From an uncultured Bacteroidales bacterium (lineage in GTDB: Bacteria; Bacteroidota; Bacteroidia; Bacteroidales; VadinHA17): a DNA stretch of 64,000 nucleotides. Of this stretch, positions 1 through 64,000 are shown piece by piece (position 1 is the first letter of the stretch; each line of letters begins with the position of its first letter). Below the pieces are notes generated by a model. The model did no database searches. It saw nothing but the letters and a program-made list of their open reading frames with translations, and was not told where the DNA came from. Where the stretch lies: NCBI GenBank assembly GCA_963825165.1, contig CAWGRY010000006.1, positions 396,220-460,219 on the forward strand, written 5' to 3'. Made by a program: the position numbers and the translations under genes.

Positions 1-116
1 GCATCCACAGCATTCTCAGCCAGCTCCTTCACCACAGAGGCGGGTCGTTGTATCACCTCACCGGCAGCTATCTGGTTGGCAACGGAGTCAGGAAGGAGCC
101 TTATAATATCACTCAT
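1..116 (-). CDS. mutL: DNA mismatch repair protein MutL, first 38 codons only (gene continues beyond the left edge)
   Basis: Reverse complement of 1-116 reads [39 protein letters not shown]. This is the canonical MutL N-terminus, including GHKL motif I (E-x-x-E-N-x-x-D-A). ATG at 116-114. Confidence 0.9.
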
Positions 117-125
117 CGGCAGCAA

Positions 126-497
126 TCAATAACGCAGGTAAATATATATCACAAAAGCAAGAATAATTAATATCACAATAAGCCGTATCATGTTCTGTTT
201 CTGCACGCGTTCCCTGTTACGGGGAAAATAGTTCTTGATGGAGCCGCGTACGATCTTTGATCTGTACGGTTTGTTTCCTGTGCTTTCCGCTCTATTCTCT
301 CCGCTCTCTGCTTTACGTTCTCCGCTCTCTGCTTTACGTTCTCCGTTCTCTGCTCTGCCCTCTCCGCTCTGTTCTGATGGCTCTAATCCTCGCGCCATGC
401 GCTTCTGCTCCCACTCCTCCTTCTGCGGATCGTAATAGCGGGGAACATAATTGAACCTGCGCGGTTTGGTCTGCTTAAAAAAGCTTGGTATTGCCAT
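126..497 (-). CDS. small tail-anchored membrane protein with ERKAESG-type heptad repeats, function unknown
   Basis: ORF track 126..521. The ATG at 497 gives MAIPSFFKQTKPRRF. There is a C-terminal hydrophobic helix (LIVILIILAFVIYIYL). The stop lies 10 nt upstream of the mutL ATG, so the two are probably co-transcribed. Confidence 0.6.
   Translation of the reverse strand: MAIPSFFKQTKPRRFNYVPRYYDPQKEEWEQKRMARGLEPSEQSGEGRAENGERKAESGERKAESGENRAESTGNKPYRSKIVRGSIKNYFPRNRERVQKQNMIRLIVILIILAFVIYIYLRY
277..376. repeat. 21-nt tandem repeat (about 4.5 copies, two perfect) inside the 126..497 CDS
   Basis: tctccgctctctgctttacgt occurs at 298-318 and 319-339, with degenerate copies on both sides. It encodes GERKAES/GENRAES heptads on the minus strand. 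Confidence 0.85.
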
Positions 498-536
498 GGT
501 ATGATTTGTGCAAAAATACAAAGAAAACCCCGAACG

Positions 537-592
537 AGAAACCCTGAACCCTGTACCCGGAACAAGGAACCCGGAACCCGGAACCCGGAACC
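537..592. repeat. heptanucleotide tandem repeat GGAACCC (about 4 good plus 3-4 degenerate copies) in a divergent intergenic region
   Basis: ggaaccc ggaaccc ggaaccc ggaacc at 566-592, preceded by gaaaccct/gaaccct/gtaccc variants. It lies between the start codons at 497 (-) and 654 (+). Confidence 0.85.
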
Positions 593-653
593 TTGCCTCA
601 AGCGTACAACTCTTTCCACTTTTTCTTAACTTTGAATTTTTAAAACCTTACCA

Positions 654-1202
654 ATGAAGATCCTAGTAACCTATTCGGGTAGTGGGGGGCTGACAGCCGG
701 GGTGGCTGAGCGGATTGGAAAGGTCTTATCCGGACTTGGGGAGAAGGTGACTGTTCTTCCCATGAGCGGCGTGACAACTTTGATAGGGTATAAGGCTGTT
801 GTTGCCGGCAGCATCGAGCAGGCTGGCCACTGGACGCCTGAAGCGCTGGATTTTGTCAGGAGATATCAGGGGGTGTTCTGGACCACAAGGCTTGCCATCT
901 TCACTGTTTGTCCATCACTCGGATCGGACAAGGGAGCTGAATCACACATGGTTGTGATGCAGTACACCGCTCCTGTAAGGGCCATGGCACATCCCGTCAG
1001 CGAAGGATTCTTCTCGGACGAATTTGAGCCTAAGAAAGATACCAAACCAGGTGAGAGGTCAAAGTTCAAACTCAGCATTCTGCTGGGTCTGTTAAAGGAG
1101 GGTGACCATCGTAACCAGGCGGCGATAGAAACATGGGCCACAAAATTGCACGAAAAACTGGCTCAGGGCCCGGAGAATAAAGCCAGGAGCAGGAAAAAAT
1201 AG
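654..1202 (+). CDS. flavodoxin-domain protein (flavodoxin_5/HemG-like)
   Basis: 182-aa ORF. The N-terminus MKILVTYSGSGGLTAGVAERIG is the flavodoxin-like phosphate-binding loop pattern. ATG at 654. Confidence 0.6.
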   Translation: MKILVTYSGSGGLTAGVAERIGKVLSGLGEKVTVLPMSGVTTLIGYKAVVAGSIEQAGHWTPEALDFVRRYQGVFWTTRLAIFTVCPSLGSDKGAESHMVVMQYTAPVRAMAHPVSEGFFSDEFEPKKDTKPGERSKFKLSILLGLLKEGDHRNQAAIETWATKLHEKLAQGPENKARSRKK

Positions 1203-1204
1203 TC

Positions 1205-1645
1205 TTATTTCACCTTCGCATACTTTTCGGAGGTATAGTTAGTCTTGTCAATGTCACCGTTCTCGTCTGCCGGCCATACCTGCACCAGGGTATCGTTTTC
1301 GACAACGATCCTCATCCTGAGTGTCTGACCAAGATAATCTTTTGTAACATGATACATGATGGTCTCCTTGTACACGACCCCCTCCAGAGTATATGAGCCG
1401 CCACCATAGTTATCCGTAAAAACCGTATCCTGCTTGTATTGTCCGACGAACATCCAGTAATTGTCAGACCACATCTTGACCTGGCTTCCCCCGTAGTCAG
1501 CCGGGAAAGTACCGATGATAGAATCATTTACTACCTGTTTTCTATAAATAAGCTGCCATGCACCCGCAACAGGGTTAACAGGTTTCTGCTGGCAACCGGC
1601 AAGGATTGCCAGGAACAGAGCGCTAAGGAGGATTGTCTTTTTCAT
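1205..1645 (-). CDS. lipocalin-like-domain lipoprotein, function unknown
   Basis: The ORF track entry begins with TTG at 1708. The internal ATG at 1645 gives MKKTILLSALFLAILAGCQQ, a signal peptide plus lipobox Cys. The rest is beta-rich sequence. Confidence 0.7.
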   Translation of the reverse strand: MKKTILLSALFLAILAGCQQKPVNPVAGAWQLIYRKQVVNDSIIGTFPADYGGSQVKMWSDNYWMFVGQYKQDTVFTDNYGGGSYTLEGVVYKETIMYHVTKDYLGQTLRMRIVVENDTLVQVWPADENGDIDKTNYTSEKYAKVK

Positions 1646-1858
1646 AGGCTTATGTCTTAATGATTTAGTGGTTCCCTTAAGTATATGTAAATTTACGCCG
1701 GTAATCAATGCAAGTCAAGTTTATTTACCCCCGTGCCAATTACTTTTAATAAATTTGTATAGATGTGACTTTTTTTGAAAAAACTTAAATAGTAAAAAAT
1801 GAGAAAAATTGACACGGCAACAACTGCCGGTTGCCTGACTACAGCAGGCCGCGGAGGC

Positions 1859-3663
1859 ATGACATGCCTTAGAACTTTTGCATTATTAATTATGCTGACC
1901 CTCCTTGCAGGGTTCAGCCGGACGGCGGCCGGACAGACGACCGACATCGATAAGAAACTGAAGGGGTTTGACCAGTATATGGAGAAGACTCTGAAAGACT
2001 GGAACACTCCCGGTGCATGTGTCGGTATTGTGGTAAAGGACAAACTGGTCTTTGCAAAAGGTTACGGCTACAGGGATTACGGGAAGAAGCTGCCTGTGAC
2101 ACCGAACACTCTTTACCAGATCGCTTCAAACACGAAGCTCTTCACTACAGTGGCTGCAGGACTGCTTGTCGAAGAAGGCAGGCTGGAGTGGGACAAGCCA
2201 GTGAAAGAATTTGTCCCAACAATAAAGTTTTACAACAGCGACCTTGACAATTCGGTCACTCTGCGTGATATGCTTGCACACCGGACTGGCATCTCGAGGC
2301 ACGACCTGATCTGGTATAAATCTGACTTTTCCCGGAAGGATCTTTTTGAACGGCTGAAATATCTTGAGCCCAGCCAGCCCATCCGTACCGGTTTTCTTTA
2401 TAATAATCTGATGTACGTCTCCGCCGGGTACATTATTGAGCTTCAGAGCGGCAAGACATGGGAAGAGTTTGTCCAGGAGAAGATATTTGACCCGCTGAAT
2501 ATGGAGAGGACATTCTTTACGGTCAGGAGATGATCGCTGATCCTGACCACGGTGTGCCTTACAATGAAAAACGGGATACGACTATTCTCTATGAGATCCC
2601 GATCTACGAGGATAAGGCGGCTGTCGGTCCTGCCGGATCGATCATCTCAAACATCAATGACATGTCAAAGTGGCTTATCGCTCTCATGAACGGCGGGAAG
2701 TACGAAGGGAAGCAGGTGATACCCGAGGCAGTCCTGAAAGCTTCGCTGGCGCCCTCGATCGCGTTGCCCAACTCCGGGCTTGAAAACAAGGGGTATAAAG
2801 AAATGCTTAATTCTGTTTACGGCATGGGGAGACAGACAGTGTCGTACCGGGGGCATTTGCTGGCTTTTCATGGAGGCGACCTCCCCGGGTTTCACTCGCA
2901 GTTCTCGATGATGCCTACAGACAGTATTGGTGTGATCGTGTTTGTCATCGGAGACCAGAGCCAGCCGTTGTATAACACTATTACCTACAATGTTTATGAG
3001 AGGCTGCTGGGTATGGATCTTACGCCGTGGAGTGAGAGAAATCTTGCTGACCGCGACAAGGGCAAGGCGGTTGGCAGAGAAGGAAGGAGCAAGGCTGGTG
3101 AGGACAGGGTTATAGGTGCCGGGCCATCGCATAAGCTTGCTGATTATGCAGGTGAGTTTGAGCATCCTGCTTACGGAATCATGAAGATCAATCTTAAGGA
3201 GAAAGATTCTTTGCAGCTTGATTTTCACAATATAGTACTTCCTCTCTGGCACTATCATTACGACCGTTTTGATACGCCAAATGATGAGGAGTACGGTTTA
3301 TGGTCGCTGAATTTCATGACCAATCCGGCAGGTGAGGTCAGCAGCCTGGTTGTTTCGGTTGATGAGGGGCAGGTTACTTTTACGCGCAGGGCTGATCCCG
3401 GTCTGAGTGACCCCGCTGTTTTGCAGGCCTATGAAGGCAAGTATCTCATGGGAGGGGCGACGTTCAGTGTGGAGGTAACCGGCAATGAGATCTTCATTGT
3501 TGCACCTGGCAGCCCGCGTATAAAGCTTATACCTGTAAGTAAAGACATTTTCAGGATAGAGCAATTTGCTGACGTCAGTATCATTTTTGTGCGTGAGAAT
3601 GATGTAATCAAAGGGCTGAAGCAGAAGGATCCGTCAGGTGAATATTCGGCAACAAAGCAATAG
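1859..3663 (+). pseudogene. beta-lactamase-fold (class C / PBP-like) serine hydrolase with a C-terminal Pab87/DUF3471-like domain, interrupted by a 1-nt frameshift near 2524-2530
   Basis: ORFs 1799..2533 and 2530..3663 are adjacent halves of one protein in different frames. The first half carries the S-x-x-K motif (ASNTK). Restoring one base (gtc[c]aggagatg) would read ...FFTVQEMIADPDHGVPY. The signal peptide starts at M21 (1859). Confidence 0.75.
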
Positions 3664-3677
3664 CTGATTGCATGATA

Positions 3678-3709
3678 CAGGGCCACGTCACAGCGTGGCC
3701 CTGTTTTTT
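3678..3709 (+). terminator. rho-independent terminator after the hydrolase gene
   Basis: Perfect 10-bp stem cagggccacg / cgtggccctg with a 6-nt loop, followed by tttttt. Confidence 0.85.
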
Positions 3710-3771
3710 GAATAAGCTGTCCGGCTACGTATCAGAATATTGAATTTTAAACCATTCGGAATGATTGATGT

Positions 3772-3810
3772 GATAAAAATAAGAGGCTGCCCTTCCCGGA
3801 GGCAGCCTCT
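3772..3810 (-). terminator. rho-independent terminator for the 3862..4827 gene
   Basis: 10-bp stem agaggctgcc / ggcagcctct (3782-3791 / 3801-3810). On the minus strand it is followed by tatttttat. Confidence 0.7.
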
Positions 3811-3861
3811 CATGTATACACTTTCTTACAGGACTGATATTTCCTGTATTATTCAATTAAA

Positions 3862-4827
3862 CTAGAAAGGCATCTCAAAGGTAATTGATGAAACCGGTGT
3901 GATTACACCTGTTTTATATGGGAATCCGGTATAGTACGAAAGATTGTATTGCTCGAGTGTACCTACAAAAAGGTAGGCATCTGTAAAGAGCAGCTCAGTT
4001 CTGTCGGCATTATCCACGGTTACCTCCAGAAGTCCATCGTCATCAATATCCGATATTAAAAGGTTTCCAACCGGTTTTGTGAGATCAGCAGATACAGGGT
4101 TTGTGTATGCAGTGAAATATATCTTGTAACCCTTGTGATCAGGTATAAAGTCATAATATCCGACAAAGGAGATATTCCCAGGTCCTCCGCTGGTGCATGC
4201 CCAATCCTGTGTCAGATAACTCTTGAAAGCTATCACCAGTTTACATTCAACGAAACAGAATGACAGGTTGCTGAGACCGGCCGGTTTACCGCTCGCATTC
4301 ACAGGAGCTGACAGGCCGCTGTCGCCCAGTGTTCCATCAGGATAAAAATACACATTGGCAGCGTTTGAGCCTTTGACAATGACAGCACCCACACGGTAAA
4401 ACTTATCTCCGATGCGGATGTATTGTCCCGCTTCAAAAGAAACATATTTGCCGTCAGTGCTAACATTAAGTCCTTCAGGAAACTGACCCTTAAAGCTGCC
4501 TTCTGAATAGTCAATCTTTTCACCGCAGAAATCAAAATAGGAAGCATCATTCATGAATGCCAATCCAACCTCTGCGCAAGTTCTGTTTCCGCCATTGTTA
4601 GCTCCGGCGATAATCTGGGGAGTAACGCTGCTGGTGTTACTGCTGGTGCTGTTACTATTGCTGCTATTATTACTGTTGTTGTCATTGCTGGTGGCAGCAG
4701 TACCACCGGAGTTTTGACCTGAAGCAGTTGCACCTTTTGTTGTGACAGGCGTGAGGTCATCCTTTTGACAGGAAACCAGTGCGATGCCTATAAACAGGCA
4801 CACAATCAGGTAATTCAATTTTCCCAT
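3862..4827 (-). CDS. surface lipoprotein with an Asn/Ser-rich linker, function unknown
   Basis: MGKLNYLIVCLFIGIALVSCQKDD is a signal peptide plus lipobox. C-Q-K-D-D resembles the Bacteroidota lipoprotein surface-export signal. A low-complexity SNDNNSNNSSNSNSTSSNTSS linker is followed by a beta-rich domain. Confidence 0.75.
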   Translation of the reverse strand: MGKLNYLIVCLFIGIALVSCQKDDLTPVTTKGATASGQNSGGTAATSNDNNSNNSSNSNSTSSNTSSVTPQIIAGANNGGNRTCAEVGLAFMNDASYFDFCGEKIDYSEGSFKGQFPEGLNVSTDGKYVSFEAGQYIRIGDKFYRVGAVIVKGSNAANVYFYPDGTLGDSGLSAPVNASGKPAGLSNLSFCFVECKLVIAFKSYLTQDWACTSGGPGNISFVGYYDFIPDHKGYKIYFTAYTNPVSADLTKPVGNLLISDIDDDGLLEVTVDNADRTELLFTDAYLFVGTLEQYNLSYYTGFPYKTGVITPVSSITFEMPF

Positions 4828-5320
4828 GTCAGCTTTTATTAGTTAATATTTCATTCCAAAATATTGACTAAAGCTAATTTGAGAAAATGAAGATTTGATG
4901 AATTTACAATCGATCGCTTGAAGTTTGCCATTAAACAGTATAAAGAAAGGTTATTTCACCGTAGTTATCATTAAGCATAATGACGTCGGGAGGGGACCTT
5001 AAATAAACGGCTCCTGAAACTTATTTTCAGGGTCGTTTCGCTCTAATAACCGGTGAGTGAAAGATTATAAAAATTCCCTTGATAAAAAAAACAAATCAAT
5101 AAAAAATAGATATACAACGAATAGTTTCACTGAAAAATGCATAATGCCTGAAATAATAAATTAATAATGAAGAAAAACCATATATACTATTTGAACGAGA
5201 TCGCTTAAAATTTGTTTTATCTCATTAAATCTTTTTTGCAACCGTGAAACTCTGCTCCGGCTATACATGACATAAGAAAAAAGGATTATAAAATGTACAG
5301 AAACTTAAAAACAAGGAGCA

Positions 5321-7222
5321 ATGAAAAAGCTAATGAATTATTTGGTTCTGGCATGTTTCATTGTCGGGATTGGGGTCCAGGATGGATGCAAAAAAGAACC
5401 TGATCCGATAAGCATGCCTGCCGTGTCCACGGCTTCCGTAGAAGTGACATTAAATACAGCAGTCGTGGAAGGTGTGGTGATTTCTGAAGGTGGTGCTGAA
5501 GTAACAGCCCGTGGTGTATGTTGGAGTACGAGTCATAAACCGACGATATCTTACCTCAAGACTGAAGATGGTGTTGGTTCAGGTGCTTTTTTCAGTAATC
5601 TGAACGACTTGCTTCCAAATACTACTTATTATGTCCGGGCCTACGCCACAAACATCGAAGGGACAAGTTATGGCAATGAGGTTACATTCTCCACAGGACC
5701 GGCTTCACTTGCAACTCTGACAACTTCTGCAGTTGTTTCAATCACAGCAACAACTGCTGTTTCAGGTGGTAATATTACCAACGGAGGTGATCAGGCCACT
5801 ACCAGGGGTGTTTGCTGGAGTATTGTCCAGAATCCCACCACGGCTGACAAGATGACTATTGATGGAATTGGTTCAGGTGTTTTTACCAGTATTTTGACCG
5901 GCTTAAGACCAAACACCACGTATTATATCCGTGCTTATGCTACTAACAGTGCGGGTACAAACTATGGCAATGAGATTACTTTCATTACAAGCCCGGGAAT
6001 TCCTCCAACCCTGACAACTTTATTTGTTGAAGCGACGACAATAACAGCAGTTGTCGGTGGTAATATTACTGACATTGGCGATGCGGGTGAGATCATTGGC
6101 AGGGGTGTTTGCTGGAGTACATCTCAATTGCCGACAATAGATAATGAAAATTTGTCTAATGGATCGGGATCGGGCAGCTTTACAATTAATCTTACTTTTC
6201 TAAGTCCCAATACAACCTATTACGTAAGAGCCTATGCGATTAATGGTATAGACATATTTTATGGCGATCAGATCAGCTTCACAACTTCTTTTGCCGAGGG
6301 TAATGGGATACAAAAAGCTAACTACCCAGGGGGGACAAGATACGAAGCAATCGGCTTTTCTATAGGCACAAAAGTATATTTAGGATTGGGAATTGATGGT
6401 GGTGACTTTGCCGTGAGAGATTTTTGGGAATGGGATCAGGCAACTAATCTTTGGACAAGGTTAGCCGACTTTCCGGGAAACCCACGAGCTTACCCTGTTG
6501 GATATGCAATCGGTACAAAAGGATACATATTAACCGAAAGTTATGTGAGCAGTGACAATGATCTTTCAAGTGAATTCTGGGAATATGATCCTGCAACAAA
6601 TATATGGACTCAGAAAGCATCTCCCCCAACCACACCTGCAAGAGCTTATGCTGTAGGCTTTTCAATTGGCACAAAAGGCTATATCGGGCTTGGAATCAAA
6701 GATCAGTTCCCGGGCGGAGGAAGCACAATCGAGTACTATCAGGATTTTTGGGAATGGGATCAGACGACTAATGTATGGACAAGGATAGCCGACTTCCCTG
6801 GAAATTCCCGGGCAGGAGGTATTGGCTTTTCAATCGGGAACAAAGGGTACATTGGAACAGGAAGTGATGGCACCTCTTATACAAAGGATTTCTGGGAATG
6901 GGATCAGGCAACTAATGTATGGACAAAGAAAGCCGACTTTGGAGGAGCTCCGCGAGCTTACGCTGTGGGTTTTTCTATAGGGAACCAGGGATACATCGGC
7001 ACAGGTTATAATGGTAATCCAACCTCATATTTATATCAGGATTTTTGGGAATGGGACCAGGCAACCGATGCATGGACAAGGATTGCTGACTTTATTGGGG
7101 GTCCTCGATCAGGAGCTGTTGGTGTATCAGCAGGGAACAAAGGATACATAGGAACCGGAATGGGTGGTAGTATCATTTATGCTTTTCAGGATTTTTGGGA
7201 ATATGACCAGAATCTTAAGTAA
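5321..7222 (+). CDS. lipoprotein with three Ig/FN3-like repeats followed by a six-bladed Kelch-like beta-propeller
   Basis: The signal/lipobox reads ...GVQDGCKKEP. Three ~95-aa repeats each contain RGVCWS...PNTTYY(V/I)RAYA(T/I)N..G..YG. These are followed by six (D/E)FWE(W/Y)D..T..WT...(A)DFPG..R...(V)GFSIG.KGYIG.G units. Confidence 0.85.
   Translation: MKKLMNYLVLACFIVGIGVQDGCKKEPDPISMPAVSTASVEVTLNTAVVEGVVISEGGAEVTARGVCWSTSHKPTISYLKTEDGVGSGAFFSNLNDLLPNTTYYVRAYATNIEGTSYGNEVTFSTGPASLATLTTSAVVSITATTAVSGGNITNGGDQATTRGVCWSIVQNPTTADKMTIDGIGSGVFTSILTGLRPNTTYYIRAYATNSAGTNYGNEITFITSPGIPPTLTTLFVEATTITAVVGGNITDIGDAGEIIGRGVCWSTSQLPTIDNENLSNGSGSGSFTINLTFLSPNTTYYVRAYAINGIDIFYGDQISFTTSFAEGNGIQKANYPGGTRYEAIGFSIGTKVYLGLGIDGGDFAVRDFWEWDQATNLWTRLADFPGNPRAYPVGYAIGTKGYILTESYVSSDNDLSSEFWEYDPATNIWTQKASPPTTPARAYAVGFSIGTKGYIGLGIKDQFPGGGSTIEYYQDFWEWDQTTNVWTRIADFPGNSRAGGIGFSIGNKGYIGTGSDGTSYTKDFWEWDQATNVWTKKADFGGAPRAYAVGFSIGNQGYIGTGYNGNPTSYLYQDFWEWDQATDAWTRIADFIGGPRSGAVGVSAGNKGYIGTGMGGSIIYAFQDFWEYDQNLK
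6418..7219 (+). repeat. intragenic DNA repeats encoding the propeller blades (unit about 150 nt)
   Basis: gatttttgggaatgggatcaggcaac(t/c)(a/g)at recurs near 6418, 6743, 6890 and 7042, with variants at 6577 and 7190. Confidence 0.8.
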
Positions 7223-7296
7223 TCAAGACGTTAGCGATATAGCCCAGGAAAACATTTGATTTAATCCCACGTCAAATTCAATTTGTTGTGGCATAG

Positions 7297-7335
7297 GACA
7301 GCCCTCGGACCTCAAGCCGGAGGGCTGTCTTGTCG
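7297..7335 (+). terminator. probable terminator after the propeller lipoprotein gene
   Basis: 10-bp stem gacagccctc / gagggctgtc (7297-7306 / 7320-7329), followed by the weak U-tract ttgtcgtt. Confidence 0.5.
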
Positions 7336-7589
7336 TTGAACGTTGGATTAATTGAAGTATTTCCTGCATCTGATCCGGGACAGAATGCTGTTGAGTGGGA
7401 CTAGTCAGGCGCAAACTTCCGCCCCCAAGGTCCTTCTGTTTTTATCAGACGCCTTATATTGACATTACCGTCCGGAATCTCACTTTTTGTATGATTTTTT
7501 TTGCTGTAGCAAAATAAATATTGAAAAATTATTGACTTTTTAATATTTAGGGTTTAATTTTGAGATGCTGCATTTCTAAAATTTATTAC

Positions 7590-7826
7590 ATGTCGTTGGT
7601 CAAGTACATTGCTAGACTACAGCGGATGAATTCTCTCATTGCTATGAGAGCCACGGATCCGCCAGATGAATTTGCCTGCAAAATGAATCTTAGCAGAAGC
7701 ACCCTTTTCGAAACTCTGCAGGAGATGAAAGACGAAGGTTTGAAATCAAGCACCCAAATAATCGAGAACAGAAACATAATATATTTTGAGATTCTCCTAC
7801 TGATTTCTTTTCATTTTGGCTTATAG
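7590..7826 (+). CDS. small HTH-domain DNA-binding protein
   Basis: The ATG at 7590 gives MSLVKYIARLQRMNSLIAMRATDPPDEFACKMNLSRSTLFETLQEMKDEG, a helix-turn-helix pattern. The ORF track entry starts at an upstream TTG (7560). The C-terminal 25 aa look atypical. Confidence 0.6.
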   Translation: MSLVKYIARLQRMNSLIAMRATDPPDEFACKMNLSRSTLFETLQEMKDEGLKSSTQIIENRNIIYFEILLLISFHFGL

Positions 7827-7910
7827 TATTAACGGTATTTCTTGATTATGAATATAATAAAGGTATTAGATAAGTTTTCTTTTAATGTATTAACTTAAAA
7901 AATTAAAGAA

Positions 7911-8735
7911 ATGAAAAAGATTATCTTCCGTTATCCGTTAGGACTAGCATTTTCGATCCTAATTGTTACCATTTGCCTTTCTTCTTGTAAGAAGTCATTG
8001 AATGATTCTTTCGAAGAAACTATTGCAAAATATGCTGTAGTAGGAACTTACCATGAGGAGGGGCTAAATTACATATTGGATGATTTAAAAGAGCATCATT
8101 CAAAAACGTATTCTAAACTAAATTTGCCTGAAATGATGGGCATTATTGAGTCCTCCAGTGCGGATTTTACAGCAAATTCATTGGATATTCAGGAAGAATC
8201 AGTTTGGCAAATTAAGGAACTCGTCAAATCGATAAATATAGAGAACGCAAAGCTTATCGAAAATCCAAGTATAATAAATATGGTAGAAGATGAAGTGTTA
8301 TTAACAATTAAACAAACCAAATATCTATCAGATCTAGATGGAATTATTTCATGTGTCAGTTTGGGCATTGATCAGTGCGTCAAATCCATTGAGAGACTTG
8401 AACTTGAGATCTGCCAAAACTGTCAATCAAATGAATTGCCACTTCTCCTTTGTGCGACTTCAGTTGGTAAAAGTTCTATTGTCTATTGGTATAAGAATTA
8501 TTATATTTGGGAAGATGGATTAGTGCAGAATGAGACCAAAACAGCAAAAGATCGTGAATGGTTCTGGTCAGCCTTGAATAGGATGGGGAAGGCAGATATT
8601 GCTGGCGGATTATTGGGTGGAGCATTTGGCGCATTAGCTGGTGGAGTTGGGGCAATTCCTGGAGCGATAGCTGGAGCATGCCAATCTTCAGGAACATGCG
8701 GAGTTGTCGTATTATATGAACATTTGGCTAATTAA
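7911..8735 (+). CDS. lipoprotein with a Cys-rich helical region and a C-terminal glycine-zipper (GxxxG array) segment
   Basis: MKKIIFRYPLGLAFSILIVTICLSSCKK contains the lipobox. The C-terminus reads GKADIAGGLLGGAFGALAGGVGAIPGAIAGACQSSGTCG, with 13 Gly in 39 aa and GxxxG in register. Confidence 0.75.
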   Translation: MKKIIFRYPLGLAFSILIVTICLSSCKKSLNDSFEETIAKYAVVGTYHEEGLNYILDDLKEHHSKTYSKLNLPEMMGIIESSSADFTANSLDIQEESVWQIKELVKSINIENAKLIENPSIINMVEDEVLLTIKQTKYLSDLDGIISCVSLGIDQCVKSIERLELEICQNCQSNELPLLLCATSVGKSSIVYWYKNYYIWEDGLVQNETKTAKDREWFWSALNRMGKADIAGGLLGGAFGALAGGVGAIPGAIAGACQSSGTCGVVVLYEHLAN

Positions 8736-8746
8736 ATATAAAGCGG

Positions 8747-8950
8747 ATGAAAAGAAAACTGTTACTTTTTATCGGGGTTTCGGTTGCTTTCATTATTACT
8801 ATTTATCTGGTTTTTCTAATATTCGATTTAATTTCAGGAACTCCAAGAGAAAATGAAGGGAGCGCCATAAAATTTGCGGTATCTGTTGGCGTTTTGACTT
8901 CGGCCTTCATGGTATTTTTTACAAAATTTTTTGAGAAACCGAAAAAATAG
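8747..8950 (+). CDS. 67-aa two-TM membrane protein (paralog of 10211..10414)
   Basis: Two hydrophobic helices flank GTPRENEG. It has the same length and about 40% identity to the 10211 ORF, and starts 12 nt after the lipoprotein stop. Confidence 0.65.
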   Translation: MKRKLLLFIGVSVAFIITIYLVFLIFDLISGTPRENEGSAIKFAVSVGVLTSAFMVFFTKFFEKPKK

Positions 8951-9271
8951 AAAGTCTTTTTGAAAGACGGAGCATCCTTATGGTCTGTAAAGGGCTATAA
9001 TATGTTATTGCAGGGCTTATTTACTGTATATGCCCTGTAAAATATTTAACCAAAGATTCTGAATTGGTCGAGCGAATCTTGGGAAATATGAATTTGTGAT
9101 ATGTTATGTTCCTACCCTAGTGGGCATTAGATATAATCATTCGGCCCTTGAAACAATGAGTTAATCGCATCTGTAGTGTTTTTATGGAGCGTGATGATTT
9201 GAATAGAAATGATGAATTTTTATTATTGGGAAAGAATATAAGGAACATTTAACAACAATAAACCTATAACC

Positions 9272-9568
9272 ATGAAAAAGTTTGAAATTCTCCTGATTGC
9301 CGGAGCCATTATTGGCCTTCTGCTGGTGCTTTTCAATACCCCGCTTGATTCTCTGATTGTCTCAGTATTTTTTATAACTTTGAGCTGTCTCTATTACATT
9401 CTTGGCTTTGCACTATTCAATAATATTCCGTTACGGAGGATATTTGATGCAGATTCCTACAAAGGTGTCGGAACATGGAAAATCCTGATTGCCATCGGAA
9501 CAGGTATCAGCCTTTTCAATCCTCACGATTGGTTTTATGTTTACAATACTCAGCTATCCGATGGCTAA
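9272..9568 (+). CDS. small polytopic membrane protein (possibly the 5' part of a frameshifted gene)
   Basis: 98-aa ORF with three hydrophobic helices. See the finding on the 9272-9743 junction. Confidence 0.55.
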   Translation: MKKFEILLIAGAIIGLLLVLFNTPLDSLIVSVFFITLSCLYYILGFALFNNIPLRRIFDADSYKGVGTWKILIAIGTGISLFNPHDWFYVYNTQLSDG

Positions 9569-9743
9569 AACCTTACTGATCGTCGGAATAGTTCTCGCGG
9601 CAATATTAATTATCCTGGCCTTGATAAAAAATGCTCAGGAAAAGAATCAGTTTTACAGGAACATCACCTTAAGGAGCCTCGTATTTCTGATTATTGCAGT
9701 AATATTTCTTCTGTTACCCGGGCATCTATTTGAGACAATTTGA
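9561..9743 (+). CDS. 60-aa two-TM membrane protein, or the 3' part of a frameshifted gene
   Basis: The ATG at 9561 (MAKTLLIVGIVLAAILIILALI...) overlaps the preceding stop by 8 nt. The same frame stays open and hydrophobic back to 9489. Confidence 0.4.
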   Translation: MAKTLLIVGIVLAAILIILALIKNAQEKNQFYRNITLRSLVFLIIAVIFLLLPGHLFETI

Positions 9744-10017
9744 GTGTTACCCTTTCAAATAAAGTAACAAAACTATGGCTTCTTAACAGACCGGTATGTA
9801 CAAGGCCTGACCAGATTTCACATTCTCAATCATATTCATCAGAGTATGCCTGTTTGTTGTGATCTTATAACAAAGTCCGAATCTCGAAATGAAATGATTA
9901 ACTTAATTGGTACAGTCGTACATCTACTACAGGCACAATAAGGATGAATTTGCTGACAGGAGAAAAAAAGTGCATAACAAATAGCCTTAGTCAATGACTT
10001 AAAGAGTAAGAGAAAAG

Positions 10018-10194
10018 ATGCTGAAAACAATGTTAAGCATCAGCGTAATTTGCATGGTGGGTTCGATAATCCTGTTCACACAGAACCCGCCCGGCTCCAT
10101 CGGCAGGACGGCAATGATTCTGATCGGTATCATATCTTTCTTTACAGGATTGTCATTCTACATGCAATACAGGCAAGTAAAACTAAGACATTGA
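10018..10194 (+). CDS. 58-aa two-TM membrane protein (below the ORF-track size cut-off)
   Basis: Hand translation gives MLKTMLSISVICMVGSIILFTQNPPGSIGRTAMILIGIISFFTGLSFYMQYRQVKLRH*. It ends 16 nt before the next gene. Confidence 0.45.
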   Translation: MLKTMLSISVICMVGSIILFTQNPPGSIGRTAMILIGIISFFTGLSFYMQYRQVKLRH

Positions 10195-10210
10195 AATCCT
10201 CAGTTACATT

Positions 10211-10414
10211 ATGAAAAAAGAACTTCTGCGTTTTGTTGGCTACTCGGTTGTCTTAGTAGTTTCACTTTATATGGTTTTTATGCTTATCGATCGTACCAAG
10301 GGAACCCTCAGGGAAAACTCCAAAGACAACTTACTCCTTGCGGTAATTGTCGGATTAATGACCTCCGCCTCCCTGGTGTTCAGCACGAAAGTCTTTAAGA
10401 AGCATAAAGACTGA
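10211..10414 (+). CDS. 67-aa two-TM membrane protein (paralog of 8747..8950)
   Basis: MKKELLRFVGYSVVLVVSLYMVFMLIDRTKGTLRENSKDN.... It shares the GT.REN loop and the TSA..VF.TK.F.K.K tail with the 8747 ORF. Confidence 0.65.
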   Translation: MKKELLRFVGYSVVLVVSLYMVFMLIDRTKGTLRENSKDNLLLAVIVGLMTSASLVFSTKVFKKHKD

Positions 10415-10496
10415 GACATTGATCCTCTGCAAGGTACTGGCCTCGAAACCATGTCAACAATTTCATAACTTTATCGATGCAACAAAAAATCACCCG

Positions 10497-10907
10497 ATGA
10501 ATCAGCTTGTTCTGCGTAATAGGGGACAAGAATTTGTATTTAATGTCTCAGGGGTACTGGTGGGCATATCAATGGTACTGCAACTCTTCTTAAACAGTCC
10601 CCGGTCGTGGCTCTTCTGGATCAATGCTGTGCTGGTAATATTGCTTCTTGTTTTATTCATTACCCGTGGCTTCGGAACAAATGTCAACAGCATTACGAAT
10701 GATGACAATACTTTGTCGATCAGGTGGTATAATAGGCTAAGGGTTATGAGAATAGACGTGAGTGAGATTGCGGAAATTGCCTCTGACAAAAAGTGCATCA
10801 ATATAACACTGAAAAATGACAGAGTTATCCGCATTCCGGTAAATTTTCTTGAAGCAAAAGAAAAGCGTGATGTCAGGGATTTCCTGAAGGAGACCACAGG
10901 ATTTTGA
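10497..10907 (+). CDS. 136-aa membrane protein: two TM helices plus a PH-like cytoplasmic domain (paralog of 12941..13351)
   Basis: The ATG at 10497 gives MNQLVLRN. It has the same length as the 12941 product and shares M.QLVLRN, (S/T)IRWY, R.FLKE.TGF* and about 40% identity overall. Confidence 0.7.
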   Translation: MNQLVLRNRGQEFVFNVSGVLVGISMVLQLFLNSPRSWLFWINAVLVILLLVLFITRGFGTNVNSITNDDNTLSIRWYNRLRVMRIDVSEIAEIASDKKCINITLKNDRVIRIPVNFLEAKEKRDVRDFLKETTGF

Positions 10908-10934
10908 GGAGGATCGCCAGAGCCTGACTACAGA

Positions 10935-11387
10935 CTACTTTATTTCTGTCTCGATTGAATAGCTTCTCAGGGTCTCAATCAACTCGTCAAGATAAAACTT
11001 TTCGAACCGGTCTTCATCCCTGTAATCAAGCTGTACTTTGCGTTTTTGCGAATTCTTCAGATATAACCTGAGGTTGAGGTAAGACATAAAATCTGCAGAG
11101 ATCACTGCTTTTTCTACCTGCCGTACGTCCAACGCATTATCCATGTTGACTTTTGAACCTGCGATCGGAGTAATAATTCCAATTGCAATAATTGCCAATC
11201 CTACCCAGAAAGCCCAATCCTGAACTGCCATGAAATGCTTGATGACCATATAGACTCCGCCAATAATATATATTGCCGAATAAACTATGCTCATTTTTTT
11301 TTGCCATTTAAAAATGCCATCCCTGATTTTAATCTGGTTATCCAGGAACTTTATCTCGCCTTTATAAATGACAAATTCAGTTTTCAT
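10935..11387 (-). CDS. 150-aa membrane protein with a split PH-like layout, function unknown
   Basis: A soluble N-terminal beta segment is followed by two TM helices (IVYSAIYIIGGVYMVI, FWVGLAIIAIGIITPIAG) and a charged C-terminal domain. Confidence 0.65.
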   Translation of the reverse strand: MKTEFVIYKGEIKFLDNQIKIRDGIFKWQKKMSIVYSAIYIIGGVYMVIKHFMAVQDWAFWVGLAIIAIGIITPIAGSKVNMDNALDVRQVEKAVISADFMSYLNLRLYLKNSQKRKVQLDYRDEDRFEKFYLDELIETLRSYSIETEIK

Positions 11388-11563
11388 CTGTGTAGTTTTA
11401 GGCTAATGTAAATTTAATCAAAATTGTCTGTTGAATTAATTTGCATACCTGCACTGTTGTTTTACCGTCTTAGTTATTATGACTTTTCATATCTTTTTTT
11501 ACTATTTTTTCAGATATTTTAACGCCCTGAAATAAATCAGAACACTAACCAAGTTTCCCGGAT

Positions 11564-12700
11564 ATGGAATTTCTAATCGAAGGCGTTACTCTTATCACCT
11601 GGCAACAGGTGCTGATGTGGATAATAGGCGGCACCCTCATCTACCTTGCAATATCAAAACAACTCGAACCGTCTCTCCTCCTGCCAATGGGGTTCGGCGC
11701 AATACTGGTCAACCTGCCTCTGTCAGGCGCCCTCAACCAGAACCTCGAAGGCATCGGCGAGGTCAGCGGAATAATCGACTGGCTCTTCAAGGTGGGCATA
11801 GGAGCATCAGAAGCCATGCCACTGCTCCTGTTTATAGGCATAGGAGCAATGATCGACTTCGGACCCCTGCTGTCCAACCCGAGACTGCTGCTGTTCGGCG
11901 CCGCAGCCCAGTTCGGCATTTTCGCCACGGTGGTGATAGCCGTGCTGCTGGGATTCGAGATGAAAGACGCAGCATCAATAGGCATAATCGGGGCAGCGGA
12001 CGGACCGACATCAATACTGGTGTCGCAGGTGCTGAAAAGCAAATATATAGGGCCGATAGCCGTCGCAGCATATTCATACATGGCGCTGGTGCCTATAATC
12101 CAGCCTTTTGCCATCAAACTGGTCACGACGAAAAATGAGCGGAAAATTCGGATGAAATATAACCCGAAAAGCGTGTCAAGATTGACCAGGATACTCTTCC
12201 CGATAGTGGTCACCATAATAGCAGGCCTGGTGGCACCGGCATCCATAGCCCTGGTGGGATTCCTGATGTTCGGCAACCTGATAAGGGAGTGCGGCGTGCT
12301 AAGATCACTGTCTGATACCGCCCAGAAAGACATGGTGAACCTGATCACCCTGCTGCTCGGCATAACCATCGCCGCCAGCATGAAAGCGGAACTGTTCGTG
12401 TCGCTCGATACAATGAAGATCATGGCCCTTGGCCTGCTGGCATTTATTTTCGATACCATAGCCGGGGCATCATTTGCAAAATTCATGAACCTGTTCCTGA
12501 AGGAAAAAGTCAATCCCATGGTCGGTGCAGCAGGGATATCAGCATTCCCGATGTCGTCGAGGGTGATACAAAAACTGGGACTGGAAGCAGACCCGCAGAA
12601 CCACCTGCTGATGCATGCAGTGGGAGCAAACGTGTCGGGCCAGATTGCGTCAGTAATAGCAGGCGGTGTGATAATAGGTCTTATGTCAGGATTAATGTAG
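11564..12700 (+). CDS. sodium ion-translocating decarboxylase, beta subunit (OadB/MmdB/GcdB family)
   Basis: 378 aa and polytopic. Family-typical strings are present: LLLPMGFGAILVNLP, IGIIGAADGPTSI and AAYSYMALVPIIQP. Confidence 0.9.
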   Translation: MEFLIEGVTLITWQQVLMWIIGGTLIYLAISKQLEPSLLLPMGFGAILVNLPLSGALNQNLEGIGEVSGIIDWLFKVGIGASEAMPLLLFIGIGAMIDFGPLLSNPRLLLFGAAAQFGIFATVVIAVLLGFEMKDAASIGIIGAADGPTSILVSQVLKSKYIGPIAVAAYSYMALVPIIQPFAIKLVTTKNERKIRMKYNPKSVSRLTRILFPIVVTIIAGLVAPASIALVGFLMFGNLIRECGVLRSLSDTAQKDMVNLITLLLGITIAASMKAELFVSLDTMKIMALGLLAFIFDTIAGASFAKFMNLFLKEKVNPMVGAAGISAFPMSSRVIQKLGLEADPQNHLLMHAVGANVSGQIASVIAGGVIIGLMSGLM

Positions 12701-12710
12701 GAGGAATGCG

Positions 12711-12863
12711 ATGAACACTGAATTAATAAATGCACTGAAGCTGATGGGTATGGGAATGGCAGCCATATTCTTTGTCATAATCATAATTTACCTTGTCGTA
12801 CAGCTGATGCTGAGAATCTCGCGCGGCAAAGCAGACAAGCCGGATACCGCAAAGCCTTTGTGA
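12711..12863 (+). CDS. OadG-like small subunit (decarboxylase gamma/delta chain), 50 aa
   Basis: Hand translation gives MNTELINALKLMGMGMAAIFFVIIIIYLVVQLMLRISRGKADKPDTAKPL*. It has a single TM helix and the OadG-like LMGMGMA..F motif, and starts 10 nt after the beta subunit. Confidence 0.6.
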   Translation: MNTELINALKLMGMGMAAIFFVIIIIYLVVQLMLRISRGKADKPDTAKPL

Positions 12864-12940
12864 AGACTGCGTCAGCCGGCTTAAGGGCCTGATACGTTAC
12901 GCCGGAATTTCGTATCTTTAACAGGAACAAATCTTACATC

Positions 12941-13351
12941 ATGAAACAACTGGTGCTTCGCAACGCAACCTATGAAAAGATCTATCGCGCCATAGGCATA
13001 GTGTTTCTTGTCGGGCTCATTGTAATTATTGTGACCGGAGATCCCGGGTTATGGGGCTTCTGGATACAGGCAGTTTCCTTTCTGTTGCTTGGCATCATCT
13101 TCCTGAGCCTTAACTTCGGCACCCTGGTCAACAGGCTGACGGCAGACAAGGGTGTGCTCACCATCCGGTGGTACAGCAAAACGGTCAGATCGTTCGTCAG
13201 GATAGATGAGATAGAGTCCATACATGCCGATGAGAGTTATGTCCGCATCATGCTCAAAAGCGGCAAGACCGTCCGCCTGCCAACACGGATGCTTGAGTTT
13301 GACGAGAAACGTGCCGTACGCAAATTTCTTAAGGAGGTAACAGGATTCTGA
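12941..13351 (+). CDS. 136-aa membrane protein: two TM helices plus a PH-like domain (paralog of 10497..10907)
   Basis: See 10497..10907. Its stop is 5 nt before the TonB-dependent receptor ATG. Confidence 0.7.
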   Translation: MKQLVLRNATYEKIYRAIGIVFLVGLIVIIVTGDPGLWGFWIQAVSFLLLGIIFLSLNFGTLVNRLTADKGVLTIRWYSKTVRSFVRIDEIESIHADESYVRIMLKSGKTVRLPTRMLEFDEKRAVRKFLKEVTGF

Positions 13352-13356
13352 TTGAA

Positions 13357-15783
13357 ATGCCTTTAAGGCGACTCATTGCGCTGATGCTGCTGATGGCGTC
13401 AGTACAGGCTTCAGCCCAGAAAATCACTGTCAGCGGTTATGTCACCGACTCGGTAAGCGGGGAACGGATGATCAATGCCGCTGTCTATGAAAAGGCCTCC
13501 TACATCGGCACTACAACAAACAACTACGGTTTTTACAGTCTTCCCCTTACACCCGGCAAGGCAGAGATCGTCGTTTCATACCTTGGTTATGAGGCTCTGA
13601 CAATGGGCCTCAATCTGACCCGCGATACTGTCCTGAACTTCGGGCTCAATATGTCAGTTAGCGAGATCGGCGAGGTGACCGTGACCGCTTCCGGACCCCA
13701 GGCGAAGGTGGAGAGCTCGCAGATGAGCATGATAGATATCCCAATGGAAAAATTCGCCATGCTGCCGGTGATCTTTGGCGAGGCTGACGTGCTGAAGGTA
13801 ATCCAGCTTCTTCCCGGAGTACAGTCCGGCACCGAAGGCTCAATCGGTATATATGTCAGGGGCGGTGGACCGGACCAGAACCTTTTCCTGCTCGACGGCG
13901 TACCCGTGTATAACGCAAGCCATATCTTCGGCTTCATGTCAGTGTTTAATCCTGATGCCGTCAAGTCAGTCCAGCTCTATAAGGGAGGGTTCCCCGCCCG
14001 GTATGGCGAACGGCTCTCGTCGGTAATCGATATCCATATGAAGGAAGGTAATGAGAAGGAGTTTCACGGTAACTTCTCAATAGGACTGATAGCATCGAAG
14101 CTTTCGCTGGAAGGGCCTATTATAAAGGATAAAACATCATTCATCATCTCGGCCCGCCGAAGCTATGCCGATATTATTATTTATCCTTTTCTCATGCGAT
14201 ACCAGAGTCCGGATCTCCGGACGACAGGCGGTTATTCTTTCTATGACCTCAATGCAAAGATCAATCATAAGTTTTCGGAAAAGAGCCGTCTCTACCTGAG
14301 CTCATACATGGGCAGTGACAGGGCATACATGAAGTCTGTCAGCAGGCCTGACTTTAATGGGATTAATGCACCAGAATACGAGTATACCGACGACTTCGGC
14401 ATGAGCTGGGGAAACATCATCACCTCGCTGAGGTGGAACTACCTGTTCAGCAACAAGATCTTCAGCAACACCACACTGACCTACAGCCGTTACATTTTTG
14501 ACATCACCATGGAGTCCGTCACGAAGGACCTCACCACGAAAGAAAAAGCCGTTGATTACTTCAGGTATTTTTCAGGTATAGAGGATATGGGTGCGAAGAT
14601 CGATTTTGACTACTATCCTTCAATTCATCACTCAGTCAAGTTTGGCGCCGGTTACACCCTTCACCGTTTCAGGCCCGGGGTGACAAGCTTCAGGTTTGAT
14701 CCGCTGGAAGAGGATTACGGTATCGACACTACTTTTGGCGAGGTGAAGATCTATGCCAATGAAGCTATTCTTTATGCCGAGGATAATTTCGATATCACTC
14801 CGCGCCTGAAGATGAATGCCGGCATGCGCCTGTCGCTCTTCAACGTTCAGGATACAACCTATTTCTCATTCCAGCCCAGGGTGTCGCTTCGCTTCATGGC
14901 TGCGGATAATCTGTCGTTCAAGGCCTCATACAGCAGGATGGCGCAGTTCGTTCATCTGCTCACCACAACGGCTATCAGCATGCCCACCGATCTGTGGCTG
15001 CCTGTCACGAAGCGTTTTGAGCCTCCGGTGTCAGACCAGGTGGCCGTGGGCTCTAACTTCCGCCTGCCGTGGCAGCTTGAAATGTCCGTGGAAGCATTTT
15101 ACAAGACGATGGAGAACCTGATTGAATACAAGGAGGGTGCATCGTTCGGAGGGTCGGGGTCAGGGTGGGAGTCGAAGGTGGAAAAGGGCAGGGGATGGGC
15201 ATACGGGGGAGAGTTCATGGTTGAGAAGAACTATGGTAAGACAACAGGATGGATCGGTTATACGCTGTCATGGACCCAACGGCAGTTTGAGAATCTTAAC
15301 TACGGCAATGTCTTTCCCGCCAGGTATGACCGCCGGCATGACGTAAGCGTGGCCATCACCCATAAGTTCAGTGAACGCGTTGACATGGGCGTTGTGTGGG
15401 TCTACGGGACAGGCAATGCAGCCACGCTGGGCATCATGGAGTATCCCTCCGGGAACTTCTTCAACACCGGGTACTATTATTACGGCAATGATGCCATCAC
15501 GGAATTTCCGGGCCGCAACTCGTACCGCACACCGTCGTATCACAGGCTTGACCTGGGGCTTAACCTGCACAAACAGAAGAAAAACGGATTGCGCACCTGG
15601 AACTTCTCAGTCTACAATGCCTACAACAGAAAGAACACCTTCTATATCTTCTGGGACACTCAATATTACGAGGAACCCGATCCTGACAATCCTGGTTCAT
15701 ATATTTACTACAGCAAGCCTGTACTGAAGAAGGTGAGTCTCTTTCCGATCATTCCCTCGATCTCATATTCATTTAAGTTCTGA
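13357..15783 (+). CDS. TonB-dependent receptor with an N-terminal CarboxypepD_reg-like domain
   Basis: Signal peptide ...ASVQASAQ. ITVSGYVTDSVSGERMINAAVY is the CarboxypepD_reg-like region. The plug reads DVLKVIQLLPGVQSGTEGSIGIYVRGGGPDQNLFLLDGVPVYN. The terminal beta-strand is ISYSFKF. Confidence 0.9.
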   Translation: MPLRRLIALMLLMASVQASAQKITVSGYVTDSVSGERMINAAVYEKASYIGTTTNNYGFYSLPLTPGKAEIVVSYLGYEALTMGLNLTRDTVLNFGLNMSVSEIGEVTVTASGPQAKVESSQMSMIDIPMEKFAMLPVIFGEADVLKVIQLLPGVQSGTEGSIGIYVRGGGPDQNLFLLDGVPVYNASHIFGFMSVFNPDAVKSVQLYKGGFPARYGERLSSVIDIHMKEGNEKEFHGNFSIGLIASKLSLEGPIIKDKTSFIISARRSYADIIIYPFLMRYQSPDLRTTGGYSFYDLNAKINHKFSEKSRLYLSSYMGSDRAYMKSVSRPDFNGINAPEYEYTDDFGMSWGNIITSLRWNYLFSNKIFSNTTLTYSRYIFDITMESVTKDLTTKEKAVDYFRYFSGIEDMGAKIDFDYYPSIHHSVKFGAGYTLHRFRPGVTSFRFDPLEEDYGIDTTFGEVKIYANEAILYAEDNFDITPRLKMNAGMRLSLFNVQDTTYFSFQPRVSLRFMAADNLSFKASYSRMAQFVHLLTTTAISMPTDLWLPVTKRFEPPVSDQVAVGSNFRLPWQLEMSVEAFYKTMENLIEYKEGASFGGSGSGWESKVEKGRGWAYGGEFMVEKNYGKTTGWIGYTLSWTQRQFENLNYGNVFPARYDRRHDVSVAITHKFSERVDMGVVWVYGTGNAATLGIMEYPSGNFFNTGYYYYGNDAITEFPGRNSYRTPSYHRLDLGLNLHKQKKNGLRTWNFSVYNAYNRKNTFYIFWDTQYYEEPDPDNPGSYIYYSKPVLKKVSLFPIIPSISYSFKF

Positions 15784-15789
15784 CTGCAG

Positions 15790-16821
15790 ATGAGGATGAA
15801 AAGAATATTATTATATCTGCAGGCGCTTGCCATTCTGACATTGCTGACCGTGTCGTGCGAGGAGGTGATCCCGTTCAAGGGTGAGAAGATCGATCCTAAG
15901 ATCGTGATATATTCACTGCTTCAGCCTGACAGCGTAATTACGGTATCTGTCGCAAAGAGCCATGCTGTCTTTGAAGAGAAGTATGTACCCAGACAGATAA
16001 CCGATGCCGTGGTGAAGCTTTACCGCGACGGTGAGTTGCTTGAAACGCTGACCTATGTTCCGCCTGAGCCGCAACCGGAATATTATTCGGCTATACCCTA
16101 TTCAAAGTATGTGTCGCAGGGAGTGAAACCCGCTTATGGCAGCACGTACATGATCGAGGTGGAGATGGCAGGGATGAAGAAGGCAGCAGGCGAGGCAAGG
16201 CTCCCTGATATTATACCGGTCATTGGCCTTGATACAATTGAGAACCTGCCGGTTGGGGGAAATCTCATTATGGAAGCTAAAGTCAGGTTCAGAGATCCGG
16301 GAGGGGAAAATAATTTTTACAGGATAGCTGCCCGGTGCGCAGAGGGCATGTATTACGGGGATAAGTCAGTGCCCTGGTCACCGGAAATGCCGGTTTCAAT
16401 ATATGAGAACGACTGCAGCTATGCCTCAGACAATGACCCGGTAATAAGTCCACAGAAGGAGGAGCAGGATCTTTTCGGCATGCAGATTGAGAACACATAT
16501 CACATATTCAGTGATGAACTTATAGCCGGTAAGGAGTATGCCCTGACCCTGGAACTAAATCACAGGCAGCCGGACACGGATTATTACGAGTTTTCTTTAT
16601 TCAATTTTGAGCTTCAGTCGATAACGGAGGATTTTTACATGTACCTGCGAACGTCATCGGCTCACATGCAGACCTTCGATGACTATATCACCGAGCCGGT
16701 GCTGGTTTTCACCAATATTGAAAACGGACTGGGCGTTGTGGGGGCGATGTCATCGTCGGCAGTAACTCTGAAAATAGGAGAGTATCCTGTCGATGGGGTG
16801 ACGTATGAGGTTATAAGGTAA
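15790..16821 (+). CDS. DUF4249-like lipoprotein partner of the TonB-dependent receptor
   Basis: The lipobox reads LLTVSCEE. It lies directly downstream of the TBDR with a 6-nt gap. The family assignment is from memory of the conserved TBDR-DUF4249 pairing and needs an HMM check. Confidence 0.65.
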   Translation: MRMKRILLYLQALAILTLLTVSCEEVIPFKGEKIDPKIVIYSLLQPDSVITVSVAKSHAVFEEKYVPRQITDAVVKLYRDGELLETLTYVPPEPQPEYYSAIPYSKYVSQGVKPAYGSTYMIEVEMAGMKKAAGEARLPDIIPVIGLDTIENLPVGGNLIMEAKVRFRDPGGENNFYRIAARCAEGMYYGDKSVPWSPEMPVSIYENDCSYASDNDPVISPQKEEQDLFGMQIENTYHIFSDELIAGKEYALTLELNHRQPDTDYYEFSLFNFELQSITEDFYMYLRTSSAHMQTFDDYITEPVLVFTNIENGLGVVGAMSSSAVTLKIGEYPVDGVTYEVIR

Positions 16822-16971
16822 TAAGGTGCATGTTGACAAACCGCCGGAGTGATGAGAGTCAGTACCTCCAGGTGGGGGAGCAGTATGAATACCGAACAAG
16901 GAATAGCAATTTTAAAGCCTGAAGTGAAAATATTTTTCATAAAAACATTTTTGTTTCAAATATTATTATTT

Positions 16972-16997
16972 ACTTTGTAACGCAAAGTACTATAAAA
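16972..16997 (+). promoter_or_regulatory. conserved 26-nt element with a perfect inverted repeat (T)ACTTTG-N5-CAAAGT(A), 7 nt upstream of the 17005 ATG
   Basis: actttgtaacgcaaagtactataaaa. It matches 17950-17975 at 24 of 26 positions. Confidence 0.6.
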
Positions 16998-17004
16998 TCA
17001 TTAT

Positions 17005-17640
17005 ATGAACCAGCCAGATCAGCATCTTGAAGACATAAAGGTCATTAAGAAGATAATGGAGGAGTCCTCCAGGTTCCTGTCGCTCAGCGGCCTGTCCGGT
17101 ATAGTTGCCGGACTGCTCGCCATAGCCGGAGCAGTGGTGGCGAATCTGATAATTACCGGCACTTCGATGGCAGAAGCGTGGTATTCGGTACCATTCGCTG
17201 GCGAGGCTGCCGGAACCATGACCATCGTTCTGCTTCTAACCGACATGGCAGTTGTGCTTGTGCTTTCGTTAGCCGCTGCGGTAATTTTTTCCAGTCGCAA
17301 AGCAAAAAAGACTGGTCACAGCGCATGGACTCCCGTCACCCGCAGGATGCTGACAAGCCTTCTCCTTCCGCTGATAACTGGAGGGCTCTTCATTCTCATA
17401 ACACTAAGCAGAGTCCCGGCCAATGTGACTGTAGCGTCTACTCTTATCTTTTACGGACTGGCTGTCATCAGTGCCGGAAAATTCACATTTGGAGAGGTAC
17501 ACTGGCTTGGTGTACTGGAGGTAATGACAGGGCTTATCTGCCTTCTCCTGCCACAGTGGTCGGTATTTATCTGGGCATTTGGCTTTGGCATTATTCATGT
17601 CGGTTACGGCTTGTTCATGCATCTCAGGTACGAGGGATGA
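17005..17640 (+). CDS. polytopic membrane protein, function unknown
   Basis: 211 aa with about six hydrophobic helices. Its stop overlaps the next start (ATGA at 17637-17640). Confidence 0.75.
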   Translation: MNQPDQHLEDIKVIKKIMEESSRFLSLSGLSGIVAGLLAIAGAVVANLIITGTSMAEAWYSVPFAGEAAGTMTIVLLLTDMAVVLVLSLAAAVIFSSRKAKKTGHSAWTPVTRRMLTSLLLPLITGGLFILITLSRVPANVTVASTLIFYGLAVISAGKFTFGEVHWLGVLEVMTGLICLLLPQWSVFIWAFGFGIIHVGYGLFMHLRYEG

Positions 17641-17933
17641 AAAGGATACTGGAAAACTTCAACAAGGCTTTTGAGAGCCGTGTAAGGCTGGGTATCATGT
17701 CGGCGCTGGCGGTCAACAGCACTATGGACTTCATCAGCCTGCGCGAGACACTTGAGGTGACAGACGGCAACCTCGCCAGTCACCTCAGGGCACTGGAGGA
17801 AGCAGGATATATTTCCATGGAAAAGAGCTTCATAAACCGCAAACCAAATACAAAATACAAAGTAACAGAAGATGGCATGGAAAACTTCAGACGCCATATC
17901 AAAGCCCTGGAAGACCTGATAAACAAGCAATAA
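17637..17933 (+). CDS. winged-helix transcriptional regulator (HTH_34/ArsR-like)
   Basis: The ATG at 17637 gives MKRILENFNKAFESRVRLGIMSALAVNSTMDFISLRETLEVTDGNLASHLRALEEAGYI.... The 251-aa track ORF is a 5' shadow extension. Confidence 0.8.
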   Translation: MKRILENFNKAFESRVRLGIMSALAVNSTMDFISLRETLEVTDGNLASHLRALEEAGYISMEKSFINRKPNTKYKVTEDGMENFRRHIKALEDLINKQ

Positions 17934-17949
17934 TTTTTTTTACTAATAC

Positions 17950-17975
17950 ACTTTGAAACGCAAAGTACTCTAAAA
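17950..17975 (+). promoter_or_regulatory. second copy of the ACTTTG-N5-CAAAGT element, 9 nt upstream of the creD ATG
   Basis: actttgaaacgcaaagtactctaaaa. Confidence 0.6.
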
Positions 17976-17984
17976 ACAACTAAA

Positions 17985-19286
17985 ATGGAAAATGAAATTG
18001 TAAAACAGGAAAAATGGTACCAGTCGATGACTGTAAAAATGATTCTTCTGGGATTTCTGGGGCTCATGCTTCTGATCCCGCTCCTGCTGATCACGGAGGT
18101 TATCAGGGAGCGGTCAAATAATGCTGAGACAGCGAGAACTGAGATTGGCAATCTGTGGGCTGCGGCGCAGACGATCACCGGTCCGGTGCTGAATGTTCCC
18201 GGAACAAAAGTGATCTCGGGTGACGGCCAGTATGTGACCACAACAATGCACATTCTTCCCGATGACCTTAAGATAACCGGCAGACTGATGCCTGAGAAAA
18301 GGTACAGGGGTATTTATGAGACCGTAGTCTATGACTTTGACATTCAGATGACAGGCAGCTTCTCAATAGCAGGTTATGAGCATCTGAACGATTACATCTA
18401 TAATTGGGACCAGGCGTATATTTCAATTGGTGTCTCAGATAACAAGGGCATCAGGGATAAGGTGGAGATGAATTTCAACAAGGAGGTTATCATAGCTCAG
18501 CCGGGAGCAGGACAGACTGATCTATTTGAAAAAGGCATCTCTTTCCCGGTGTCAATAGATCCGGCTGTACCCGGCGGTTTCGGCGGTGACTTCAGCATAA
18601 GCCTTGGTCTCAGGGGAAGCAGCAACATCTCATTCTCCCCCGTAGGTAAAACGACAGAGGTGTCTCTTGCCTCGGAGTGGGATGCACCTTCGTTCATGGG
18701 CACTTTCCTTCCGGCCGAGAGAGATGTGAAAGAGGATGGTTTCACAGCCACGTGGGTAGTGACGCATCTTAACAGGAGTTTTCCGCAGGTATGGACTGGC
18801 AAGAGCTACACGCCATCGGATGATGCTTTCGGGGTTGATCTGATCCTGCAGGCAGATCATTATACCAAGGCTGAACGAAGCGCAAAATACGGGCTGCTCT
18901 TCATAGCACTGACCTTCCTGGTGCTGATCATTATCGAGATCAGGTCGAAAGAGCGTATTCACATTTTTTATTACCTTCTGGTTTCCCTGGCGCTGATACT
19001 GTTCTTTTCACTGCTTACCTCGCTGAGTGAGCTTGTCGGATTCAATCTGGCTTACCTGATCTCGTCGGTGGCAACCATTGCCCTTCTCTCAGCTTTTTTC
19101 CGGTCGTTGCTGAAGAAGGGATGGATCGTGCTTGTCATCAGCGGGCTGCTGACTATTCTGTATGTTTTCATTTTCGTGCTTCTGGCGCTGAAGGATTATG
19201 CTTTCCTGGCTGGGAATATCGGATTGTTTGTATTACTGGCCGCACTGATGATGGTATCAGCGAGGTACAGGCTGTTTAAGGACTAG
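17985..19286 (+). CDS. creD: cell envelope integrity protein CreD
   Basis: 433 aa with an N-terminal TM helix, a large periplasmic domain and five C-terminal TM helices. The string GVDLILQADHYTKAERSAKYGLLFIALTF is CreD-family typical. Confidence 0.85.
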   Translation: MENEIVKQEKWYQSMTVKMILLGFLGLMLLIPLLLITEVIRERSNNAETARTEIGNLWAAAQTITGPVLNVPGTKVISGDGQYVTTTMHILPDDLKITGRLMPEKRYRGIYETVVYDFDIQMTGSFSIAGYEHLNDYIYNWDQAYISIGVSDNKGIRDKVEMNFNKEVIIAQPGAGQTDLFEKGISFPVSIDPAVPGGFGGDFSISLGLRGSSNISFSPVGKTTEVSLASEWDAPSFMGTFLPAERDVKEDGFTATWVVTHLNRSFPQVWTGKSYTPSDDAFGVDLILQADHYTKAERSAKYGLLFIALTFLVLIIIEIRSKERIHIFYYLLVSLALILFFSLLTSLSELVGFNLAYLISSVATIALLSAFFRSLLKKGWIVLVISGLLTILYVFIFVLLALKDYAFLAGNIGLFVLLAALMMVSARYRLFKD

Positions 19287-19419
19287 ACGGCTGAAAAAAG
19301 CAGGGGCTGAGATGGACAGACATCCCGCGTACCGATAGCCGGGCGGGGGATGGTCTTTCCATTATGTTGTTTGGTGTTTTTGCAGTAACTTACATGCTTA
19401 CTTTAAAACACCATTGAGC

Positions 19420-21054
19420 ATGGTTCTGAAAAGGTATGTCGAAGAAGAGACCGGGCAGAAATTTGACCTGGTAATCGTCGGGGGCGGCATCACCGGAGGC
19501 GCAGTGGCGTACATCGCTGCTGCGCGTGGCCTCTCTGTCGCCCTGTTTGAAAAAAAGGATTACGGCGGAGCCACCTCCGCGGCAACCTCGAAGCTGATCC
19601 ACGGGGGACTGAGATATCTTGCAAACGGAGAGATCAGGCTTGTGCGCGAATTGCTCCGCGAAAGAAGGATACTCGGCAATATCGCACCCAACTTTGTCTA
19701 TCCGCTGCCTTTTATTATGCCCAACTACAAGAAATGGAAAGGAAATATCTGGAAGATGCTCCTGGGCATGTACCTGTACGATTTGCTGTCATATGATAAA
19801 AAGGACACCTGGGACAAGAGCAAGAAGCTCGAGAACCATAAGCTTATCTCACACAGGAAAACCATCAGGGTGGAGCCAAACCTCAGAAAGGAATTTCTGC
19901 GGAATGCGTTTTATTTCTTTGATTATCAGAGCATATTCCCGGAGAGGCTAACTCTTTCTTTCATCAAATCGGCAGCCGAATACGGTGCCAGAGTATCGAA
20001 CTACACCCCTGTCGAGGGTTTTATTATTGAAAATGATAACAGGATCACCGGGGTGAAGGTAAGGGATACCTTTTCAGGTGAAATTAAAAATATTCACGCT
20101 GACCTGATTGTCAACTGCGGGGGAACATGGGCTGACAAGATCCTCAACCTCGCGTCGAAAAAAGATTTACCGGCACACAAAGTCAAGCGCTCGGAGGGTA
20201 TTCACATAATCACAAAAAAGATTGCGGGTAACCATGTCGTTTCGCTTCAGAAAAAAGACGGCGGGCATATGATGATAATGCCGTGGCGCGATCACTCGCT
20301 CATAGGCACCACCGACAAGGAGTTTTACGGCAATCCTGATGAATACCGTGTCTCCATGGAGAGTATCAACGAGATATTGAAGGGAGTAAATGAAAACTTC
20401 GGGAAACAATTATCAACAGCGGATATCCTGCATGCATACGGTGGGCTGCGGCCGTTGGTGGACGACCAGACCAAAGGGTCCTACGAGACATCAAGAAAGT
20501 ACGAAGTATATGACAACTCCGCCGACGGCATCGAAGGTATGATCACCGTGGAGGGAGGTAAGTACACCACCAGCAGAGGGCTGGCCCGGGAAGTTCTGAA
20601 ACTGGTCTCGACGAAGCTCGACAGGGTACTCTCGGATTCTGTATCAGACAACCTTTATCTTTCAGGCTGCGAAATAAGGGACATGAGACAGTTCATGATA
20701 AGACAACACCTTAACTACAAGGATTTCAGCCGGAGCACTATCGAATACGTCAGCAGGAATTACGGCACAGAAAGCAAAGTAGTTTTTCAGATAGCCAGGG
20801 ATGATCCGCAGTTCGCCGAAGTGGTCAGTCATGACGGGGAGATCCTGGCAGAAGTTGTCTATGCAATAAAATATGAATGTGCCAGAACACTGAGGGATAT
20901 TATGTTAAGAAGGACTGGTACCGGGACCCTGGGCAATCCCGGCAAAAAAATAATCGATAAGATAACAGCCATCGCATCGGGAATGCTGAAATGGGACAGT
21001 AAGAGGGTTGATGAGGAGGTCGCATCGATGATGAGGGTATATGAATTATTTTAA
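19420..21054 (+). CDS. FAD-dependent glycerol-3-phosphate dehydrogenase/oxidase-like enzyme (GlpD/GlpO family)
   Basis: DLVIVGGGITGGAVAYIAAARGLSVALFEKKDYGGATSAATSKLIHGGLRYL is the dinucleotide-binding signature. The first ATG is at 19420; the track start at 19414 is TTG. Confidence 0.85.
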   Translation: MVLKRYVEEETGQKFDLVIVGGGITGGAVAYIAAARGLSVALFEKKDYGGATSAATSKLIHGGLRYLANGEIRLVRELLRERRILGNIAPNFVYPLPFIMPNYKKWKGNIWKMLLGMYLYDLLSYDKKDTWDKSKKLENHKLISHRKTIRVEPNLRKEFLRNAFYFFDYQSIFPERLTLSFIKSAAEYGARVSNYTPVEGFIIENDNRITGVKVRDTFSGEIKNIHADLIVNCGGTWADKILNLASKKDLPAHKVKRSEGIHIITKKIAGNHVVSLQKKDGGHMMIMPWRDHSLIGTTDKEFYGNPDEYRVSMESINEILKGVNENFGKQLSTADILHAYGGLRPLVDDQTKGSYETSRKYEVYDNSADGIEGMITVEGGKYTTSRGLAREVLKLVSTKLDRVLSDSVSDNLYLSGCEIRDMRQFMIRQHLNYKDFSRSTIEYVSRNYGTESKVVFQIARDDPQFAEVVSHDGEILAEVVYAIKYECARTLRDIMLRRTGTGTLGNPGKKIIDKITAIASGMLKWDSKRVDEEVASMMRVYELF

Positions 21055-21064
21055 AAGTTAAGAC

Positions 21065-22690
21065 ATGGAATTTACTTACCGCGAGATACTTAAATGGGGA
21101 GACAAGAGAGAAGCAGAGGTTGAGCCCCTGATGAAAAAACTGATAAAGGAGAAGTTCGGGCTGACAGACTCTGACTTCAGTGGGAAGTATCTCCCCGGGT
21201 CGGAGACAGTGAAGCTGGATAAGGCTCCGATGCTGAAGCCCGCCCAGCTTGTTTTTCTGAAGAGCATTGTCGGCAGTGAGAATATACGGACTGATGATTT
21301 TACACGTGCAAAATACTCTTTCGGGAAATTCTATGATGAGCTTCTTGATCTGAGGCTTAACCGGGTTGCGGATCCGCCTGACGCAGTCGTTTCACCAACC
21401 AGTCATGATGAAATAGTAAAGATCGTTGAATTCTGCAATGAAGAGAAGATACCGGTTATTCCGGTAGGCGGACAGTCCTCCGTGACCGGGGCGTTGCGGG
21501 CGCCTGGCGGAGGCATAGCGCTCGATCTGACAAAGCATCTCAACAAAATTGTCAGGCTGAACACTGTAAACAAAACTGTGACTGTTGAGGCAGGGATGTT
21601 CGGTCCGGCTTTTGAAGAGGAACTGAACAGACACGGATATACCTGCGGTCATTTCCCTCAGTCGTTTGAGTATTCGACCGTAGGAGGGTGGATCTCTGCC
21701 AAGGGAGCCGGGCAGGCCTCGACAGGATACGGCAAGATAGAGGATATGGTCGTCGCCCTGAAGGTTGTAACACCTGCAGGCGTAATCGAGACGAAGGAGT
21801 TTCCGCGGACAGCACAGGGCTGGGATATCTTCAGGCTATTCATCGGGTCCGAGGGCACGCTCGGGGTAATAACCGAGGCCACTCTTCATATGCATATCTA
21901 TCGTCCGAAGAATACTTCATCGGCAGCTTTTATCTTCAGATCATTTGAACAGGCAGTAGAAGTGATGCGAAAGATGATCCAGAGCGAGTACGGCAGGCCA
22001 CATCTGTTCAGGATATCGGATCCCGATGAAACGGATATTGCTTTCAGAACCAGCGGGTTTGACAACAGCATTGCCGACAGGTTCCTGAAGATGCGTGGTT
22101 TTATGCCGGGCAGTCGGTCCATGATGTTTGTTACCGTCGAAGGTGAAAAAGATTATACGAAATTCGTTCTGAGCAAGATAAGGCAGACTGCAGGAAAGGG
22201 CAAGGGCATGTATATTGGCACAAGCCCTGTAAGAAAATGGCTTGCCCAGCGATACTCGAGTGCTTACATGCGTGACCCGCTGATGGATATTGGCATAATG
22301 GCGGATACCCTTGAGACTGCGGTCACATGGGAAAACCTTCTCAGGGTGTGGTCTGCCGCACATGCGTACGTTAAATCGCGTCCAAAGGCCTTCATTATGA
22401 TACATGTTTCACATGTGTATGAGAACGGCGCGAACCTCTACTTTACTTTTCTCACTCCCATGGAAAAGGGGAATGAGAAGAGTGACTTTGCCGCTTTTCA
22501 CAGGGGGCTGGTGGATACGATACTTGAAAACGGAGGCTCAATCTCCCACCACCACGGTGTGGGGAGGGTGCTTGCCCCATGGATGGAAGGACACCTTGGA
22601 AAGACGTCGATGGCGGTGCTCGGAGCAGTGAAAAGACATTTTGATCCGAATAATATCATGAACCCCGGCGGAACGCTTGGCCTTAAATAA
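21065..22690 (+). CDS. FAD-linked oxidase, alkyl-DHAP synthase (AGPS)-like / GlcD-like
   Basis: It has an FAD_binding_4 pattern (IPVIPVGGQSSVTGA) and the C-terminal SISHHHGVGR motif of FAD-linked oxidases. The long N-terminal helical extension resembles that of AGPS-type enzymes. Confidence 0.75.
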   Translation: MEFTYREILKWGDKREAEVEPLMKKLIKEKFGLTDSDFSGKYLPGSETVKLDKAPMLKPAQLVFLKSIVGSENIRTDDFTRAKYSFGKFYDELLDLRLNRVADPPDAVVSPTSHDEIVKIVEFCNEEKIPVIPVGGQSSVTGALRAPGGGIALDLTKHLNKIVRLNTVNKTVTVEAGMFGPAFEEELNRHGYTCGHFPQSFEYSTVGGWISAKGAGQASTGYGKIEDMVVALKVVTPAGVIETKEFPRTAQGWDIFRLFIGSEGTLGVITEATLHMHIYRPKNTSSAAFIFRSFEQAVEVMRKMIQSEYGRPHLFRISDPDETDIAFRTSGFDNSIADRFLKMRGFMPGSRSMMFVTVEGEKDYTKFVLSKIRQTAGKGKGMYIGTSPVRKWLAQRYSSAYMRDPLMDIGIMADTLETAVTWENLLRVWSAAHAYVKSRPKAFIMIHVSHVYENGANLYFTFLTPMEKGNEKSDFAAFHRGLVDTILENGGSISHHHGVGRVLAPWMEGHLGKTSMAVLGAVKRHFDPNNIMNPGGTLGLK

Positions 22691-22697
22691 AGAATAT

Positions 22698-24266
22698 ATG
22701 AATTCATCAGATGAACTGATACTGACAATCGACTGCGGCACACAGTCAGTCAGGGCTGCCCTGATAGATCTTTCCGGGAATGTACTTCAGATTGTCAAGA
22801 CCGAAATTGAACCTTATTTCTCTTCCGGTCCCGGCATGGCTGAACAACAACCTGAATACTTCAGGGACAGGATGTTTGAAACCCTGAGCAAGCTTCTGAG
22901 TGAGACGAAGCATGAGAAGGAAAGAATAAAAGCTGTGACAATTACTACCCAGCGGTCCACGCTGGTCAACCTTGACAAGCAGGGCAAATCATTACGGCCG
23001 GCGATTACCTGGCTCGATCAGAGACAGTGTGCCGTGGATAAATACCCCGGCAAGCTGATGCAGATGGCTCTGAGCATTGTCGGCATGCGCGAAGCTGTAG
23101 TCTACACGGTAAAGAACGGTGAGTGCAACTGGATAATGCAGAATACCCCTGAAATCTGGGAAAAAACAAACAAGTTCCTGCTCCTTTCCGGATACCTGAC
23201 ATGGGCGTTGACGGGTGATTATACTGATTCAGTAGGCTGCACAGTGGCATACCTTCCCTTTGATTACAAGAAGCAAAGGTGGGCCGATAAAAGCCATATG
23301 TACTCTAAAATGTATCCCATTGAAAGGGATAAGTTGCCGAAGCTGGTGAAGCCGTCTGAAATCCTCGGATATATAAGCAGGGAAGCTTCTGAAAAGTCAG
23401 GCATTCCGGCAGGACTGCCCCTTATAGCCTCTGCTGCAGATAAGGCATGCGAGGTGCTGGGCTCGGGGGTTGTCTCGCCCGATGTTGCCTGCTTAAGCTA
23501 TGGGACGACATGCACCGTTGAGACAACGCATAAGAAATATGTCGAAGTAATCCCGTTCTTTCCGCCGTATCCGAGTGCTGTGCCGGATTATTATAACACG
23601 GAAGTAATGATCTTCAGAGGTTTCTGGATGATAAACTGGTTCAAGAAAGAATTCGGGTTAAAGGAGATACAGCTTGCCGAAAAACTGGGAAGACCTGCCG
23701 AAGAGCTTTTTGACGATCTGATCAAAGATGTTCCGGCAGGTTCAATGGGGCTTACCTTGCAGCCCTACTGGTCGCCGGGACTGAAGACTCCCGGAACGGA
23801 AGCCAAGGGTGCTATAATAGGTTTCGGTGACGTTCATACAAGGGCCCATGTTTACAGGGCTATTCTTGAAGGGCTGGCATATTCACTCAGGGAGGGACTG
23901 GCAAGGACTGTAAAAAGGACTAAAGTTCCGGTTAGCAGGATCATCGTCTCCGGCGGCGGTTCACAGAGCAGACAGGCCATGCAGATCACTGCGGATGTCT
24001 TCAACCTTCCTACCTTCAGGCCTCATACCTACGAGACCTCCTCACTTGGTGCAGCTATAGATGCAGCCGTAGGAATGAAGTTCTTCAGTGACCATACTGC
24101 GGCTGCCGGATCAATGACCCGTACCGGCGAACAGTTCATCCCCGACACCAGGAACGTTGAAATGTACAACCAGTTATATGATAAGGTCTATTCAAAGATG
24201 TACAATCATTTGCAGCCCCTTTACGAACAGATAAGGAACGTTATCGGCTATCCGTCGAAAATTTAA
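22698..24266 (+). CDS. FGGY-family carbohydrate/polyol kinase
   Basis: LILTIDCGTQSVRAAL is the N-terminal phosphate-1 motif, and VSGGGSQSRQAMQITADVFNLP is the C-terminal motif. The ATG at 22698 lies just after the upstream stop; the track start at 22677 is TTG inside the upstream gene. Confidence 0.85.
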   Translation: MNSSDELILTIDCGTQSVRAALIDLSGNVLQIVKTEIEPYFSSGPGMAEQQPEYFRDRMFETLSKLLSETKHEKERIKAVTITTQRSTLVNLDKQGKSLRPAITWLDQRQCAVDKYPGKLMQMALSIVGMREAVVYTVKNGECNWIMQNTPEIWEKTNKFLLLSGYLTWALTGDYTDSVGCTVAYLPFDYKKQRWADKSHMYSKMYPIERDKLPKLVKPSEILGYISREASEKSGIPAGLPLIASAADKACEVLGSGVVSPDVACLSYGTTCTVETTHKKYVEVIPFFPPYPSAVPDYYNTEVMIFRGFWMINWFKKEFGLKEIQLAEKLGRPAEELFDDLIKDVPAGSMGLTLQPYWSPGLKTPGTEAKGAIIGFGDVHTRAHVYRAILEGLAYSLREGLARTVKRTKVPVSRIIVSGGGSQSRQAMQITADVFNLPTFRPHTYETSSLGAAIDAAVGMKFFSDHTAAAGSMTRTGEQFIPDTRNVEMYNQLYDKVYSKMYNHLQPLYEQIRNVIGYPSKI

Positions 24267-24284
24267 CGGACCGGGACCAATATT

Positions 24285-25166
24285 ATGAAACTCAGAAATA
24301 TGTTCATAAAAGTTTTTGCAGTGCTGCTGACAGCAATTCTGTTTGCCTCGTGTGTCACCAGGGAGGATGATGATATTGATGTTATCACTTTTAACATACG
24401 GTTGGACACTCCCTATGACAGCATCAATGCCTGGCCCAACCGGGCTCCGCTTGTTGCAGGGTTTATTAATGATCAGGTACCTGACCTGCTGGGTATGCAG
24501 GAGGTGTTGTGGCACCAGTACCGGTATCTTGATTCTGCCCTTATCGGTTACGGTTCAGTGGCAGCCGGTCGTGATGACGGCATGCAGCAGGGAGAAGCCT
24601 GTCCGGTCTTTTACCGTCTCGGACGGTTCAGTCCGGTCGCCAGCGGCACGTTCTGGCTTTCTTCCACCCCTGATGTGCCCGGCTCGGTGGGATGGGGGGC
24701 AGCGCTGACGCGCATAGCAACGTGGGTGCGACTGTACGATAAGACCGTGAAAGATACGCTGCTCTATATGAATACCCATTTTGACCACATAAGCGACTCT
24801 GCACGTTTGATGAGTTCGGGGGTACTGCTGGGGAAGCTGAAGGAACTGGCCGGAGAGAATGACTTCGTGATAACGGGTGACTTCAATGCCCTTCCCGGGA
24901 GCCTCGCCATCGGGAGGATGAAGGAGGGCAACTTCGCCGTTGATGCCTATGAAATTTCAGAGACAGCACCTGCCGGCGAGAGTCATACTTTCAACGGATG
25001 GAGGGATGGTCAGGGAGAGGGGCGTATCGATTATATCTTTGTGCGGAGCGGCATGAAGGTTTTGTCGCATGAGACATTCAGGATCATTGAAGACGGTGTC
25101 TTCATATCGGATCACTGGCCGGTAAAGGCGAGGGTGACGTATTCAACAATGGCTCAGCCACAGTGA
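24285..25166 (+). CDS. endonuclease/exonuclease/phosphatase (EEP) family lipoprotein
   Basis: The lipobox reads ILFASCVTRED. ITFNIR, MQEV, THFDH and SDHWPV are EEP catalytic motifs. Confidence 0.8.
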   Translation: MKLRNMFIKVFAVLLTAILFASCVTREDDDIDVITFNIRLDTPYDSINAWPNRAPLVAGFINDQVPDLLGMQEVLWHQYRYLDSALIGYGSVAAGRDDGMQQGEACPVFYRLGRFSPVASGTFWLSSTPDVPGSVGWGAALTRIATWVRLYDKTVKDTLLYMNTHFDHISDSARLMSSGVLLGKLKELAGENDFVITGDFNALPGSLAIGRMKEGNFAVDAYEISETAPAGESHTFNGWRDGQGEGRIDYIFVRSGMKVLSHETFRIIEDGVFISDHWPVKARVTYSTMAQPQ

Positions 25167-25168
25167 CA

Positions 25169-25197
25169 GAGGTGCCTTCGACAGGCTCAGGCACCTC
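25169..25197 (+). terminator. possible terminator hairpin (no clear U-tract)
   Basis: 8-bp stem gaggtgcc / ggcacctc with a 13-nt loop, directly after the EEP gene stop. Confidence 0.35.
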
Positions 25198-25224
25198 GAA
25201 AAGAATAACCAAACACGATAAATT

Positions 25225-25767
25225 ATGAACCGAAACAAAATCACCCTGATTGCAGCACTGGCTTTTGGCGTGCTCGCATTATTTTTTATCTTGCAGCCCG
25301 GAGTGGCACAGAGACCTTACATAAAGAATTTCGAGCTTAACCGTTATCTCGGGAAATGGTATGAAATAGCACGATTCCCTCACTCCTTTGAAAAAGGACT
25401 TGTAGGATGCACAGCCAATTATACCCTGCTTCCCAACGGCAGGGTGAAGGTTGAAAATGCAGGCTATAAGAACACCCTTGACGGTGAGTATGACACAGCC
25501 GTCGGAAAAGCTAAGCTTGCCGGCAAACCTTCGGATGGCCACCTTAAGGTAGCTTTCTTCCTGTTTTTCTACGCGGATTACTTTATCATGGATATGGATC
25601 CTGATTACCAGTGGGCGCTGATAGGAAGCAAGGCGGACAAGTACCTGTGGATACTGGCCAGGTCACCGCAGATGGACGAGGTCACTTATAACAGGATCCT
25701 TGACAAAGCCCGCAGCCTCGGGTATGACCTGGAGCTGCTCTATAAGGTGCCGCAAAAGGCCCTTTAG
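25225..25767 (+). CDS. blc: bacterial lipocalin (outer-membrane lipoprotein Blc family)
   Basis: YLGKWYEIARFPHSFEKGLVGCTANYTLLPNGRVKVENAGY is the lipocalin signature. Confidence 0.85.
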   Translation: MNRNKITLIAALAFGVLALFFILQPGVAQRPYIKNFELNRYLGKWYEIARFPHSFEKGLVGCTANYTLLPNGRVKVENAGYKNTLDGEYDTAVGKAKLAGKPSDGHLKVAFFLFFYADYFIMDMDPDYQWALIGSKADKYLWILARSPQMDEVTYNRILDKARSLGYDLELLYKVPQKAL

Positions 25768-25837
25768 TAAAGGTAGTCACCAGGAAGCCTTTCAGGGACC
25801 GGCTGCAAAAAAACGGGGATACGGCCTCTGATGAGCG

Positions 25838-28000
25838 TTATCTGATTTCGACTGTGCCATGCAGCAGAAGATCTGCTGACGAAGCTCCCACAGAGAGATT
25901 CACCTTTCCTTTTTCCAGCACGAAGGCGTGTTTTTCAATGTCCCAGTATTGAAGGTCTTCAGCTTTCAGCGGAAGGGTCACAGTAATCGTTTGGCCCTTC
26001 CTGACATTAACCCTTTTGAATCCCTTAAGGGCAATGGCAGGCCTCTCAACTTTCGATTCCGGGAAACTGACATAAAGCTGAACAACCTCGTCACTGTCGA
26101 AATCGCCTGTGTTTTCAATCCTGAGCGAGACATTGACTGTCTCGCCGGCACCGAGACTCTTTTTATCGGTCTTAAAGTCCGTATAACTGAACGTGGTATA
26201 TGTCAGGCCGTAGCCGAAGGGGAACAGCGGTTCGGCCTTGCTGTACTGGTAGGTACGGCCTTTGCGGATATCATACTCCAGGATTGGCAGCAGCTGGTCT
26301 ATCGACAAAGGCCACGTCTGCACCAGGCGACCGGCGGGGCTTACCTTGCCGAAGATCACATCGGCAAGCCCGTTGCCCAGTTCCTGGCTCGACTGCGATA
26401 TATGCAGAATTGCAGGGATATTATCTTCAGACCAGTTAACGGTATAGGGAAAACTTGAAACCAGTACCAGCACTGTTTTGGGATTTGCCGCATATACAAG
26501 CTTCACGAGGTCTTCCTGCTCCAGTGACAGAGCCTGCCGGTCAACTTCCTCGCGACCGTCGCTGGCTACATGATTCTGTCCCCACGGCAGTCCGTAACTG
26601 AGAGGGTGGTTGCCGACACAGACTATCGCCACATCGGCTTCACGCGCTGCGGTTACTGCCGAGTCCGCCTTGTTTGATGCCGCAAACAAAACCCTGACAT
26701 CTTTTCCCAGTGCATTCCTCACACCCTGCAGTACAGACACCCTGTAAGGAGGAGTACCTGAATACCAGTCGGAGATCACCATGTCTGCGACGGGGCCTAT
26801 AACGGCAATGGTTTTTATCTCTGTCTTCCGGAGCGGGAGCATCCTGTTTTCATTTTTCAGCAGGACCACAGATTTTGCGGTGGCTTCCCTTACCAGTTCC
26901 CTGGTCTCAGTTTTCATCCACGGGGCAACAGTATCGGCGATGCCGATTTTCAGGTACGGGTTTTGGGTTTCGGAAGGGTCATCAAGCAATCCCAGTTTAA
27001 GCATCACCCGCAAATTGCCCCGCACGGCGCGGTCTACCTGGCTTTCAGTTATCAGGCCGTCTTTTACAGCCGCTGTCAGCGGTTCCTTGAAATTATCAAG
27101 AAACATTGTGGTTCCTGCATCAAGGCATCCTTTGGCCGCCATTTTCAGGTCAGGATAGTACTTATGATTCGTTACAAGCTGACGGTATGCGCCGCCGTCA
27201 GTTGCAACGATACCGTTCTGACCCCATTCATTGACGGTTACATTCCTGATAACAGGGTGAACGGTACAGGGAATACCGTTGTATTTGTTATATGCGGTCA
27301 TGTATGCCCTTGATCCCCCTTCGGTCACCCCCTTATAGAACGGCCAGGAATAATATTCCCTGAAAAGACGCTCGTCGAAGTCAGAAGAGTTCTCTGCACG
27401 GTTGTTTTCATTGCTGTTGGCAAGGAAGTGCTTCATCAGGGAAGCTGTCTTCCAGTATTTCGGGTGGTCACCCTGCAAACCCTTTACAAAGGCAACAACC
27501 AGGCGTGAGGTCAGGAAGGCATCTTCTCCGTAACACTCTTCGGTACGGCCCCATCGCACATCACGACCCATGTCTGCATTTGGTGCAAGGACAACCAGTC
27601 CGGCGCTGGCATATCCCGGGTTCTGGGTCAGCCAGCGACACTCTTCGGCCTCCAGGGCTGCCACTTTTTCAAGCAGTTCCGGATCCCATGTCTGTGCAAG
27701 CCCGATCGCCTGCGGAAAAGTAGTTGTGACAGATTGACCCGGCCCCCGCACGGCCCAGTTCGCAGGTCCGCTCAGGGCAAGTCCGTGCAGGCCTTCGACT
27801 ATCCTTGTGCCTTTTATCCCCAGACGAGGTACTGATGGCCGGGTGGAGAGGCAGTTTATCTTTTCGTCAATGGTCATCAACGAAATGAGGTTGTCAAGCC
27901 GTTTTTCGTCGTCAAGCCTGCTGTCGCTGAAATCGTAAGTCTGTGCCGGCACAGCGACACTGATAATGCAAGTAATAAACAACAGGGCGAATTGCTTCAT
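25838..28000 (-). CDS. glycoside hydrolase family 3 (beta-glucosidase/beta-xylosidase type)
   Basis: 720 aa with a signal peptide. The sequence shows GH3 N- and C-terminal domains plus a C-terminal FN3-like domain (SDEVVQLYV...LKGFKRV). Confidence 0.85.
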   Translation of the reverse strand: MKQFALLFITCIISVAVPAQTYDFSDSRLDDEKRLDNLISLMTIDEKINCLSTRPSVPRLGIKGTRIVEGLHGLALSGPANWAVRGPGQSVTTTFPQAIGLAQTWDPELLEKVAALEAEECRWLTQNPGYASAGLVVLAPNADMGRDVRWGRTEECYGEDAFLTSRLVVAFVKGLQGDHPKYWKTASLMKHFLANSNENNRAENSSDFDERLFREYYSWPFYKGVTEGGSRAYMTAYNKYNGIPCTVHPVIRNVTVNEWGQNGIVATDGGAYRQLVTNHKYYPDLKMAAKGCLDAGTTMFLDNFKEPLTAAVKDGLITESQVDRAVRGNLRVMLKLGLLDDPSETQNPYLKIGIADTVAPWMKTETRELVREATAKSVVLLKNENRMLPLRKTEIKTIAVIGPVADMVISDWYSGTPPYRVSVLQGVRNALGKDVRVLFAASNKADSAVTAAREADVAIVCVGNHPLSYGLPWGQNHVASDGREEVDRQALSLEQEDLVKLVYAANPKTVLVLVSSFPYTVNWSEDNIPAILHISQSSQELGNGLADVIFGKVSPAGRLVQTWPLSIDQLLPILEYDIRKGRTYQYSKAEPLFPFGYGLTYTTFSYTDFKTDKKSLGAGETVNVSLRIENTGDFDSDEVVQLYVSFPESKVERPAIALKGFKRVNVRKGQTITVTLPLKAEDLQYWDIEKHAFVLEKGKVNLSVGASSADLLLHGTVEIR

Positions 28001-28091
28001 GTCAGGGATTTTACATCGATATGATCATTAACAGCGAAGTTAACGGATAATATTTTAATAATGGGGACAAACGGACACTACAGCAGAATCT

Positions 28092-29204
28092 CTAGGCTCT
28101 CTTGCGGTAGGCCCGGATCGCTAAGGTAATAAAGGCAACGGCCAGTATCGCCAGAGCGCCCATGTCACGCGCTATGTCATAAAAACCTGCTCCCTTCAGC
28201 ATTACCATGCGATTGATGCGTATCATGTATGCCACCGGGTTCACCAGGTTGAACTGCTGTGCCCACCGCGGCATGCTCTCGCTCGGCGTGAATATGCCGC
28301 TCATAAGAACGAAGACCATCGTAAAGAAGAATGCCACAAAGAGATATTGCTGACGGTTTGATGCCAGCGTCGAGAAGAAGAGAGCCAGTCCGAGCACCGC
28401 CACCAGGAATATTGCGGAGCAGGCGAAGAAGAGAAGCAAGCTCCCTTCAAAGGGAATATTGAAGGCGATCCACCCTACCGACAATCCCAGCGCCAGGTCG
28501 AAAAGTCCCAGAATAAAGAAAGGTATTACCTTGGAAGCTATCAGCTCCCACCTTTTTATTGGCGTCACATTTATCTGCTCCAAAGTGCCTGTCTCCATCT
28601 CTTTCACCAGGTTAAGTCCCGACAGCATTAAACCGATAGCTATGATCAGTATTACCAGTATGCCGGGGAGCATATAATACTTGTAATTAAGGGTAGGGTT
28701 ATACCAGTAGCGTGGTGAGGTGCTGATACCCGCTATTGCTGCAGACGTCATGCCCTGATTTATCAGGATGTCGCGATTAAAATCAAGGACAATGGAAGTA
28801 AGGTAGCTCCAGCCAAGCATTGCGTTTGTGGCATTGACGGCGTCGGCCAGGACCTGCAGGCGGGGTATGGTGACACCCGCCAGTCCCTCCGAGAAGTCGT
28901 TTGGAATGATCAGGACGATATCCGCATCACCTGAGTATAGCAGTCTCTCAGCCTGAATGTAATCGGCGGGTGTGGAGGTTACAGTGAAGAATGATGATCC
29001 GCTTAGCCTGGCAACGAGTTCGCGTGAGGCAGGGCTGCGATCACTGTCCATCACTGCCAGGTTCAGACTTTTTATCTGAAACGTGACTGCAGGGACAAGA
29101 AGGAGCATCTGGAGCAGCGGGACCATAATTATGGCTCTGAGCATGAAAGGATTCCGGACTATCTGCCGGAATTCTTTTTTCAGGAGGAACCAGAGCCTTC
29201 TCAT
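28092..29204 (-). CDS. ABC-2 type transporter permease (YbhR/YbhS-like)
   Basis: 370 aa with an N-terminal TM helix, a large extracytoplasmic loop and five C-terminal TM helices. It has an ATGA overlap with the upstream gene. Confidence 0.85.
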   Translation of the reverse strand: MRRLWFLLKKEFRQIVRNPFMLRAIIMVPLLQMLLLVPAVTFQIKSLNLAVMDSDRSPASRELVARLSGSSFFTVTSTPADYIQAERLLYSGDADIVLIIPNDFSEGLAGVTIPRLQVLADAVNATNAMLGWSYLTSIVLDFNRDILINQGMTSAAIAGISTSPRYWYNPTLNYKYYMLPGILVILIIAIGLMLSGLNLVKEMETGTLEQINVTPIKRWELIASKVIPFFILGLFDLALGLSVGWIAFNIPFEGSLLLFFACSAIFLVAVLGLALFFSTLASNRQQYLFVAFFFTMVFVLMSGIFTPSESMPRWAQQFNLVNPVAYMIRINRMVMLKGAGFYDIARDMGALAILAVAFITLAIRAYRKRA

Positions 29205-30322
29205 TTTGAGCCCTCCTCAAGTCTTACCTTAAACTTCCTGGCGCTGAGTATAATAAAGAAAAGTGTCATCACAGCCAGTATCAGTGTCTCTTTCCAGACA
29301 TAGGCGAATCCGGCTCCCTTTATCATTACAGAACGTATTATTTCGACGAACCATCTCGCGGGCAGTATCATGCTGAAATAATCATAGCCCTTTGGCATAT
29401 TCTCTATTGGAAAGATAAAGCCTGACAGAAGAAGAGTGGGCAGCATAAGCCCGATGAATGAAACAATTATGGCGTTCTCCATTTTATTGACGAGCGTGGA
29501 AACGAGTATTCCCAGGGACAGTGCCATCAATATATAAAGCATGCATTCGGCTATCAGCAGGGCTATGCTGCCTCTTACCGGCAGGCCGAAGACAAACCAC
29601 GCCATCAGAAGGATGACTATTACGTTTATAAGAGACAGGAAGAAGTAGGGTGACACCTTGCCTATTATTATCTGCCACGGTTTCAACGGAGACACCAGCA
29701 GCACCTCCATGGTGCCGAATTCCTTTTCACGCACAATGGTGACTGAGGTCATCAGAGCGCATACTAAAATAAGTATCAGTGTGATGACACCCGGAACAAA
29801 CATGAAATGACTCTTCAGGTTGGGATTGAAGTACATCCTCACCTCCGGGTTGATGACAGGTATCGAGGTGGTGAGCCGCTGACGCAGTGAGGCAGAGTAG
29901 TCATTCAGAATGGCGGTGGTGTAGCCTGTCACAAGACTGGCCGTGTTCGGTTCGGAGCCATCAGAGATTATGCTTACGGTGGCATTGCCCTCCCGTTGCA
30001 GTCTGGCAGCCAGATCTTCCGGGAAGATTACAACTTCTTTAATATTCCCCTTTCTGAAGACAGCATCGATCTCATCATATGATGTGAGGTAATCTTTGAC
30101 AGTGAAGAATTCCGAGGCCTCCAGTTTAAGGGCCAGATCAGATGATACTTCGTCACGGGCGTTGTCGAGTATTGCGATCGCGGCATTGGTGATGTCAGTG
30201 CGCACCGCATAGCCGAAGATGAGGATCTGTGCTGCCGGCAAAGCAAAGAGTATGATAAGCGTCCGGTAGTCGCGGAAGATATGAAGGAACTCCTTCTTCA
30301 CGAAAGCCATGAACCTCTTCAT
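29201..30322 (-). CDS. ABC-2 type transporter permease (YbhS/YbhR-like)
   Basis: 373 aa and paralogous to 28092..29204. It has an ATGA overlap with the ATPase gene. Confidence 0.85.
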   Translation of the reverse strand: MKRFMAFVKKEFLHIFRDYRTLIILFALPAAQILIFGYAVRTDITNAAIAILDNARDEVSSDLALKLEASEFFTVKDYLTSYDEIDAVFRKGNIKEVVIFPEDLAARLQREGNATVSIISDGSEPNTASLVTGYTTAILNDYSASLRQRLTTSIPVINPEVRMYFNPNLKSHFMFVPGVITLILILVCALMTSVTIVREKEFGTMEVLLVSPLKPWQIIIGKVSPYFFLSLINVIVILLMAWFVFGLPVRGSIALLIAECMLYILMALSLGILVSTLVNKMENAIIVSFIGLMLPTLLLSGFIFPIENMPKGYDYFSMILPARWFVEIIRSVMIKGAGFAYVWKETLILAVMTLFFIILSARKFKVRLEEGSK

Positions 30323-31059
30323 GCTGTTTCTGTTTTTGGCCGTGCAATTTTGACGAACAGCTCTTCTATCGAGGAAGAACCGTATTTCTCACGCAGGGCG
30401 GTGGGTGTATCAAGGGCAACTATCCTGCCTTCACTCATTATAGTCACCCTGTCGCAGTATTCGGCTTCGTCCATATAATGTGTCGTAACGAAGATTGTTA
30501 TACCGCGTGCTGCCGTCTCGTATATCATCTCCCAGAACTGCCTTCGGGTGATTGGGTCAACACCGCTTGTAGGCTCATCGAGGAAGACGATCTCAGGGTC
30601 ATGGAACACTGCCACTGCGAAGGCGAGTTTCTGTTTTATGCCCGGTGGCAGAGAACCGATCAGAGCGTTACCGTACTGACTGAACATGAGCCTGTTGAGA
30701 AGTTCTTCCGTACGCGGGCGGATCACTTTCATGGTCATGCCGTATATGCCCCCGTAGAGCTCAATATTTTCTTTTACTGTCAGGTCATCATAGAGCGAGA
30801 AGCGCTGTGACATATAGCCAATTCGTTTTTTGATTTCCTCCGGGCGGTTTGCATCTATGCCGGCAACAATTACTTTGCCTGATGTTGGCCGCGAGAGGCC
30901 GCAGAGAATTCGTATGGCGGTGGTTTTACCCGCACCGTTGGCTCCCAGGAAGCCGAAGATCTCACCTCTGAAGACATCGAATGTAAGGTGGTCGTTGGCA
31001 ACGAATGATCCGAATTTCTTCACCAGTCCTTCAACCTCTATCACTTTCTCACGTTCCAT
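30319..31059 (-). CDS. ABC transporter ATP-binding protein
   Basis: Walker A is GANGAGKTT, the signature-like motif is LPPGIKQKLA and Walker B is IVFLDEPTSGVD. Confidence 0.9.
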   Translation of the reverse strand: MEREKVIEVEGLVKKFGSFVANDHLTFDVFRGEIFGFLGANGAGKTTAIRILCGLSRPTSGKVIVAGIDANRPEEIKKRIGYMSQRFSLYDDLTVKENIELYGGIYGMTMKVIRPRTEELLNRLMFSQYGNALIGSLPPGIKQKLAFAVAVFHDPEIVFLDEPTSGVDPITRRQFWEMIYETAARGITIFVTTHYMDEAEYCDRVTIMSEGRIVALDTPTALREKYGSSSIEELFVKIARPKTETA

Positions 31060-32027
31060 TACTGTGTTTTTTTCATGAGTTCAAGGAAGACGTCTTCGAT
31101 GCCCGGGATTATTTCTGTGATGGCAGCACCGGGCAGACCTGAAGCTGCAAGCGCGGTTATCACCTGCTCAGGCGTAATACCTTCCGGGAGCGTGACGTGG
31201 ACGGAGTCACCGAATGGCTCAGGGCTCAGGTTAAGGGGCTCAGGGTAAGGGGCCTGTCGATGAACAAAGTGAGGAAATCCCGCCAAGCTGGAGGGCATGG
31301 AGCGAAGGGCAAGGAGAAGTTTGTACTTGTCATGGTGGCTGACTGCATATAATTTCTGACCGTATGAGCGGCGGATGCTGTCAGGGGTGTCAATACCGAG
31401 GATCCTTCCGGACTGGATCAGGGCGATACGGTCACAACGCAGTGCTTCATCCATGTATGGTGTTGAGACAATAATGGTGATGCCCTCGCTCTTCAGTCCT
31501 GCCAGCATCTCCCAGAACTCCGTGCGCGATACTGCGTCGACGCCGGTGGTGGGTTCATCGAGTATCAGGATCTTTGGCCTGTGGATAAGCGCGCATGACA
31601 ACGCCAGCTTCTGTTTCATGCCGCCGGAGAGCTTTCCTGCAAGGCGCTTTTTATACGGTTCTATATGTCTGTAGATGGGCTCGATAAGATTATAGTTCTC
31701 CTTTAAAGTCGTTCCGAAGATGGTGGCAAAGAAGTTCAGGTTCTCTTCCACGGTGAGGTCCTGGTAAAGACTGAACCTGCCGGGCATATACCCGATGATG
31801 TTGCGGAGCTCCCTGTACCTGCTGACCGTGTTGAGACCGAAGAGGGTCATCCTGCCGCCGGAGGGTATGATAAGAGTGGCGGCAATGCGAAAGAGGGTTG
31901 TTTTGCCAGCGCCGTCCGGACCGATGAAGCCGAACAGCTCACCGTCGCCGACGGTGAAGGAGACATCGTCAAGGGCTGTGACCCTGCCGTACCTGTGGGT
32001 AATATTAAATGCCTCTGCCGCTGCCAT
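31059..32027 (-). CDS. ABC transporter ATP-binding protein with a C-terminal extension
   Basis: Walker A is GPDGAGKTT, the signature motif is LSGGMKQKLA and Walker B is ILILDEPTTGVD. Confidence 0.9.
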   Translation of the reverse strand: MAAAEAFNITHRYGRVTALDDVSFTVGDGELFGFIGPDGAGKTTLFRIAATLIIPSGGRMTLFGLNTVSRYRELRNIIGYMPGRFSLYQDLTVEENLNFFATIFGTTLKENYNLIEPIYRHIEPYKKRLAGKLSGGMKQKLALSCALIHRPKILILDEPTTGVDAVSRTEFWEMLAGLKSEGITIIVSTPYMDEALRCDRIALIQSGRILGIDTPDSIRRSYGQKLYAVSHHDKYKLLLALRSMPSSLAGFPHFVHRQAPYPEPLNLSPEPFGDSVHVTLPEGITPEQVITALAASGLPGAAITEIIPGIEDVFLELMKKTQ

Positions 32028-32028
32028 C

Positions 32029-32910
32029 TTACTGAAAGAGAGCCTCGCCGGGCATACCGGATTTTATTGAACCGTCGTTGGGAACCTCAATGGTGACCGC
32101 ATATACGAGTGTCACACGTTCTTCCTTTGTCTGGATAATCTTAGGAGTGAACTCAGCCTTCTCCGAGACATGGGTAATTGTGCCGGTGTAGTTTTTGAAA
32201 CCTTTCGCGCCGTCGTCGATACGGGCGGTACATGTGGCGCCGACCTTCACTTCTGCGAGCTGTGCCCCGCTGACCCACACTTTCAGCTTCATGGTCTTCA
32301 TGTCGGCCAGTTTCACAAGGGGTTTTCCGGCGGCGGTGATCTCGTATGCAGAGGCATATTTATCAATGACGGTAGCATCAAAGGGTGCGCGTATGGTGCT
32401 GCGTGCAATCTGCTCGTTGAGGAGTGCGCGTTTGGCGTTCACACCCTGGAGTTCTGCTGTCACTGTACGGCGCTGTGTGTTGTTGGCGTCGGACTGTTTT
32501 TTGAGCACATCCATCTGTCCTGTCAGGTCATCGAGCTGTTTCTGCGTGGCGGCGCCGTCAGCGAGCATGCGGCGCGTACGCTCTATATTGATGTTAATGT
32601 TATCGCCCTGCTGGCGTATCACGGCGTCCTGCGCCGCAATGCCCGCCAGGCGCGCCTGCGCCTGCGCCGTCACCGCGTCAAGCTCTGCACGCTGAAGCAC
32701 CAGCATCGTGGTGTCGGTGACGGCGATGACGGCCCCGCCCGCAAGTTCACTGCCTTCGGTTACGTTCATCATGACGATCCTGCCGGATGATTCGGCAGAA
32801 ATGATAACCTCTTCCGCCTCGAAGGTGCCCCACGCATCAGCATCACTCTCCCCGCGGCCGCAACCGCAGGCAAGAAGCAGAAAAACGACTGGTATGAGAT
32901 ACTTCTTCAT
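32029..32910 (-). CDS. HlyD-family membrane fusion protein (YbhG-like)
   Basis: The ATG at 32910 gives MKKYLIPVVFLLLACGCG. The protein has coiled-coil and beta-barrel regions. Confidence 0.85.
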   Translation of the reverse strand: MKKYLIPVVFLLLACGCGRGESDADAWGTFEAEEVIISAESSGRIVMMNVTEGSELAGGAVIAVTDTTMLVLQRAELDAVTAQAQARLAGIAAQDAVIRQQGDNININIERTRRMLADGAATQKQLDDLTGQMDVLKKQSDANNTQRRTVTAELQGVNAKRALLNEQIARSTIRAPFDATVIDKYASAYEITAAGKPLVKLADMKTMKLKVWVSGAQLAEVKVGATCTARIDDGAKGFKNYTGTITHVSEKAEFTPKIIQTKEERVTLVYAVTIEVPNDGSIKSGMPGEALFQ

Positions 32911-32917
32911 GTTGATC

Positions 32918-34201
32918 TTATTTATTGTTACCTGTAATAAAAATATAGTCCGCTTCAGCACGTGCGATGCTTATCTGCCTTATTGCCGCACTGATGACCG
33001 CCTGCTTCTCATTGTTGAGCTCAGTAAGATACTGTGAGGCAGTGATAGTGCCGTTTTCAAGCTGCGAGGCTGCAACACCGGCTATTTTCTTCCGTATATT
33101 GATCAGCTCGGCATCCTGCTCAGCAGCCTCACGCAGTGCGGTTATCTCCGCCATCCTGATGATAAGCAGCCGCTGAAGAGCCTCCTCGGTCGTGCTGCGC
33201 CTTATATCAATAAGCTGTTGCTGTATAGAGAGCGATTTGCGCTCATTGCTGTTCTTATTCCAGTCGAAGATATTCCATTTGAATCCTGCCCCGATTGAAT
33301 AATAGAAATCCGCCGTTTCGGAGAAGAAATTACTTCCCGGGGGATTTCCATAGGCGGCCTGCGCAAAACCGAAAGCTCTGGGCATCCGCTGGCTTTTCAG
33401 AAGGTCCTTTGACAACTCCAGCTGACGTCCGCGTACTTCAAAGAGACGCATATCAGGATTGTCAATTATTTCGTCTCCGGTGATGGTGATCTCCGGCAGC
33501 TGGAACGAGGCTTCCTGCAGCCCTGTCATTCCCGTAATCTGTTCCAGGGCACTGATCAGCGACTGGTTGCGGCGGGTTAGTTCGGTGAGCTGTTGTCCTG
33601 CTTTTATTTTCTCTGCGATAAGTACATCAAGGGTCACAGGGGTAACGACACCGTTTGTGACACCTGAGGAGGCTTCTTTGATCCTGCCTTCGAGATCCGA
33701 GATCAGAAACCTGGTCACTTCCATCTGGCTCGAAACGAGCAGTATGGAGAAGTAATAGTTGTTAACCTGTTCGCGCAGCCGGTAGACATCGGCCTCATTC
33801 TGCCGCATATTAAGTTCATTCACAACCTGTTCCACGGCCCTGGCACTGCGTGTCACACCGCCGTCCCAGATAACCTGGTTGACATCGAAGGTAGCCCGGT
33901 ATTGTTCATTTGGTATTGATGGAATCACTCCGGGTGGTACCGGCAGCTGACCGTATATCTGTGCGATATCGAGGATATCTGAGTTATAGACGAAGTTACC
34001 GTTCAGGTCAAGGGTTGGCAGGTAAGCGGCCGACAGGTTCTTATCCCGCAGTGCAGAGACCTCTGAATAAAGGGCTCCCTCACCCGACAAGGGAGTGGCG
34101 ACAGCAGCCGAGTCATAACACTGCCACAGGGTCACTGTCTTTTGCGAAAATGCAGCGTGAGACAGGGAAAGCAGCATTGCTGCAACGATTAACTTATTCA
34201 T
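32918..34201 (-). CDS. TolC-family outer membrane efflux protein
   Basis: 427 aa with signal peptide MNKLIVAAMLLSLSHAAFSQ and a two-repeat alpha/beta pattern. It has an ATGA overlap with the TetR gene. Confidence 0.85.
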   Translation of the reverse strand: MNKLIVAAMLLSLSHAAFSQKTVTLWQCYDSAAVATPLSGEGALYSEVSALRDKNLSAAYLPTLDLNGNFVYNSDILDIAQIYGQLPVPPGVIPSIPNEQYRATFDVNQVIWDGGVTRSARAVEQVVNELNMRQNEADVYRLREQVNNYYFSILLVSSQMEVTRFLISDLEGRIKEASSGVTNGVVTPVTLDVLIAEKIKAGQQLTELTRRNQSLISALEQITGMTGLQEASFQLPEITITGDEIIDNPDMRLFEVRGRQLELSKDLLKSQRMPRAFGFAQAAYGNPPGSNFFSETADFYYSIGAGFKWNIFDWNKNSNERKSLSIQQQLIDIRRSTTEEALQRLLIIRMAEITALREAAEQDAELINIRKKIAGVAASQLENGTITASQYLTELNNEKQAVISAAIRQISIARAEADYIFITGNNK

Positions 34202-34833
34202 TTCTTACGGTTCTTTAAAGCAGTAATGACAAAATCAGCTGCAAACTCCTTCCTGTCGCGCATAAATGCAATGAACTTTTTATTGTCGCCCACTTCCGGA
34301 ATCATCATTTTGATTACATCACGTGCGGCAAAGGGGAAAACAGAAAGTGAAACAACAGTCATCATAAGCTGTGGCATGTCGTCTTTTTTTATTCCGAAAC
34401 CCTTCAGCTCCTTTGCATGTTTCTGGAAGACGACACTTCGCAGCTGGTCATAAGGGAGTGTATCGCGGATACTCTGCACGAGATCCGGATTATGGGATAT
34501 CTCGTTAAGCAGAAATATAGGCAGCCTGGGGTTTTTAATAAGGATCTCAATGTGTTCATCGAAGAACTTCCTTATTTTATCCTTGAATGAAATATCTTCC
34601 ATGAAGATGGCAATGATTTTCCCGAACATCTTCCTGAGCAGCACCTGGAACACCGCTCCGAAGAGCTGGTCTTTCGTCCTGAAATAATAATGCAGCAGCG
34701 CTTTGTTTATTCCTGCACGGTCTGCAATCTCCTGCATCCTGGCCCCGTCATACCCTTTTTCTTCAAATATATCTGAGGCGGCCTTGAAAATCCTGTCACG
34801 GGTCTGATTGTCAGATTCCTTTGTTTTGACCAT
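34198..34833 (-). CDS. TetR/AcrR-family transcriptional regulator
   Basis: RDRIFKAASDIFEEKGYDGARMQEIADRAGINKALLHYYFRTKDQLF is the TetR HTH signature. Confidence 0.9.
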   Translation of the reverse strand: MVKTKESDNQTRDRIFKAASDIFEEKGYDGARMQEIADRAGINKALLHYYFRTKDQLFGAVFQVLLRKMFGKIIAIFMEDISFKDKIRKFFDEHIEILIKNPRLPIFLLNEISHNPDLVQSIRDTLPYDQLRSVVFQKHAKELKGFGIKKDDMPQLMMTVVSLSVFPFAARDVIKMMIPEVGDNKKFIAFMRDRKEFAADFVITALKNRKK

Positions 34834-34836
34834 AAG

Positions 34837-34880
34837 GTTTAACTATTAAGTTTAACTGAATAATTTAACCAATTGATCAA
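34837..34880. promoter_or_regulatory. three direct (G)TTTAAC(T/C) repeats at 13-nt spacing plus a TTGATCAA palindrome, immediately upstream of the TetR start codon
   Basis: gtttaact at 34837 and 34850, atttaacc at 34863 and ttgatcaa at 34873-34880. The function is inferred only. Confidence 0.3.
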
Positions 34881-34947
34881 AGATATATCAGGTTTATTGA
34901 ATTGTCAAGAGGCGAGGTATATTTTTTTGGCCAATGTGAAAATGGTC

Positions 34948-35037
34948 AAAGGGTTGGTTGAAAGGTTGAAAGGTTGAAAAGCTGAAATGTTGAAGTCGGA
35001 ATGTGGCTTGAAAGGGTGAAAGGATTGAAGGGTTGAG
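34948..35037. repeat. degenerate octanucleotide tandem repeat GGTTGAAA (3 good plus about 7 degenerate copies)
   Basis: ggttgaaa ggttgaaa ggttgaaaa gctgaaat gttgaagt ... gggtgaaa ggattgaa gggttgag. It lies in the intergenic region between the exporter operon and the MBL gene. Confidence 0.8.
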
Positions 35038-35146
35038 GCTGTCACCCCGGAATACCTCCGGGATCCAGTGTCCTGACAGGCTGCGCTCCATCTGAAAGTC
35101 AAAAAACTTCGCATTCCTCAAAATGGATGAAAATTCTTAAATTGGC

Positions 35147-35908
35147 ATGATTAATCTGAATATTATGAAAAAGTTCTTCCGGAAGCTTCTATGGGTGCTG
35201 GGTGGGGTTGTAGCCTTCATTCTTGTCTTTATGATCTCTTACCTCATAATCGCAAAGTCGGCGATGAAGAAAATGATGCCTGTTGAAACAAGGCAGGTGA
35301 CTGACGATGTTTATGCAGTAAGGAACAAATATGTAAATATGTACCTGGTCAAGGATGGCGGGCATTTCATTGCCATTGACGCAGGCACCAGGAAAGGTGC
35401 CGTAAAGGACGAGCTCAAGAAGCTTGACATTGATCCCGACAAGGTCAGTGCAGTCCTGCTGACACACTCCGACACCGACCATGCAGGTGGCATCAGCCTG
35501 TTCGAAAAAGCTGTGATCTACCTGCCCGGGGATGAAGAGCAGGTCATAAACGGAGAAACCGGGAGATTCCTGTGGTTCGGCAACAAAATTGATATAGAAA
35601 ACTACAAATTACTGAAAGACAAATCTTTCAGGATAGGTGACTTAAAGATACGGATGATACCCACGCCGGGTCACACGGCTGGCTCTGCCTGTTACATAAT
35701 CAACGACAAATATCTTTTTACAGGTGATGCTCTGGCACTCGACAACGGTACCATTGTACCCTTTCCGAAAATAATCAACAAGAGCTCCCGGAAAGCAAGG
35801 AAGTCAATGGATAACCTGACCGGACTGGATGACGTGCAATACATCTTTACCGCCCATTATGGCTACACCGATAACTACAAAGCCGCAACAAGCACCATAA
35901 ACAAGTAG
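35147..35908 (+). CDS. membrane-anchored MBL-fold metallo-hydrolase
   Basis: It has an N-terminal TM helix. LLTHSDTDHAGG is the H-x-[HD]-x-D-H motif. An alternative start is at 35165 (MKKFFRKL). Confidence 0.8.
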   Translation: MINLNIMKKFFRKLLWVLGGVVAFILVFMISYLIIAKSAMKKMMPVETRQVTDDVYAVRNKYVNMYLVKDGGHFIAIDAGTRKGAVKDELKKLDIDPDKVSAVLLTHSDTDHAGGISLFEKAVIYLPGDEEQVINGETGRFLWFGNKIDIENYKLLKDKSFRIGDLKIRMIPTPGHTAGSACYIINDKYLFTGDALALDNGTIVPFPKIINKSSRKARKSMDNLTGLDDVQYIFTAHYGYTDNYKAATSTINK

Positions 35909-35968
35909 TCACATAAATAAATTTTTAAAAAACATAAAATAAATTTGGAAGTTAATGTTATTTATATC

Positions 35969-35976
35969 TAACTTTG
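35969..35976 (+). promoter_or_regulatory. candidate Bacteroidota -7 promoter box (TAACTTTG, consensus TAnnTTTG)
   Basis: An exact consensus match 33 nt upstream of the 36009 ATG, in an AT-rich leader. Confidence 0.35.
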
Positions 35977-36008
35977 TGTTAGAAATATGTAACTAATACT
36001 CTAAAGTT

Positions 36009-36407
36009 ATGAAAAAGACTGTGTTGATTTTCATTGTAGCGGCTCTGGTCGTTGTAACAACAGCAATCTGGATAATAGGTTCCCGTGCAGCTTTCAAGCC
36101 GGCAGACCTTGGGATTTATGCCGTCTTAATTGCGGTTGTCGGCTTTGCTCTCTTTATCGGTGTTAAAAGGCTTGGCAGTGCCAGAAAAGGTGAACCTGCC
36201 GAAGATGAACTTTCGAAAAAAGTGCTTCAGAGAACAGCGGCAATGTCATATTATATATCACTATACCTATGGCTGGCTGTGATGTATGTATCGGACAAGA
36301 GGGATTATGAAACTCATGTTTATCTGACAGCAGGTATCCTGGGCATGGCGGTGATCTTTGCAATTTGCTGGCTGGTGTACAATTTCAGAGGAGTACGCAA
36401 TGAATAA
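36009..36407 (+). CDS. four-TM membrane protein (DUF2178-like), partner of the XRE regulator
   Basis: 132 aa with four hydrophobic helices. It overlaps the HTH gene by 8 nt. Confidence 0.7.
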
Positions 36408-36597
36408 CCGTATCAAAGAATACAGGGCCCGTCACGACCTGACGCAGGATGACCTGGCAAAGAAGGTCAATGTACGCCGTGAAACAATCGTCTTCCTGGA
36501 GAAAAACAAATACAATCCCTCCCTTAAGCTGGCTCATGACATTGCCCGCAGCTTCGGGGTAACAATTGAAGAGATATTCATTTTTGAAGGTGAATGA
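36400..36597 (+). CDS. XRE/Cro-family helix-turn-helix transcriptional regulator (65 aa)
   Basis: The ATG at 36400 gives [60 protein letters not shown]. Confidence 0.85.
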
Positions 36598-36713
36598 CAG
36601 GGTCAGCCACTGGCATCTCCGGTCACCTGGTGTTATCAGAGATGAACCTTAGCGACTTTATTGTCCTGAAACTATTTACCCCATCCTTTGTTAACAGTTA
36701 AAGGACTTACACT

Positions 36714-37592
36714 ATGAAGACAAGAAATATAGAAAAGATTATTCCACCGCCCCCGGTTCACTGGGTGGGCGACGGATTCAGGGTTCACAACTTTATTCCC
36801 GGCATGGGTCAGATGACCAGGGAAAGGGTTAGCCCTTTCATTCTGCTCGACTATAATTCAAAGTATTATTTTGCCCCAGCTGAAAGACCGAGGGGAGTGG
36901 GAGTGCATCCCCACCGCGGGTTCGAGACGGTATCCATAGCGTATAAGGGCAAAATTGCCCATCATGACAGTTTCGGAAACAGCGGAGTGATTGACGAGGG
37001 TGATGTTCAGTGGATGACAGCCTCATCAGGATTGCTGCACAAGGAGTATCACGAGAAGGGATTTTCTGAGAAGGGCGGTCTGTTTCATATGGTCCAGCTC
37101 TGGGTCAATCTTCCGGCAAAGGTCAAAATGTCGCCGCCTAAATACCAGGCCATTACAAATGACGAAATGGGCAAATACCTGCTGCCCGACGGGGCAGGAG
37201 TGATTGAAGTCATTGCAGGCAATTATAAGGAAGTTAAAGGCCCGGCCTTTACCTTTACTCCCGTGACCCTGATAAACGCAAAACTGGAAAAGGGTGGCAA
37301 AGCCGCTTTTAACTTTCCCGCTGTCTTTAATACCTGTGCCCTTGTCATCGAGGGAAGCATAATTGTGAACGGCACAGAGAAGGCAGAAAGTGATCATTTT
37401 GTGCTTTTCGGGAATGACGGTGAGGATGTCACAATTGAGGCTTCAGAAAAGGCCATTGTTCTCATTATGAGCGGTGAGCCGATTAATGAGCCGATAGCAG
37501 CCCACGGCCCGTTCGTTATGAATACGCAGACAGAGATCATGAAGGCATATGCTGACCTGAACAGGGGTCGGTTCGGATTCCTGCAGGACTGA
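36714..37592 (+). CDS. pirin-family protein
   Basis: HPHRGFETVSIAYKG...HHDSFGN is the bicupin metal-site pattern. The length is 292 aa. Confidence 0.85.
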   Translation: MKTRNIEKIIPPPPVHWVGDGFRVHNFIPGMGQMTRERVSPFILLDYNSKYYFAPAERPRGVGVHPHRGFETVSIAYKGKIAHHDSFGNSGVIDEGDVQWMTASSGLLHKEYHEKGFSEKGGLFHMVQLWVNLPAKVKMSPPKYQAITNDEMGKYLLPDGAGVIEVIAGNYKEVKGPAFTFTPVTLINAKLEKGGKAAFNFPAVFNTCALVIEGSIIVNGTEKAESDHFVLFGNDGEDVTIEASEKAIVLIMSGEPINEPIAAHGPFVMNTQTEIMKAYADLNRGRFGFLQD

Positions 37593-37687
37593 GAAAACTG
37601 ATTAAAAAACATTTTTGTTCCTTTCAGCGCTATTGCATAAATTTATGGTGCATTTCCTTTGTTAGTGTGCAACATAAATTTTGAGTC

Positions 37688-39226
37688 ATGCTGGTCAAGA
37701 CCTTCAGCGCTGCCGTATTTGGCATTGAAGCAGTTCCGGTAACCATTGAGGCAGATGTCACCCGTGGTGTGCGCTATATGCTCGTGGGACTTCCTGATGC
37801 TGCCGTCAAAGAGAGTCAGCAGCGCATCGAGTCGGCTTTCCGTGCCGTAGGGCTTAAATGGCCCGGACGGCAGGTGATTATAAACATGGCTCCTGCCGAC
37901 ATCCGCAAGGAAGGGGCCTCTTATGACCTGCCACTGGCAGTTGGCATACTCGCCGCTGCCGAGACGGTCACCGGCAGCAGACTTGACGGCATGCTTCTCA
38001 CCGGGGAACTGTCGCTTGACGGTACCATCAAACCTGTCAGGGGCGTTTTGCCCATGGCATTGAAGGCCCGTGTCTCAGGGTTCCGTGGTATGATGGTGCC
38101 TGCAGAAAATGCTCCCGAGGCCGCTGTTGTCAGCGGAATTGATGTTTACGGAGTGCACACCCTCGGGGAGGTTCTTCAGTATATGCGCGGGGAAACCAGT
38201 CCCGCTCCAATGAAGGTAGATATAAATGCTCTTTTCAGCCAGGAGGGAAACAAATATGATTATGATTTCTCCGATGTTAAAGGGCAGGAGAATGTCAAGC
38301 GGGCACTGGAGGTGGCTGTCGCCGGCGCACATAATGCCTGCATGATTGGCCCGCCAGGTTCGGGCAAGACCATGCTGTCGCGCCGCCTTCCTTCGATACT
38401 TCCGCCCCTCACCCTTGAGGAGGCGCTGGAGACAACCAAGATCCACTCCGTGGCAGGTAAGATCGACAGTCACATGCCCCTGATGACGCGCCGGCCGTTC
38501 CGCAGTCCTCATCATACGTGCTCGGACATCGCTCTTGTCGGCGGGGGCACCGTGCCTCAGCCAGGGGAGATCAGCCTGGCACATAACGGTGTACTCTTCC
38601 TTGATGAGTTGCCCGAGTTCAAGCGAAGCGTGCTGGAGGTACTCCGGCAGCCTCTGGAGGACAGGATTATCACTATTGCCAGGGCCAGGCTGAGCTGCGA
38701 TTTCCCCGCATCGTTCATGCTTGTGGCTTCAATGAATCCATGCCCGTGCGGGTTTCATAACCACCCTGACAAGGAGTGTACATGTATGCCCGGGATGGTG
38801 CAGAAGTATCTCAACCGAATATCCGGTCCGCTGCTAGACCGCATTGATATTCATATCGAGGTAGTGCCCGTGAATTACGAGAGGCTTGCCGGCATCACCG
38901 CCACTGAGACATCAGCAGCGGTACGTGAGAGGGTTGTCAGGGCCAGGGCAGTGCAGACGGCGCGCTTCGCCGGCGCTGACGGTATCCACTGCAACGCCCA
39001 GATGACCTCATCCATGATACGCAGGCACTGCCATCTCGATGAGACAGGAGGGAGGCTGCTCAGGGCTGCCATGGAGATGCGCGGCCTGTCAGCCCGCGCG
39101 TATGACAGGATACTGAAAGTGGCCAGAACAATAGCTGACCTCGATAATTCAGAAGTCATACGCCCTGATCATCTCTCCGAAGCAATTAACTACCGCAACC
39201 TCGACCGCGAAGGCTGGGCCGGGTAA
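37688..39226 (+). CDS. YifB/ComM-family Mg-chelatase-like AAA+ ATPase
   Basis: It has an N-terminal Lon-protease-like domain, Walker A GPPGSGKTM, GVLFLDELPEF and a C-terminal Mg_chelatase_C region. Confidence 0.9.
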   Translation: MLVKTFSAAVFGIEAVPVTIEADVTRGVRYMLVGLPDAAVKESQQRIESAFRAVGLKWPGRQVIINMAPADIRKEGASYDLPLAVGILAAAETVTGSRLDGMLLTGELSLDGTIKPVRGVLPMALKARVSGFRGMMVPAENAPEAAVVSGIDVYGVHTLGEVLQYMRGETSPAPMKVDINALFSQEGNKYDYDFSDVKGQENVKRALEVAVAGAHNACMIGPPGSGKTMLSRRLPSILPPLTLEEALETTKIHSVAGKIDSHMPLMTRRPFRSPHHTCSDIALVGGGTVPQPGEISLAHNGVLFLDELPEFKRSVLEVLRQPLEDRIITIARARLSCDFPASFMLVASMNPCPCGFHNHPDKECTCMPGMVQKYLNRISGPLLDRIDIHIEVVPVNYERLAGITATETSAAVRERVVRARAVQTARFAGADGIHCNAQMTSSMIRRHCHLDETGGRLLRAAMEMRGLSARAYDRILKVARTIADLDNSEVIRPDHLSEAINYRNLDREGWAG

Positions 39227-39310
39227 AAAATCTTTTAATATTTTTTAACACAAATCTTTTTGCTTATTTTGCGGCAGGAATAAGGTATCTATCCATATCA
39301 GCCGGATAAT

Positions 39311-40435
39311 ATGGAGCTAATAAAAAAACTAAGAAACAAACTGCTGAATGAGCATCTTGTGTTTGCTTATCGCGGTCAGGTAACGGGAGACAACTCAGTA
39401 GCTCTTCTTACATTGCTTGAGAAAGAAATGGAGCTGTCGGCGTTCAGCCTGCTGGGACGAAAACGACTTTTCATGTTCGTTCTCGAGAACCTGCAGAACA
39501 TAACCAGGCACGGCTCGGCAACCAGTGACGAGGTCACCTCGCTGGTGGTATATACCAAGACCAACGACGGTTACAACGTCAGCACAGGTAATGCGCTGAA
39601 GACCAAAGAGGTCAAAGGACTGAGAGAAAACCTTGAGAAGATCAACAACCTTGATCCCGAAAAGATCAGGGAGGTCTACAGGGCTATGCTCCAGGATTCA
39701 AACATTGGACACAAGGGCGGTGCCGGTCTGGGCCTGATAGAGATGGCACGAAAGACGGGCAACAAGCTGGAGTACGACTTTTTCCCTGTCGATGAAAAAT
39801 ATTCCTATTTCATCCTCAGCAAGACCGTTGATGCAGGAGGTTTAGGCGTAAACCTGCCCGGGTCTGACGCTCCCTTCAGCGGGCAGAAGATCGCAAATCT
39901 CGAGCGGATGATGAAGTCGAATAACATCTACTTCCTCTGGGCCGGCCTCATGTCACACGCCATCAGCAAAGAACTCCTTAACTTCAGCGAGACCACCATG
40001 CTTGAGGCAGAGCTGGAACATAATCTCCATAAACGTGTCTTTGCCACATTGATTGAGCTTCTGCAGAATGTCACGCAGCACAGTCCGGGCTTTGAGGCTG
40101 AGCGTCAGTACGGTGTCCCACTGGCATTGATCAGAAAAACCCCGTCGTCGTATATCATCACTTCCGGCAATCTCATCAGGACAAGTGATATTGATCATCT
40201 CAGGCAGAAGCTTGACATGGTAAACAATTATGATGAAGAGGGACTGAAGAAGCTGCTGAAGGTTGCCCTGATAGGGCAGGATATGAGTCAGCTTTCGACG
40301 GGCTACATGGGTCTCCTCGAGATGGCCAGACGTTCAGGGCACAAGCTGAATTACACGTTTGAGAAGGTGAATGAGGAATATTCTTATTATGTACTTACCG
40401 TGAGGGTAAAAGCTAAGGGCTTAAAGGCTCATTGA
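39311..40435 (+). CDS. tandem SiaB-like (DUF6272, GHKL/HATPase-like) domain protein
   Basis: It has two ~185-aa halves. Each ends in G.(G/M)GL(I/L)EMAR(K/R)(T/S)G(N/H)KL.Y.F..V.E.YSY(F/Y).L. The family name is from memory. Confidence 0.55.
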   Translation: MELIKKLRNKLLNEHLVFAYRGQVTGDNSVALLTLLEKEMELSAFSLLGRKRLFMFVLENLQNITRHGSATSDEVTSLVVYTKTNDGYNVSTGNALKTKEVKGLRENLEKINNLDPEKIREVYRAMLQDSNIGHKGGAGLGLIEMARKTGNKLEYDFFPVDEKYSYFILSKTVDAGGLGVNLPGSDAPFSGQKIANLERMMKSNNIYFLWAGLMSHAISKELLNFSETTMLEAELEHNLHKRVFATLIELLQNVTQHSPGFEAERQYGVPLALIRKTPSSYIITSGNLIRTSDIDHLRQKLDMVNNYDEEGLKKLLKVALIGQDMSQLSTGYMGLLEMARRSGHKLNYTFEKVNEEYSYYVLTVRVKAKGLKAH

Positions 40436-41168
40436 CCAGTGTAAGTTCGCTGCCGTCATAAACGGCATAGCTGTTAAAGCTGAACCAGTCGCCAAGTATG
40501 ATCATCCTTTTACCGTTCTCATCAAATGTCATAGGCAGATGTCTGTGGCCGTATATATAATAGCGGGCATCACATCCTTCGCTCACCATCCTGCGCGTGT
40601 GCCGTATGAGGTCTTCCCTGTCTTCACCCATGAAAGGCACTGAAATATGTTTTGCCAGACGGCTGCTCCTTGACCAGGCATGACCCAATCCCATACCGAT
40701 CCACGGATGCAGGGCGCTGTAGACACACTGCATAAACTTGTTATTAAAGACGGCGAGCATAGACTTGAACAATCTGTTTGTCGTTCCAAGTCCCTCTCCG
40801 TGCGCAAGATAAAATACCTCGTCTCCGATCGTCGTGATGAAAGGCTGATGGTGTATTACAACTCCGCACTCTTTCACCAGGTAATCTTTCATCCAAAGAT
40901 CATGGTTACCTGTAAAAACATGTACGGGAATACCGCTGTCAGTGATCGAGGATAGCTTCCCCAGGAAACGGGAAAATCCTCTGGGTATCACATGCTTATA
41001 TTCCCACCAGAAATCGAAAATGTCTCCCAGCAGAAAGATTGTACTGGCATCACGGGAAGCTTCTTCAAGCCAGGCAACCACTCTTGTTTCACGCTGGCGC
41101 GGATCTGTCCCTGCAGCCAGCCCGAGGTGGAAATCAGATGCGAAGTATGTCCTGGTTCCTTTCAACAC
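40413..41168 (-). CDS. lpxH: UDP-2,3-diacylglucosamine diphosphatase
   Basis: YFASDFHLG, LLGDIFDFWWEYK, GNHD and GHRH are calcineurin-like/LpxH motifs. The start is GTG at 41168, or TTG at 41165. Confidence 0.85.
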   Translation of the reverse strand: MLKGTRTYFASDFHLGLAAGTDPRQRETRVVAWLEEASRDASTIFLLGDIFDFWWEYKHVIPRGFSRFLGKLSSITDSGIPVHVFTGNHDLWMKDYLVKECGVVIHHQPFITTIGDEVFYLAHGEGLGTTNRLFKSMLAVFNNKFMQCVYSALHPWIGMGLGHAWSRSSRLAKHISVPFMGEDREDLIRHTRRMVSEGCDARYYIYGHRHLPMTFDENGKRMIILGDWFSFNSYAVYDGSELTLVNEPLSP

Positions 41169-41174
41169 CTTTAA

Positions 41175-42329
41175 CTATTTGTTGAACAGCTGATCCATCC
41201 TGATCTGCAGGTTACGGCCAAAGAGATTTGTATTTATAATGTTGCCTTCCGGATCAACAAGCAGGTTTGAGGGTATCCCGGAGATATTCATTGCCATGGC
41301 ATAAGCCGGATTGCCGGGATCTTCCTCTCTCACACTGATCCAGGGTATCTCTTCGAATTTTACGACATTTTTCCACCTGTTAGCGTCAGCATCAAGGCTG
41401 ACCTGGTATATTTCCAGTCCTTTTCCATGGTAGAGTGAATAGATGTTTTTCAGTGCGGAAATTTCAGCCAGGCAATCCTCCGATGTCGTCGCCCAGAATG
41501 TTACAAGAACATATTTACCTCTCAGTGAGGACAGTCTGATCATTTTGCCCTGGGTGTCAGGAAGGACGGGGTCTGCTTTTGCCGGACTGACTTCAGCGGC
41601 CATGCTCGTCAGGCGGTCGATATACATACGGTTCAGTTCCGAGGTCACGTTCTCTTTCAGTGCCCGTACATGTTTTGAGACAGGATATTTAACGGAAAGA
41701 GAGTCGGAGACTATTTTAAGAAACTGCAGGTCACGGGGCTGATAGAGTACATAGGTGTTCTCGTCAATCCTCTGGTACAGTGCCTTGATTGATGCCAGTG
41801 AAGTGATGTTCTCAAGAATGAATCCGATGTTGTGTTTACGCTGGGCTTCCACTGCATCCACGTAAGCTTTTTCGAGGCCGGATCCCTGCACTGCAAGTTC
41901 CTCGTCACTGAGACCGGTATAGAGTTTGGTGAGTGAATCGAGTCTTACCTTTGTGGTGTACAGATGCTGATCAAGTCCCCTGATCAGATCGGAGCCTGCA
42001 GACCCGGAAACAGTATAATTCATAACAAGGGGTGATGACCCGAAGTCAAGGTTTATCTCCTCACCCGGTGATGCAAGCAAGCTGATAAAATCATTGTTAT
42101 TGAGCCTGACCTGGAGAAACTCCGGTCCGGTTATCGCGGTACTGAATTTAAAGCGGTTGCGTTTTATTTTAGCGGAGTCGATAACAGTGCTCCTGTCGAC
42201 ATCTGACTGATCGAGATAAACAATCCCTTCCTTCCCTTCGCCGAAGGTTCCTCTTATTACTGCCTTATCATTTTCACCACAACCTGTCAGGGCTGCTGCA
42301 GCGCAAAGTATCAATACAAAATTCTTCAT
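41175..42329 (-). CDS. TlpA/AhpC-TSA-like thioredoxin-fold lipoprotein with a degenerate active site
   Basis: The ATG at 42329 gives MKNFVLILCAAAALTGCG. A DUF4369-like N-terminal domain is present. Where CxxC is expected the sequence reads VTFWATTSEDC. Confidence 0.75.
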   Translation of the reverse strand: MKNFVLILCAAAALTGCGENDKAVIRGTFGEGKEGIVYLDQSDVDRSTVIDSAKIKRNRFKFSTAITGPEFLQVRLNNNDFISLLASPGEEINLDFGSSPLVMNYTVSGSAGSDLIRGLDQHLYTTKVRLDSLTKLYTGLSDEELAVQGSGLEKAYVDAVEAQRKHNIGFILENITSLASIKALYQRIDENTYVLYQPRDLQFLKIVSDSLSVKYPVSKHVRALKENVTSELNRMYIDRLTSMAAEVSPAKADPVLPDTQGKMIRLSSLRGKYVLVTFWATTSEDCLAEISALKNIYSLYHGKGLEIYQVSLDADANRWKNVVKFEEIPWISVREEDPGNPAYAMAMNISGIPSNLLVDPEGNIINTNLFGRNLQIRMDQLFNK

Positions 42330-42375
42330 TACAGATTCAGATTTCTGGTACAAATAAAGTAAAAATAGGGATCAG

Positions 42376-43605
42376 CTACTGCTGGCTGAACAGTTCCTCA
42401 AGCTTTTTCCTGAGCATGGGCCCTCTCAGATTGATGGCAATGACCCTCCCTTCGCGGTCAATAAGATAGTTTGCCGGTATCTCTGACAGTCCAAATCTCT
42501 TTACCACTTCCGAGTCGCGGTATTTCAGGTCGCTCACATGAACCCACCGGCCGACCCTGTCATCCCTGATAGCCCTGGTCCAGTCTTCCTTCCTCTGATC
42601 AAGCGACACCTGGTATATGTCGAAGCCCCGGTAGTGATACATATCATACAATTTGACAAGTTCAGGGTTTTCTTCCCGGCACGGAGGGCACCATGCAGCC
42701 CAGAAATCAACGAGCACTATTCTGCCACGTTTTGAAGACAGGCTGATAGTGTCACCCTCAGGATCAGGAAGAGCTATGTCAGGTAACATATCGCCCACAC
42801 CTGGCGTGCTTCCGGAAGCACCGGTCAGGGAAACGGATCGTCTAAGTCCGGACACGAAATTATGAAGGTCAAGAACGAGGTCAGATTCCGGGTACTGTGC
42901 ATAAAGAAGGGAATCGACCCTGTAATATATTTTCTGGTCCTTTGTGGGGTCAAAAAGCTGCAGACCTGGTACAACCTGCTGGTTGAGGAGGTATACAGAC
43001 ACCATTGAACTGCTGTTGTCTTCGAGCATGGTCACGGCTTTTTCGCGGAACCCTGCCACTATATCAGCAGCCTTCCTGTCAAGGCTGTCCATTATTAAAG
43101 GCAACCGCATGCTCGTTATGCTGTCGTTATAAACTTTTGTAAGCTTTTCCAGTTCACTGACAACCCTCAGCTGCTGATTGCGGAAGTCAACCATAATGGC
43201 TGTGCCTTCCGAGCCGCTCACCTCTGAGGGGGAGGCAAGGGAGCGGCGTGAAGCCGTAACCCTGATCTTTTCGCCGGGGGCGGCGAGAAGAGTAAGATAG
43301 TCATCGCTTCCCATGCTCAGCATGAAGAACGACGGTGTCAATGTCTCAGCCCTGAAGATAAAGCTTCCGTTCTTATCCGGGACAACAGAGTCAACCGGTT
43401 CAAGAACGCCGGGCTTCACCTCCCTCAGAAGCAGTTGTTCACCTTTGCCCGCCCCTTCTATCGTGCCGGTTATGGTGAAGCTGTTTTTCCTGCATCCGGT
43501 GAAGGCAAAAGCTGCAAGAACAGCAAGGAAGGGGATAAATTTTAGACCCGTTACAGGTGAAACATAAAACCTGTTTCTTATTTTCCGGTGAAAAACACTT
43601 TTCAT
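42376..43605 (-). CDS. TlpA-family thiol:disulfide oxidoreductase lipoprotein
   Basis: The ATG at 43605 gives MKSVFHRK...LAAFAFTGC. The canonical motif VDFWAAWCPPCREENPEL is present. Confidence 0.8.
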   Translation of the reverse strand: MKSVFHRKIRNRFYVSPVTGLKFIPFLAVLAAFAFTGCRKNSFTITGTIEGAGKGEQLLLREVKPGVLEPVDSVVPDKNGSFIFRAETLTPSFFMLSMGSDDYLTLLAAPGEKIRVTASRRSLASPSEVSGSEGTAIMVDFRNQQLRVVSELEKLTKVYNDSITSMRLPLIMDSLDRKAADIVAGFREKAVTMLEDNSSSMVSVYLLNQQVVPGLQLFDPTKDQKIYYRVDSLLYAQYPESDLVLDLHNFVSGLRRSVSLTGASGSTPGVGDMLPDIALPDPEGDTISLSSKRGRIVLVDFWAAWCPPCREENPELVKLYDMYHYRGFDIYQVSLDQRKEDWTRAIRDDRVGRWVHVSDLKYRDSEVVKRFGLSEIPANYLIDREGRVIAINLRGPMLRKKLEELFSQQ

Positions 43606-43812
43606 ATTCTTAAACAATTTAAAACTCGCACAGGCTCTTTTCCTGAATTGCAAAGATATCTATTTTGAAAGAGTCCGGCAGGCTGAAAATGAAATTGTTG
43701 CCCTGCCCGTTTATCTGATTTTTTTGATTTACTTTGCAGATGGATTTTATTTTTATTATTTTACTGGATTAAAAGTGTAATTTTTGTCCAGAATAACGGA
43801 AATCCTAAAATT

Positions 43813-45762
43813 ATGGGATATATTAAATTTGATAAGGCTCGGGTAGTTAACCTGGAGTATTCTCTCAGTCGTGAAATATTGCGCACCAACAGGGCGGGCA
43901 GTTATTCGTGTACGACAATTGTGGGTTGTAACACCCGCAAGTATCATGGCCTGCTCGTCTGTCCCGTTGACGCACTGGGGGGTGACAGGTATGTACTTCT
44001 GTCAGCGCTTGACACAACTGTTGTCAGCGACGGGCAGAGTTTCAACACCGGTATACGGAAATACCATGGTGATTATTACAGTCCCAAAGGTCACAAATAT
44101 GTAGAGGATTTTGATATTCAGGATATTCCGGGGATGACTTACAGGGTAGGTAATGTCATAATGAGGCAGGAGCGGTTGCTGGTTCATTACGAGGAGCAGA
44201 TGATGATCAGGTTCACCATCCTTGAAGCTGATGAACCCGTCAGGTTCCAGCTGAAGCCTTTCCTTGCCTTCCGCAGCGTGCATCAGCTTACTCATGCCAA
44301 TATGTGGGCAAACACGCGAATAGAGAAAGTTTCTAACGGGATAAAGATCTGCATGTATGACGGTTTCCCGTGGCTGCATATGCAGCTTTCATCGAAAGCT
44401 GAGTTTGTTCCGGTACCTGACTGGTACACGGGAGTGGAGTATACAGAGGAGCAGAAGCGGGGGTACGCGTATTCGGAGGACCTGTTTGCTCCGGGCTTTT
44501 TTGAGGTGACGGCCAGTAAAGGTGACGTGCTGGTCTTTTCGGCATCTACAAATGAAGAACGGCCGGCAGGCTTTAAGACGAAGTTTACGAAAACGGTTGC
44601 ATCAAAAATACCGAGAAGCAATTTCGGAAACAGTCTTCTGAACGCTTCACAACAGTTTATTGAAAAGAGGGGAGGCGAAACCAACATCGTTGCAGGTTAC
44701 CCGTGGTTTGGTTCAAGGGTGCGTGATACCTTCATTTCTCTTCCCGGCCTGGCTCTTGCACGCAAGAGAGAGGACCTGTATGCGGCTGTGCTTGACACCC
44801 AGGTGCGCCGCATGAAGGAAGGCCTGTTCCCCGATAAGGGCAATAATGATAATCCCGCGTTCACCGGTGCTGATGATGCTCTGTGGTTTTTTCAGGCGCT
44901 TTACAGCTACGGTATAGATATGCGTGAGACATGGAAACGTTACGGCGGATCTATGAAAAATATTTTACAGGCGTACCGTGACGGCACTTCCTGGGGAATA
45001 CAACTGAAAGAAAACGGGCTCATCTATGCTGATGCACCCGACAAGGCACTGACATGGATGGATGCTGTCGTCAACGGACAGCCTGTCACTCCGCGCAACG
45101 GTTATGCAGTGGAGATAGAGGCTCTGTGGTACAACGCAGTATGTTATTCACTTGACTGTGCACGGGTTTCCAGGGACAGGGCTTTCGTGAAAGAGTGGGA
45201 GAAGCTGCCGGAACTGATCAGTAAATCATTCATCGAGCTTTTCTGGGATGAGGAACATGGCTATCTTGCTGATTACGTCAATGATCAGGGTAAGCGGAAT
45301 ATGCTTATCAGACCTAACATGGTCATTGCCACTTCACTGCCTTACACAATGCTTAACAAGGAACAGATGAAGGGTGTTCTCGATATGGTGAACAGGGTTC
45401 TGGTGACACCTCGCGGCCTGCGGACCCTTTCGCCCGGAGAGGAGGGTTACTGCGGTATCTACAGTGGCGACCAGGAGCAGCGCGACAAAGCATATCATCA
45501 GGGCACTGTATGGCCCTGGCTGACAGGACCGTTCTGTGACGGATGGCTGAAAGTATACGGAGAAGGCGGTGTATCACGTGTAAGAAAACTGATCACCGGG
45601 TTTGAAGCGACACTTACCGAAGCGGGTATCTCAACTATTTCGGAGATCTATGACGGTGATCCCCCTCATGCACCCCGGGGAGCCATTTCACAGGCGTGGA
45701 GCGTGGGCGAAGTGCTCCGCATTTATAATCTTCTTGAGACAAAATATAAAGAAAATCAATGA
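43813..45762 (+). CDS. glycogen debranching enzyme (GDE N-terminal domain plus amylo-alpha-1,6-glucosidase, GH133-like)
   Basis: TRKYHGLLV is in the N-terminal domain. The (alpha/alpha)6 C-terminal domain contains YHQGTVWPWL. Confidence 0.85.
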   Translation: MGYIKFDKARVVNLEYSLSREILRTNRAGSYSCTTIVGCNTRKYHGLLVCPVDALGGDRYVLLSALDTTVVSDGQSFNTGIRKYHGDYYSPKGHKYVEDFDIQDIPGMTYRVGNVIMRQERLLVHYEEQMMIRFTILEADEPVRFQLKPFLAFRSVHQLTHANMWANTRIEKVSNGIKICMYDGFPWLHMQLSSKAEFVPVPDWYTGVEYTEEQKRGYAYSEDLFAPGFFEVTASKGDVLVFSASTNEERPAGFKTKFTKTVASKIPRSNFGNSLLNASQQFIEKRGGETNIVAGYPWFGSRVRDTFISLPGLALARKREDLYAAVLDTQVRRMKEGLFPDKGNNDNPAFTGADDALWFFQALYSYGIDMRETWKRYGGSMKNILQAYRDGTSWGIQLKENGLIYADAPDKALTWMDAVVNGQPVTPRNGYAVEIEALWYNAVCYSLDCARVSRDRAFVKEWEKLPELISKSFIELFWDEEHGYLADYVNDQGKRNMLIRPNMVIATSLPYTMLNKEQMKGVLDMVNRVLVTPRGLRTLSPGEEGYCGIYSGDQEQRDKAYHQGTVWPWLTGPFCDGWLKVYGEGGVSRVRKLITGFEATLTEAGISTISEIYDGDPPHAPRGAISQAWSVGEVLRIYNLLETKYKENQ

Positions 45763-45763
45763 T

Positions 45764-47059
45764 ATGCGTGTCCTGATGTTTGGATGGGAGTTCCCTCCAC
45801 ATATTGCAGGGGGACTAGGCACTGCCAGCTACGGTCTGACGCGTGGTCTTGCGGCACAGCCTGATACCGAAGTGATCTTTGTTGTACCGAAAGCCTACGG
45901 TGATGAAGACCAGAGTATTGTCAGGCTCATCGGAGCCAACACCGTTCCTGTTGAATTTAAAAAAGTGCGTTACACCTATTTCCAGAAACCGGTTGAGATG
46001 ATTGAGGTATTCTCAAAACTGGTACCCTATACTGACCCCGAAGACTTCTGGAAGATGACACGCGGGGAGGTGGCGGAAACTGATATCCTTGTGACAACCA
46101 ACAGACAGGGCAAAGTCGACTTCACCGGCAGTTACGGAGCAACACTGATGGATGAGATCCATAAATATTCCGTTGTAGCGCAGGTGATAGCTTCAGAGGA
46201 AGAGTTTGATATCATCCATGCCCATGACTGGCTCGCTTATCCGGCAGGCATAGCAGCCAAGGCCGTATCGGGCAAGCCGCTGGTGATACATGTGCATGCA
46301 ACCGACTTCGACCGCAGCGGCGGCAACGTCAACCCGGTGGTTTATAATATGGAAAAAGAGGGGATGGATGCTGCAGATAAAATCATCACTGTCAGCAACC
46401 TTACACGCGACATCGTCATAAGCAAATACAATATAAACCCTGACAAGGTGGAGACGGTCTATAATGCTGTCGAGCCACCATCTCACTCTGAACTTGACAT
46501 ACCCGAGCGGACTTACGATGACAAGATAGTTACCTTCCTCGGCCGCATTACAATGCAGAAAGGTCCTGAATATTTTATCGAGGCGGCAAGGATGGTTCTG
46601 TCACGCATGCCCAACGTCAGGTTTGTGATGGCCGGATCAGGCGACATGATGGAGCGTATGATTCGTCATGCAGCCGCACTGCGCATTACTGACAGGTTTC
46701 ACTTCACCGGGTTCCTGCGCGGCAACGATGTCTTCACCATGCTTCGCATGAGCGATGTATATGTAATGCCTTCCGTATCAGAGCCGTTTGGCATCTCCCC
46801 GCTGGAGGCGATGCAGTCAAACGTTCCGGTAATCATAAGCAAGCAGAGCGGAGTGGCAGAGGTTCTCACCCATGCCGTAAAGGTCGATTTCTGGGATATA
46901 GAGGCCATGGCTGATGCCATTTACGGTATCCTTTCCTATCCTGCTCTCTCCCGTATGTTTATTATGAATGGCAAGGAGGAAGTTGACAAGCTGAAGTGGG
47001 AAAAGGCTGCCGGCCATGTTAAGGATATTTACAGTGAAGTATTGAAACAGACAAGCTAA
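45764..47059 (+). CDS. GT4-family glycosyltransferase (glycogen-cluster associated)
   Basis: The ATG at 45764 gives MRVLMFGWEFPPHIAGGLGTA. The E-x7-E region is PSVSEPFGISPLEAM. Confidence 0.8.
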   Translation: MRVLMFGWEFPPHIAGGLGTASYGLTRGLAAQPDTEVIFVVPKAYGDEDQSIVRLIGANTVPVEFKKVRYTYFQKPVEMIEVFSKLVPYTDPEDFWKMTRGEVAETDILVTTNRQGKVDFTGSYGATLMDEIHKYSVVAQVIASEEEFDIIHAHDWLAYPAGIAAKAVSGKPLVIHVHATDFDRSGGNVNPVVYNMEKEGMDAADKIITVSNLTRDIVISKYNINPDKVETVYNAVEPPSHSELDIPERTYDDKIVTFLGRITMQKGPEYFIEAARMVLSRMPNVRFVMAGSGDMMERMIRHAAALRITDRFHFTGFLRGNDVFTMLRMSDVYVMPSVSEPFGISPLEAMQSNVPVIISKQSGVAEVLTHAVKVDFWDIEAMADAIYGILSYPALSRMFIMNGKEEVDKLKWEKAAGHVKDIYSEVLKQTS

Positions 47060-47064
47060 AAGAT

Positions 47065-48588
47065 ATGAGTACATCACAGAAAAAGGCAATCTGCCTTTAT
47101 TTTCAGGTTCATCAGCCTTTCAGACTCAGACGCTACCGCTTTTTTGAAATGGGGCATGAACATTATTATTATGATGATTTCATGAATGAATCAATTCTTC
47201 GTAAGATTGCGTCAAACTGTTATCTTCCTGCCAACAAGATCCTGCTTGACCTGATCAGGAAGCATAAGGGTAAATTTAAAGTAACCTTCTCCCTTACAGG
47301 TATTGTAATTGACCAGTTCAGGCTTTATGCTCCCGAAGTGCTTGCTTCCTTCAGGGAGCTTGCAGAGACAGGCTGCGTGGAATTCCTTGCTGAGACCAAC
47401 TCCCATTCGCTGGCTTCACTGATGAACCGTGAGCGGTTTGAGAAACAGATCAGCATACACACAGACAAGATGATTGAGTTTCTGGGTTATAAACCGACAT
47501 CAATAAGAAACACTGAACTGATTTACTCAGACGAGATAGGCAGCTGGATGGCAGATATGGGGTATAAGGCTACAGTAACAGAAGGTGCAAAACATATCCT
47601 TGGCTGGAAGTCGCCAAATTTCCTTTACTGCAATGCCATTAACCCGAGGCTTAAGGTATTACTGCGCAACTACACCCTCAGCGATGACATCGCATTCAGG
47701 TTCTCCAACAAGAACTGGTCGAGCTTCCCGCTGACTGCAGAAAAGTACGCATCATGGCTCAAGGGGCTGGGAACATCTTCTGACATAGTGAACATCTTCA
47801 TGGATTATGAGACATTTGGTGAGCACCAGAAAAAGGAAACGGGTATTTTTGATTTCCTGAAACATCTTCCTGATGTCATAATCAAGAAAACACCATTCAG
47901 TTTCATGACCGTTTCGGAGATTGCAGATCAGTATCAGCCCGTTGCCGTGCTGCATGTTCCGTCACCAATATCATGGGCCGATGAAGAAAGAGACCTGACC
48001 GCCTGGATGGGTAATGAACTCCAGACCGCTGCTGTAGGCAAACTATACAGCCTTTCAGACAGGGTAGCCAGGTGCGGATCGGATCAGCTTACACGTGACT
48101 GGGTTTACCTGCAGTCGAGCGATCACTTTTATTACATGTCAACAAAATTCTTCTCTGACGGTGCTGTTCATGCATATTTCAATCCTTACGAGAACCCTTA
48201 CCAGGCTTTCATGAATTACATGAACGTCCTGAGTGATTTTGAGATCAGACTTAATACTATTTGTCCTGTCAATGACCATGATGCTGAGGTCAACCGCCTC
48301 TCGGCATCGATTGTGGCAAAAGATCACCTGATCAGTGAGCTTCAGGGGAAACTGACAAAATATGAGAAAAAGGTTCGCGCAGTCAGGCCGAAGGCTGTTA
48401 AAGCCAAAACAGGCAGGAGCACGACGGCGGCAAAAACAAAACCTGTTGTCGTGAAGGCTCCGGTAAAAAAAGCCACATCAGAAAAGACCGCGCCGGGAAA
48501 AGCTGCCGTTAAAAAGACCGCTCCGAAAAAGATCACCGCAAAAAAAACTGCAACCAAGAGTGTCCGGGCAAAGAAAGCCGCAAGATAA
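47065..48588 (+). CDS. glycoside hydrolase family 57 protein with a 76-aa Lys/Ala/Pro-rich C-terminal tail
   Basis: LYFQVHQPFRLRRY is the GH57 N-terminal signature, and FMDYETFGEH is also present. The tail sequence is KKVRAVRPKAVKAKTGR...KKAAR. Confidence 0.85.
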   Translation: MSTSQKKAICLYFQVHQPFRLRRYRFFEMGHEHYYYDDFMNESILRKIASNCYLPANKILLDLIRKHKGKFKVTFSLTGIVIDQFRLYAPEVLASFRELAETGCVEFLAETNSHSLASLMNRERFEKQISIHTDKMIEFLGYKPTSIRNTELIYSDEIGSWMADMGYKATVTEGAKHILGWKSPNFLYCNAINPRLKVLLRNYTLSDDIAFRFSNKNWSSFPLTAEKYASWLKGLGTSSDIVNIFMDYETFGEHQKKETGIFDFLKHLPDVIIKKTPFSFMTVSEIADQYQPVAVLHVPSPISWADEERDLTAWMGNELQTAAVGKLYSLSDRVARCGSDQLTRDWVYLQSSDHFYYMSTKFFSDGAVHAYFNPYENPYQAFMNYMNVLSDFEIRLNTICPVNDHDAEVNRLSASIVAKDHLISELQGKLTKYEKKVRAVRPKAVKAKTGRSTTAAKTKPVVVKAPVKKATSEKTAPGKAAVKKTAPKKITAKKTATKSVRAKKAAR

Positions 48589-48663
48589 GGCTGGTTTTTT
48601 CGTTTATCCCTGGAAGTATACATCATACGCCCTGGTGTATTAAATAATTATAGATATAAAGAA

Positions 48664-51600
48664 ATGAAAGCTGACTTTTTATTTGAAACAAGCTGGGAAG
48701 TATGCAATAAGGTGGGAGGCATTTATACTGTCATTTCAACCAAAGCGCTGAATGCCACTCACGAATACGGGGACAATTATGTACTGATAGGGCCGGATGT
48801 CTGGCGTGATGACAAGACAAACCCTGAATTCACACCTGACGATACCATGTTTCTTCAGTGGAAGGCTGTTGCCGCCCAGGAAGGTCTGAACGTCAGGACC
48901 GGACGCTGGAATATAAAAGGACAGCCGCGCGTGATGCTGGTTGATTTCACTCCTTATTTCGGTCAGCAGAATGAAATATTTGCCCGTTTCTGGGAAACAT
49001 ATAAGCTTGACAGCATTTCGGGACAATGGGACTATATTGAACCTGCACTGTTCGGTTATGCTGCCGGAAAAGTGATCGAGAGCTTCACCACCTATTACCG
49101 CGAGTTTCCAAGGGTTGTTGCACAGTTTCATGAATGGATGACAGGTACCGGTGTACTCTATCTGGAAAAAAACGCACCCTGGATTACCACGGCATTTACA
49201 ACCCATGCAACGGTGCTGGGCCGCAGCATTGCCGGCAATAACAGGCAGCTATACAGCAAGATTAACGAGTACAACCCGGCGCAGATATCGCATGAGCTTA
49301 ACGTAACCTCAAAGCAGTCGCTCGAAAAGATCACTGCCTCTACGGCTGATGTGTTCACGGCAGTGAGTGAGATCACCGGACGTGAGTGTCTTGCCTTCCT
49401 CGGTAAAAATCCGGACGTTATTACTCCGAACGGTTTTGAGGATACTTTTGTCCCTGCTGCGGAGGACTTTGAGGCCATCAGAAATGCGGCACGGGAAAAA
49501 CTGCTTTTTGTAGCAGGAACCCTGCTGGGATACACCCTTCCTGCAGATACGCTGCTCATTTCAACAAGCGGCCGGTATGAATACAGGAATAAGGGAATTG
49601 ACCTCTTCCTCTCTTCGCTGGGAGCAATAAACAAACAGGTGGATACGAGCCGCCAGTGCGTTGCCTTCATTCTTGTCCCGGCATATCACAAAGGCCCCAG
49701 GCAGGATCTTATGACGGCACTGAACAGCGGGTCCTTTGTTACTGATGGTGACAGATATCTTACCCACGGCCTTCATTATGTCAATGAAGATCCGGTGATC
49801 AACCAGCTTATCAGAGAAGACATCAAAAACCTTCAGGGAGACAGGGTTAAGGTAATTTTCGTTCCGTCATATCTCAACGGCGATGACGGCATCTTCAACA
49901 AAACTTACTATGAACTGCTTATCGGGTTTGACCTGACAATATATCCGTCGTATTATGAGCCATGGGGTTATACGCCCCTTGAGAGCCTCATGTTTCATGT
50001 ACCCACTGTCACTACAGACCTCTCGGGATTTGGTATGTGGGTAAATACTTATTTCAAAGACCCGGGTAACGGTTGTCTGATCCTGCACCGCACTGATGAC
50101 AACGAGAAGGAAGTCATCGCCGAAATGGAGAAGCTTATCCGGTGTTTTATGCAGATGAGCATGGGAGATGCGGGAATTGCCAGGGACAAAGCATGGGAAA
50201 TATCACGCATCGCTAACTGGAACACCCTTTTTCATTTTTATACTGATGCCTATACTTTTGCCCTTGAAAAGAGCGAAGACCGGGGCGGGCAGCCAAGGGA
50301 TTATGCGCGCATACTGGAAGCTACCGAAGTGCAGGTTCGCAAACCTTACCAGGTCCCGGTATGGAAGGATATTTACGTTCAGTCGGAGCTGCCTGAACGC
50401 ATTGGTTATCTGAAAGACCTTGCCTCCAACCTGTGGTGGTCATGGAACAGCGATGCCGAGTTCCTCTTCCGCCGGATGGACCCTACCCTTTGGGAAGAAG
50501 TATCGCATAATCCTAAACGATTGCTCGAGACAATTGATTACAAGAGGCTCGTTGTGCTGGCAGATGATGAGGTCTTTCTCGAAGACTCAGACAGGATCTT
50601 CAGGCAGTTCAATGAATATCTTGCGAGACCTGATAACAATGAGCTTCCTTCGGTGGCATATTTCAGCATGGAGTTTGGCATTCATCCTTCTCTTAAGATC
50701 TACTCGGGAGGACTTGGTGTTCTTGCCGGTGATTACCTGAAGGAGGCCAGTGACTCAAATGTCAGGATCACTGGAATAGGGTTACTCTACCGGTATGGGT
50801 ATTTCAGGCAGAAGCTCGGCCCGAAGGGTGAACAGCAGGCAATCTATGAGTTGGAAGATTTTTCCCAGATACCGGTTACCCCGGTCAAGGATTCCATAAA
50901 CAATCCGCTTACCATCTTTCTCACCTGGCCGGGACGAACAGTTAAAGCCCGTGTATGGCTTGCCTCCGTAGGGAAGGTCAATCTGTTCCTGCTCGATACG
51001 GATATTGAAGAAAACACTCCGGAAGACAGGGCTATAACACACTACCTGTACGGAGGCGATTCGGAGAACAGGCTGAAACAGGAGCTTATACTTGGTATCG
51101 GAGGCATGCGTGCACTCATTGCACTTGGCATCAAGCCCGACATTTACCACAGCAATGAAGGCCATTCTGCATTCATCGGGTTCGAACGCATGCGCCATCT
51201 TATCGAAGATGACCACCTAACTTTTGAACAGTCACTTGAGATCATCAGAGCGTCAACTCTTTTTACCACTCATACCCCCGTGCCTGCGGGGCATGATGCT
51301 TTTGAAGAAGATCTCCTCAGGAAATATATCTCGCATTATCACACCAGGCTTAACATAACATGGGATCAGCTGATGGCCCTCGGGCGCTGCCAGGGCGATA
51401 ATGACCGTAAGTTCAATATGAGTTTTCTGGCCACACGCTTCTCCCAGGAGATGAACGGTGTGAGCCAGCTTCACGGCAAGGTTTCACGCGGCCTCTTCTC
51501 GAAACTGTGGCCCGGATACCTCAAAGAGGAACTGTATATCGGTTATGTGACCAACGGAGTTCACTATTCGACATGGGTAGCCCCGGAATGGGAGCAGATT

Positions 51601-52887
51601 TACGAAAAGCTGACCGGAACGAAGAATTTTGACCAGAGCGACAGGGAGCAGTGGAGCAAAATATACGAGGTTGAAGATCAGAAGGTGTTCGAGACCAAGA
51701 TGAAGCTCAAGAAGCGGCTCTTCGATCATATACGCAAACGCCTGCAGACCAATATGCTTGAGAGGCATGTCAGCCCCCGCACATTAATGAACATCAGCAG
51801 TCATCTGAACGAGAAGGCGCTTACCATCGGTTTTGCCAGACGGTTTGCCACTTACAAGAGAGCGACGCTTCTATTCCGCGATCTCGACAGACTGGCAAAA
51901 ATTGTCAATAATGCAGAGAGACCTGTTCAGTTTATCTTTGCCGGCAAGGCACACCCCAATGACGGCGGAGGACAGGATCTGATAAGACGTATCAATGAGG
52001 TCTCCCAGATGCCGCAGTTTGCAGGTAAGGTGCTTTTCCTCGAGAACTATGACATGGAGATGGCCAGGTACCTCGTCCGCGGGGTAGATATATGGCTTAA
52101 CACTCCCACACGACCGCTGGAAGCATCAGGTACCAGCGGCGAGAAGGCTGTCATGAACGGTACGATACATTTCAGCGTGCTCGACGGATGGTGGGTTGAA
52201 GGGTATCATGCTTTCGCCGGATGGGCCCTCCCGAAAAAACGGACATATACGAACCAGGATCTCCAGGATGATGTAGATTCCGAGACGATATACAATATGC
52301 TGGAATACGAAATAGTTCCTGCTTATTATTCAAGGGATACCGATGGTATCCCCCGCGAGTGGACCAGCTACATCAAGAACACGATGGTAAAAGTGGCTCC
52401 GGAGTTCACCACCAGGCGTATGCTTAGTGATTACCTCGAAAGATATTATACCAAGCTGTATGAGAGGAGCAAGCGAATGACGGCCAATGACTACGCTCTT
52501 GCCCGTGAGCTTGCTGACTGGAAAAGCGAGATAACCAGGAAGTGGGATGAGATTGAAATCATCAAGTATGATTTCAAGAATGCCATTAAAAATGTTTACC
52601 GTTCAGGCCATAACTACTCCACTGAGATAATTCTTGACATAAAAAATATTCCTCCTGAGAATGTAGGGGTTGAATTTGTGGTTACCCGTCAGATGCAGAA
52701 TGGCGAGCATGTTTTTTTCACAAGCAAGGAATTCAAACTGGTCAGCAAAAAGAAAGGGCGGGTAATATACGGTGTCGAGTTTCAGCCTGAGATGGCAGGT
52801 ACGTTTTTCTACGGGATCCGTATTTATGCCAAGCATAAGGAACTCCCCAACAGGCAGGATTTCTGCCTGCTTAGGTGGGTTGACTGA
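48664..52887 (+). CDS. fusion protein: GT3 (eukaryote-type) glycogen synthase N-terminal half plus GT35 alpha-glucan phosphorylase C-terminal half
   Basis: The N-terminus FETSWEVCNKVGGIYTVISTKA is GT3-like. From about residue 560 the sequence reads NLWWSWN...AYFSMEFGIHPSLKIYSGGLGVLAGDYLKEASD...EASGTSGEKAVMNG, which is GT35 with the PLP-Lys region. It is a single uninterrupted 1407-codon frame. Confidence 0.85.
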   Translation: MKADFLFETSWEVCNKVGGIYTVISTKALNATHEYGDNYVLIGPDVWRDDKTNPEFTPDDTMFLQWKAVAAQEGLNVRTGRWNIKGQPRVMLVDFTPYFGQQNEIFARFWETYKLDSISGQWDYIEPALFGYAAGKVIESFTTYYREFPRVVAQFHEWMTGTGVLYLEKNAPWITTAFTTHATVLGRSIAGNNRQLYSKINEYNPAQISHELNVTSKQSLEKITASTADVFTAVSEITGRECLAFLGKNPDVITPNGFEDTFVPAAEDFEAIRNAAREKLLFVAGTLLGYTLPADTLLISTSGRYEYRNKGIDLFLSSLGAINKQVDTSRQCVAFILVPAYHKGPRQDLMTALNSGSFVTDGDRYLTHGLHYVNEDPVINQLIREDIKNLQGDRVKVIFVPSYLNGDDGIFNKTYYELLIGFDLTIYPSYYEPWGYTPLESLMFHVPTVTTDLSGFGMWVNTYFKDPGNGCLILHRTDDNEKEVIAEMEKLIRCFMQMSMGDAGIARDKAWEISRIANWNTLFHFYTDAYTFALEKSEDRGGQPRDYARILEATEVQVRKPYQVPVWKDIYVQSELPERIGYLKDLASNLWWSWNSDAEFLFRRMDPTLWEEVSHNPKRLLETIDYKRLVVLADDEVFLEDSDRIFRQFNEYLARPDNNELPSVAYFSMEFGIHPSLKIYSGGLGVLAGDYLKEASDSNVRITGIGLLYRYGYFRQKLGPKGEQQAIYELEDFSQIPVTPVKDSINNPLTIFLTWPGRTVKARVWLASVGKVNLFLLDTDIEENTPEDRAITHYLYGGDSENRLKQELILGIGGMRALIALGIKPDIYHSNEGHSAFIGFERMRHLIEDDHLTFEQSLEIIRASTLFTTHTPVPAGHDAFEEDLLRKYISHYHTRLNITWDQLMALGRCQGDNDRKFNMSFLATRFSQEMNGVSQLHGKVSRGLFSKLWPGYLKEELYIGYVTNGVHYSTWVAPEWEQIYEKLTGTKNFDQSDREQWSKIYEVEDQKVFETKMKLKKRLFDHIRKRLQTNMLERHVSPRTLMNISSHLNEKALTIGFARRFATYKRATLLFRDLDRLAKIVNNAERPVQFIFAGKAHPNDGGGQDLIRRINEVSQMPQFAGKVLFLENYDMEMARYLVRGVDIWLNTPTRPLEASGTSGEKAVMNGTIHFSVLDGWWVEGYHAFAGWALPKKRTYTNQDLQDDVDSETIYNMLEYEIVPAYYSRDTDGIPREWTSYIKNTMVKVAPEFTTRRMLSDYLERYYTKLYERSKRMTANDYALARELADWKSEITRKWDEIEIIKYDFKNAIKNVYRSGHNYSTEIILDIKNIPPENVGVEFVVTRQMQNGEHVFFTSKEFKLVSKKKGRVIYGVEFQPEMAGTFFYGIRIYAKHKELPNRQDFCLLRWVD

Positions 52888-52888
52888 T

Positions 52889-54907
52889 TTAAAGATCTTT
52901 GATGCCTTTTACCTGTTCCCAGAGCAATACCATTGCAGTACGGGCGGGAAGATAGAGTTTGAGATGATGAGGTGCCGTTACTCCGTAGCGGCCCTGGTCG
53001 GGTACCGAAAAATAGCTCTGCGAAGTGTCTATGCGCCCCTGTCCGCCAAACAACGGGTCATCAGTGTTGAGGACGATCCTGAATTTGCCCTTTATGGGTA
53101 TGCCGTAACCTGTAAATGATCTTGTCGGGTTGAAGTTCATGACCGTCAGCAGCTCGCCGCGTTTGAAGGCAATTATCTTATCCGCATTGTTTACGGTTAT
53201 GACTTCTGTCATCTGCACCTGGGGCAGATCGTGTTTCTTGCCAGTTTCAATCATCGCCCGGTCAAATTCATCGAGATGACGGTATCGCAGCAGGCTGTTA
53301 TCGGCGAGGCTCCATTGTCTGCGGGCATATTTGTAGCTCCAGTTATTTCCCTCCCTCGGGAAGTCGATCCACTCGGGGTGGCCGAACTCGTTACCCATGA
53401 AGGTCAGGTAGCCGCCGCCGGCACAGATGAAGGTGAAGAGCCTTATCATCTTATGCAGTGCAATGGCGCGGTCGATTATCAGGCTGGGTGTAGTGATGCT
53501 CATCGAGGTGTACATTTCGGCATCTGCAAGCCTGAATATCAGTGTTTTGTCACCCACGAGGGCCTGGTCGTGCGATTCGCAGTATGACACAACGCGTTCT
53601 TCCGGACGGTGCTGTGTCAGTTCATGCAGGAGAAAGCCCAGATCCCAGTTTTCATCAGGGATCTCCTTCACCATCTTGATCCAGATGTCAGGCACACCCA
53701 TGGCCAGCCGGTAATCAAACCCTATGCCGCCGGAGTCAACCGATGCTGCCAGTCCCGGCAGCCCGCTCATCTCCTCGGCTATGGTTGTTGCGCCGGGGTT
53801 AAATGCATGTATCAGTTTATTGGCCAGTGTGAGATAGACTATCGCATCGCCGTCCTGGTTTCCGTTAAAGTACTGTTCGTATGATGTGAAATTCGAACCG
53901 AGACCATGATCATAGTACAGCATGCTGGTGATCCCGTCAAAGCGAAATCCGTCGAAGCGGAACTCCTCAAGCCAGTATTTACAGTTTGACAGGAGGAAAT
54001 GGGCAACCTTGGGCTTACCGTAATCGAAGCATAGCGAGTCCCATGCCACATGTTTTCTTCTGGCTCCCTTATGGAAGTAAAGCCCCGGGTCTCCGTCGAG
54101 TAATCCCAGTCCTTCGAGCGTATTGGAGACGGCATGCGAGTGAATAAGGTCCATGATCACTCTGAGACCCATGCCATGGGCAGTATCAATCAGTTCCTTG
54201 AGTTCATCTGGGGTGCCGAAGCGTGATGAGGGTGCAAAGAAATTGGAGACGTGGTACCCGAATGAGCCATAATAAGGATGCTCCTGCACAGCCATGAGCT
54301 GCACGGTGTTGTAGCCCAGCCGGCTTATTCGCGGCAGCACCTTCTCTGTGAATTCTCGGTAGGTGCCTGTTCTCTCTTCTTCGGTGGCCATGCCGACGTG
54401 TGCCTCGTAGATGAGGATAGCCGGTGGCGGCGGCGGCGAGGGATTTTTCATCACATAGCTCTGAGGGGGCTGCCATACCTGTGCTGAGAAGATCTTTGTG
54501 TTTTCATCCTGAACGGTGCGGGTGGCATAGGCGGGGAGCCGGTCGCCGCCGCCGCCCCTCCATCTGACTGCCAGCTTGTAAAGATCACCGTGTGACAGCT
54601 TGCCTTCATCAAGCTCTATCACCCAGTCACCACCTCCCTCCGGGTGCAGATTGTAACTGCCGTCATCTTTCCATCCGTTGAAGGTGCCGATGAGCGATAT
54701 GCCGGAGGCATGTGGAGCATGCTCCCTGAAAACCCATCCCTTTTCCGTCCGGTGAAGGCCGTACCAGTGATGACCGTTGGCAAAATCAGAAAGAGGGTTA
54801 CCCCCGGTAATGATAATCTCACGGTCATTGCAGTACGTCAGACGTCCTTCAATTACCCCCCTGAAGGGATCAAGCCACGGGTCGATATCGTAAAACCTCT
54901 CTTTCAA
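52889..54907 (-). CDS. glgB: 1,4-alpha-glucan branching enzyme (GH13, eukaryote-like subfamily)
   Basis: 672 aa. YDIDPWLDPF is at the N-terminus. GFRFDGITSM, GNEFGHPEW and YCESHDQ are GH13 conserved regions. The start codon is TTG at 54907 and there is no in-frame upstream ATG. Confidence 0.85.
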   Translation of the reverse strand: MKERFYDIDPWLDPFRGVIEGRLTYCNDREIIITGGNPLSDFANGHHWYGLHRTEKGWVFREHAPHASGISLIGTFNGWKDDGSYNLHPEGGGDWVIELDEGKLSHGDLYKLAVRWRGGGGDRLPAYATRTVQDENTKIFSAQVWQPPQSYVMKNPSPPPPPAILIYEAHVGMATEEERTGTYREFTEKVLPRISRLGYNTVQLMAVQEHPYYGSFGYHVSNFFAPSSRFGTPDELKELIDTAHGMGLRVIMDLIHSHAVSNTLEGLGLLDGDPGLYFHKGARRKHVAWDSLCFDYGKPKVAHFLLSNCKYWLEEFRFDGFRFDGITSMLYYDHGLGSNFTSYEQYFNGNQDGDAIVYLTLANKLIHAFNPGATTIAEEMSGLPGLAASVDSGGIGFDYRLAMGVPDIWIKMVKEIPDENWDLGFLLHELTQHRPEERVVSYCESHDQALVGDKTLIFRLADAEMYTSMSITTPSLIIDRAIALHKMIRLFTFICAGGGYLTFMGNEFGHPEWIDFPREGNNWSYKYARRQWSLADNSLLRYRHLDEFDRAMIETGKKHDLPQVQMTEVITVNNADKIIAFKRGELLTVMNFNPTRSFTGYGIPIKGKFRIVLNTDDPLFGGQGRIDTSQSYFSVPDQGRYGVTAPHHLKLYLPARTAMVLLWEQVKGIKDL

Positions 54908-54954
54908 TGCCTGAAACTCATCCGAAGATACGAAAAGATAAAGATTAATGTCAG

Positions 54955-57318
54955 TTATTCCGGCCGATTTATATCAATCAACTCTGTTATGTTAAAAGGA
55001 TACTTACCAGGGCCGGAGACAGAGATATTCAGTCTGAATGTATCAGGATAATCCGGGTACGGTAACCTGAATGAATATTCCTGGCCACCTTCGGGACTTA
55101 ACAGCGGTGACCACAGCAGGGTATTGCTTAACGAGGGACTTCTTCCGTCCTTTTCTGTGGTAAAGGCTTTGAATTTTATCTCCGGATCGGAGAACAGGTA
55201 ACTGATTCTTGTCGCTGCTTCGGGAAGAACCTGCTGCCTGTAATCTCCCTGTCTGGTAACAACATTTATGACCGGTGGCAGCAATACCTCTCCAAGCCTG
55301 TAAGGCTCAAAAGTGATATCAATATACTCGGTTTTCTCAGGGAGTATTTCCGCAATGGTACCGGGATCAGTTGTATATATACCGTCAATGAATATCATAG
55401 GTGTATCCTTCAACTCATTACCGGTAATGGGATCGAACATCCTGAAGAAGTACCCGCGGCGGCTGTTAACGAGATCTATGTTGGGAACGAGTTCAAAGAA
55501 AACCTCCTCCATATTCGGTAATGCGATAAAGTCTGACATTAACAGGTGAAAGCCGGGTTTTCCATAGAAGTGACCGATACTTTCATCAACACCTGGAAGT
55601 GCCAGGGTATCGGTCTCCGTGATATTGTAGATCCTCATGACCTGGCTGTTAATGCTCATACGCAGAACGGAACTGTCTGCTTCAGCCCTGACGGCTGCCA
55701 CTGAACTGTAAAGGGGAATAAAATCATCAGAGAATGACGCAGAGGTTTTTATTACAATATTGTCAGCAGTATCGCGGGGGTAGACAACAATCTCTGCTGA
55801 TCCCCTTCGTGGAGGAACAATGAAGTTAAATCTGCCGGCTCTGTCGGTTCTGGTATACTGAAGAAAGCAATTTTTTCCGGGAAGATTAATAAACAGGAAT
55901 TTTCCGGCGGCAGGACGGAGGTTGTCAAGATTGGTGACAACGCCGCTAACGACCAGTCCATGAGTTTCACCGGCGGTGATTGGAATTTCTTCGTGTTTGC
56001 TGTACAGATGCCTGTCATTCAGTGTTATCAGCAGGTTATCACTTATCTCCGCAACGCCTGATATGAAAGGTTCCATGAAAGGGTCATTCATTGTCGCGGT
56101 TGTGATCCAGCTGGATAAGCACGAATAGGACCGGAGGTCAATTCCAGGATGATCATCAGAAACGGTTACTGCCACAGATGCGGATGATATTCCCCGGGGC
56201 AGTCTGACAACCAGGGTATCATGCCTGATTATATAACCGATATCATTTTTCGTAACACTGTTCAGGCTTACGTCATCATTCATGAACAACCTTGATGACA
56301 AAAGATTTCCGCTATGATCGTACAGGAGGGCTTCATTAATACCCGGAGCAAGGTCACTGAAGTTTATCTCTACCGTGGTTTCTTCCTGAGCGATGTCAAG
56401 TTGTCTGTAGAAGCTTATTTTGCCCGGGCTTATTATTGCAAGGTGCAATGGTCCGGCTGCGTCACCGGTGGCTTGGACTATTATGCTTCCAGTTTGGTTC
56501 CGGAGGCCTGAGAATGCCAGCGAATAATCCGATCGTGAGTAAGGGGGAATTTCTGCCCTGACCTCCTTTGATTCTATTTGTGCCATGGCAACCAGCGTCC
56601 CGGTTTTTGAGGGTATGATATTAACCGAAGCCAGTCCTGTCGCATCGGTGGTAACGGAATCGGTGACGGTGCCTTCAGGGTCAGTGAAAAATACTTTTAC
56701 CGGCACTCCTCCACCCCCCTGGCCTGTCGACCTGACTACAACCTTATTTACTGTGCCCGGCACCATAGCACCTCCTTCAGGGTACAGGGCAAGTGACGGA
56801 CCGGCTATCTCTGCGGTAAGTCTTATCCGGTCATAGTCAGCGTCCATGGTATAAGGATTGAAAACCCTTATCCTGGAAGTGAAGAAGTGATCGGGTCCGA
56901 GAAATGCCATTGCCCTGGTATAGCCTCTCAGGATATAATCACCTGAAGCAATTGTATCAGGAAGTGACAGCAGGCCTGTCCCCGTCCCATTTTTATCAAT
57001 CAGTATCCGGCTCTGTGCGACAGGGGTATTAAGAGAGTTAAGGATTTCTGCATATCCGGCCTTACTCTGCCTTTCAGCCTTATCACCGGACCGCTGCACC
57101 AGCATCGTATACCATACATTCTCACCGGCGATGTAAATGTTACGGTCACTGATGATCAAGACTGATTCATACCCATCAATTAACGGATGCTGCCGGATGT
57201 TGATCAGAGTATCGGCAGGGTCAGTCATAGTTGTAGCCGGGCTGGCTGATGAAGAGAGACCAATCCTGACGAGGACGATAATTACCGTCAGAAGATTTTT
57301 ATTTCGCGAAGCCCTCAT
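54955..57318 (-). CDS. 787-aa secreted protein, function unknown (weak MG2/alpha-2-macroglobulin-like and carboxypeptidase-regulatory-like features)
   Basis: The ATG at 57318 gives MRASRNKNLLTVIIVLVRIGLSSSA; the track start at 57372 is TTG. ISDRNIYIAGENVWYTM resembles MG2-domain starts. It overlaps the upstream gene by 20 nt. Confidence 0.7.
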   Translation of the reverse strand: MRASRNKNLLTVIIVLVRIGLSSSASPATTMTDPADTLINIRQHPLIDGYESVLIISDRNIYIAGENVWYTMLVQRSGDKAERQSKAGYAEILNSLNTPVAQSRILIDKNGTGTGLLSLPDTIASGDYILRGYTRAMAFLGPDHFFTSRIRVFNPYTMDADYDRIRLTAEIAGPSLALYPEGGAMVPGTVNKVVVRSTGQGGGGVPVKVFFTDPEGTVTDSVTTDATGLASVNIIPSKTGTLVAMAQIESKEVRAEIPPYSRSDYSLAFSGLRNQTGSIIVQATGDAAGPLHLAIISPGKISFYRQLDIAQEETTVEINFSDLAPGINEALLYDHSGNLLSSRLFMNDDVSLNSVTKNDIGYIIRHDTLVVRLPRGISSASVAVTVSDDHPGIDLRSYSCLSSWITTATMNDPFMEPFISGVAEISDNLLITLNDRHLYSKHEEIPITAGETHGLVVSGVVTNLDNLRPAAGKFLFINLPGKNCFLQYTRTDRAGRFNFIVPPRRGSAEIVVYPRDTADNIVIKTSASFSDDFIPLYSSVAAVRAEADSSVLRMSINSQVMRIYNITETDTLALPGVDESIGHFYGKPGFHLLMSDFIALPNMEEVFFELVPNIDLVNSRRGYFFRMFDPITGNELKDTPMIFIDGIYTTDPGTIAEILPEKTEYIDITFEPYRLGEVLLPPVINVVTRQGDYRQQVLPEAATRISYLFSDPEIKFKAFTTEKDGRSPSLSNTLLWSPLLSPEGGQEYSFRLPYPDYPDTFRLNISVSGPGKYPFNITELIDINRPE

Positions 57319-58435
57319 CCCAGTAATCAGGTTTAATGTTAGATCCCATGTATGCACAATCGGTACACCCAATATTGGTGGTCAGAGCCCAGAATGTTGC
57401 TCCATTGTGGTCCTCATCTGCGTATTGATGAAGGGCAAAATAAATGGTACCCAGACCCGCAAGGGAAGAATCTGCTGGTTCCCTGTCCGTAACACATTTG
57501 TCGGTATAGTGATCGGGAGTAATAAGGCGATCCTTTATAAATATTCGTTTATAACTTACTCCTGAGACGCTGAAAAAGCCGAGTACAACTTCTGCAGGGT
57601 CAGATATGCACTGCATATTCCCGGTCACTGACACGGGGGTGACATCATACAGACCTCCGGTATTTTGCGACATGATCCTGATCTTATCCCAGAATTCATA
57701 TTCTTCCCTGCTTAGTGAATACTGTTTCACAAGCATGCTGTACTTGTACATGCCCCTGTCGGTCGAATTATTGTACGTGGTCAGTACAAGGTCTGTGACC
57801 CTGTCTTCGGAGAGTGCTTCTGTGTTGGCTATGAGAATATTATGTGACAGTTCGGACATCCAGCATATACGTTTTTCCTTTGGCAGTAGATTAAAGGGCA
57901 GGTGAAATTCCCATGTCTCTTCAAATGCCCACCGGAAATAGTGGCAACTGCCTGTTGGATCTAGTGTGCTAAGAGTTACCCTGGTTGCCTTTTCCGTTTC
58001 ACCCGAAGCATTGATTTCACGGTCAAATATTTCATAGCCGAGGCTGTCAATCGGCGGTACAGGTTTCAGTGCACTTAATGATGAAGAGTACTGCTTCCCG
58101 TTGTATTCAATATTAAGAACGTAACTTCTTCCTGTCTGGCCTGTGAATACCGTTGAGTCGCTGATGTATTTTCCGGGGCTCTTCTCCGTGAAATTATATG
58201 AATTGCCAAGATCATCACTGACAGATACCCTGGCCTTTACAGCCGGTTTTTCGGCAGATGTTTCATCAAGCGGATGCGATATACCCAGTATTATACTGTA
58301 ACGTCTGTTTTCATCCGTCACAAGACCGTTGACAGTCAGGTAATCAATCTGTGAGACAATCTCAGGAGTGAACAGACTGATACAGGAAGCGGTTGCTGCC
58401 GAAAGAAATAGTGTTATGATTTTGCTGGTCTTCAT
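57299..58435 (-). CDS. DUF4249-like lipoprotein, copy B of a tandem pair
   Basis: 378 aa with lipobox LSAATASC. It is about 92% identical to copy A over the first ~300 aa. Confidence 0.8.
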   Translation of the reverse strand: MKTSKIITLFLSAATASCISLFTPEIVSQIDYLTVNGLVTDENRRYSIILGISHPLDETSAEKPAVKARVSVSDDLGNSYNFTEKSPGKYISDSTVFTGQTGRSYVLNIEYNGKQYSSSLSALKPVPPIDSLGYEIFDREINASGETEKATRVTLSTLDPTGSCHYFRWAFEETWEFHLPFNLLPKEKRICWMSELSHNILIANTEALSEDRVTDLVLTTYNNSTDRGMYKYSMLVKQYSLSREEYEFWDKIRIMSQNTGGLYDVTPVSVTGNMQCISDPAEVVLGFFSVSGVSYKRIFIKDRLITPDHYTDKCVTDREPADSSLAGLGTIYFALHQYADEDHNGATFWALTTNIGCTDCAYMGSNIKPDYWDEGFAK

Positions 58436-58443
58436 CTCATATT

Positions 58444-58548
58444 TCAGAAATCAATCCTGTTTATGGCATAGCCAGTTGCGGTGGAAATGCTTACCCGGGC
58501 GAGGACAAGGATTACCAACAGAAGATAATTATTTCGCGAAGCCCTCAT
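58444..58548 (-). pseudogene. chimeric 34-codon junction remnant of the tandem duplication
   Basis: It translates to MRASRNNYLLLVILVLARVSISTATGYAINRIDF*. The first ~19 codons mirror the 787-aa gene start. The last codons (RIDF*) mirror the TonB-dependent receptor C-terminus (YRIDF*). Confidence 0.7.
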
Positions 58549-59662
58549 CCCAGTAATCAGGTTTAATGTTTGAACCTTTGTATGCGCAATCAGTACACCC
58601 TATGTTGGAAGTTATAGTCCAGGCTGGATTATCCGTGTCAGGGTAAGAGGTAGCACTAAGAATAAAAATTGCGGTACCCAGTCCGGGAGGTGAAGAATTT
58701 GGTGGTATATATCCTTCAACACATTTGTCAGTATAGAGATCGCGAAAAGGCAGCGATCTCTTAATGAATATTCTTTTATAACTGACCCCCGAGACGCTGA
58801 AGAAGCCGAGAACGATTTCTGAAGGGTCGGTTATGCACTGTATGTTCCCGGTCACTGACACGGGGGTGACATCATAAAGACCTCCGGTATTTTGCGACAT
58901 GATCCTGATCTTATCCCAGAATTCATATTCTTCCCTGCTTAGTGAATACTGTTTCACAAGCGTGGTGTACTTGTACATGCCCCTCTCGGTTGAATTATTG
59001 AATGTGGTCAGCGTAAAGTTTGTTATCCTGTCTTCCGATAGCGCTTCTGTGTTGGCTATGAGAATATTATGTGACAGTTCCGACATCCAGCATATACGTT
59101 TTTCCCTGGGCAGGAGATTAAATGGAAGATCCATTTCCCATGTCTCTTCAAATGCCCACCGGAAAAAGTGGCAACTGCCTGTAGGGTCAAGTGTACTGAG
59201 GGCTACCCTGGTTGCCTTTTCCGTTTCACCCGAAGCATTGATTTCACGGTCAAATATTTCATAGCCGAGGCTGTCGATCGGCGGTACCGGCTTCAGTGCG
59301 CTTAAAGATGAAGAGTACTGCTTCCCGTTGTATTCGATATTCAGAACATAACTTCTTCCTGTCTGGCCTGTGAATACCGTTGAGTCACTGATGTATTTTC
59401 CCGGGCTCTTCTCCGTGAAATTATATGAATTGCCAAGATCATCACTGACAGATACCCTGGCCTTTACAGCCGGTTTTTCGGCAGATGTTTCATCAAGCGG
59501 ATGCGAGATACCAAGTATTATACTGTAACATCTGTTTTCATCCGTGACAAGACCGTTGACAGTCAGGTAATCATCCTGTGAGACGATCTCAGGAGTGAAC
59601 AGACTGATACAGGAAGCGGCTGCTGCCGAAAGAAATAATATTATGATTTTGCCGATCTTCAT
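58529..59662 (-). CDS. DUF4249-like lipoprotein, copy A of a tandem pair
   Basis: 377 aa with lipobox LSAAAASC. It lies directly downstream of the TBDR with an 8-nt gap. Confidence 0.8.
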   Translation of the reverse strand: MKIGKIIILFLSAAAASCISLFTPEIVSQDDYLTVNGLVTDENRCYSIILGISHPLDETSAEKPAVKARVSVSDDLGNSYNFTEKSPGKYISDSTVFTGQTGRSYVLNIEYNGKQYSSSLSALKPVPPIDSLGYEIFDREINASGETEKATRVALSTLDPTGSCHFFRWAFEETWEMDLPFNLLPREKRICWMSELSHNILIANTEALSEDRITNFTLTTFNNSTERGMYKYTTLVKQYSLSREEYEFWDKIRIMSQNTGGLYDVTPVSVTGNIQCITDPSEIVLGFFSVSGVSYKRIFIKRSLPFRDLYTDKCVEGYIPPNSSPPGLGTAIFILSATSYPDTDNPAWTITSNIGCTDCAYKGSNIKPDYWDEGFAK

Positions 59663-59670
59663 TTAACGTT

Positions 59671-62403
59671 TCAGAAATCAATCCTGTAGGATATGGTTGG
59701 TATGGTTCTGCCGAATATTGACAGACTGTAGCCCTGTATCTTTCCGTGTTCAATGCGGAAGTATACGGAATAGATGTTCTCGCGCCCGGTTACATTATAT
59801 ACGGAGATATTCCATGACGGCCGGAAAGTCTTTGAGGCTTTCAGGTTGCTGTACAGATTCATGGATACATCCCACCTGAAATAATCCGGGAGCCTGTACT
59901 GGTTCCGGTCAGAATAATGGATCACATTAACTCCGTCATGAAGATACCACGTGACAGGGTAGGTTACCGGCCTGCCGGTGTAGTATACAAAATTCATGCT
60001 CCAGTTAATTCTTCTTGAATAAAGGTAACTGATCTGAAGATTAAGGTCATGCGGCCTGTCATAATTGGCAGGGTAGTAAGCTCCCTCGTTAATTAATTCC
60101 GAATCAAAGGAGCCGGTACTGCGGAGAAGAACGCGTGACCATGTATAATTCAGTGTGGTTTTAAATTTGCCCCTGTTCTTTTTAAGCATGATCTCAACTC
60201 CGTAAGCTTTGCCTTCCGCCGGGATAAGATCCTGCTCTATAAGTTCATTCATTGTCAGGATTGCTCCCCCCTTATAGTCAATAAGATTATGCAGCCATTT
60301 ATAATAGCCGTCTGCTGACAGTTCATAGTCGTTATCGAGTATGTCAAGGTAAAAGCCTGCTGCCACCTGATCTCCGTACTGTGGCCTGATATGGTAATCG
60401 CTCATCTTCCAGGTGTCGGTAGGGGAGACTGAGATGGTATTTGACAGCAGATGAAGGTATTGATAGGTTCTGTTATAGTTGATCTTAAGTGAGCTGCCGC
60501 CTGAAATCCTGTAGTTCAGTGACAGCCTTGCCTCGGGCCCAGCGTAGGCTTTTATGATGTTTCCCGGCCCGAAATAAATTGAATCTATCATAGTATTCAT
60601 CTCTTTTGAAAAGAGAGGATTATATAAATAAACCGTCTGGGGGCCCAGGGCCAGGAATGATGACAGGCGGAACCCTGCCCTTACCGTCAGGAGTCCTGCA
60701 AGCTCAGCCTTATAGTCTGCATATAGTGCTGTTTCAAGTCCTGTCTCAGTATCGATCTTTTCATTTTTTATTACCGACAGGGGAGGAACAGCTGTACGGG
60801 TTCCCGGGCTGATCAGGTGAAGGCTGGTTTCTCCTCCGAACTGCATCTCATGGCCGGAAGTAAGGTACCATGTTAAATTTGCTTTTCCTGATGTGGTATT
60901 CACCTTATGGGTCATCGTAGCTGCATATTCGGGGATGCCGGAGTTGGACACCTCGTACCTGAAATTGCTGTTGTTGAGGCTGAAGACGGCAAAGAGTGAC
61001 TGGGAGATGGCATGCCTGAACCGTGCGGCGACGATCAGGTTGTCATAGGTATAGGTGGTATCGCTGTTAAACCTGAAGCTGTCGTGGCTCAGGTATGCTG
61101 ATAGCTCGAGCTTGCTGTTCTTGCCGATGTCAGTGATGACATGCCCGTTGATGTCATAAAAACCTGCCGTACTGTTTCGCAGGGCAGCATTTGGAAGCAG
61201 ATCCAGCATCCAGTTCGAGTAGGTAGTCCTTCCGGCAAGAATAAAGGATGATTTGTCCTTTATTATAGGTCCTTCGACAGTGGCATGTGCTGCAACCATG
61301 CTTATACCCACATTACCCGAATAATCTTTTTTATTACCGTCTTTCTCGGTGATATCCATGATTGAAGAAACCCGGCCTCCGTACTGGGCAGGTATACCTC
61401 CTTTATACAGAGAGACATCGTTTATCACTTCGGAGTTCACTGAAGAGAAAAAGCCGAAGAAGTGCGACGAGTAGTACATGGGAGCGCCGTAGAGCAGGAT
61501 AAGGTTCTGGTCCGCAGAACCGCCCCTCACATTAAACCCTGCTGCACCTTCTCCGACGGACTGGACTCCTGGCATCAGCAGAACGCTTTTTAAAAGGTCG
61601 GCCTCTCCCAATGAAGAAGGCGACAGCCTGATGGTCATAATATTCATCCTTGCCATGCCGCTCTCGAGCCTGTCAAGTTTTTCCCTCCTGCTGGCCGTCA
61701 CAACGGCTTCCTTGATTGCAATAATTCGTTCAATGAGCGCAATATTTATCCGCCCGCTGGAATAAAGGTTAACATTCCTGTATGTATCGTATGATCCCAG
61801 TGACCTGTATTCCACTTTGTACGACCCTCTTGGAGCTGAAAGGGAATAATAGCCATCATGATTGGTCATTGCACCCAGGCCCAGCTCCCTGATAAAGACA
61901 GAGGCTCCGGGGATCGGTTCCCCGGTGGCATCATTAGTGATATAGCCTGACAGGTACGCCCTGTCTTCCCTGTACTTATCACCTGGCCGGCCAAAAGTAA
62001 TCATATCACTCTCTTTAGCTTTAAGGGATGCTGTCTCTAAAGTATCTTTAATGTACATGATTTGCTGATCTGCAGTGTCGTCGGAAAAGTCAGCCCTGAC
62101 CCTGTATCCTTTGGTGATAAAGATATTACCTGCCTTGTCATCAAAGCAATAGAGTCCGCGCGGAGTGATAATCATACCTATAACTTCCAGGGGTTTAGCA
62201 TTCTCCCAGGTACCTGTAACAGTCAGGTTATCAACCCATTCAATTTTATAAAATATACGGGTACCGGTTGCTGATTCAAGGCTGACGACGAAGTCACTGA
62301 AAGGCACCCCGTCAGCATGGCCGCTGAAAAGCTTGCCCTGTTCCTGTGCCGGTAGCAATATTACCGTCATTAACAGGATGACTGTTCCTGTCAGTCTCTT
62401 CAT
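59671..62403 (-). CDS. TonB-dependent receptor with N-terminal STN-like and CarboxypepD_reg-like domains
   Basis: 910 aa. VPFSDFVVSLESATGTRIFYKIEWVDNLTVTG is STN-like. YLSGYITNDATGEPIPGASVFI is the CarboxypepD_reg-like region. The plug reads DLLKSVLLMPGVQSVGEGAAGFNVRGGSADQNLILLYGAPMY. The terminal strand is ISYRIDF. Confidence 0.88.
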   Translation of the reverse strand: MKRLTGTVILLMTVILLPAQEQGKLFSGHADGVPFSDFVVSLESATGTRIFYKIEWVDNLTVTGTWENAKPLEVIGMIITPRGLYCFDDKAGNIFITKGYRVRADFSDDTADQQIMYIKDTLETASLKAKESDMITFGRPGDKYREDRAYLSGYITNDATGEPIPGASVFIRELGLGAMTNHDGYYSLSAPRGSYKVEYRSLGSYDTYRNVNLYSSGRINIALIERIIAIKEAVVTASRREKLDRLESGMARMNIMTIRLSPSSLGEADLLKSVLLMPGVQSVGEGAAGFNVRGGSADQNLILLYGAPMYYSSHFFGFFSSVNSEVINDVSLYKGGIPAQYGGRVSSIMDITEKDGNKKDYSGNVGISMVAAHATVEGPIIKDKSSFILAGRTTYSNWMLDLLPNAALRNSTAGFYDINGHVITDIGKNSKLELSAYLSHDSFRFNSDTTYTYDNLIVAARFRHAISQSLFAVFSLNNSNFRYEVSNSGIPEYAATMTHKVNTTSGKANLTWYLTSGHEMQFGGETSLHLISPGTRTAVPPLSVIKNEKIDTETGLETALYADYKAELAGLLTVRAGFRLSSFLALGPQTVYLYNPLFSKEMNTMIDSIYFGPGNIIKAYAGPEARLSLNYRISGGSSLKINYNRTYQYLHLLSNTISVSPTDTWKMSDYHIRPQYGDQVAAGFYLDILDNDYELSADGYYKWLHNLIDYKGGAILTMNELIEQDLIPAEGKAYGVEIMLKKNRGKFKTTLNYTWSRVLLRSTGSFDSELINEGAYYPANYDRPHDLNLQISYLYSRRINWSMNFVYYTGRPVTYPVTWYLHDGVNVIHYSDRNQYRLPDYFRWDVSMNLYSNLKASKTFRPSWNISVYNVTGRENIYSVYFRIEHGKIQGYSLSIFGRTIPTISYRIDF

Positions 62404-63110
62404 TCCGTCTTCGTTTTAGCAGTAAGAGAGTCGTAAAAGACGGCCGCATTAATAAATCCTGCCGGAGAACTGTTACTGAGATATAGATTTTTCTGCCGTA
62501 TAAATTTTCTTACAGGAATTTCATATTCGCCCATGAGATCAAGAAATGATGACCTGTTTCTGACCTGGAAGCAGCTTCCGTTCAGAACCAGGTAGTATTT
62601 CGTTTCCTCCCTGAACTCCGCATAATTGGCTCCGGCAGGATTTTTTGAGACAACTTTTATATGTCTGGCAATAACGGAACTGGTCCCCTGGTACAATATT
62701 TCTGCAAACCCGCTTATTCCGGGATATGTCTCCCTGAGATTAACGAACCTTTCGGGGATGCCGTTGTACACTATTGTAAACTCATCCACTTTTTTGCTGT
62801 CGATAATTATCGGTGAGCCGTTCTTCCACAGCACTATTATGCCATCATTGAAGATGTCATATTTCAGGCGTACATCCTTAAACGTTATTCCGTCGATTGT
62901 GACAGTACCGGACAGGGCTTCAGACGTAAGGAAAAACTCATGTCCTGCTGCCATCTGCATTGCAGGATGCCATTCGACTCCGCTGTACAGGAGCTGGTCA
63001 TACCAGGCAGCGTCGCTGCTCACGGGTGACATCTGGGGATTCTGGGCTTTCAATGCAGAAATGCTCAGGAAAAGAAACATGCAGCTGATTACTTTCTTGT
63101 TCAAAGGCAT
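62400..63110 (-). CDS. 236-aa secreted protein, function unknown; first gene of the TBDR operon
   Basis: Signal peptide MPLNKKVISCMFLFLSISALKAQ. It has an ATGA overlap with the TBDR start. Confidence 0.7.
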   Translation of the reverse strand: MPLNKKVISCMFLFLSISALKAQNPQMSPVSSDAAWYDQLLYSGVEWHPAMQMAAGHEFFLTSEALSGTVTIDGITFKDVRLKYDIFNDGIIVLWKNGSPIIIDSKKVDEFTIVYNGIPERFVNLRETYPGISGFAEILYQGTSSVIARHIKVVSKNPAGANYAEFREETKYYLVLNGSCFQVRNRSSFLDLMGEYEIPVRKFIRQKNLYLSNSSPAGFINAAVFYDSLTAKTKTE

Positions 63111-63199
63111 AGCGTGAGTGAATAGGTAAATTTAATACTTTACAATTTAACTGCAGAACCATCGGAAGACAACTTTTCACTGACACGCCGGGCATAGGT

Positions 63200-63207
63200 T
63201 AACTTTG
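63200..63207 (+). promoter_or_regulatory. candidate Bacteroidota -7 promoter box (TAACTTTG)
   Basis: An exact TAnnTTTG match 26 nt upstream of the ribF ATG. Confidence 0.35.
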
Positions 63208-63232
63208 TTATTTTTGTATTCTCAGAAACGAG

Positions 63233-64000
63233 ATGAAAGTACATCACGGCTATAAAAACCTGAGCTTCAGGAATCCGGTGATCACCATGGGTGTCTTTGA
63301 CGGTGTGCATCTTGGTCACAGGATGCTTCTCAGGCGTGTTGTGGAGGAGGCAGAAAAGAGTGGCTCAGATGCTGTCGCAGTCACCTTTGATCCTCATCCT
63401 CGCATCGTTCTGACGGGTGAACCGTCACGGCTGCGCTTTCTTACCGACATTGAAGAGCGCATTTGTCTCCTCCGTGAAACAGGCATAGGTCATCTTGTGA
63501 TCATCCCCTTTACGCCTGAGCTGAGCCGTATGACCGCATCGGAGTTTATTGATGAAATACTATGCCGTCAGCTGGGAGTCAGCCATCTTATTACCGGCTT
63601 CGACCATCATTTCGGCAGAAGGCATGAAGGTGACAGTAATACAATCATTGATAGTTCCTCCCGGATGGATTTCAGGGTAACGAAAGAAGAGGCATTCATT
63701 GTTGACGGCAAACCAGTAAGTTCATCCTCCATCAGAGAGCTGTTGGAGGAGGGAGAGGTCAGAAAAGCATCATCCCTGCTGGGCTATGAGTATTTTTTAA
63801 GGGGTAAGGTTGTCTCCGGGAAAAGGATAGGGAGGAATCTCGGTTTTCCCACGGCAAACATTGAGCCTCTGTTCGCTTACAAGCTTATACCATCTTACGG
63901 AGTTTATGCCGTCGAGGCTGAGGTGGAGGGCGATGAACAGAAGCATATTGCCATGCTCAATATCGGCATTAATCCTACTATTGCCGGGAACGACGGGAAG
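63233..64000 (+). CDS. ribF: bifunctional riboflavin kinase / FMN adenylyltransferase, first 256 codons (continues beyond the right edge)
   Basis: Hand translation gives MKVHHGYKNLSFRNPVITMGVFDGVHLGHRMLL...ITGFDHHFG...VVSGKRIGRNLGFPTANIEP. The frame is open to the window end. Confidence 0.9.
   Translation, partial: MKVHHGYKNLSFRNPVITMGVFDGVHLGHRMLLRRVVEEAEKSGSDAVAVTFDPHPRIVLTGEPSRLRFLTDIEERICLLRETGIGHLVIIPFTPELSRMTASEFIDEILCRQLGVSHLITGFDHHFGRRHEGDSNTIIDSSSRMDFRVTKEEAFIVDGKPVSSSSIRELLEEGEVRKASSLLGYEYFLRGKVVSGKRIGRNLGFPTANIEPLFAYKLIPSYGVYAVEAEVEGDEQKHIAMLNIGINPTIAGNDGK

Follow-up and report, generated by a model that had tools for sequence, protein, structure and literature searches.

In Bacteroidota, a SusC/SusD locus may carry additional surface lipoproteins that bind glycans, or its susC/susD pair in duplicate. 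For outer-membrane transporters outside the SusC family, DUF4249 proteins have been proposed as putative lids, and in Bacteroides thetaiotaomicron BT2173 shows cofitness with the transporter BT2172, whose outer face it is predicted to bind (Price, Deutschbauer, and Arkin 2023, bioRxiv 10.1101/2023.03.17.533168; PLoS One 2024, PMC11003636). The lid role, as the term is used below, comes from genetics and structure prediction for this distant Bacteroides homologue. The locus analyzed here, within a 64-kb window (the whole stretch of DNA examined), is likened to BT2172/BT2173 by family and gene arrangement: a lipoprotein of the same Pfam family is encoded directly after a CarboxypepD_reg/Plug transporter, the transporter scores far under the cut-off of the SusC model, and a SusD gene is lacking. 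It differs in that two tandem lid genes stand behind one transporter. We consider it probable that the DUF4249 lid gene was duplicated in tandem long ago, in this lineage only, by a microhomology join on an L026-like haplotype, and that allele replacement in one of the copies followed.

The operon and its repeated units

The operon is encoded on the minus strand in the conserved order 236-aa protein, non-SusC TonB-dependent transporter (TBDT), DUF4249 protein, and MG2-like protein, and both DUF4249 genes and all of their neighbors are intact ORFs. The first gene (62400..63110, minus strand) is an ORF whose 236-aa product has, on visual inspection, an N-terminus resembling a signal peptide; Pfam and NCBIfam searches returned no family match for it, and its position is kept in all related loci as well as in those of Hymenobacter, Pedobacter, and Sphingobacteriaceae. 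The TBDT gene (59671..62403, minus strand) encodes 910 aa ending in YRIDF*, with Pfam CarbopepD_reg_2, CarboxypepD_reg, and Plug domains, and is 92-94% identical in nucleotides to its counterparts in the related loci L018 and L026. Its score of 45.5 bits against the SusC/RagA model TIGR04056, for which the cut-off is 368, marks it as non-SusC; with the TBDT below that cut-off and no SusD-like gene in the operon, a SusC/SusD pair was not recognized. The TBDT barrel contains no hypervariable segment, and co-variation of the transporter loops with lid type was looked for and not found. The last gene of the cassette (54955..57318, minus strand, with its ATG at 57318) encodes a secreted protein of 787 aa, the same length as its homologues, which scores 31.9 bits with the MG2 profile, slightly below the cut-off of 32.8; the first 20 nt of the gene overlap the end of DUF4249-A, stop codon included. 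No terminator-like site was found on the minus strand within the operon, and promoter and terminator scans gave chance-level results with a scan that does not cover Bacteroidota promoters.

The original prediction of two head-to-tail units of ~1.23 kb was confirmed by alignment (~1200 nt, 87% identity, E = 0, spacing of 1227-1230 nt). On the basis of the alignments and the repeat spacing, the unit limits, first placed at 57261-58490 and 58491-59715, were corrected to 57231..58460 for unit A (1230 nt) and 58461..59687 for unit B (1227 nt), both on the minus strand. Each unit contains a DUF4249-like lipoprotein gene, as had been proposed: the promoter-distal DUF4249-A (57299..58435, minus strand, 378 aa), which is the mosaic copy, and DUF4249-B (58529..59662, minus strand, 377 aa) score 137.6 and 132.2 bits, respectively, with Pfam PF14054 (cut-off 28.5 bits), and both cover profile positions 4-269 of 269. 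Unit B is composed of the last 17 nt of the TBDT gene, an 8-nt spacer that brings the start of DUF4249-B to 8 nt past the TBDT stop on the same strand, DUF4249-B itself, and the first 88 nt of the MG2-like gene. A halt of similarity at the gene borders had been named as the outcome that would speak against the duplication; the alignment instead continues past the borders on both sides. The 17-nt stretch ACAGGATTGATTTCTGA upstream of each DUF4249 ATG is identical to the end of the TBDT gene, and the start of the MG2-like gene is repeated 3' of each DUF4249 stop. Tandem Repeats Finder reported nothing, its period limit of 500 nt being shorter than the period of this repeat. The two-copy count rests on one assembly, in which a single public contig of 534,666 bp encodes both proteins.

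Both copies retain the features of the family. The lipobox cysteine was assigned by eye to C18 in each (MKTSKIITLFLSAATAS-C18 and MKIGKIIILFLSAAAAS-C18), this residue is kept in at least 90% of 66 DUF4249 homologues, and all 35 invariant columns of the 66-sequence family alignment are present in A and B. With regard to a surface-export signal, the residues after the lipobox cysteine (ISLFTPE) are not obviously acidic. DUF4249-B is 93.2% identical in nucleotides to L026 over nt 1-900 and 94% identical in the hypervariable region, and it is the ortholog of the single gene of the nearest relatives. The comparison with related genomes that had been suggested as a check gave a single DUF4249 copy in the same four-gene operon, with the same neighbors, in 20 of 20 close relatives from public assemblies (7 species-representative genomes and 13 metagenome contigs, from several species-level lineages). 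A trace of the joint was looked for in the loci of these 20 relatives, and none was seen. With one copy in all of them, the duplication is therefore taken to be specific to this lineage.

The remnant at the joint

The 34-codon ORF of 105 nt that had been described between the two genes is present at 58444..58548 on the minus strand, and alignments show it to be chimeric. MG2-like codons 1-30 (58461-58548) are followed by an ACA microhomology (58458-58460) and by the 3' end of the TBDT gene (58444-58457), which is 14 nt long, or 17 nt of identity when ACA is counted. The sequences that meet at the joint are GCCATAAACA and GGATTGATTTCTGA, ACA alone is common to the parental sequences (checked in L026 and L002), and the reading frame is unbroken over the joint and runs into RIDF*. 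The claim that the 3' end of this remnant repeats the end of the TBDT gene was borne out by 17/17 identical nucleotides. The companion claim, that the 5' end repeats the MG2-like start, holds on the evidence of the bases after the stop. The 19 identical bases atgagggcttcgcgaaata lie within the DUF4249 coding sequence because the MG2-like ATG overlaps the DUF4249 stop, and they therefore provide no independent evidence of a shared flank. The MG2-like part, previously estimated at about 57 nt, is actually 88-91 nt (30 codons) and is colinear with L002 and L026, without an indel; it seemed shorter because the start of the window's own MG2-like gene is of other ancestry, matching the remnant at 61/88 nt versus 73/88 nt (22/30 aa) for L026. 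The remnant is now 69% identical to the adjoining working gene. That gene is ~85% identical in nucleotides to those of L026, L018, and L002, which are mutually 91-95% identical, and it is an outlier, a divergent allele relative to these three. The remnant, unlike the working MG2-like gene beside copy A, appears to preserve the resident (L026-type) start.

Because only 3 nt of microhomology exist at the joint, we regard the join as illegitimate and microhomology-mediated, not as homologous unequal crossing-over between pre-existing repeats. The original prediction had invoked an unequal-crossover duplication of the segment from the TBDT 3' end to the MG2-like 5' end; the duplicated segment and the novel joint stand, and the homologous crossover is withdrawn. 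Searches of a metagenome contig collection gave no match to a 23-mer over the joint and 55 matches to an 18-mer, all of them attributable to chance and free of TBDT or DUF4249 homology, and no other assembly searched contained the junction sequence. In simulations, random substitution of 10-30% of the positions left the 34-codon ORF open in 61-84% of runs; selection on the ORF is unsupported, since the simulated frame mostly survives. The retention of 17/17 identical nucleotides in the TBDT part has, by a hand estimate, a chance probability of roughly 0.02-0.3. Evidence in favor of its being a gene or a translational relay was likewise lacking, and the ORF is best interpreted as a neutral scar.

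Ancestry of copy A and the alternatives

The two copies yield different histories for their 5' and 3' parts. In a tree of nt 1-630, A and B were sisters with 99% bootstrap support. In a tree of nt 835-1095 (57341..57601 in A, minus strand), B fell within the L026/L018 clade with 100% support and A fell outside it. Quartet analysis identified 40-57 sites that pair A with the outgroup and L026 with B, nearly all located 3' of nt 835, and over nt 835-1095 there were 77 derived changes in A versus 6 in B (24 versus 2 for synonymous changes alone, p = 1e-5). A patch of A at gene nt 640-665 (57771..57796, minus strand) groups with L002-type alleles, the identities being 92% for A and L002, 73% for A and B, and 96% for B and L026. 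Copy A is thus a mosaic in which the first ~630-830 nt are sister to B and the 3' third comes from another allelic lineage. A donor for its variable region was not found: the nearest allele to the 3' third was L002 (82% nt), and a search with the C-terminal 109 aa returned one protein, a fragment from the L007 contig with 72% aa identity. We therefore infer the import from phylogenetic incongruence. The difference between A and B is concentrated in the swapped hypervariable tail, which comprises codons 301-356 of A (57368-57535, minus strand) and codons 301-355 of B (58598..58762, minus strand), the latter of the L026/L018 type. Among the near relatives compared, the amino acid sequence of this C-terminal segment changes at 4-5 times the rate of the remainder, and the papers found to mention DUF4249 do not describe such a segment.

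Over codons 1-278, dS between A and B was 0.23, a value similar to the sister-species distances (0.22 for L026 and L018, 0.27 for B and L026), and the duplication is old. For the same codons dN/dS was 0.17, both copies being under purifying selection. Thirteen synonymous changes were assigned to the A branch and 13 to the B branch over nt 1-630, so the copies are equally old. Recent gene conversion between A and B was considered and is unsupported, given that the near-identical stretches are equally conserved in L018. The earlier view that the copies have diverged since the duplication agrees with the dS value; simple divergence in place does not account for A's 3' third or for the MG2-like gene, which are of other origin.

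These observations are consistent with the following sequence of events. An illegitimate join at ACA would have fused the MG2-like gene, at +88, to the TBDT gene, at -17, on an L026-like resident haplotype, duplicating 1.23 kb and leaving the in-frame 34-codon scar. Later homologous recombination with a divergent allele would have replaced the 3' third of A, including the hypervariable region, and with it most of the adjoining MG2-like gene, and the scar would then be the sole record of the resident MG2-like start.

Of the other histories considered, the strongest is a one-step import, which we judge unlikely. A segment from another strain with the TBDT end (from -17), its own DUF4249 allele, and its MG2-like gene would have been anchored by homology on the MG2/GlgB side and joined illegitimately at +88 of the resident MG2-like gene, so that the second copy would have been foreign from the outset, and B-to-A conversion would later have covered the first ~630-830 nt. 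A single event would in this way cover the joint, the outlier MG2-like gene, and A's foreign 3' third; the L002-like patch at nt 640-665 might be an island that escaped conversion; and the 3-nt microhomology fits such joins. Microhomology of this length is reportedly typical of homology-facilitated illegitimate recombination, as de Vries and Wackernagel and Prudhomme et al. are said to have found in 2002. The 99% sisterhood of A and B in the 5' part, however, requires an extra conversion tract of at least 630 nt, so that the number of events only equals that of duplication in situ, and no donor lineage was found.

An ancient duplication that preceded the clade, with loss of one copy in the relatives and gene conversion keeping the 5' two-thirds of A and B alike, is improbable. 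Tandem DUF4249 arrays occur in distant Bacteroidota, so multi-copy states are not rare, and none of the sampled alleles is close to A's variable region. Against this, several clean losses would be needed to leave 20 of 20 relatives with a single copy and no trace of the joint; moreover, the remnant groups with one modern MG2-like signal-peptide type (L026/L002) and not outside all of them, and A's 3' third nests among modern alleles beside L002.

We give still less credence to an assembly artefact in which the alleles of two co-occurring strains or species were mis-laid in tandem (false haplotypic duplication). The source is a metagenome-assembled contig, relatives from similar projects bear long-read error signatures, B-type alleles occur elsewhere as single-copy genes, and the joint was unseen in the other assemblies searched. 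The joint, however, fuses non-homologous positions that have only 3 bases in common, a product that neither an overlap step nor a k-mer step yields; the remnants on its two sides measure no more than 17 and 88 nt, and an MG2-like remnant at 69% identity to the real gene is the opposite of a mis-join between near-identical flanks. At a dS of 0.23, a distance of species level, assemblers do not merge sequences, and all of the genes concerned are intact. The original prediction had also discounted an artefact, and we agree that it is unlikely.

Targeted hypermutation of the C-terminal region by a diversity-generating retroelement (DGR) or similar system, suggested by a ~55-codon variable block near the C-terminus of a surface protein with conserved sequence on either side, was rejected as scarcely credible: the 64-kb window contains neither a further copy of the region nor a template repeat, the substitutions are not biased toward adenine and are accompanied by indels, synonymous sites are affected to the same degree, and the block forms stable allele classes between species, B being 94% identical to L026 there.

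Putative lids and comparison with known systems

An AlphaFold2 model of A (pLDDT 87.5) consists of tandem beta-sandwiches, with the variable segment folded (pLDDT 90-95). Fold and sequence searches of solved structures gave only generic Ig/FnIII beta-sandwich matches (TM 0.2-0.35). Given the lid role proposed for DUF4249 proteins at non-SusC transporters, the locus would provide one transporter with two alternative putative lids; the retained lipoprotein signal and invariant residues, together with the signature of purifying selection, argue that the cell most likely makes both. Lids A and B would share a common scaffold and carry different hypervariable C-terminal modules, and their pairing would broaden or alter the range of what binds to, or is bound by, the surface partner of the transporter.

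Multiplied lid genes also occur in the same operon in distant Bacteroidota. Hymenobacter crusticola (L008) has three DUF4249 genes in tandem, a Pedobacter MAG (L017) has five, and a Sphingobacteriaceae MAG (L015) has at least eight. The copies in these arrays are 41-87% identical in amino acids and differ most near the C-terminus; conservation is lowest in this segment even where as many as eight lids stand in tandem, which points to a family-wide feature. We tentatively suggest, as a possibility short of an expectation, that the lids are modular: the scaffold would dock on the transporter, the exchangeable C-terminal module would set ligand specificity or serve as a phage or antibody target, and Bacteroidota would build lid repertoires for one transporter by tandem amplification and allele swapping. 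If so, the window captures the two-copy stage, with scar and module swap both legible, and the arrays of three, five, and eight copies are end states. If lids set substrate choice, a pair whose differences lie almost entirely in the C-terminal segment offers a ready-made experiment for mapping specificity. The locus is in any case a clean, datable example of the multiplication of an accessory lipoprotein for a Bacteroidota outer-membrane transporter, with breakpoints resolved to the base, one copy conserved, and the other remodeled by allele exchange; otherwise it represents ordinary gene-family evolution in an uncultured organism.

Compared with tandem duplications that arise in bacteria by illegitimate recombination, the locus shows the same head-to-tail repeat, a single novel distal-to-proximal joint with 3-nt microhomology, similarity that runs past the gene borders into both flanks, and single-copy relatives. 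Bacterial tandem duplications are mostly unstable and consist of near-identical copies, whereas here the copies stand at dS 0.23 and both are intact; also unlike the typical case, one copy has seemingly exchanged its 3' third with another allele. The distant arrays likewise lie in this four-gene cassette, with additional copies of the lid gene, but they are older, and in the window the two-copy stage retains a legible scar. As at SusC/SusD loci, duplication would diversify the surface partners of a transporter; the protein family and fold are different, and here the lid alone, not the transporter, has been duplicated.

Organization of the operon and of the duplicated units

Five consecutive genes on the minus strand encode a 236-aa secreted protein (ORF at 62400-63110), the 910-aa TonB-dependent transporter (TBDT; 59671-62403, with CarboxypepD_reg and Plug domains by Pfam), the two DUF4249 lipoproteins B (58529-59662) and A (57299-58435; both PF14054 at >130 bits), and the 787-aa MG2-like protein (54955-57318; MG2 domain at 31.9 bits, just below the cut-off). 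The next gene encodes a glycogen branching enzyme, and a scan of the minus strand found no terminator-like sites interrupting the five-gene set. A 1407-aa ORF at 48664-52887 on the plus strand and the branching-enzyme gene are convergently oriented; the annotations of this ORF's counterparts in related loci place glycogen synthase, DUF3417, and glycogen phosphorylase domains together in a single protein. The ATG of the MG2-like gene overlaps the last 20 nt of DUF4249 in another frame (ATGAGGGCTTCGCGAAATAA; 57299-57318 and 58529-58548), and DUF4249 starts 8 nt after the transporter stop. Both arrangements are kept in the closest relatives (∼84% nucleotide identity or more), are reproduced around the 34-codon ORF between B and A, and are consistent with translational coupling between the genes of the operon.

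On pairwise alignment, the two units were 87% identical over ∼1200 nt (E = 0) with a spacing of 1227-1230 nt, which bears out the tandem repeat of the original prediction and replaces its limits of 57261-58490 and 58491-59715 with 57231-58460 and 58461-59687. The similarity extends past the gene borders, as had been proposed: 17 nt of the transporter gene end (ACAGGATTGATTTCTGA) and then the 8-nt spacer precede the start of copy A, as they do that of B, and the start of the MG2-like gene is repeated downstream of the copy B stop.

Copy number was also compared in relatives, as suggested with the original prediction, using 20 related loci (L001-L007 and L018-L030) obtained by a scan of species-representative genomes and metagenome contig look-ups. 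Their transporter genes are 84-94% identical in nucleotide sequence to that of the window, with L005 and L006 more distant at 69%. Gene order is unchanged in 20 of 20, and each has a single DUF4249 gene, which argues that the duplication is derived and lineage-specific. Both window DUF4249 proteins are recorded on one 534,666-bp public contig, and the joint sequence did not occur in the other assemblies searched. The DUF4249 gene of L004 (8001-9134) is two codons shorter at its end, and frameshifts split this gene or its neighbors in L007 (8001-9135), L023, L024, and L025; these defects probably reflect errors in the long-read consensus and not true pseudogenes.

The joint between the copies

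The 34-codon ORF at 58444-58548 is real, and its chimeric composition was revised in part. The 19 identical bases at its start, previously taken as evidence of shared flanks, belong to the coding sequence of DUF4249, whose stop is overlapped by the ATG of the MG2-like gene, and they are therefore not independent evidence. The MG2-derived stretch, earlier put at ∼57 nt, covers 30 codons: the remnant (MRASRNNYLLLVILVLARVSISTATGYAIN) is colinear with the MG2-like genes of relatives over that length without an indel, and it matches its counterpart in L026 (MMALRNKYLLTVILVLARVSLSTSSGQAIN) at 22 of 30 amino acids and 73 of 88 nt, compared with 61 of 88 nt for the window's own MG2-like gene. Past codon 30 the remnant turns into ...RIDF*, the transporter end, as predicted. 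In L026 and L002 the parental sequences are GCCATAAACA/TGAC for the MG2-like gene and ATCCTACA/GGATTGA for the transporter gene, with only ACA common to both. The sequences thus support a tandem duplication with a novel joint, as proposed; we reject homologous unequal crossing-over given the three shared bases, and the joint is an in-frame, microhomology-mediated illegitimate join. The ORF stays open in 61-84% of simulated neutral decay and the conservation of the 17-nt perfect transporter remnant is not significant; we read the ORF as a scar.

Divergence of the copies and mosaic history of copy A

For codons 1-278, dS is 0.23 between A and B, 0.22 between L026 and L018, and 0.27 between B and L026, with a dN/dS of 0.17. 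With L026 as reference, nt 1-630 hold 13 synonymous changes in A and 13 in B; the amino-acid changes (10 in A vs 2 in B) differ in a way that is suggestive only (Fisher p = 0.08). All 35 invariant columns of the 66-sequence family alignment are kept in both copies. That both are intact at such divergence argues that selection maintains them.

Most informative sites in nt 1-630 and 687-764 group A and B together, whereas those in nt 835-1095 and a small patch (640-665) place B with L026/L018 and put A among other alleles. By neighbor-joining, A and B are sisters over nt 1-630 (99% bootstrap), and over nt 835-1095 B falls within an L026/L018/L023/L025 clade (100%) with A outside, its nearest allele being L002 at 82% identity. 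Derived changes in nt 835-1095 number 77 in A and 6 in B, or 24 vs 2 for synonymous changes alone (p = 1e-5). This synonymous excess is not explicable by faster protein evolution, which points to a different origin for this part of copy A. The MG2-like gene is likewise an outlier, at ∼85% nucleotide identity to L026, L018, and L002, themselves 91-95% mutually identical, whereas the branching-enzyme gene behaves normally (∼93% identical to the same loci); the MG2-like gene as a whole has the look of an allele that was imported or is evolving fast. The MG2 start preserved in the junction remnant is of the resident type, as in L026.

In the simplest history, duplication would have occurred on an L026-like haplotype, and homologous replacement by a divergent, unsampled allele would then have affected the 3' third of A together with the MG2-like gene. 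We regard the full explanation, including in situ duplication followed by allele replacement, as reasonably probable. Import in one step, through homology-facilitated illegitimate recombination and then gene conversion of the 5' part, involves an equal number of events and is in our judgment improbable; an ancient duplication would call for repeated loss and is less parsimonious. False haplotypic duplication during assembly is unlikely because the joint shares only three bases, the remnant shows decay when set against the real gene beside it, and the copies stand at a species-level synonymous distance. That a genuine tandem duplication exists is, we believe, very likely.

Variable putative lids and tandem arrays

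The copies are 92% identical over codons 1-300 and 43% identical over codons 301-356. This region also varies between orthologues (40-60% identity where the body is 85-90%), with dN 4-5 times that of the body and a dN/dS of 0.35-0.57, never >1, for orthologue pairs with different variable-region types. It falls into stable allele classes (B and L026 are 94% identical in nucleotide sequence there), retains the framework residues C314, L328, and T352, directly precedes a C357-x-D359-C360 motif, and is predicted to be folded (pLDDT 90-95). A diversity-generating retroelement was excluded because neither a template repeat in the window nor adenine bias is present. The transporter barrel has no hypervariable segment matching that of the lid, which suggests that the variable region may not be the docking surface and would instead face the ligand or the outside.

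DUF4249 lipoproteins have been proposed to act as lids on non-SusC transporters; in Bacteroides thetaiotaomicron, cofitness links BT2173 to BT2172, AlphaFold-Multimer places BT2173 on the outer face of the transporter, and this type of pairing is conserved over dozens of genera (bioRxiv 10.1101/2023.03.17.533168; PMC11003636). The window transporter scores 45.5 bits against the SusC/RagA model, far below the cut-off of 368. By analogy, the operon would encode one transporter and two alternative lids with a common scaffold and different C-terminal modules. A structure search with the lid model returned no resembling solved structures beyond generic tandem beta-sandwiches. The first 150 residues of the transporter (61954-62403, minus strand) form an N-terminal extension ahead of the CarboxypepD_reg domain that matched no Pfam family, even with a permissive threshold, and is the transporter's most variable part among relatives (73-84% vs >90% elsewhere); since a preprint describes BT2172 as a signal-transducing TBDT, the extension may be a divergent signaling domain. 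In L086 (219-15116), from another Bacteroidales lineage, a single-copy cassette is surrounded by genes for heparinase-II/III-like proteins and GH2 glycosidases; this PUL-like context hints that transporters of this class have a glycan-related substrate.

This tandem duplication of a lid gene behind its transporter is ordinary, though well preserved; its mosaic past and the variable module seen across the family lend it some interest. Single copies are the norm elsewhere. In L005 (4398-16648) and L006 (4598-16928), MAGs recorded as Rikenella sp. and "Bacteroidetes bacterium", the whole four-gene cassette rather than the lid gene alone occurs twice in tandem; compared with the window proteins, the first cassette has ∼67% (TBDT) and ∼58% (lid) identity and the second ∼42% and ∼37%. 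In distant Bacteroidota, the same cassette carries full-length DUF4249 genes in tandem behind one transporter, with three in Hymenobacter crusticola (L008:7956-11419), five in a Pedobacter MAG (L017:3357-8846), and at least eight in a Sphingobacteriaceae MAG (L015:3939-12831). Within an array, copies share 41-87% identity, and in copies 4-7 of the last array, the ones compared in detail segment by segment, conservation is lowest near the C terminus. Set beside these larger arrays, the window thus shows a recurrent expansion at its first step.

Follow-up and report, generated by a model that had tools for sequence, protein, structure and literature searches.

Gene content and organization of the locus

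The locus lies in a 64-kb window, i.e., the whole 64,000-nucleotide stretch of DNA analyzed here, and consists of five minus-strand genes, designated g1 to g5 (Table 1). Direct reading of the sequence bore out the preliminary description of these genes as a translationally coupled operon: g1 and g2 share an ATGA overlap, which is conserved in relatives, g2 and g3 are separated by 8 nt, and g4 and g5 overlap by 20 nt, an arrangement of the DUF4249 and g5 genes that relatives also keep. An alternative TTG start for g5, at position 57372, would yield a protein of 805 aa; the ATG start was adopted, since g5 orthologues are 786-787 aa long and have the same 20-nt overlap.

Table 1. Genes, protein domains and other features discussed in the text (positions are those of the window).
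Feature	Position	Strand	Residues	Description or basis
g1	62400..63110	-	236 aa	secreted
g2	59671..62403	-	910 aa	TonB-dependent transporter
g3	58529..59662	-	377 aa	DUF4249 lipoprotein, copy 1
g4	57299..58435	-	378 aa	DUF4249 lipoprotein, copy 2
g5	54955..57318	-	787 aa	counted from ATG
TTAAATTTAC box	63126..63135	-		conserved; putative Bacteroidota -7 promoter element
g2 STN-like domain	62089-62334		about 24-105	profile
g2 CarbopepD_reg NTE	61699-61953		151-235	Pfam
g2 TonB-box-like KEAVVTAS	61690-61713		231-238	motif
g2 plug	61372-61596		270-344	Pfam
g3 variable patch	58604-58765	-	about 300-353	comparison with g4
g3-g4 spacer, 93 nt	58436..58528	-		direct sequence comparison
g4 variable patch	57368-57538	-	about 300-356	comparison with g3
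g5 MG-domain array	56164-57168	-	51-385	MG2 match 53-131
g5 helical linker			395-452	
g5 CarbopepD_reg-like domain	55693-55956	-	455-542	
g5 plug-like domain	55219-55551	-	590-700	
g5 C-terminal beta-sandwich			703-781	
GH13/CBM48 branching-enzyme-like gene	52889..54907	-		Pfam; module neighbor
Minimal pair	13357..16821	+		Pfam; TonB-dependent receptor 13357-15783 and DUF4249 lipoprotein 15790-16821

The TTAAATTTAC box lies approximately 16 nt upstream of the g1 start codon, inside the 126-nt intergenic region between g1 and the divergent ribF gene. It is a near-match to TAnnTTTG, and its core positions do not vary when the window is aligned with five relatives; its promoter role is putative. 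Scans for sigma-70 sites and terminators returned no more sites than shuffled sequence did, and an Rfam search gave no matches and no riboswitch. At the other end of the operon, a GH13/CBM48 gene is located 47 nt downstream of g5 on the same strand. This gene adjoins the module in close relatives, even overlapping g5 in one of them (L001), and was not present beside it at the distant loci examined. It is outside the conserved module, and may be co-transcribed with it in the window. With ribF and the branching-enzyme gene as its neighbors, the module has no sigma or anti-sigma gene next to it.

The transporter and its DUF4249 lipoproteins

The g2 protein begins with a signal peptide, ends with a C-terminal Phe and gave Pfam matches to CarbopepD_reg_2 and Plug. 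The STN-like N-terminus previously ascribed to this receptor was recovered, but only by profile: a profile of 20 orthologous g2 N-termini matched the PupA signaling domain (2A02, E = 3.9e-4) as well as that of HasR, and Pfam STN matched four of these 20 orthologues (best E = 1.7e-7) but not the window g2 itself. Since g2 and g5 of the window do not reach the thresholds of the Pfam STN, barrel, Plug and MG2 models, these assignments draw on family profiles. The minimal receptor-DUF4249 pair noted earlier in the same window was also confirmed. Its 808-aa receptor, a paralogue 33% identical to g2 over the full length, comprises NTE, plug and barrel, the last matching the Pfam barrel model, and is accompanied by a 343-aa DUF4249 lipoprotein. 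The pair has no STN, g1 or g5, and an HMM scan of the 64-kb window detected no second copy of any of the three.

As the preliminary description held, the partner lipoproteins are not SusD-like; Pfam assigned both g3 and g4 to DUF4249 (132 and 138 bits against a cut-off of 28.5; E = 3e-38 and 8e-40, respectively). g3 has a lipobox, AAAS followed by C18, and the lipobox Cys is present in all orthologues. Downstream of the lipidated Cys, the DUF4249 proteins of the window read CISLFTPE, a weakly acidic sequence that is not a textbook surface-export signal and that counts against placing these putative lids at the surface.

The two genes are 88% identical in DNA and 85% in amino acid sequence, with DNA identity exceeding 93% over nt 1-900, falling to ~65% over nt 900-1080 and returning to ~100% over the last 60 nt. 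Within the spacer between them, positions 58442-58460 are a second copy of the last ~19 nt of g2 (ACAGGATTGATTTCTGAAA), marking a tandem-duplication junction. As relatives have a single DUF4249 gene, g3 and g4 are a recent, lineage-specific tandem duplicate. The segment in which they mainly differ is also the most variable across the whole DUF4249 family. The two copies, with their different hypervariable C-terminal patches, probably provide wider or split ligand specificity.

The pairing of TonB-dependent receptors with DUF4249 proteins had been described as widespread in Bacteroidota but mechanistically uncharacterized. It is indeed conserved across Bacteroidota; as regards mechanism, however, Price, Deutschbauer and Arkin proposed BT2173 (DUF4249) as a lid for BT2172, based on AlphaFold-Multimer contacts and cofitness (bioRxiv 10.1101/2023.03.17.533168; also in PLoS One 2024, PMC11003636). 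BT2172 was called a signal-transducing transporter, and belongs to the four-gene locus BT2170-73 ("PUL27") of Bacteroides thetaiotaomicron. Judged by its published description, this system resembles the present one in having a non-SusC CarbopepD_reg/plug/barrel transporter beside a DUF4249 lipoprotein, but the published unit is a pair, and the Price et al. papers mention neither a g1-like nor an MG/plug-like partner. The SusCD/RagAB "pedal-bin" complexes and XusAB (PDB 9GBC) likewise combine an NTE-bearing TonB-dependent transporter with a surface lipoprotein lid, and by profile the NTE and plug of both g2 and g5 match RagA, SusC and XusA. The lid of the module, however, is DUF4249 rather than SusD or DUF4374. 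A classification of g2 as SusC was rejected, because it scored 45.5 bits with the SusC/RagA model TIGR04056, which requires 368.

The g1 protein accompanies the STN-like domain

The g1 protein possesses a signal-peptidase-I signal, which ends in ALKA ahead of Q, followed by a conserved N-terminal motif (D33, W36, QLLY, G44, E46, W47), a core rich in beta structure and, at the C-terminus, three helices. Neither Pfam nor NCBIfam contained a model that matched it. It represents a large family without a model, for which a profile search yielded 3,920 clusters at E<=1e-3, all of about 230-280 aa. No fold match to the g1 AF2 model was found in the PDB. Importantly, g1 was located directly upstream of 38/38 STN-bearing receptors examined, and was missing beside all four STN-less ones, i.e., three in the fetched relatives' loci and the window paralogue. 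g1 is thus most likely a small periplasmic protein that partners the STN-like domain of g2. As confidence in the g1 model is mediocre (pLDDT 69), and low for the segment that is most conserved, contact between the two is argued from co-occurrence.

An STN-type domain N-terminal to the TonB box is a feature that g2 shares with FecA-FecR-FecI, PupB-PupR and HasR. The module might accordingly be mainly a sensor, in which ligand binding by g2 and DUF4249 would be relayed via STN and g1 to an unlinked regulator, with transport secondary. The exceptionless co-occurrence of STN and g1 among the receptors examined would fit such a role, as would the STN-like N-terminus itself and the description of the DUF4249-linked BT2172 of B. 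thetaiotaomicron as a signal-transducing transporter. So, too, would the lack of an adjacent ECF sigma or anti-sigma gene, which was reported for the window and is true of every relative's copy examined. This same lack distinguishes the module from the Fec, Pup and Has systems, however, and its invariant neighbor, g1, is secreted and soluble and has no detectable resemblance to FecR; none of 46 g1 family members had similarity to FecR or FecR_C. Moreover, with a cleavable signal peptide only, and neither a transmembrane anchor nor a cytoplasmic domain, g1 cannot itself reach the cytoplasm, while the intact TonB box and plug of g2 imply real transport. A predominantly sensory function is consequently unlikely.

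g5 combines macroglobulin-like and barrel-less plug-like domains

The g5 protein is an alpha-2-macroglobulin-like MG array fused to a barrel-less NTE and plug-like domain. The weak MG2 resemblance remarked upon earlier was reproduced (Pfam MG2, 31.9 bits, marginally short of the 32.8 required), but gave an incomplete picture, since g5 also has CarbopepD_reg-like and plug-like domains. Its family profile matched both RagA/SusC plugs (E = 1e-8) and the C3 MG2 domain, and hhalign aligned g5 residues 453-696 with g2 residues 147-361, the NTE and plug-like domains being collinear. No beta-barrel, TonB box or thioester CxEQ motif was detected in g5. Foldseek searches with the AF2 model (pLDDT 79, pTM 0.76) retrieved complement proteins and alpha-2-macroglobulins (E = 1e-13 to 1e-11).

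The N-terminal half of g5 thus has an MG-type beta-sandwich array in common with E. coli ECAM, Salmonella A2M and C3. Structural matches to the alpha-2-macroglobulins of Salmonella and E. coli and to complement C3, C4 and C5, which are among the best obtained, and the profile match to the C3 MG2 domain might indicate that g5 acts in the periplasm as a protease trap of the alpha-2-macroglobulin kind, or as an envelope-protection factor, and simply accompanies the transporter. Unlike those proteins, however, g5 is devoid of thioester, bait region and CUB/TED domains, has half their size or less, 787 aa being too short for bait and thioester domains, and is transporter-like in its C-terminal half. 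In many orthologues the middle MG domains are dispensable, whereas the NTE/plug-like half is invariant, and the conserved 20-nt DUF4249/g5 overlap argues for a transporter-linked role. A protease trap is hardly probable at all.

With regard to location, both g5 and its orthologues carry a signal-peptidase-I signal, and neither a lipobox nor a sorting domain for type IX secretion (T9SS) is found in the orthologues. Because g5 itself has an ordinary signal peptide and lacks both of these features, it is more likely a periplasmic than a surface-capture protein, contrary to the surface-capture alternative that the preliminary description raised for the operon. A surface macroglobulin-like capture protein would nevertheless result if the module were a device for export or surface assembly, its barrel carrying g5, and perhaps also g1, to the outside. 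Arrays of MG and Ig domains typify extracellular binding proteins, the number of middle MG domains in g5 varies in spacer-stalk fashion, and Oar of Myxococcus, reportedly a TonB-dependent-transporter-like route for PopC secretion, provides a precedent. Nonetheless, the conserved half of g5 is of the NTE and plug types, which are periplasmic-side in every solved transporter, g5 has neither of the two sorting features named above, and the DUF4249 partners are predicted importer lids. We also know of no precedent for TonB-dependent-transporter secretion in Bacteroidota, and consider export distinctly improbable.

Distant homologues of g5 do exist amongst barrel-less "TonB-dependent receptor plug domain-containing proteins". 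These include BT1139, BT4200 and BT4324, to which Price et al. drew attention, and Pedobacter P0053, all sharing the order MG2, CarbopepD_reg, Plug, with no barrel. They differ from g5 in that they are 800-960 aa long, pass or approach the Pfam Plug threshold, and have genes that stand singly or as tandem pairs and do not lie with transporter-DUF4249 genes. A literature search found no functional study of such proteins. To our knowledge, the role of a barrel-less plug-like domain has no precedent, and we know of no SusCD or Xus system in which a g1-like protein or a plug protein without a barrel takes part.

A conserved four-gene unit

Relatives carry one DUF4249 gene, and the conserved unit is therefore not the five-gene set originally put forward but four genes: g1, an STN-bearing transporter, one DUF4249 lipoprotein and g5. 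As a unit it does recur elsewhere, with the four genes together at >35 loci in Bacteroidales, Rikenellaceae, Chitinophagaceae, Saprospiraceae and Cytophagales, a biased sample in that loci were located via g5 or g1. Flanking genes vary by lineage; 20 that were scanned were mutually unrelated and included no sigma or anti-sigma gene, and the heterogeneous neighbors included no consistent metabolic gene across loci.

It could be argued that g1 and g5 are syntenic passengers of the known transporter-DUF4249 pair, which would be the functional unit. The window holds a working-looking pair without either gene, and in the close lineage the entire 20-kb neighborhood is syntenic (ribF, glgB and others), so that synteny there proves little. 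Yet the four genes persist together despite differing neighbors, shuffled order with content retained (L048 and L061) and tandem duplication of the whole unit (L010, L019, L020, L021 and L024), and their translational coupling is conserved. We regard a passenger status as very unlikely.

Proposed function of the module

The four-part module and its barrel-less plug protein appear to be undescribed in the literature. Our favored reading, to which we assign a probability of roughly 0.55, is that the module is a self-contained machine of four components for TonB-dependent uptake, in which g1 and g5 serve as periplasmic accessory proteins. In such a machine, g2 would be the energized channel, with its TonB box, plug and barrel, and the DUF4249 lipoproteins would be its lid or substrate-binding partners at the cell surface. 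g1, translationally coupled to g2, would occupy the place that the periplasmic domain of the anti-sigma factor has in classical cell-surface signaling. g5 is most likely periplasmic; its C-terminal half is a copy of the periplasm-facing half of a transporter, and its N-terminal half a macroglobulin-like scaffold. We infer that g5 may dock on the periplasmic face of the transporter/TonB system, or may receive the imported substrate.

Operon layout and upstream region

The five open reading frames, g1 to g5, were confirmed at the coordinates and on the strand assigned to them in the preliminary description. The three junctions that it had read are also legible in the sequence, i.e., an ATGA overlap between g1 and g2, an 8-nt gap between the non-SusC transporter gene g2 and g3, and a 20-nt overlap between g4 and g5. 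The g5 start that yields a product of 787 aa was retained because its orthologues, of 786-787 aa, are called genes with the identical 20-nt overlap. Upstream of g1 lies a divergent ribF-type gene, and a GH13/CBM48 branching-enzyme gene is located 47 nt downstream of g5. Within the 126-nt spacer between ribF and g1, the core of the box TTAAATTTAC was unchanged in an alignment across five relatives; by its resemblance to the Bacteroidota -7 promoter element, this box is a putative promoter element. Exact TAnnTTTG was found in this intergenic region on the ribF strand only. Generic sigma-70 promoter and terminator scans, which are uninformative for Bacteroidota, returned no more sites than were obtained with shuffled sequence.

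Features of the operon and domains predicted in the g5 product
Feature	Position	Strand	Length	Remark
g1	62400-63110	minus	236 aa	secreted protein
g2	59671-62403	minus	910 aa	TonB-dependent transporter
g3	58529-59662	minus	377 aa	DUF4249 lipoprotein
g4	57299-58435	minus	378 aa	DUF4249 lipoprotein
g5	54955-57318	minus	787 aa	MG/plug-like protein; counted from ATG
Box TTAAATTTAC	63126-63135	minus		inside ribF/g1 spacer
g5 MG-type sandwiches	residues 51-385			AF2 model
g5 helical linker				AF2 model; between MG array and carboxypeptidase-regulatory-like domain
g5 carboxypeptidase-regulatory-like domain	residues 455-542			AF2 model
g5 plug-like alpha/beta domain	residues 590-700			AF2 model
g5 small sandwich	C-terminal		~85 residues	AF2 model; after plug-like domain

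The transporter and its signalling-type N-terminus

Pfam identified a plug domain in g2 (PF07715, 34.1 bits; cut-off 23.9) and a carboxypeptidase-regulatory-like N-terminal extension (NTE). A candidate TonB box, KEAVVTAS, assigned by motif match only, is located upstream of the plug at residues 231-238, and its consensus LKExVVxA is kept across 15 homologues. The C-terminal barrel is putative: g2 itself has no Pfam barrel match, but it aligns over its full length, at 33% identity, to the window's 808-aa paralogue, which matches the barrel model PF00593 at E 2e-21; the C-terminal residue of g2 is phenylalanine. Membership in the SusC/RagA group was rejected, given a score of 45.5 bits against a TIGR04056 cut-off of 368.25 and partners that are DUF4249 proteins, not SusD.

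The g2 N-terminus has approximately 125 additional residues, which had been described as resembling STN, the signalling domain of TonB-dependent transducers. The window sequence alone has no Pfam match here; a profile of 20 orthologous N-termini matched the signalling domains of PupA (2A02, E 3.9e-4) and, less strongly, HasR (E 0.12). Pfam STN (PF07660) was matched in four of the 20 orthologues (best E 1.7e-7) and the related FecR_C model in six. The STN assignment thus proved correct, although, as with several domain calls on the window's own proteins, it is based on family profiles and not on single-sequence matches. With the transducers of cell-surface signalling g2 shares the STN domain, but it lacks the adjacent ECF sigma and FecR-type anti-sigma genes by which they are recognized; the neighbours in the window are ribF and the GH13 gene, in agreement with what had been stated before. 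That the module acts as a sensor only is considered less likely.

Duplicated DUF4249 lipoproteins

The g3 and g4 proteins matched DUF4249 (PF14054) at 132.2 and 137.6 bits, respectively (cut-off 28.5), in keeping with their earlier description as lipoproteins that are not SusD-like. Both possess a lipobox (...AAS, cleavage before C18), the cysteine of which is kept in all orthologues. The residues that follow are weakly acidic in the window (CISLFTPE) and more acidic in orthologues, e.g., CIEPFEPE. A search of solved structures found none related to the DUF4249 family.

Judging from their sequences, g3 and g4 are a recent tandem duplicate. Their DNA is 88% identical overall; the identity exceeds 93% in the first 900 nt, falls to ~65% at nt 900-1080 and returns to essentially 100% in the final 60 nt. 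In the intervening spacer (58436-58528, minus strand), the terminal ~19 nt of g2, ACAGGATTGATTTCTGAAA, are repeated (58442-58460), which pins down where the tandem duplication was joined. The patch in which the two genes diverge (aa ~300-356) sits between the conserved C314 and C357/C360, and is also the most variable segment among 22 DUF4249 homologues. Duplicated lids with a single hypervariable patch indicate a region that probably sets DUF4249 ligand specificity.

The predicted secreted proteins g1 and g5

The g1 protein has a cleavable signal peptide of the signal-peptidase-I type (cleavage A/Q) and no other membrane segment; its N-terminus carries a strongly conserved motif, which is followed by a core rich in beta-strands and by three helices. 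It was matched by no Pfam, NCBIfam or PADLOC model and by no solved structure or fold (PDB profile search, Foldseek), and belongs to no described family. By profile search, its family comprises 3,920 clusters at 50% identity with E<=1e-3 and 1,611 with E<=1e-10; the best 150 matches are all short, full-length members having ~230-280 aa. We rejected the possibility that g1 is a truncated periplasmic domain of a FecR-like anti-sigma factor, as none of 46 family members matched FecR (PF04773) or FecR_C (PF16344) at E<=10, and PDB sequence and fold searches gave no match.

The AF2 model of g5 (pLDDT 79, pTM 0.76) comprises an array of MG-type sandwiches followed by domains of other kinds. Its best Foldseek matches were complement C3/C4/C5, TEP1, CD109 and the Salmonella and E. 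coli alpha-2-macroglobulins (E 1e-13 to 1e-11), with E 8e-14 against C4b/C3 and bacterial A2M. The Pfam MG2 score of 31.9 bits is just under the cut-off of 32.8, which homologues exceed. The g5 family profile matched the C3 MG2 domain and also the plugs of RagA and SusC (E ~1e-8; RagA, E 1.2e-8). By profile-profile alignment (hhalign, E 2.5e-5), residues 453-696 of g5 are collinear with residues 147-361 of g2, i.e., the NTE plus plug. Hence, the resemblance to MG2 that had been suggested for the g5 N-terminus was borne out by the MG array, but was incomplete, in that g5 also contains NTE- and plug-like domains. The plug-like domain is shared, by profile, with TonB-dependent transporters, but g5 has no beta-barrel after this domain, nor a TonB-box-like motif before it, and is not a transporter.

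The MG fold might suggest that g5 is a macroglobulin-type protease trap. This is less likely: g5 has the fold in common with the alpha-2-macroglobulin family but lacks its thioester and bait-region features, and we rejected its assignment as a true alpha-2-macroglobulin. No CxEQ motif was found, there are two cysteines only, and the TED, CUB and A2M Pfam models were unmatched. Similarly, g5 as cargo of a type IX secretion system (T9SS) or as a lipoprotein was rejected, since it has neither a sorting domain nor a lipobox; searches of g5 and g1 for Por_Secre_tail, CHU_C and TIGR04183 (Pfam/NCBIfam, E<=0.1) found no T9SS sorting domain. Membership in a defence system was also dismissed, all five proteins being without a PADLOC match at E<=0.01.

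Amongst module-associated g5 homologues, the N-terminal MG2 domain and the entire C-terminal half are invariant, while middle MG domains occur in zero to two copies, giving lengths of 587-837 aa. More distant homologues (800-960 aa) meet or nearly meet the Pfam Plug threshold and are encoded singly or as tandem pairs, e.g., beside dcd in Pedobacter. Barrel-less MG2-CarbopepD_reg-Plug proteins (~800-960 aa), which form a large superfamily, occur alone, in tandem pairs or in quartets in Sphingobacteriaceae, Flavobacteriaceae and Cytophagales (relatives' loci L006-L008, L033, L036, L039, L070, L072, L073, L077, L079, L083 and others); in Pedobacter-like genomes, the gene always adjoins dcd. In one relative (L009, 14557-17204), the g5 orthologue is broken into ORFs of 605 and 286 aa, either by an assembly frameshift or in a decaying copy. 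Three barrel-less plug proteins of this sort are mentioned in B. thetaiotaomicron (Price et al., bioRxiv 10.1101/2023.03.17.533168), and our literature search found no study of barrel-less plug domain-containing proteins.

Conservation of the four-gene module

In close relatives (g5 identity 44-81%), ribF and the divergent g1-g2-DUF4249-g5-glgB series are kept with a single DUF4249 gene, and so the second lipoprotein gene is a local duplication. Of the five-gene set first described, it is consequently four genes that recur together, the second DUF4249 gene being local. Synteny in this close lineage spans 20 kb and therefore proves little alone; indeed, it would fit the four genes being together by mere synteny. 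That explanation is less likely, as in distant loci the genes stay together with unrelated neighbours, in shuffled order and with block duplication. Thus, all four were found together in Rikenellaceae, other Bacteroidales, Chitinophagaceae, Saprospiraceae and Cytophagales (L024, L025, L027, L028, L031, L032, L047, L048, L050, L060-L062), and in L093, which was reached via g1. These distant loci lack both glgB and ribF; the 20 genes scanned directly beside the modules are mutually unrelated, and none of them is a sigma or anti-sigma gene. Gene order is altered with content kept in L048, where g1-g2-g5 precede six DUF4249 genes, and in L061, where the arrangement is divergent. L010, L019, L020, L021 and L024 each carry a tandem duplication of the entire unit; the proteins of the second copy score approximately half against those of the window, and the block duplication is therefore old.

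Scanning with component HMMs placed g1 immediately upstream of 38/38 full-length STN-bearing receptors and of 0/3 receptors without STN, in a sample biased towards loci found via g5 or g1 and not an unbiased census. The window's minimal pair of an 808-aa receptor and a 343-aa DUF4249 lipoprotein (13357-16821, plus strand) has no STN, g1 or g5 by HMM scan.

Several further observations were made at these loci. The tandem module copies are complete, diverged and head to tail (~5.4-19.6 kb in L010, L019, L020 and L021; 5366-18692 in L024). The six tandem DUF4249 paralogues of L048 (11623-18701, an Imperialibacter sp. MAG) represent an extreme lid-gene expansion. In L013 (5437-10165), splits or truncations affect each of g1, g2 and the DUF4249 gene, owing either to assembly frameshifts or to decay of the copy. 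L075 (2238-15537, a Cyclobacteriaceae MAG) encodes an STN-less transporter with three DUF4249 genes, then DUF4920 and pentapeptide-repeat genes, and, in the same orientation and ~2 kb from the transporter set, two MG2 proteins (947 and 901 aa); with two unrelated genes intervening, this is possibly a looser form of the module.

A link to glycogen genes, with glgB downstream and overlapping g5 in L001, was rejected as lineage synteny, since distant modules lack glgB. Convergent to the glgB-like gene of the window is a 1,407-aa ORF (48664-52887, plus strand) in which glycogen-synthase-like domains (Glycogen_syn/GT5), DUF3417 and an alpha-glucan phosphorylase domain are fused; it is kept (1,407-1,409 aa) in all close relatives. 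In two distant loci, the module is immediately followed by a gene for the beta subunit of oxaloacetate decarboxylase (L027, 11696-12832; L047, 10688-11824), and the window's minimal pair is just downstream of a gene of this type (11564-12700), which may reflect coincidence or a shared chromosomal site. In the window, a 150-aa ORF (10935-11387, minus strand) scores 28.4 bits (cut-off 25) against Pfam Baculo_p33, a family of the sulfhydryl-oxidase type, an unusual match in a bacterial genome.

A proposed lid-type transporter with two accessory proteins

Nutrient capture in Bacteroidota is dominated by TonB-dependent transporters with lipoprotein lids. To our knowledge, surface lids and, in signalling systems, pairs of sigma and anti-sigma factors are the only accessory proteins of such transporters that are well understood. 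Apart from incidental mentions, the Price papers were all that full-text searches for DUF4249 and the B. thetaiotaomicron locus tags retrieved. The g2-DUF4249 pair is of the type reported by Price et al. (2023), and the module is therefore rated as a TonB-dependent transporter of the lid type to which two conserved but uncharacterised accessory proteins have been added. A transporter with a surface lid, formed by g2 and DUF4249, would be its core, which is the best-supported part because of the published evidence on the B. thetaiotaomicron pair BT2172/BT2173, i.e., outer-face contacts in AlphaFold-Multimer models, cofitness, and adjacency kept across dozens of genera (Price et al., bioRxiv 10.1101/2023.03.17.533168).

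We infer that g1 is probably the periplasmic partner of the g2 STN domain, because of the strict g1-STN co-occurrence, the translational coupling and the lack of sigma/anti-sigma genes. Likewise, its ordinary signal peptide, periplasm-type domains and conserved coupling to DUF4249 suggest that g5 is probably a periplasmic subunit, acting at the transporter's inner face or with TonB, or receiving cargo. Taken together as a novel architecture, the partner to which STN signals would be g1, a soluble periplasmic protein dedicated to it, in place of an anti-sigma factor, and the half-transporter g5 would be a stoichiometric periplasmic subunit, a tentative reading to which we assign a probability of roughly 0.3. 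In such an architecture, g5 might bind TonB, contact the periplasmic side of the transporter or accept cargo from the channel. An Oar-like export role for the module is less likely.

With respect to the substrate, no riboswitch or other RNA clue was found in the window region and seven distant loci, and no metabolic neighbour recurring beside the modules was found. Genes for S9-family (prolyl oligopeptidase/DPP-IV-like) peptidases lie next to the module, in its orientation, at two loci unrelated to each other (L060, 2871-5249; L048, 18768-21335), a very weak hint of peptides as cargo.

Two uncharacterised proteins of periplasmic type consistently accompany the transporter-lid pair. One of them, g1, is without any family model; the other, g5, demonstrates that a transporter's NTE-plus-plug half can occur on a macroglobulin-like scaffold with no barrel attached. 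If the proposed architecture is true, the g1 and g5 families would both be indispensable to a machine of four proteins and would define a new class of accessory proteins for transporters. Were g1 and g5 true subunits, the periplasmic binding targets of NTE/STN domains, the role of barrel-less plug domain-containing proteins, and the means by which signalling-type transporters act without sigma factors would become directly testable.
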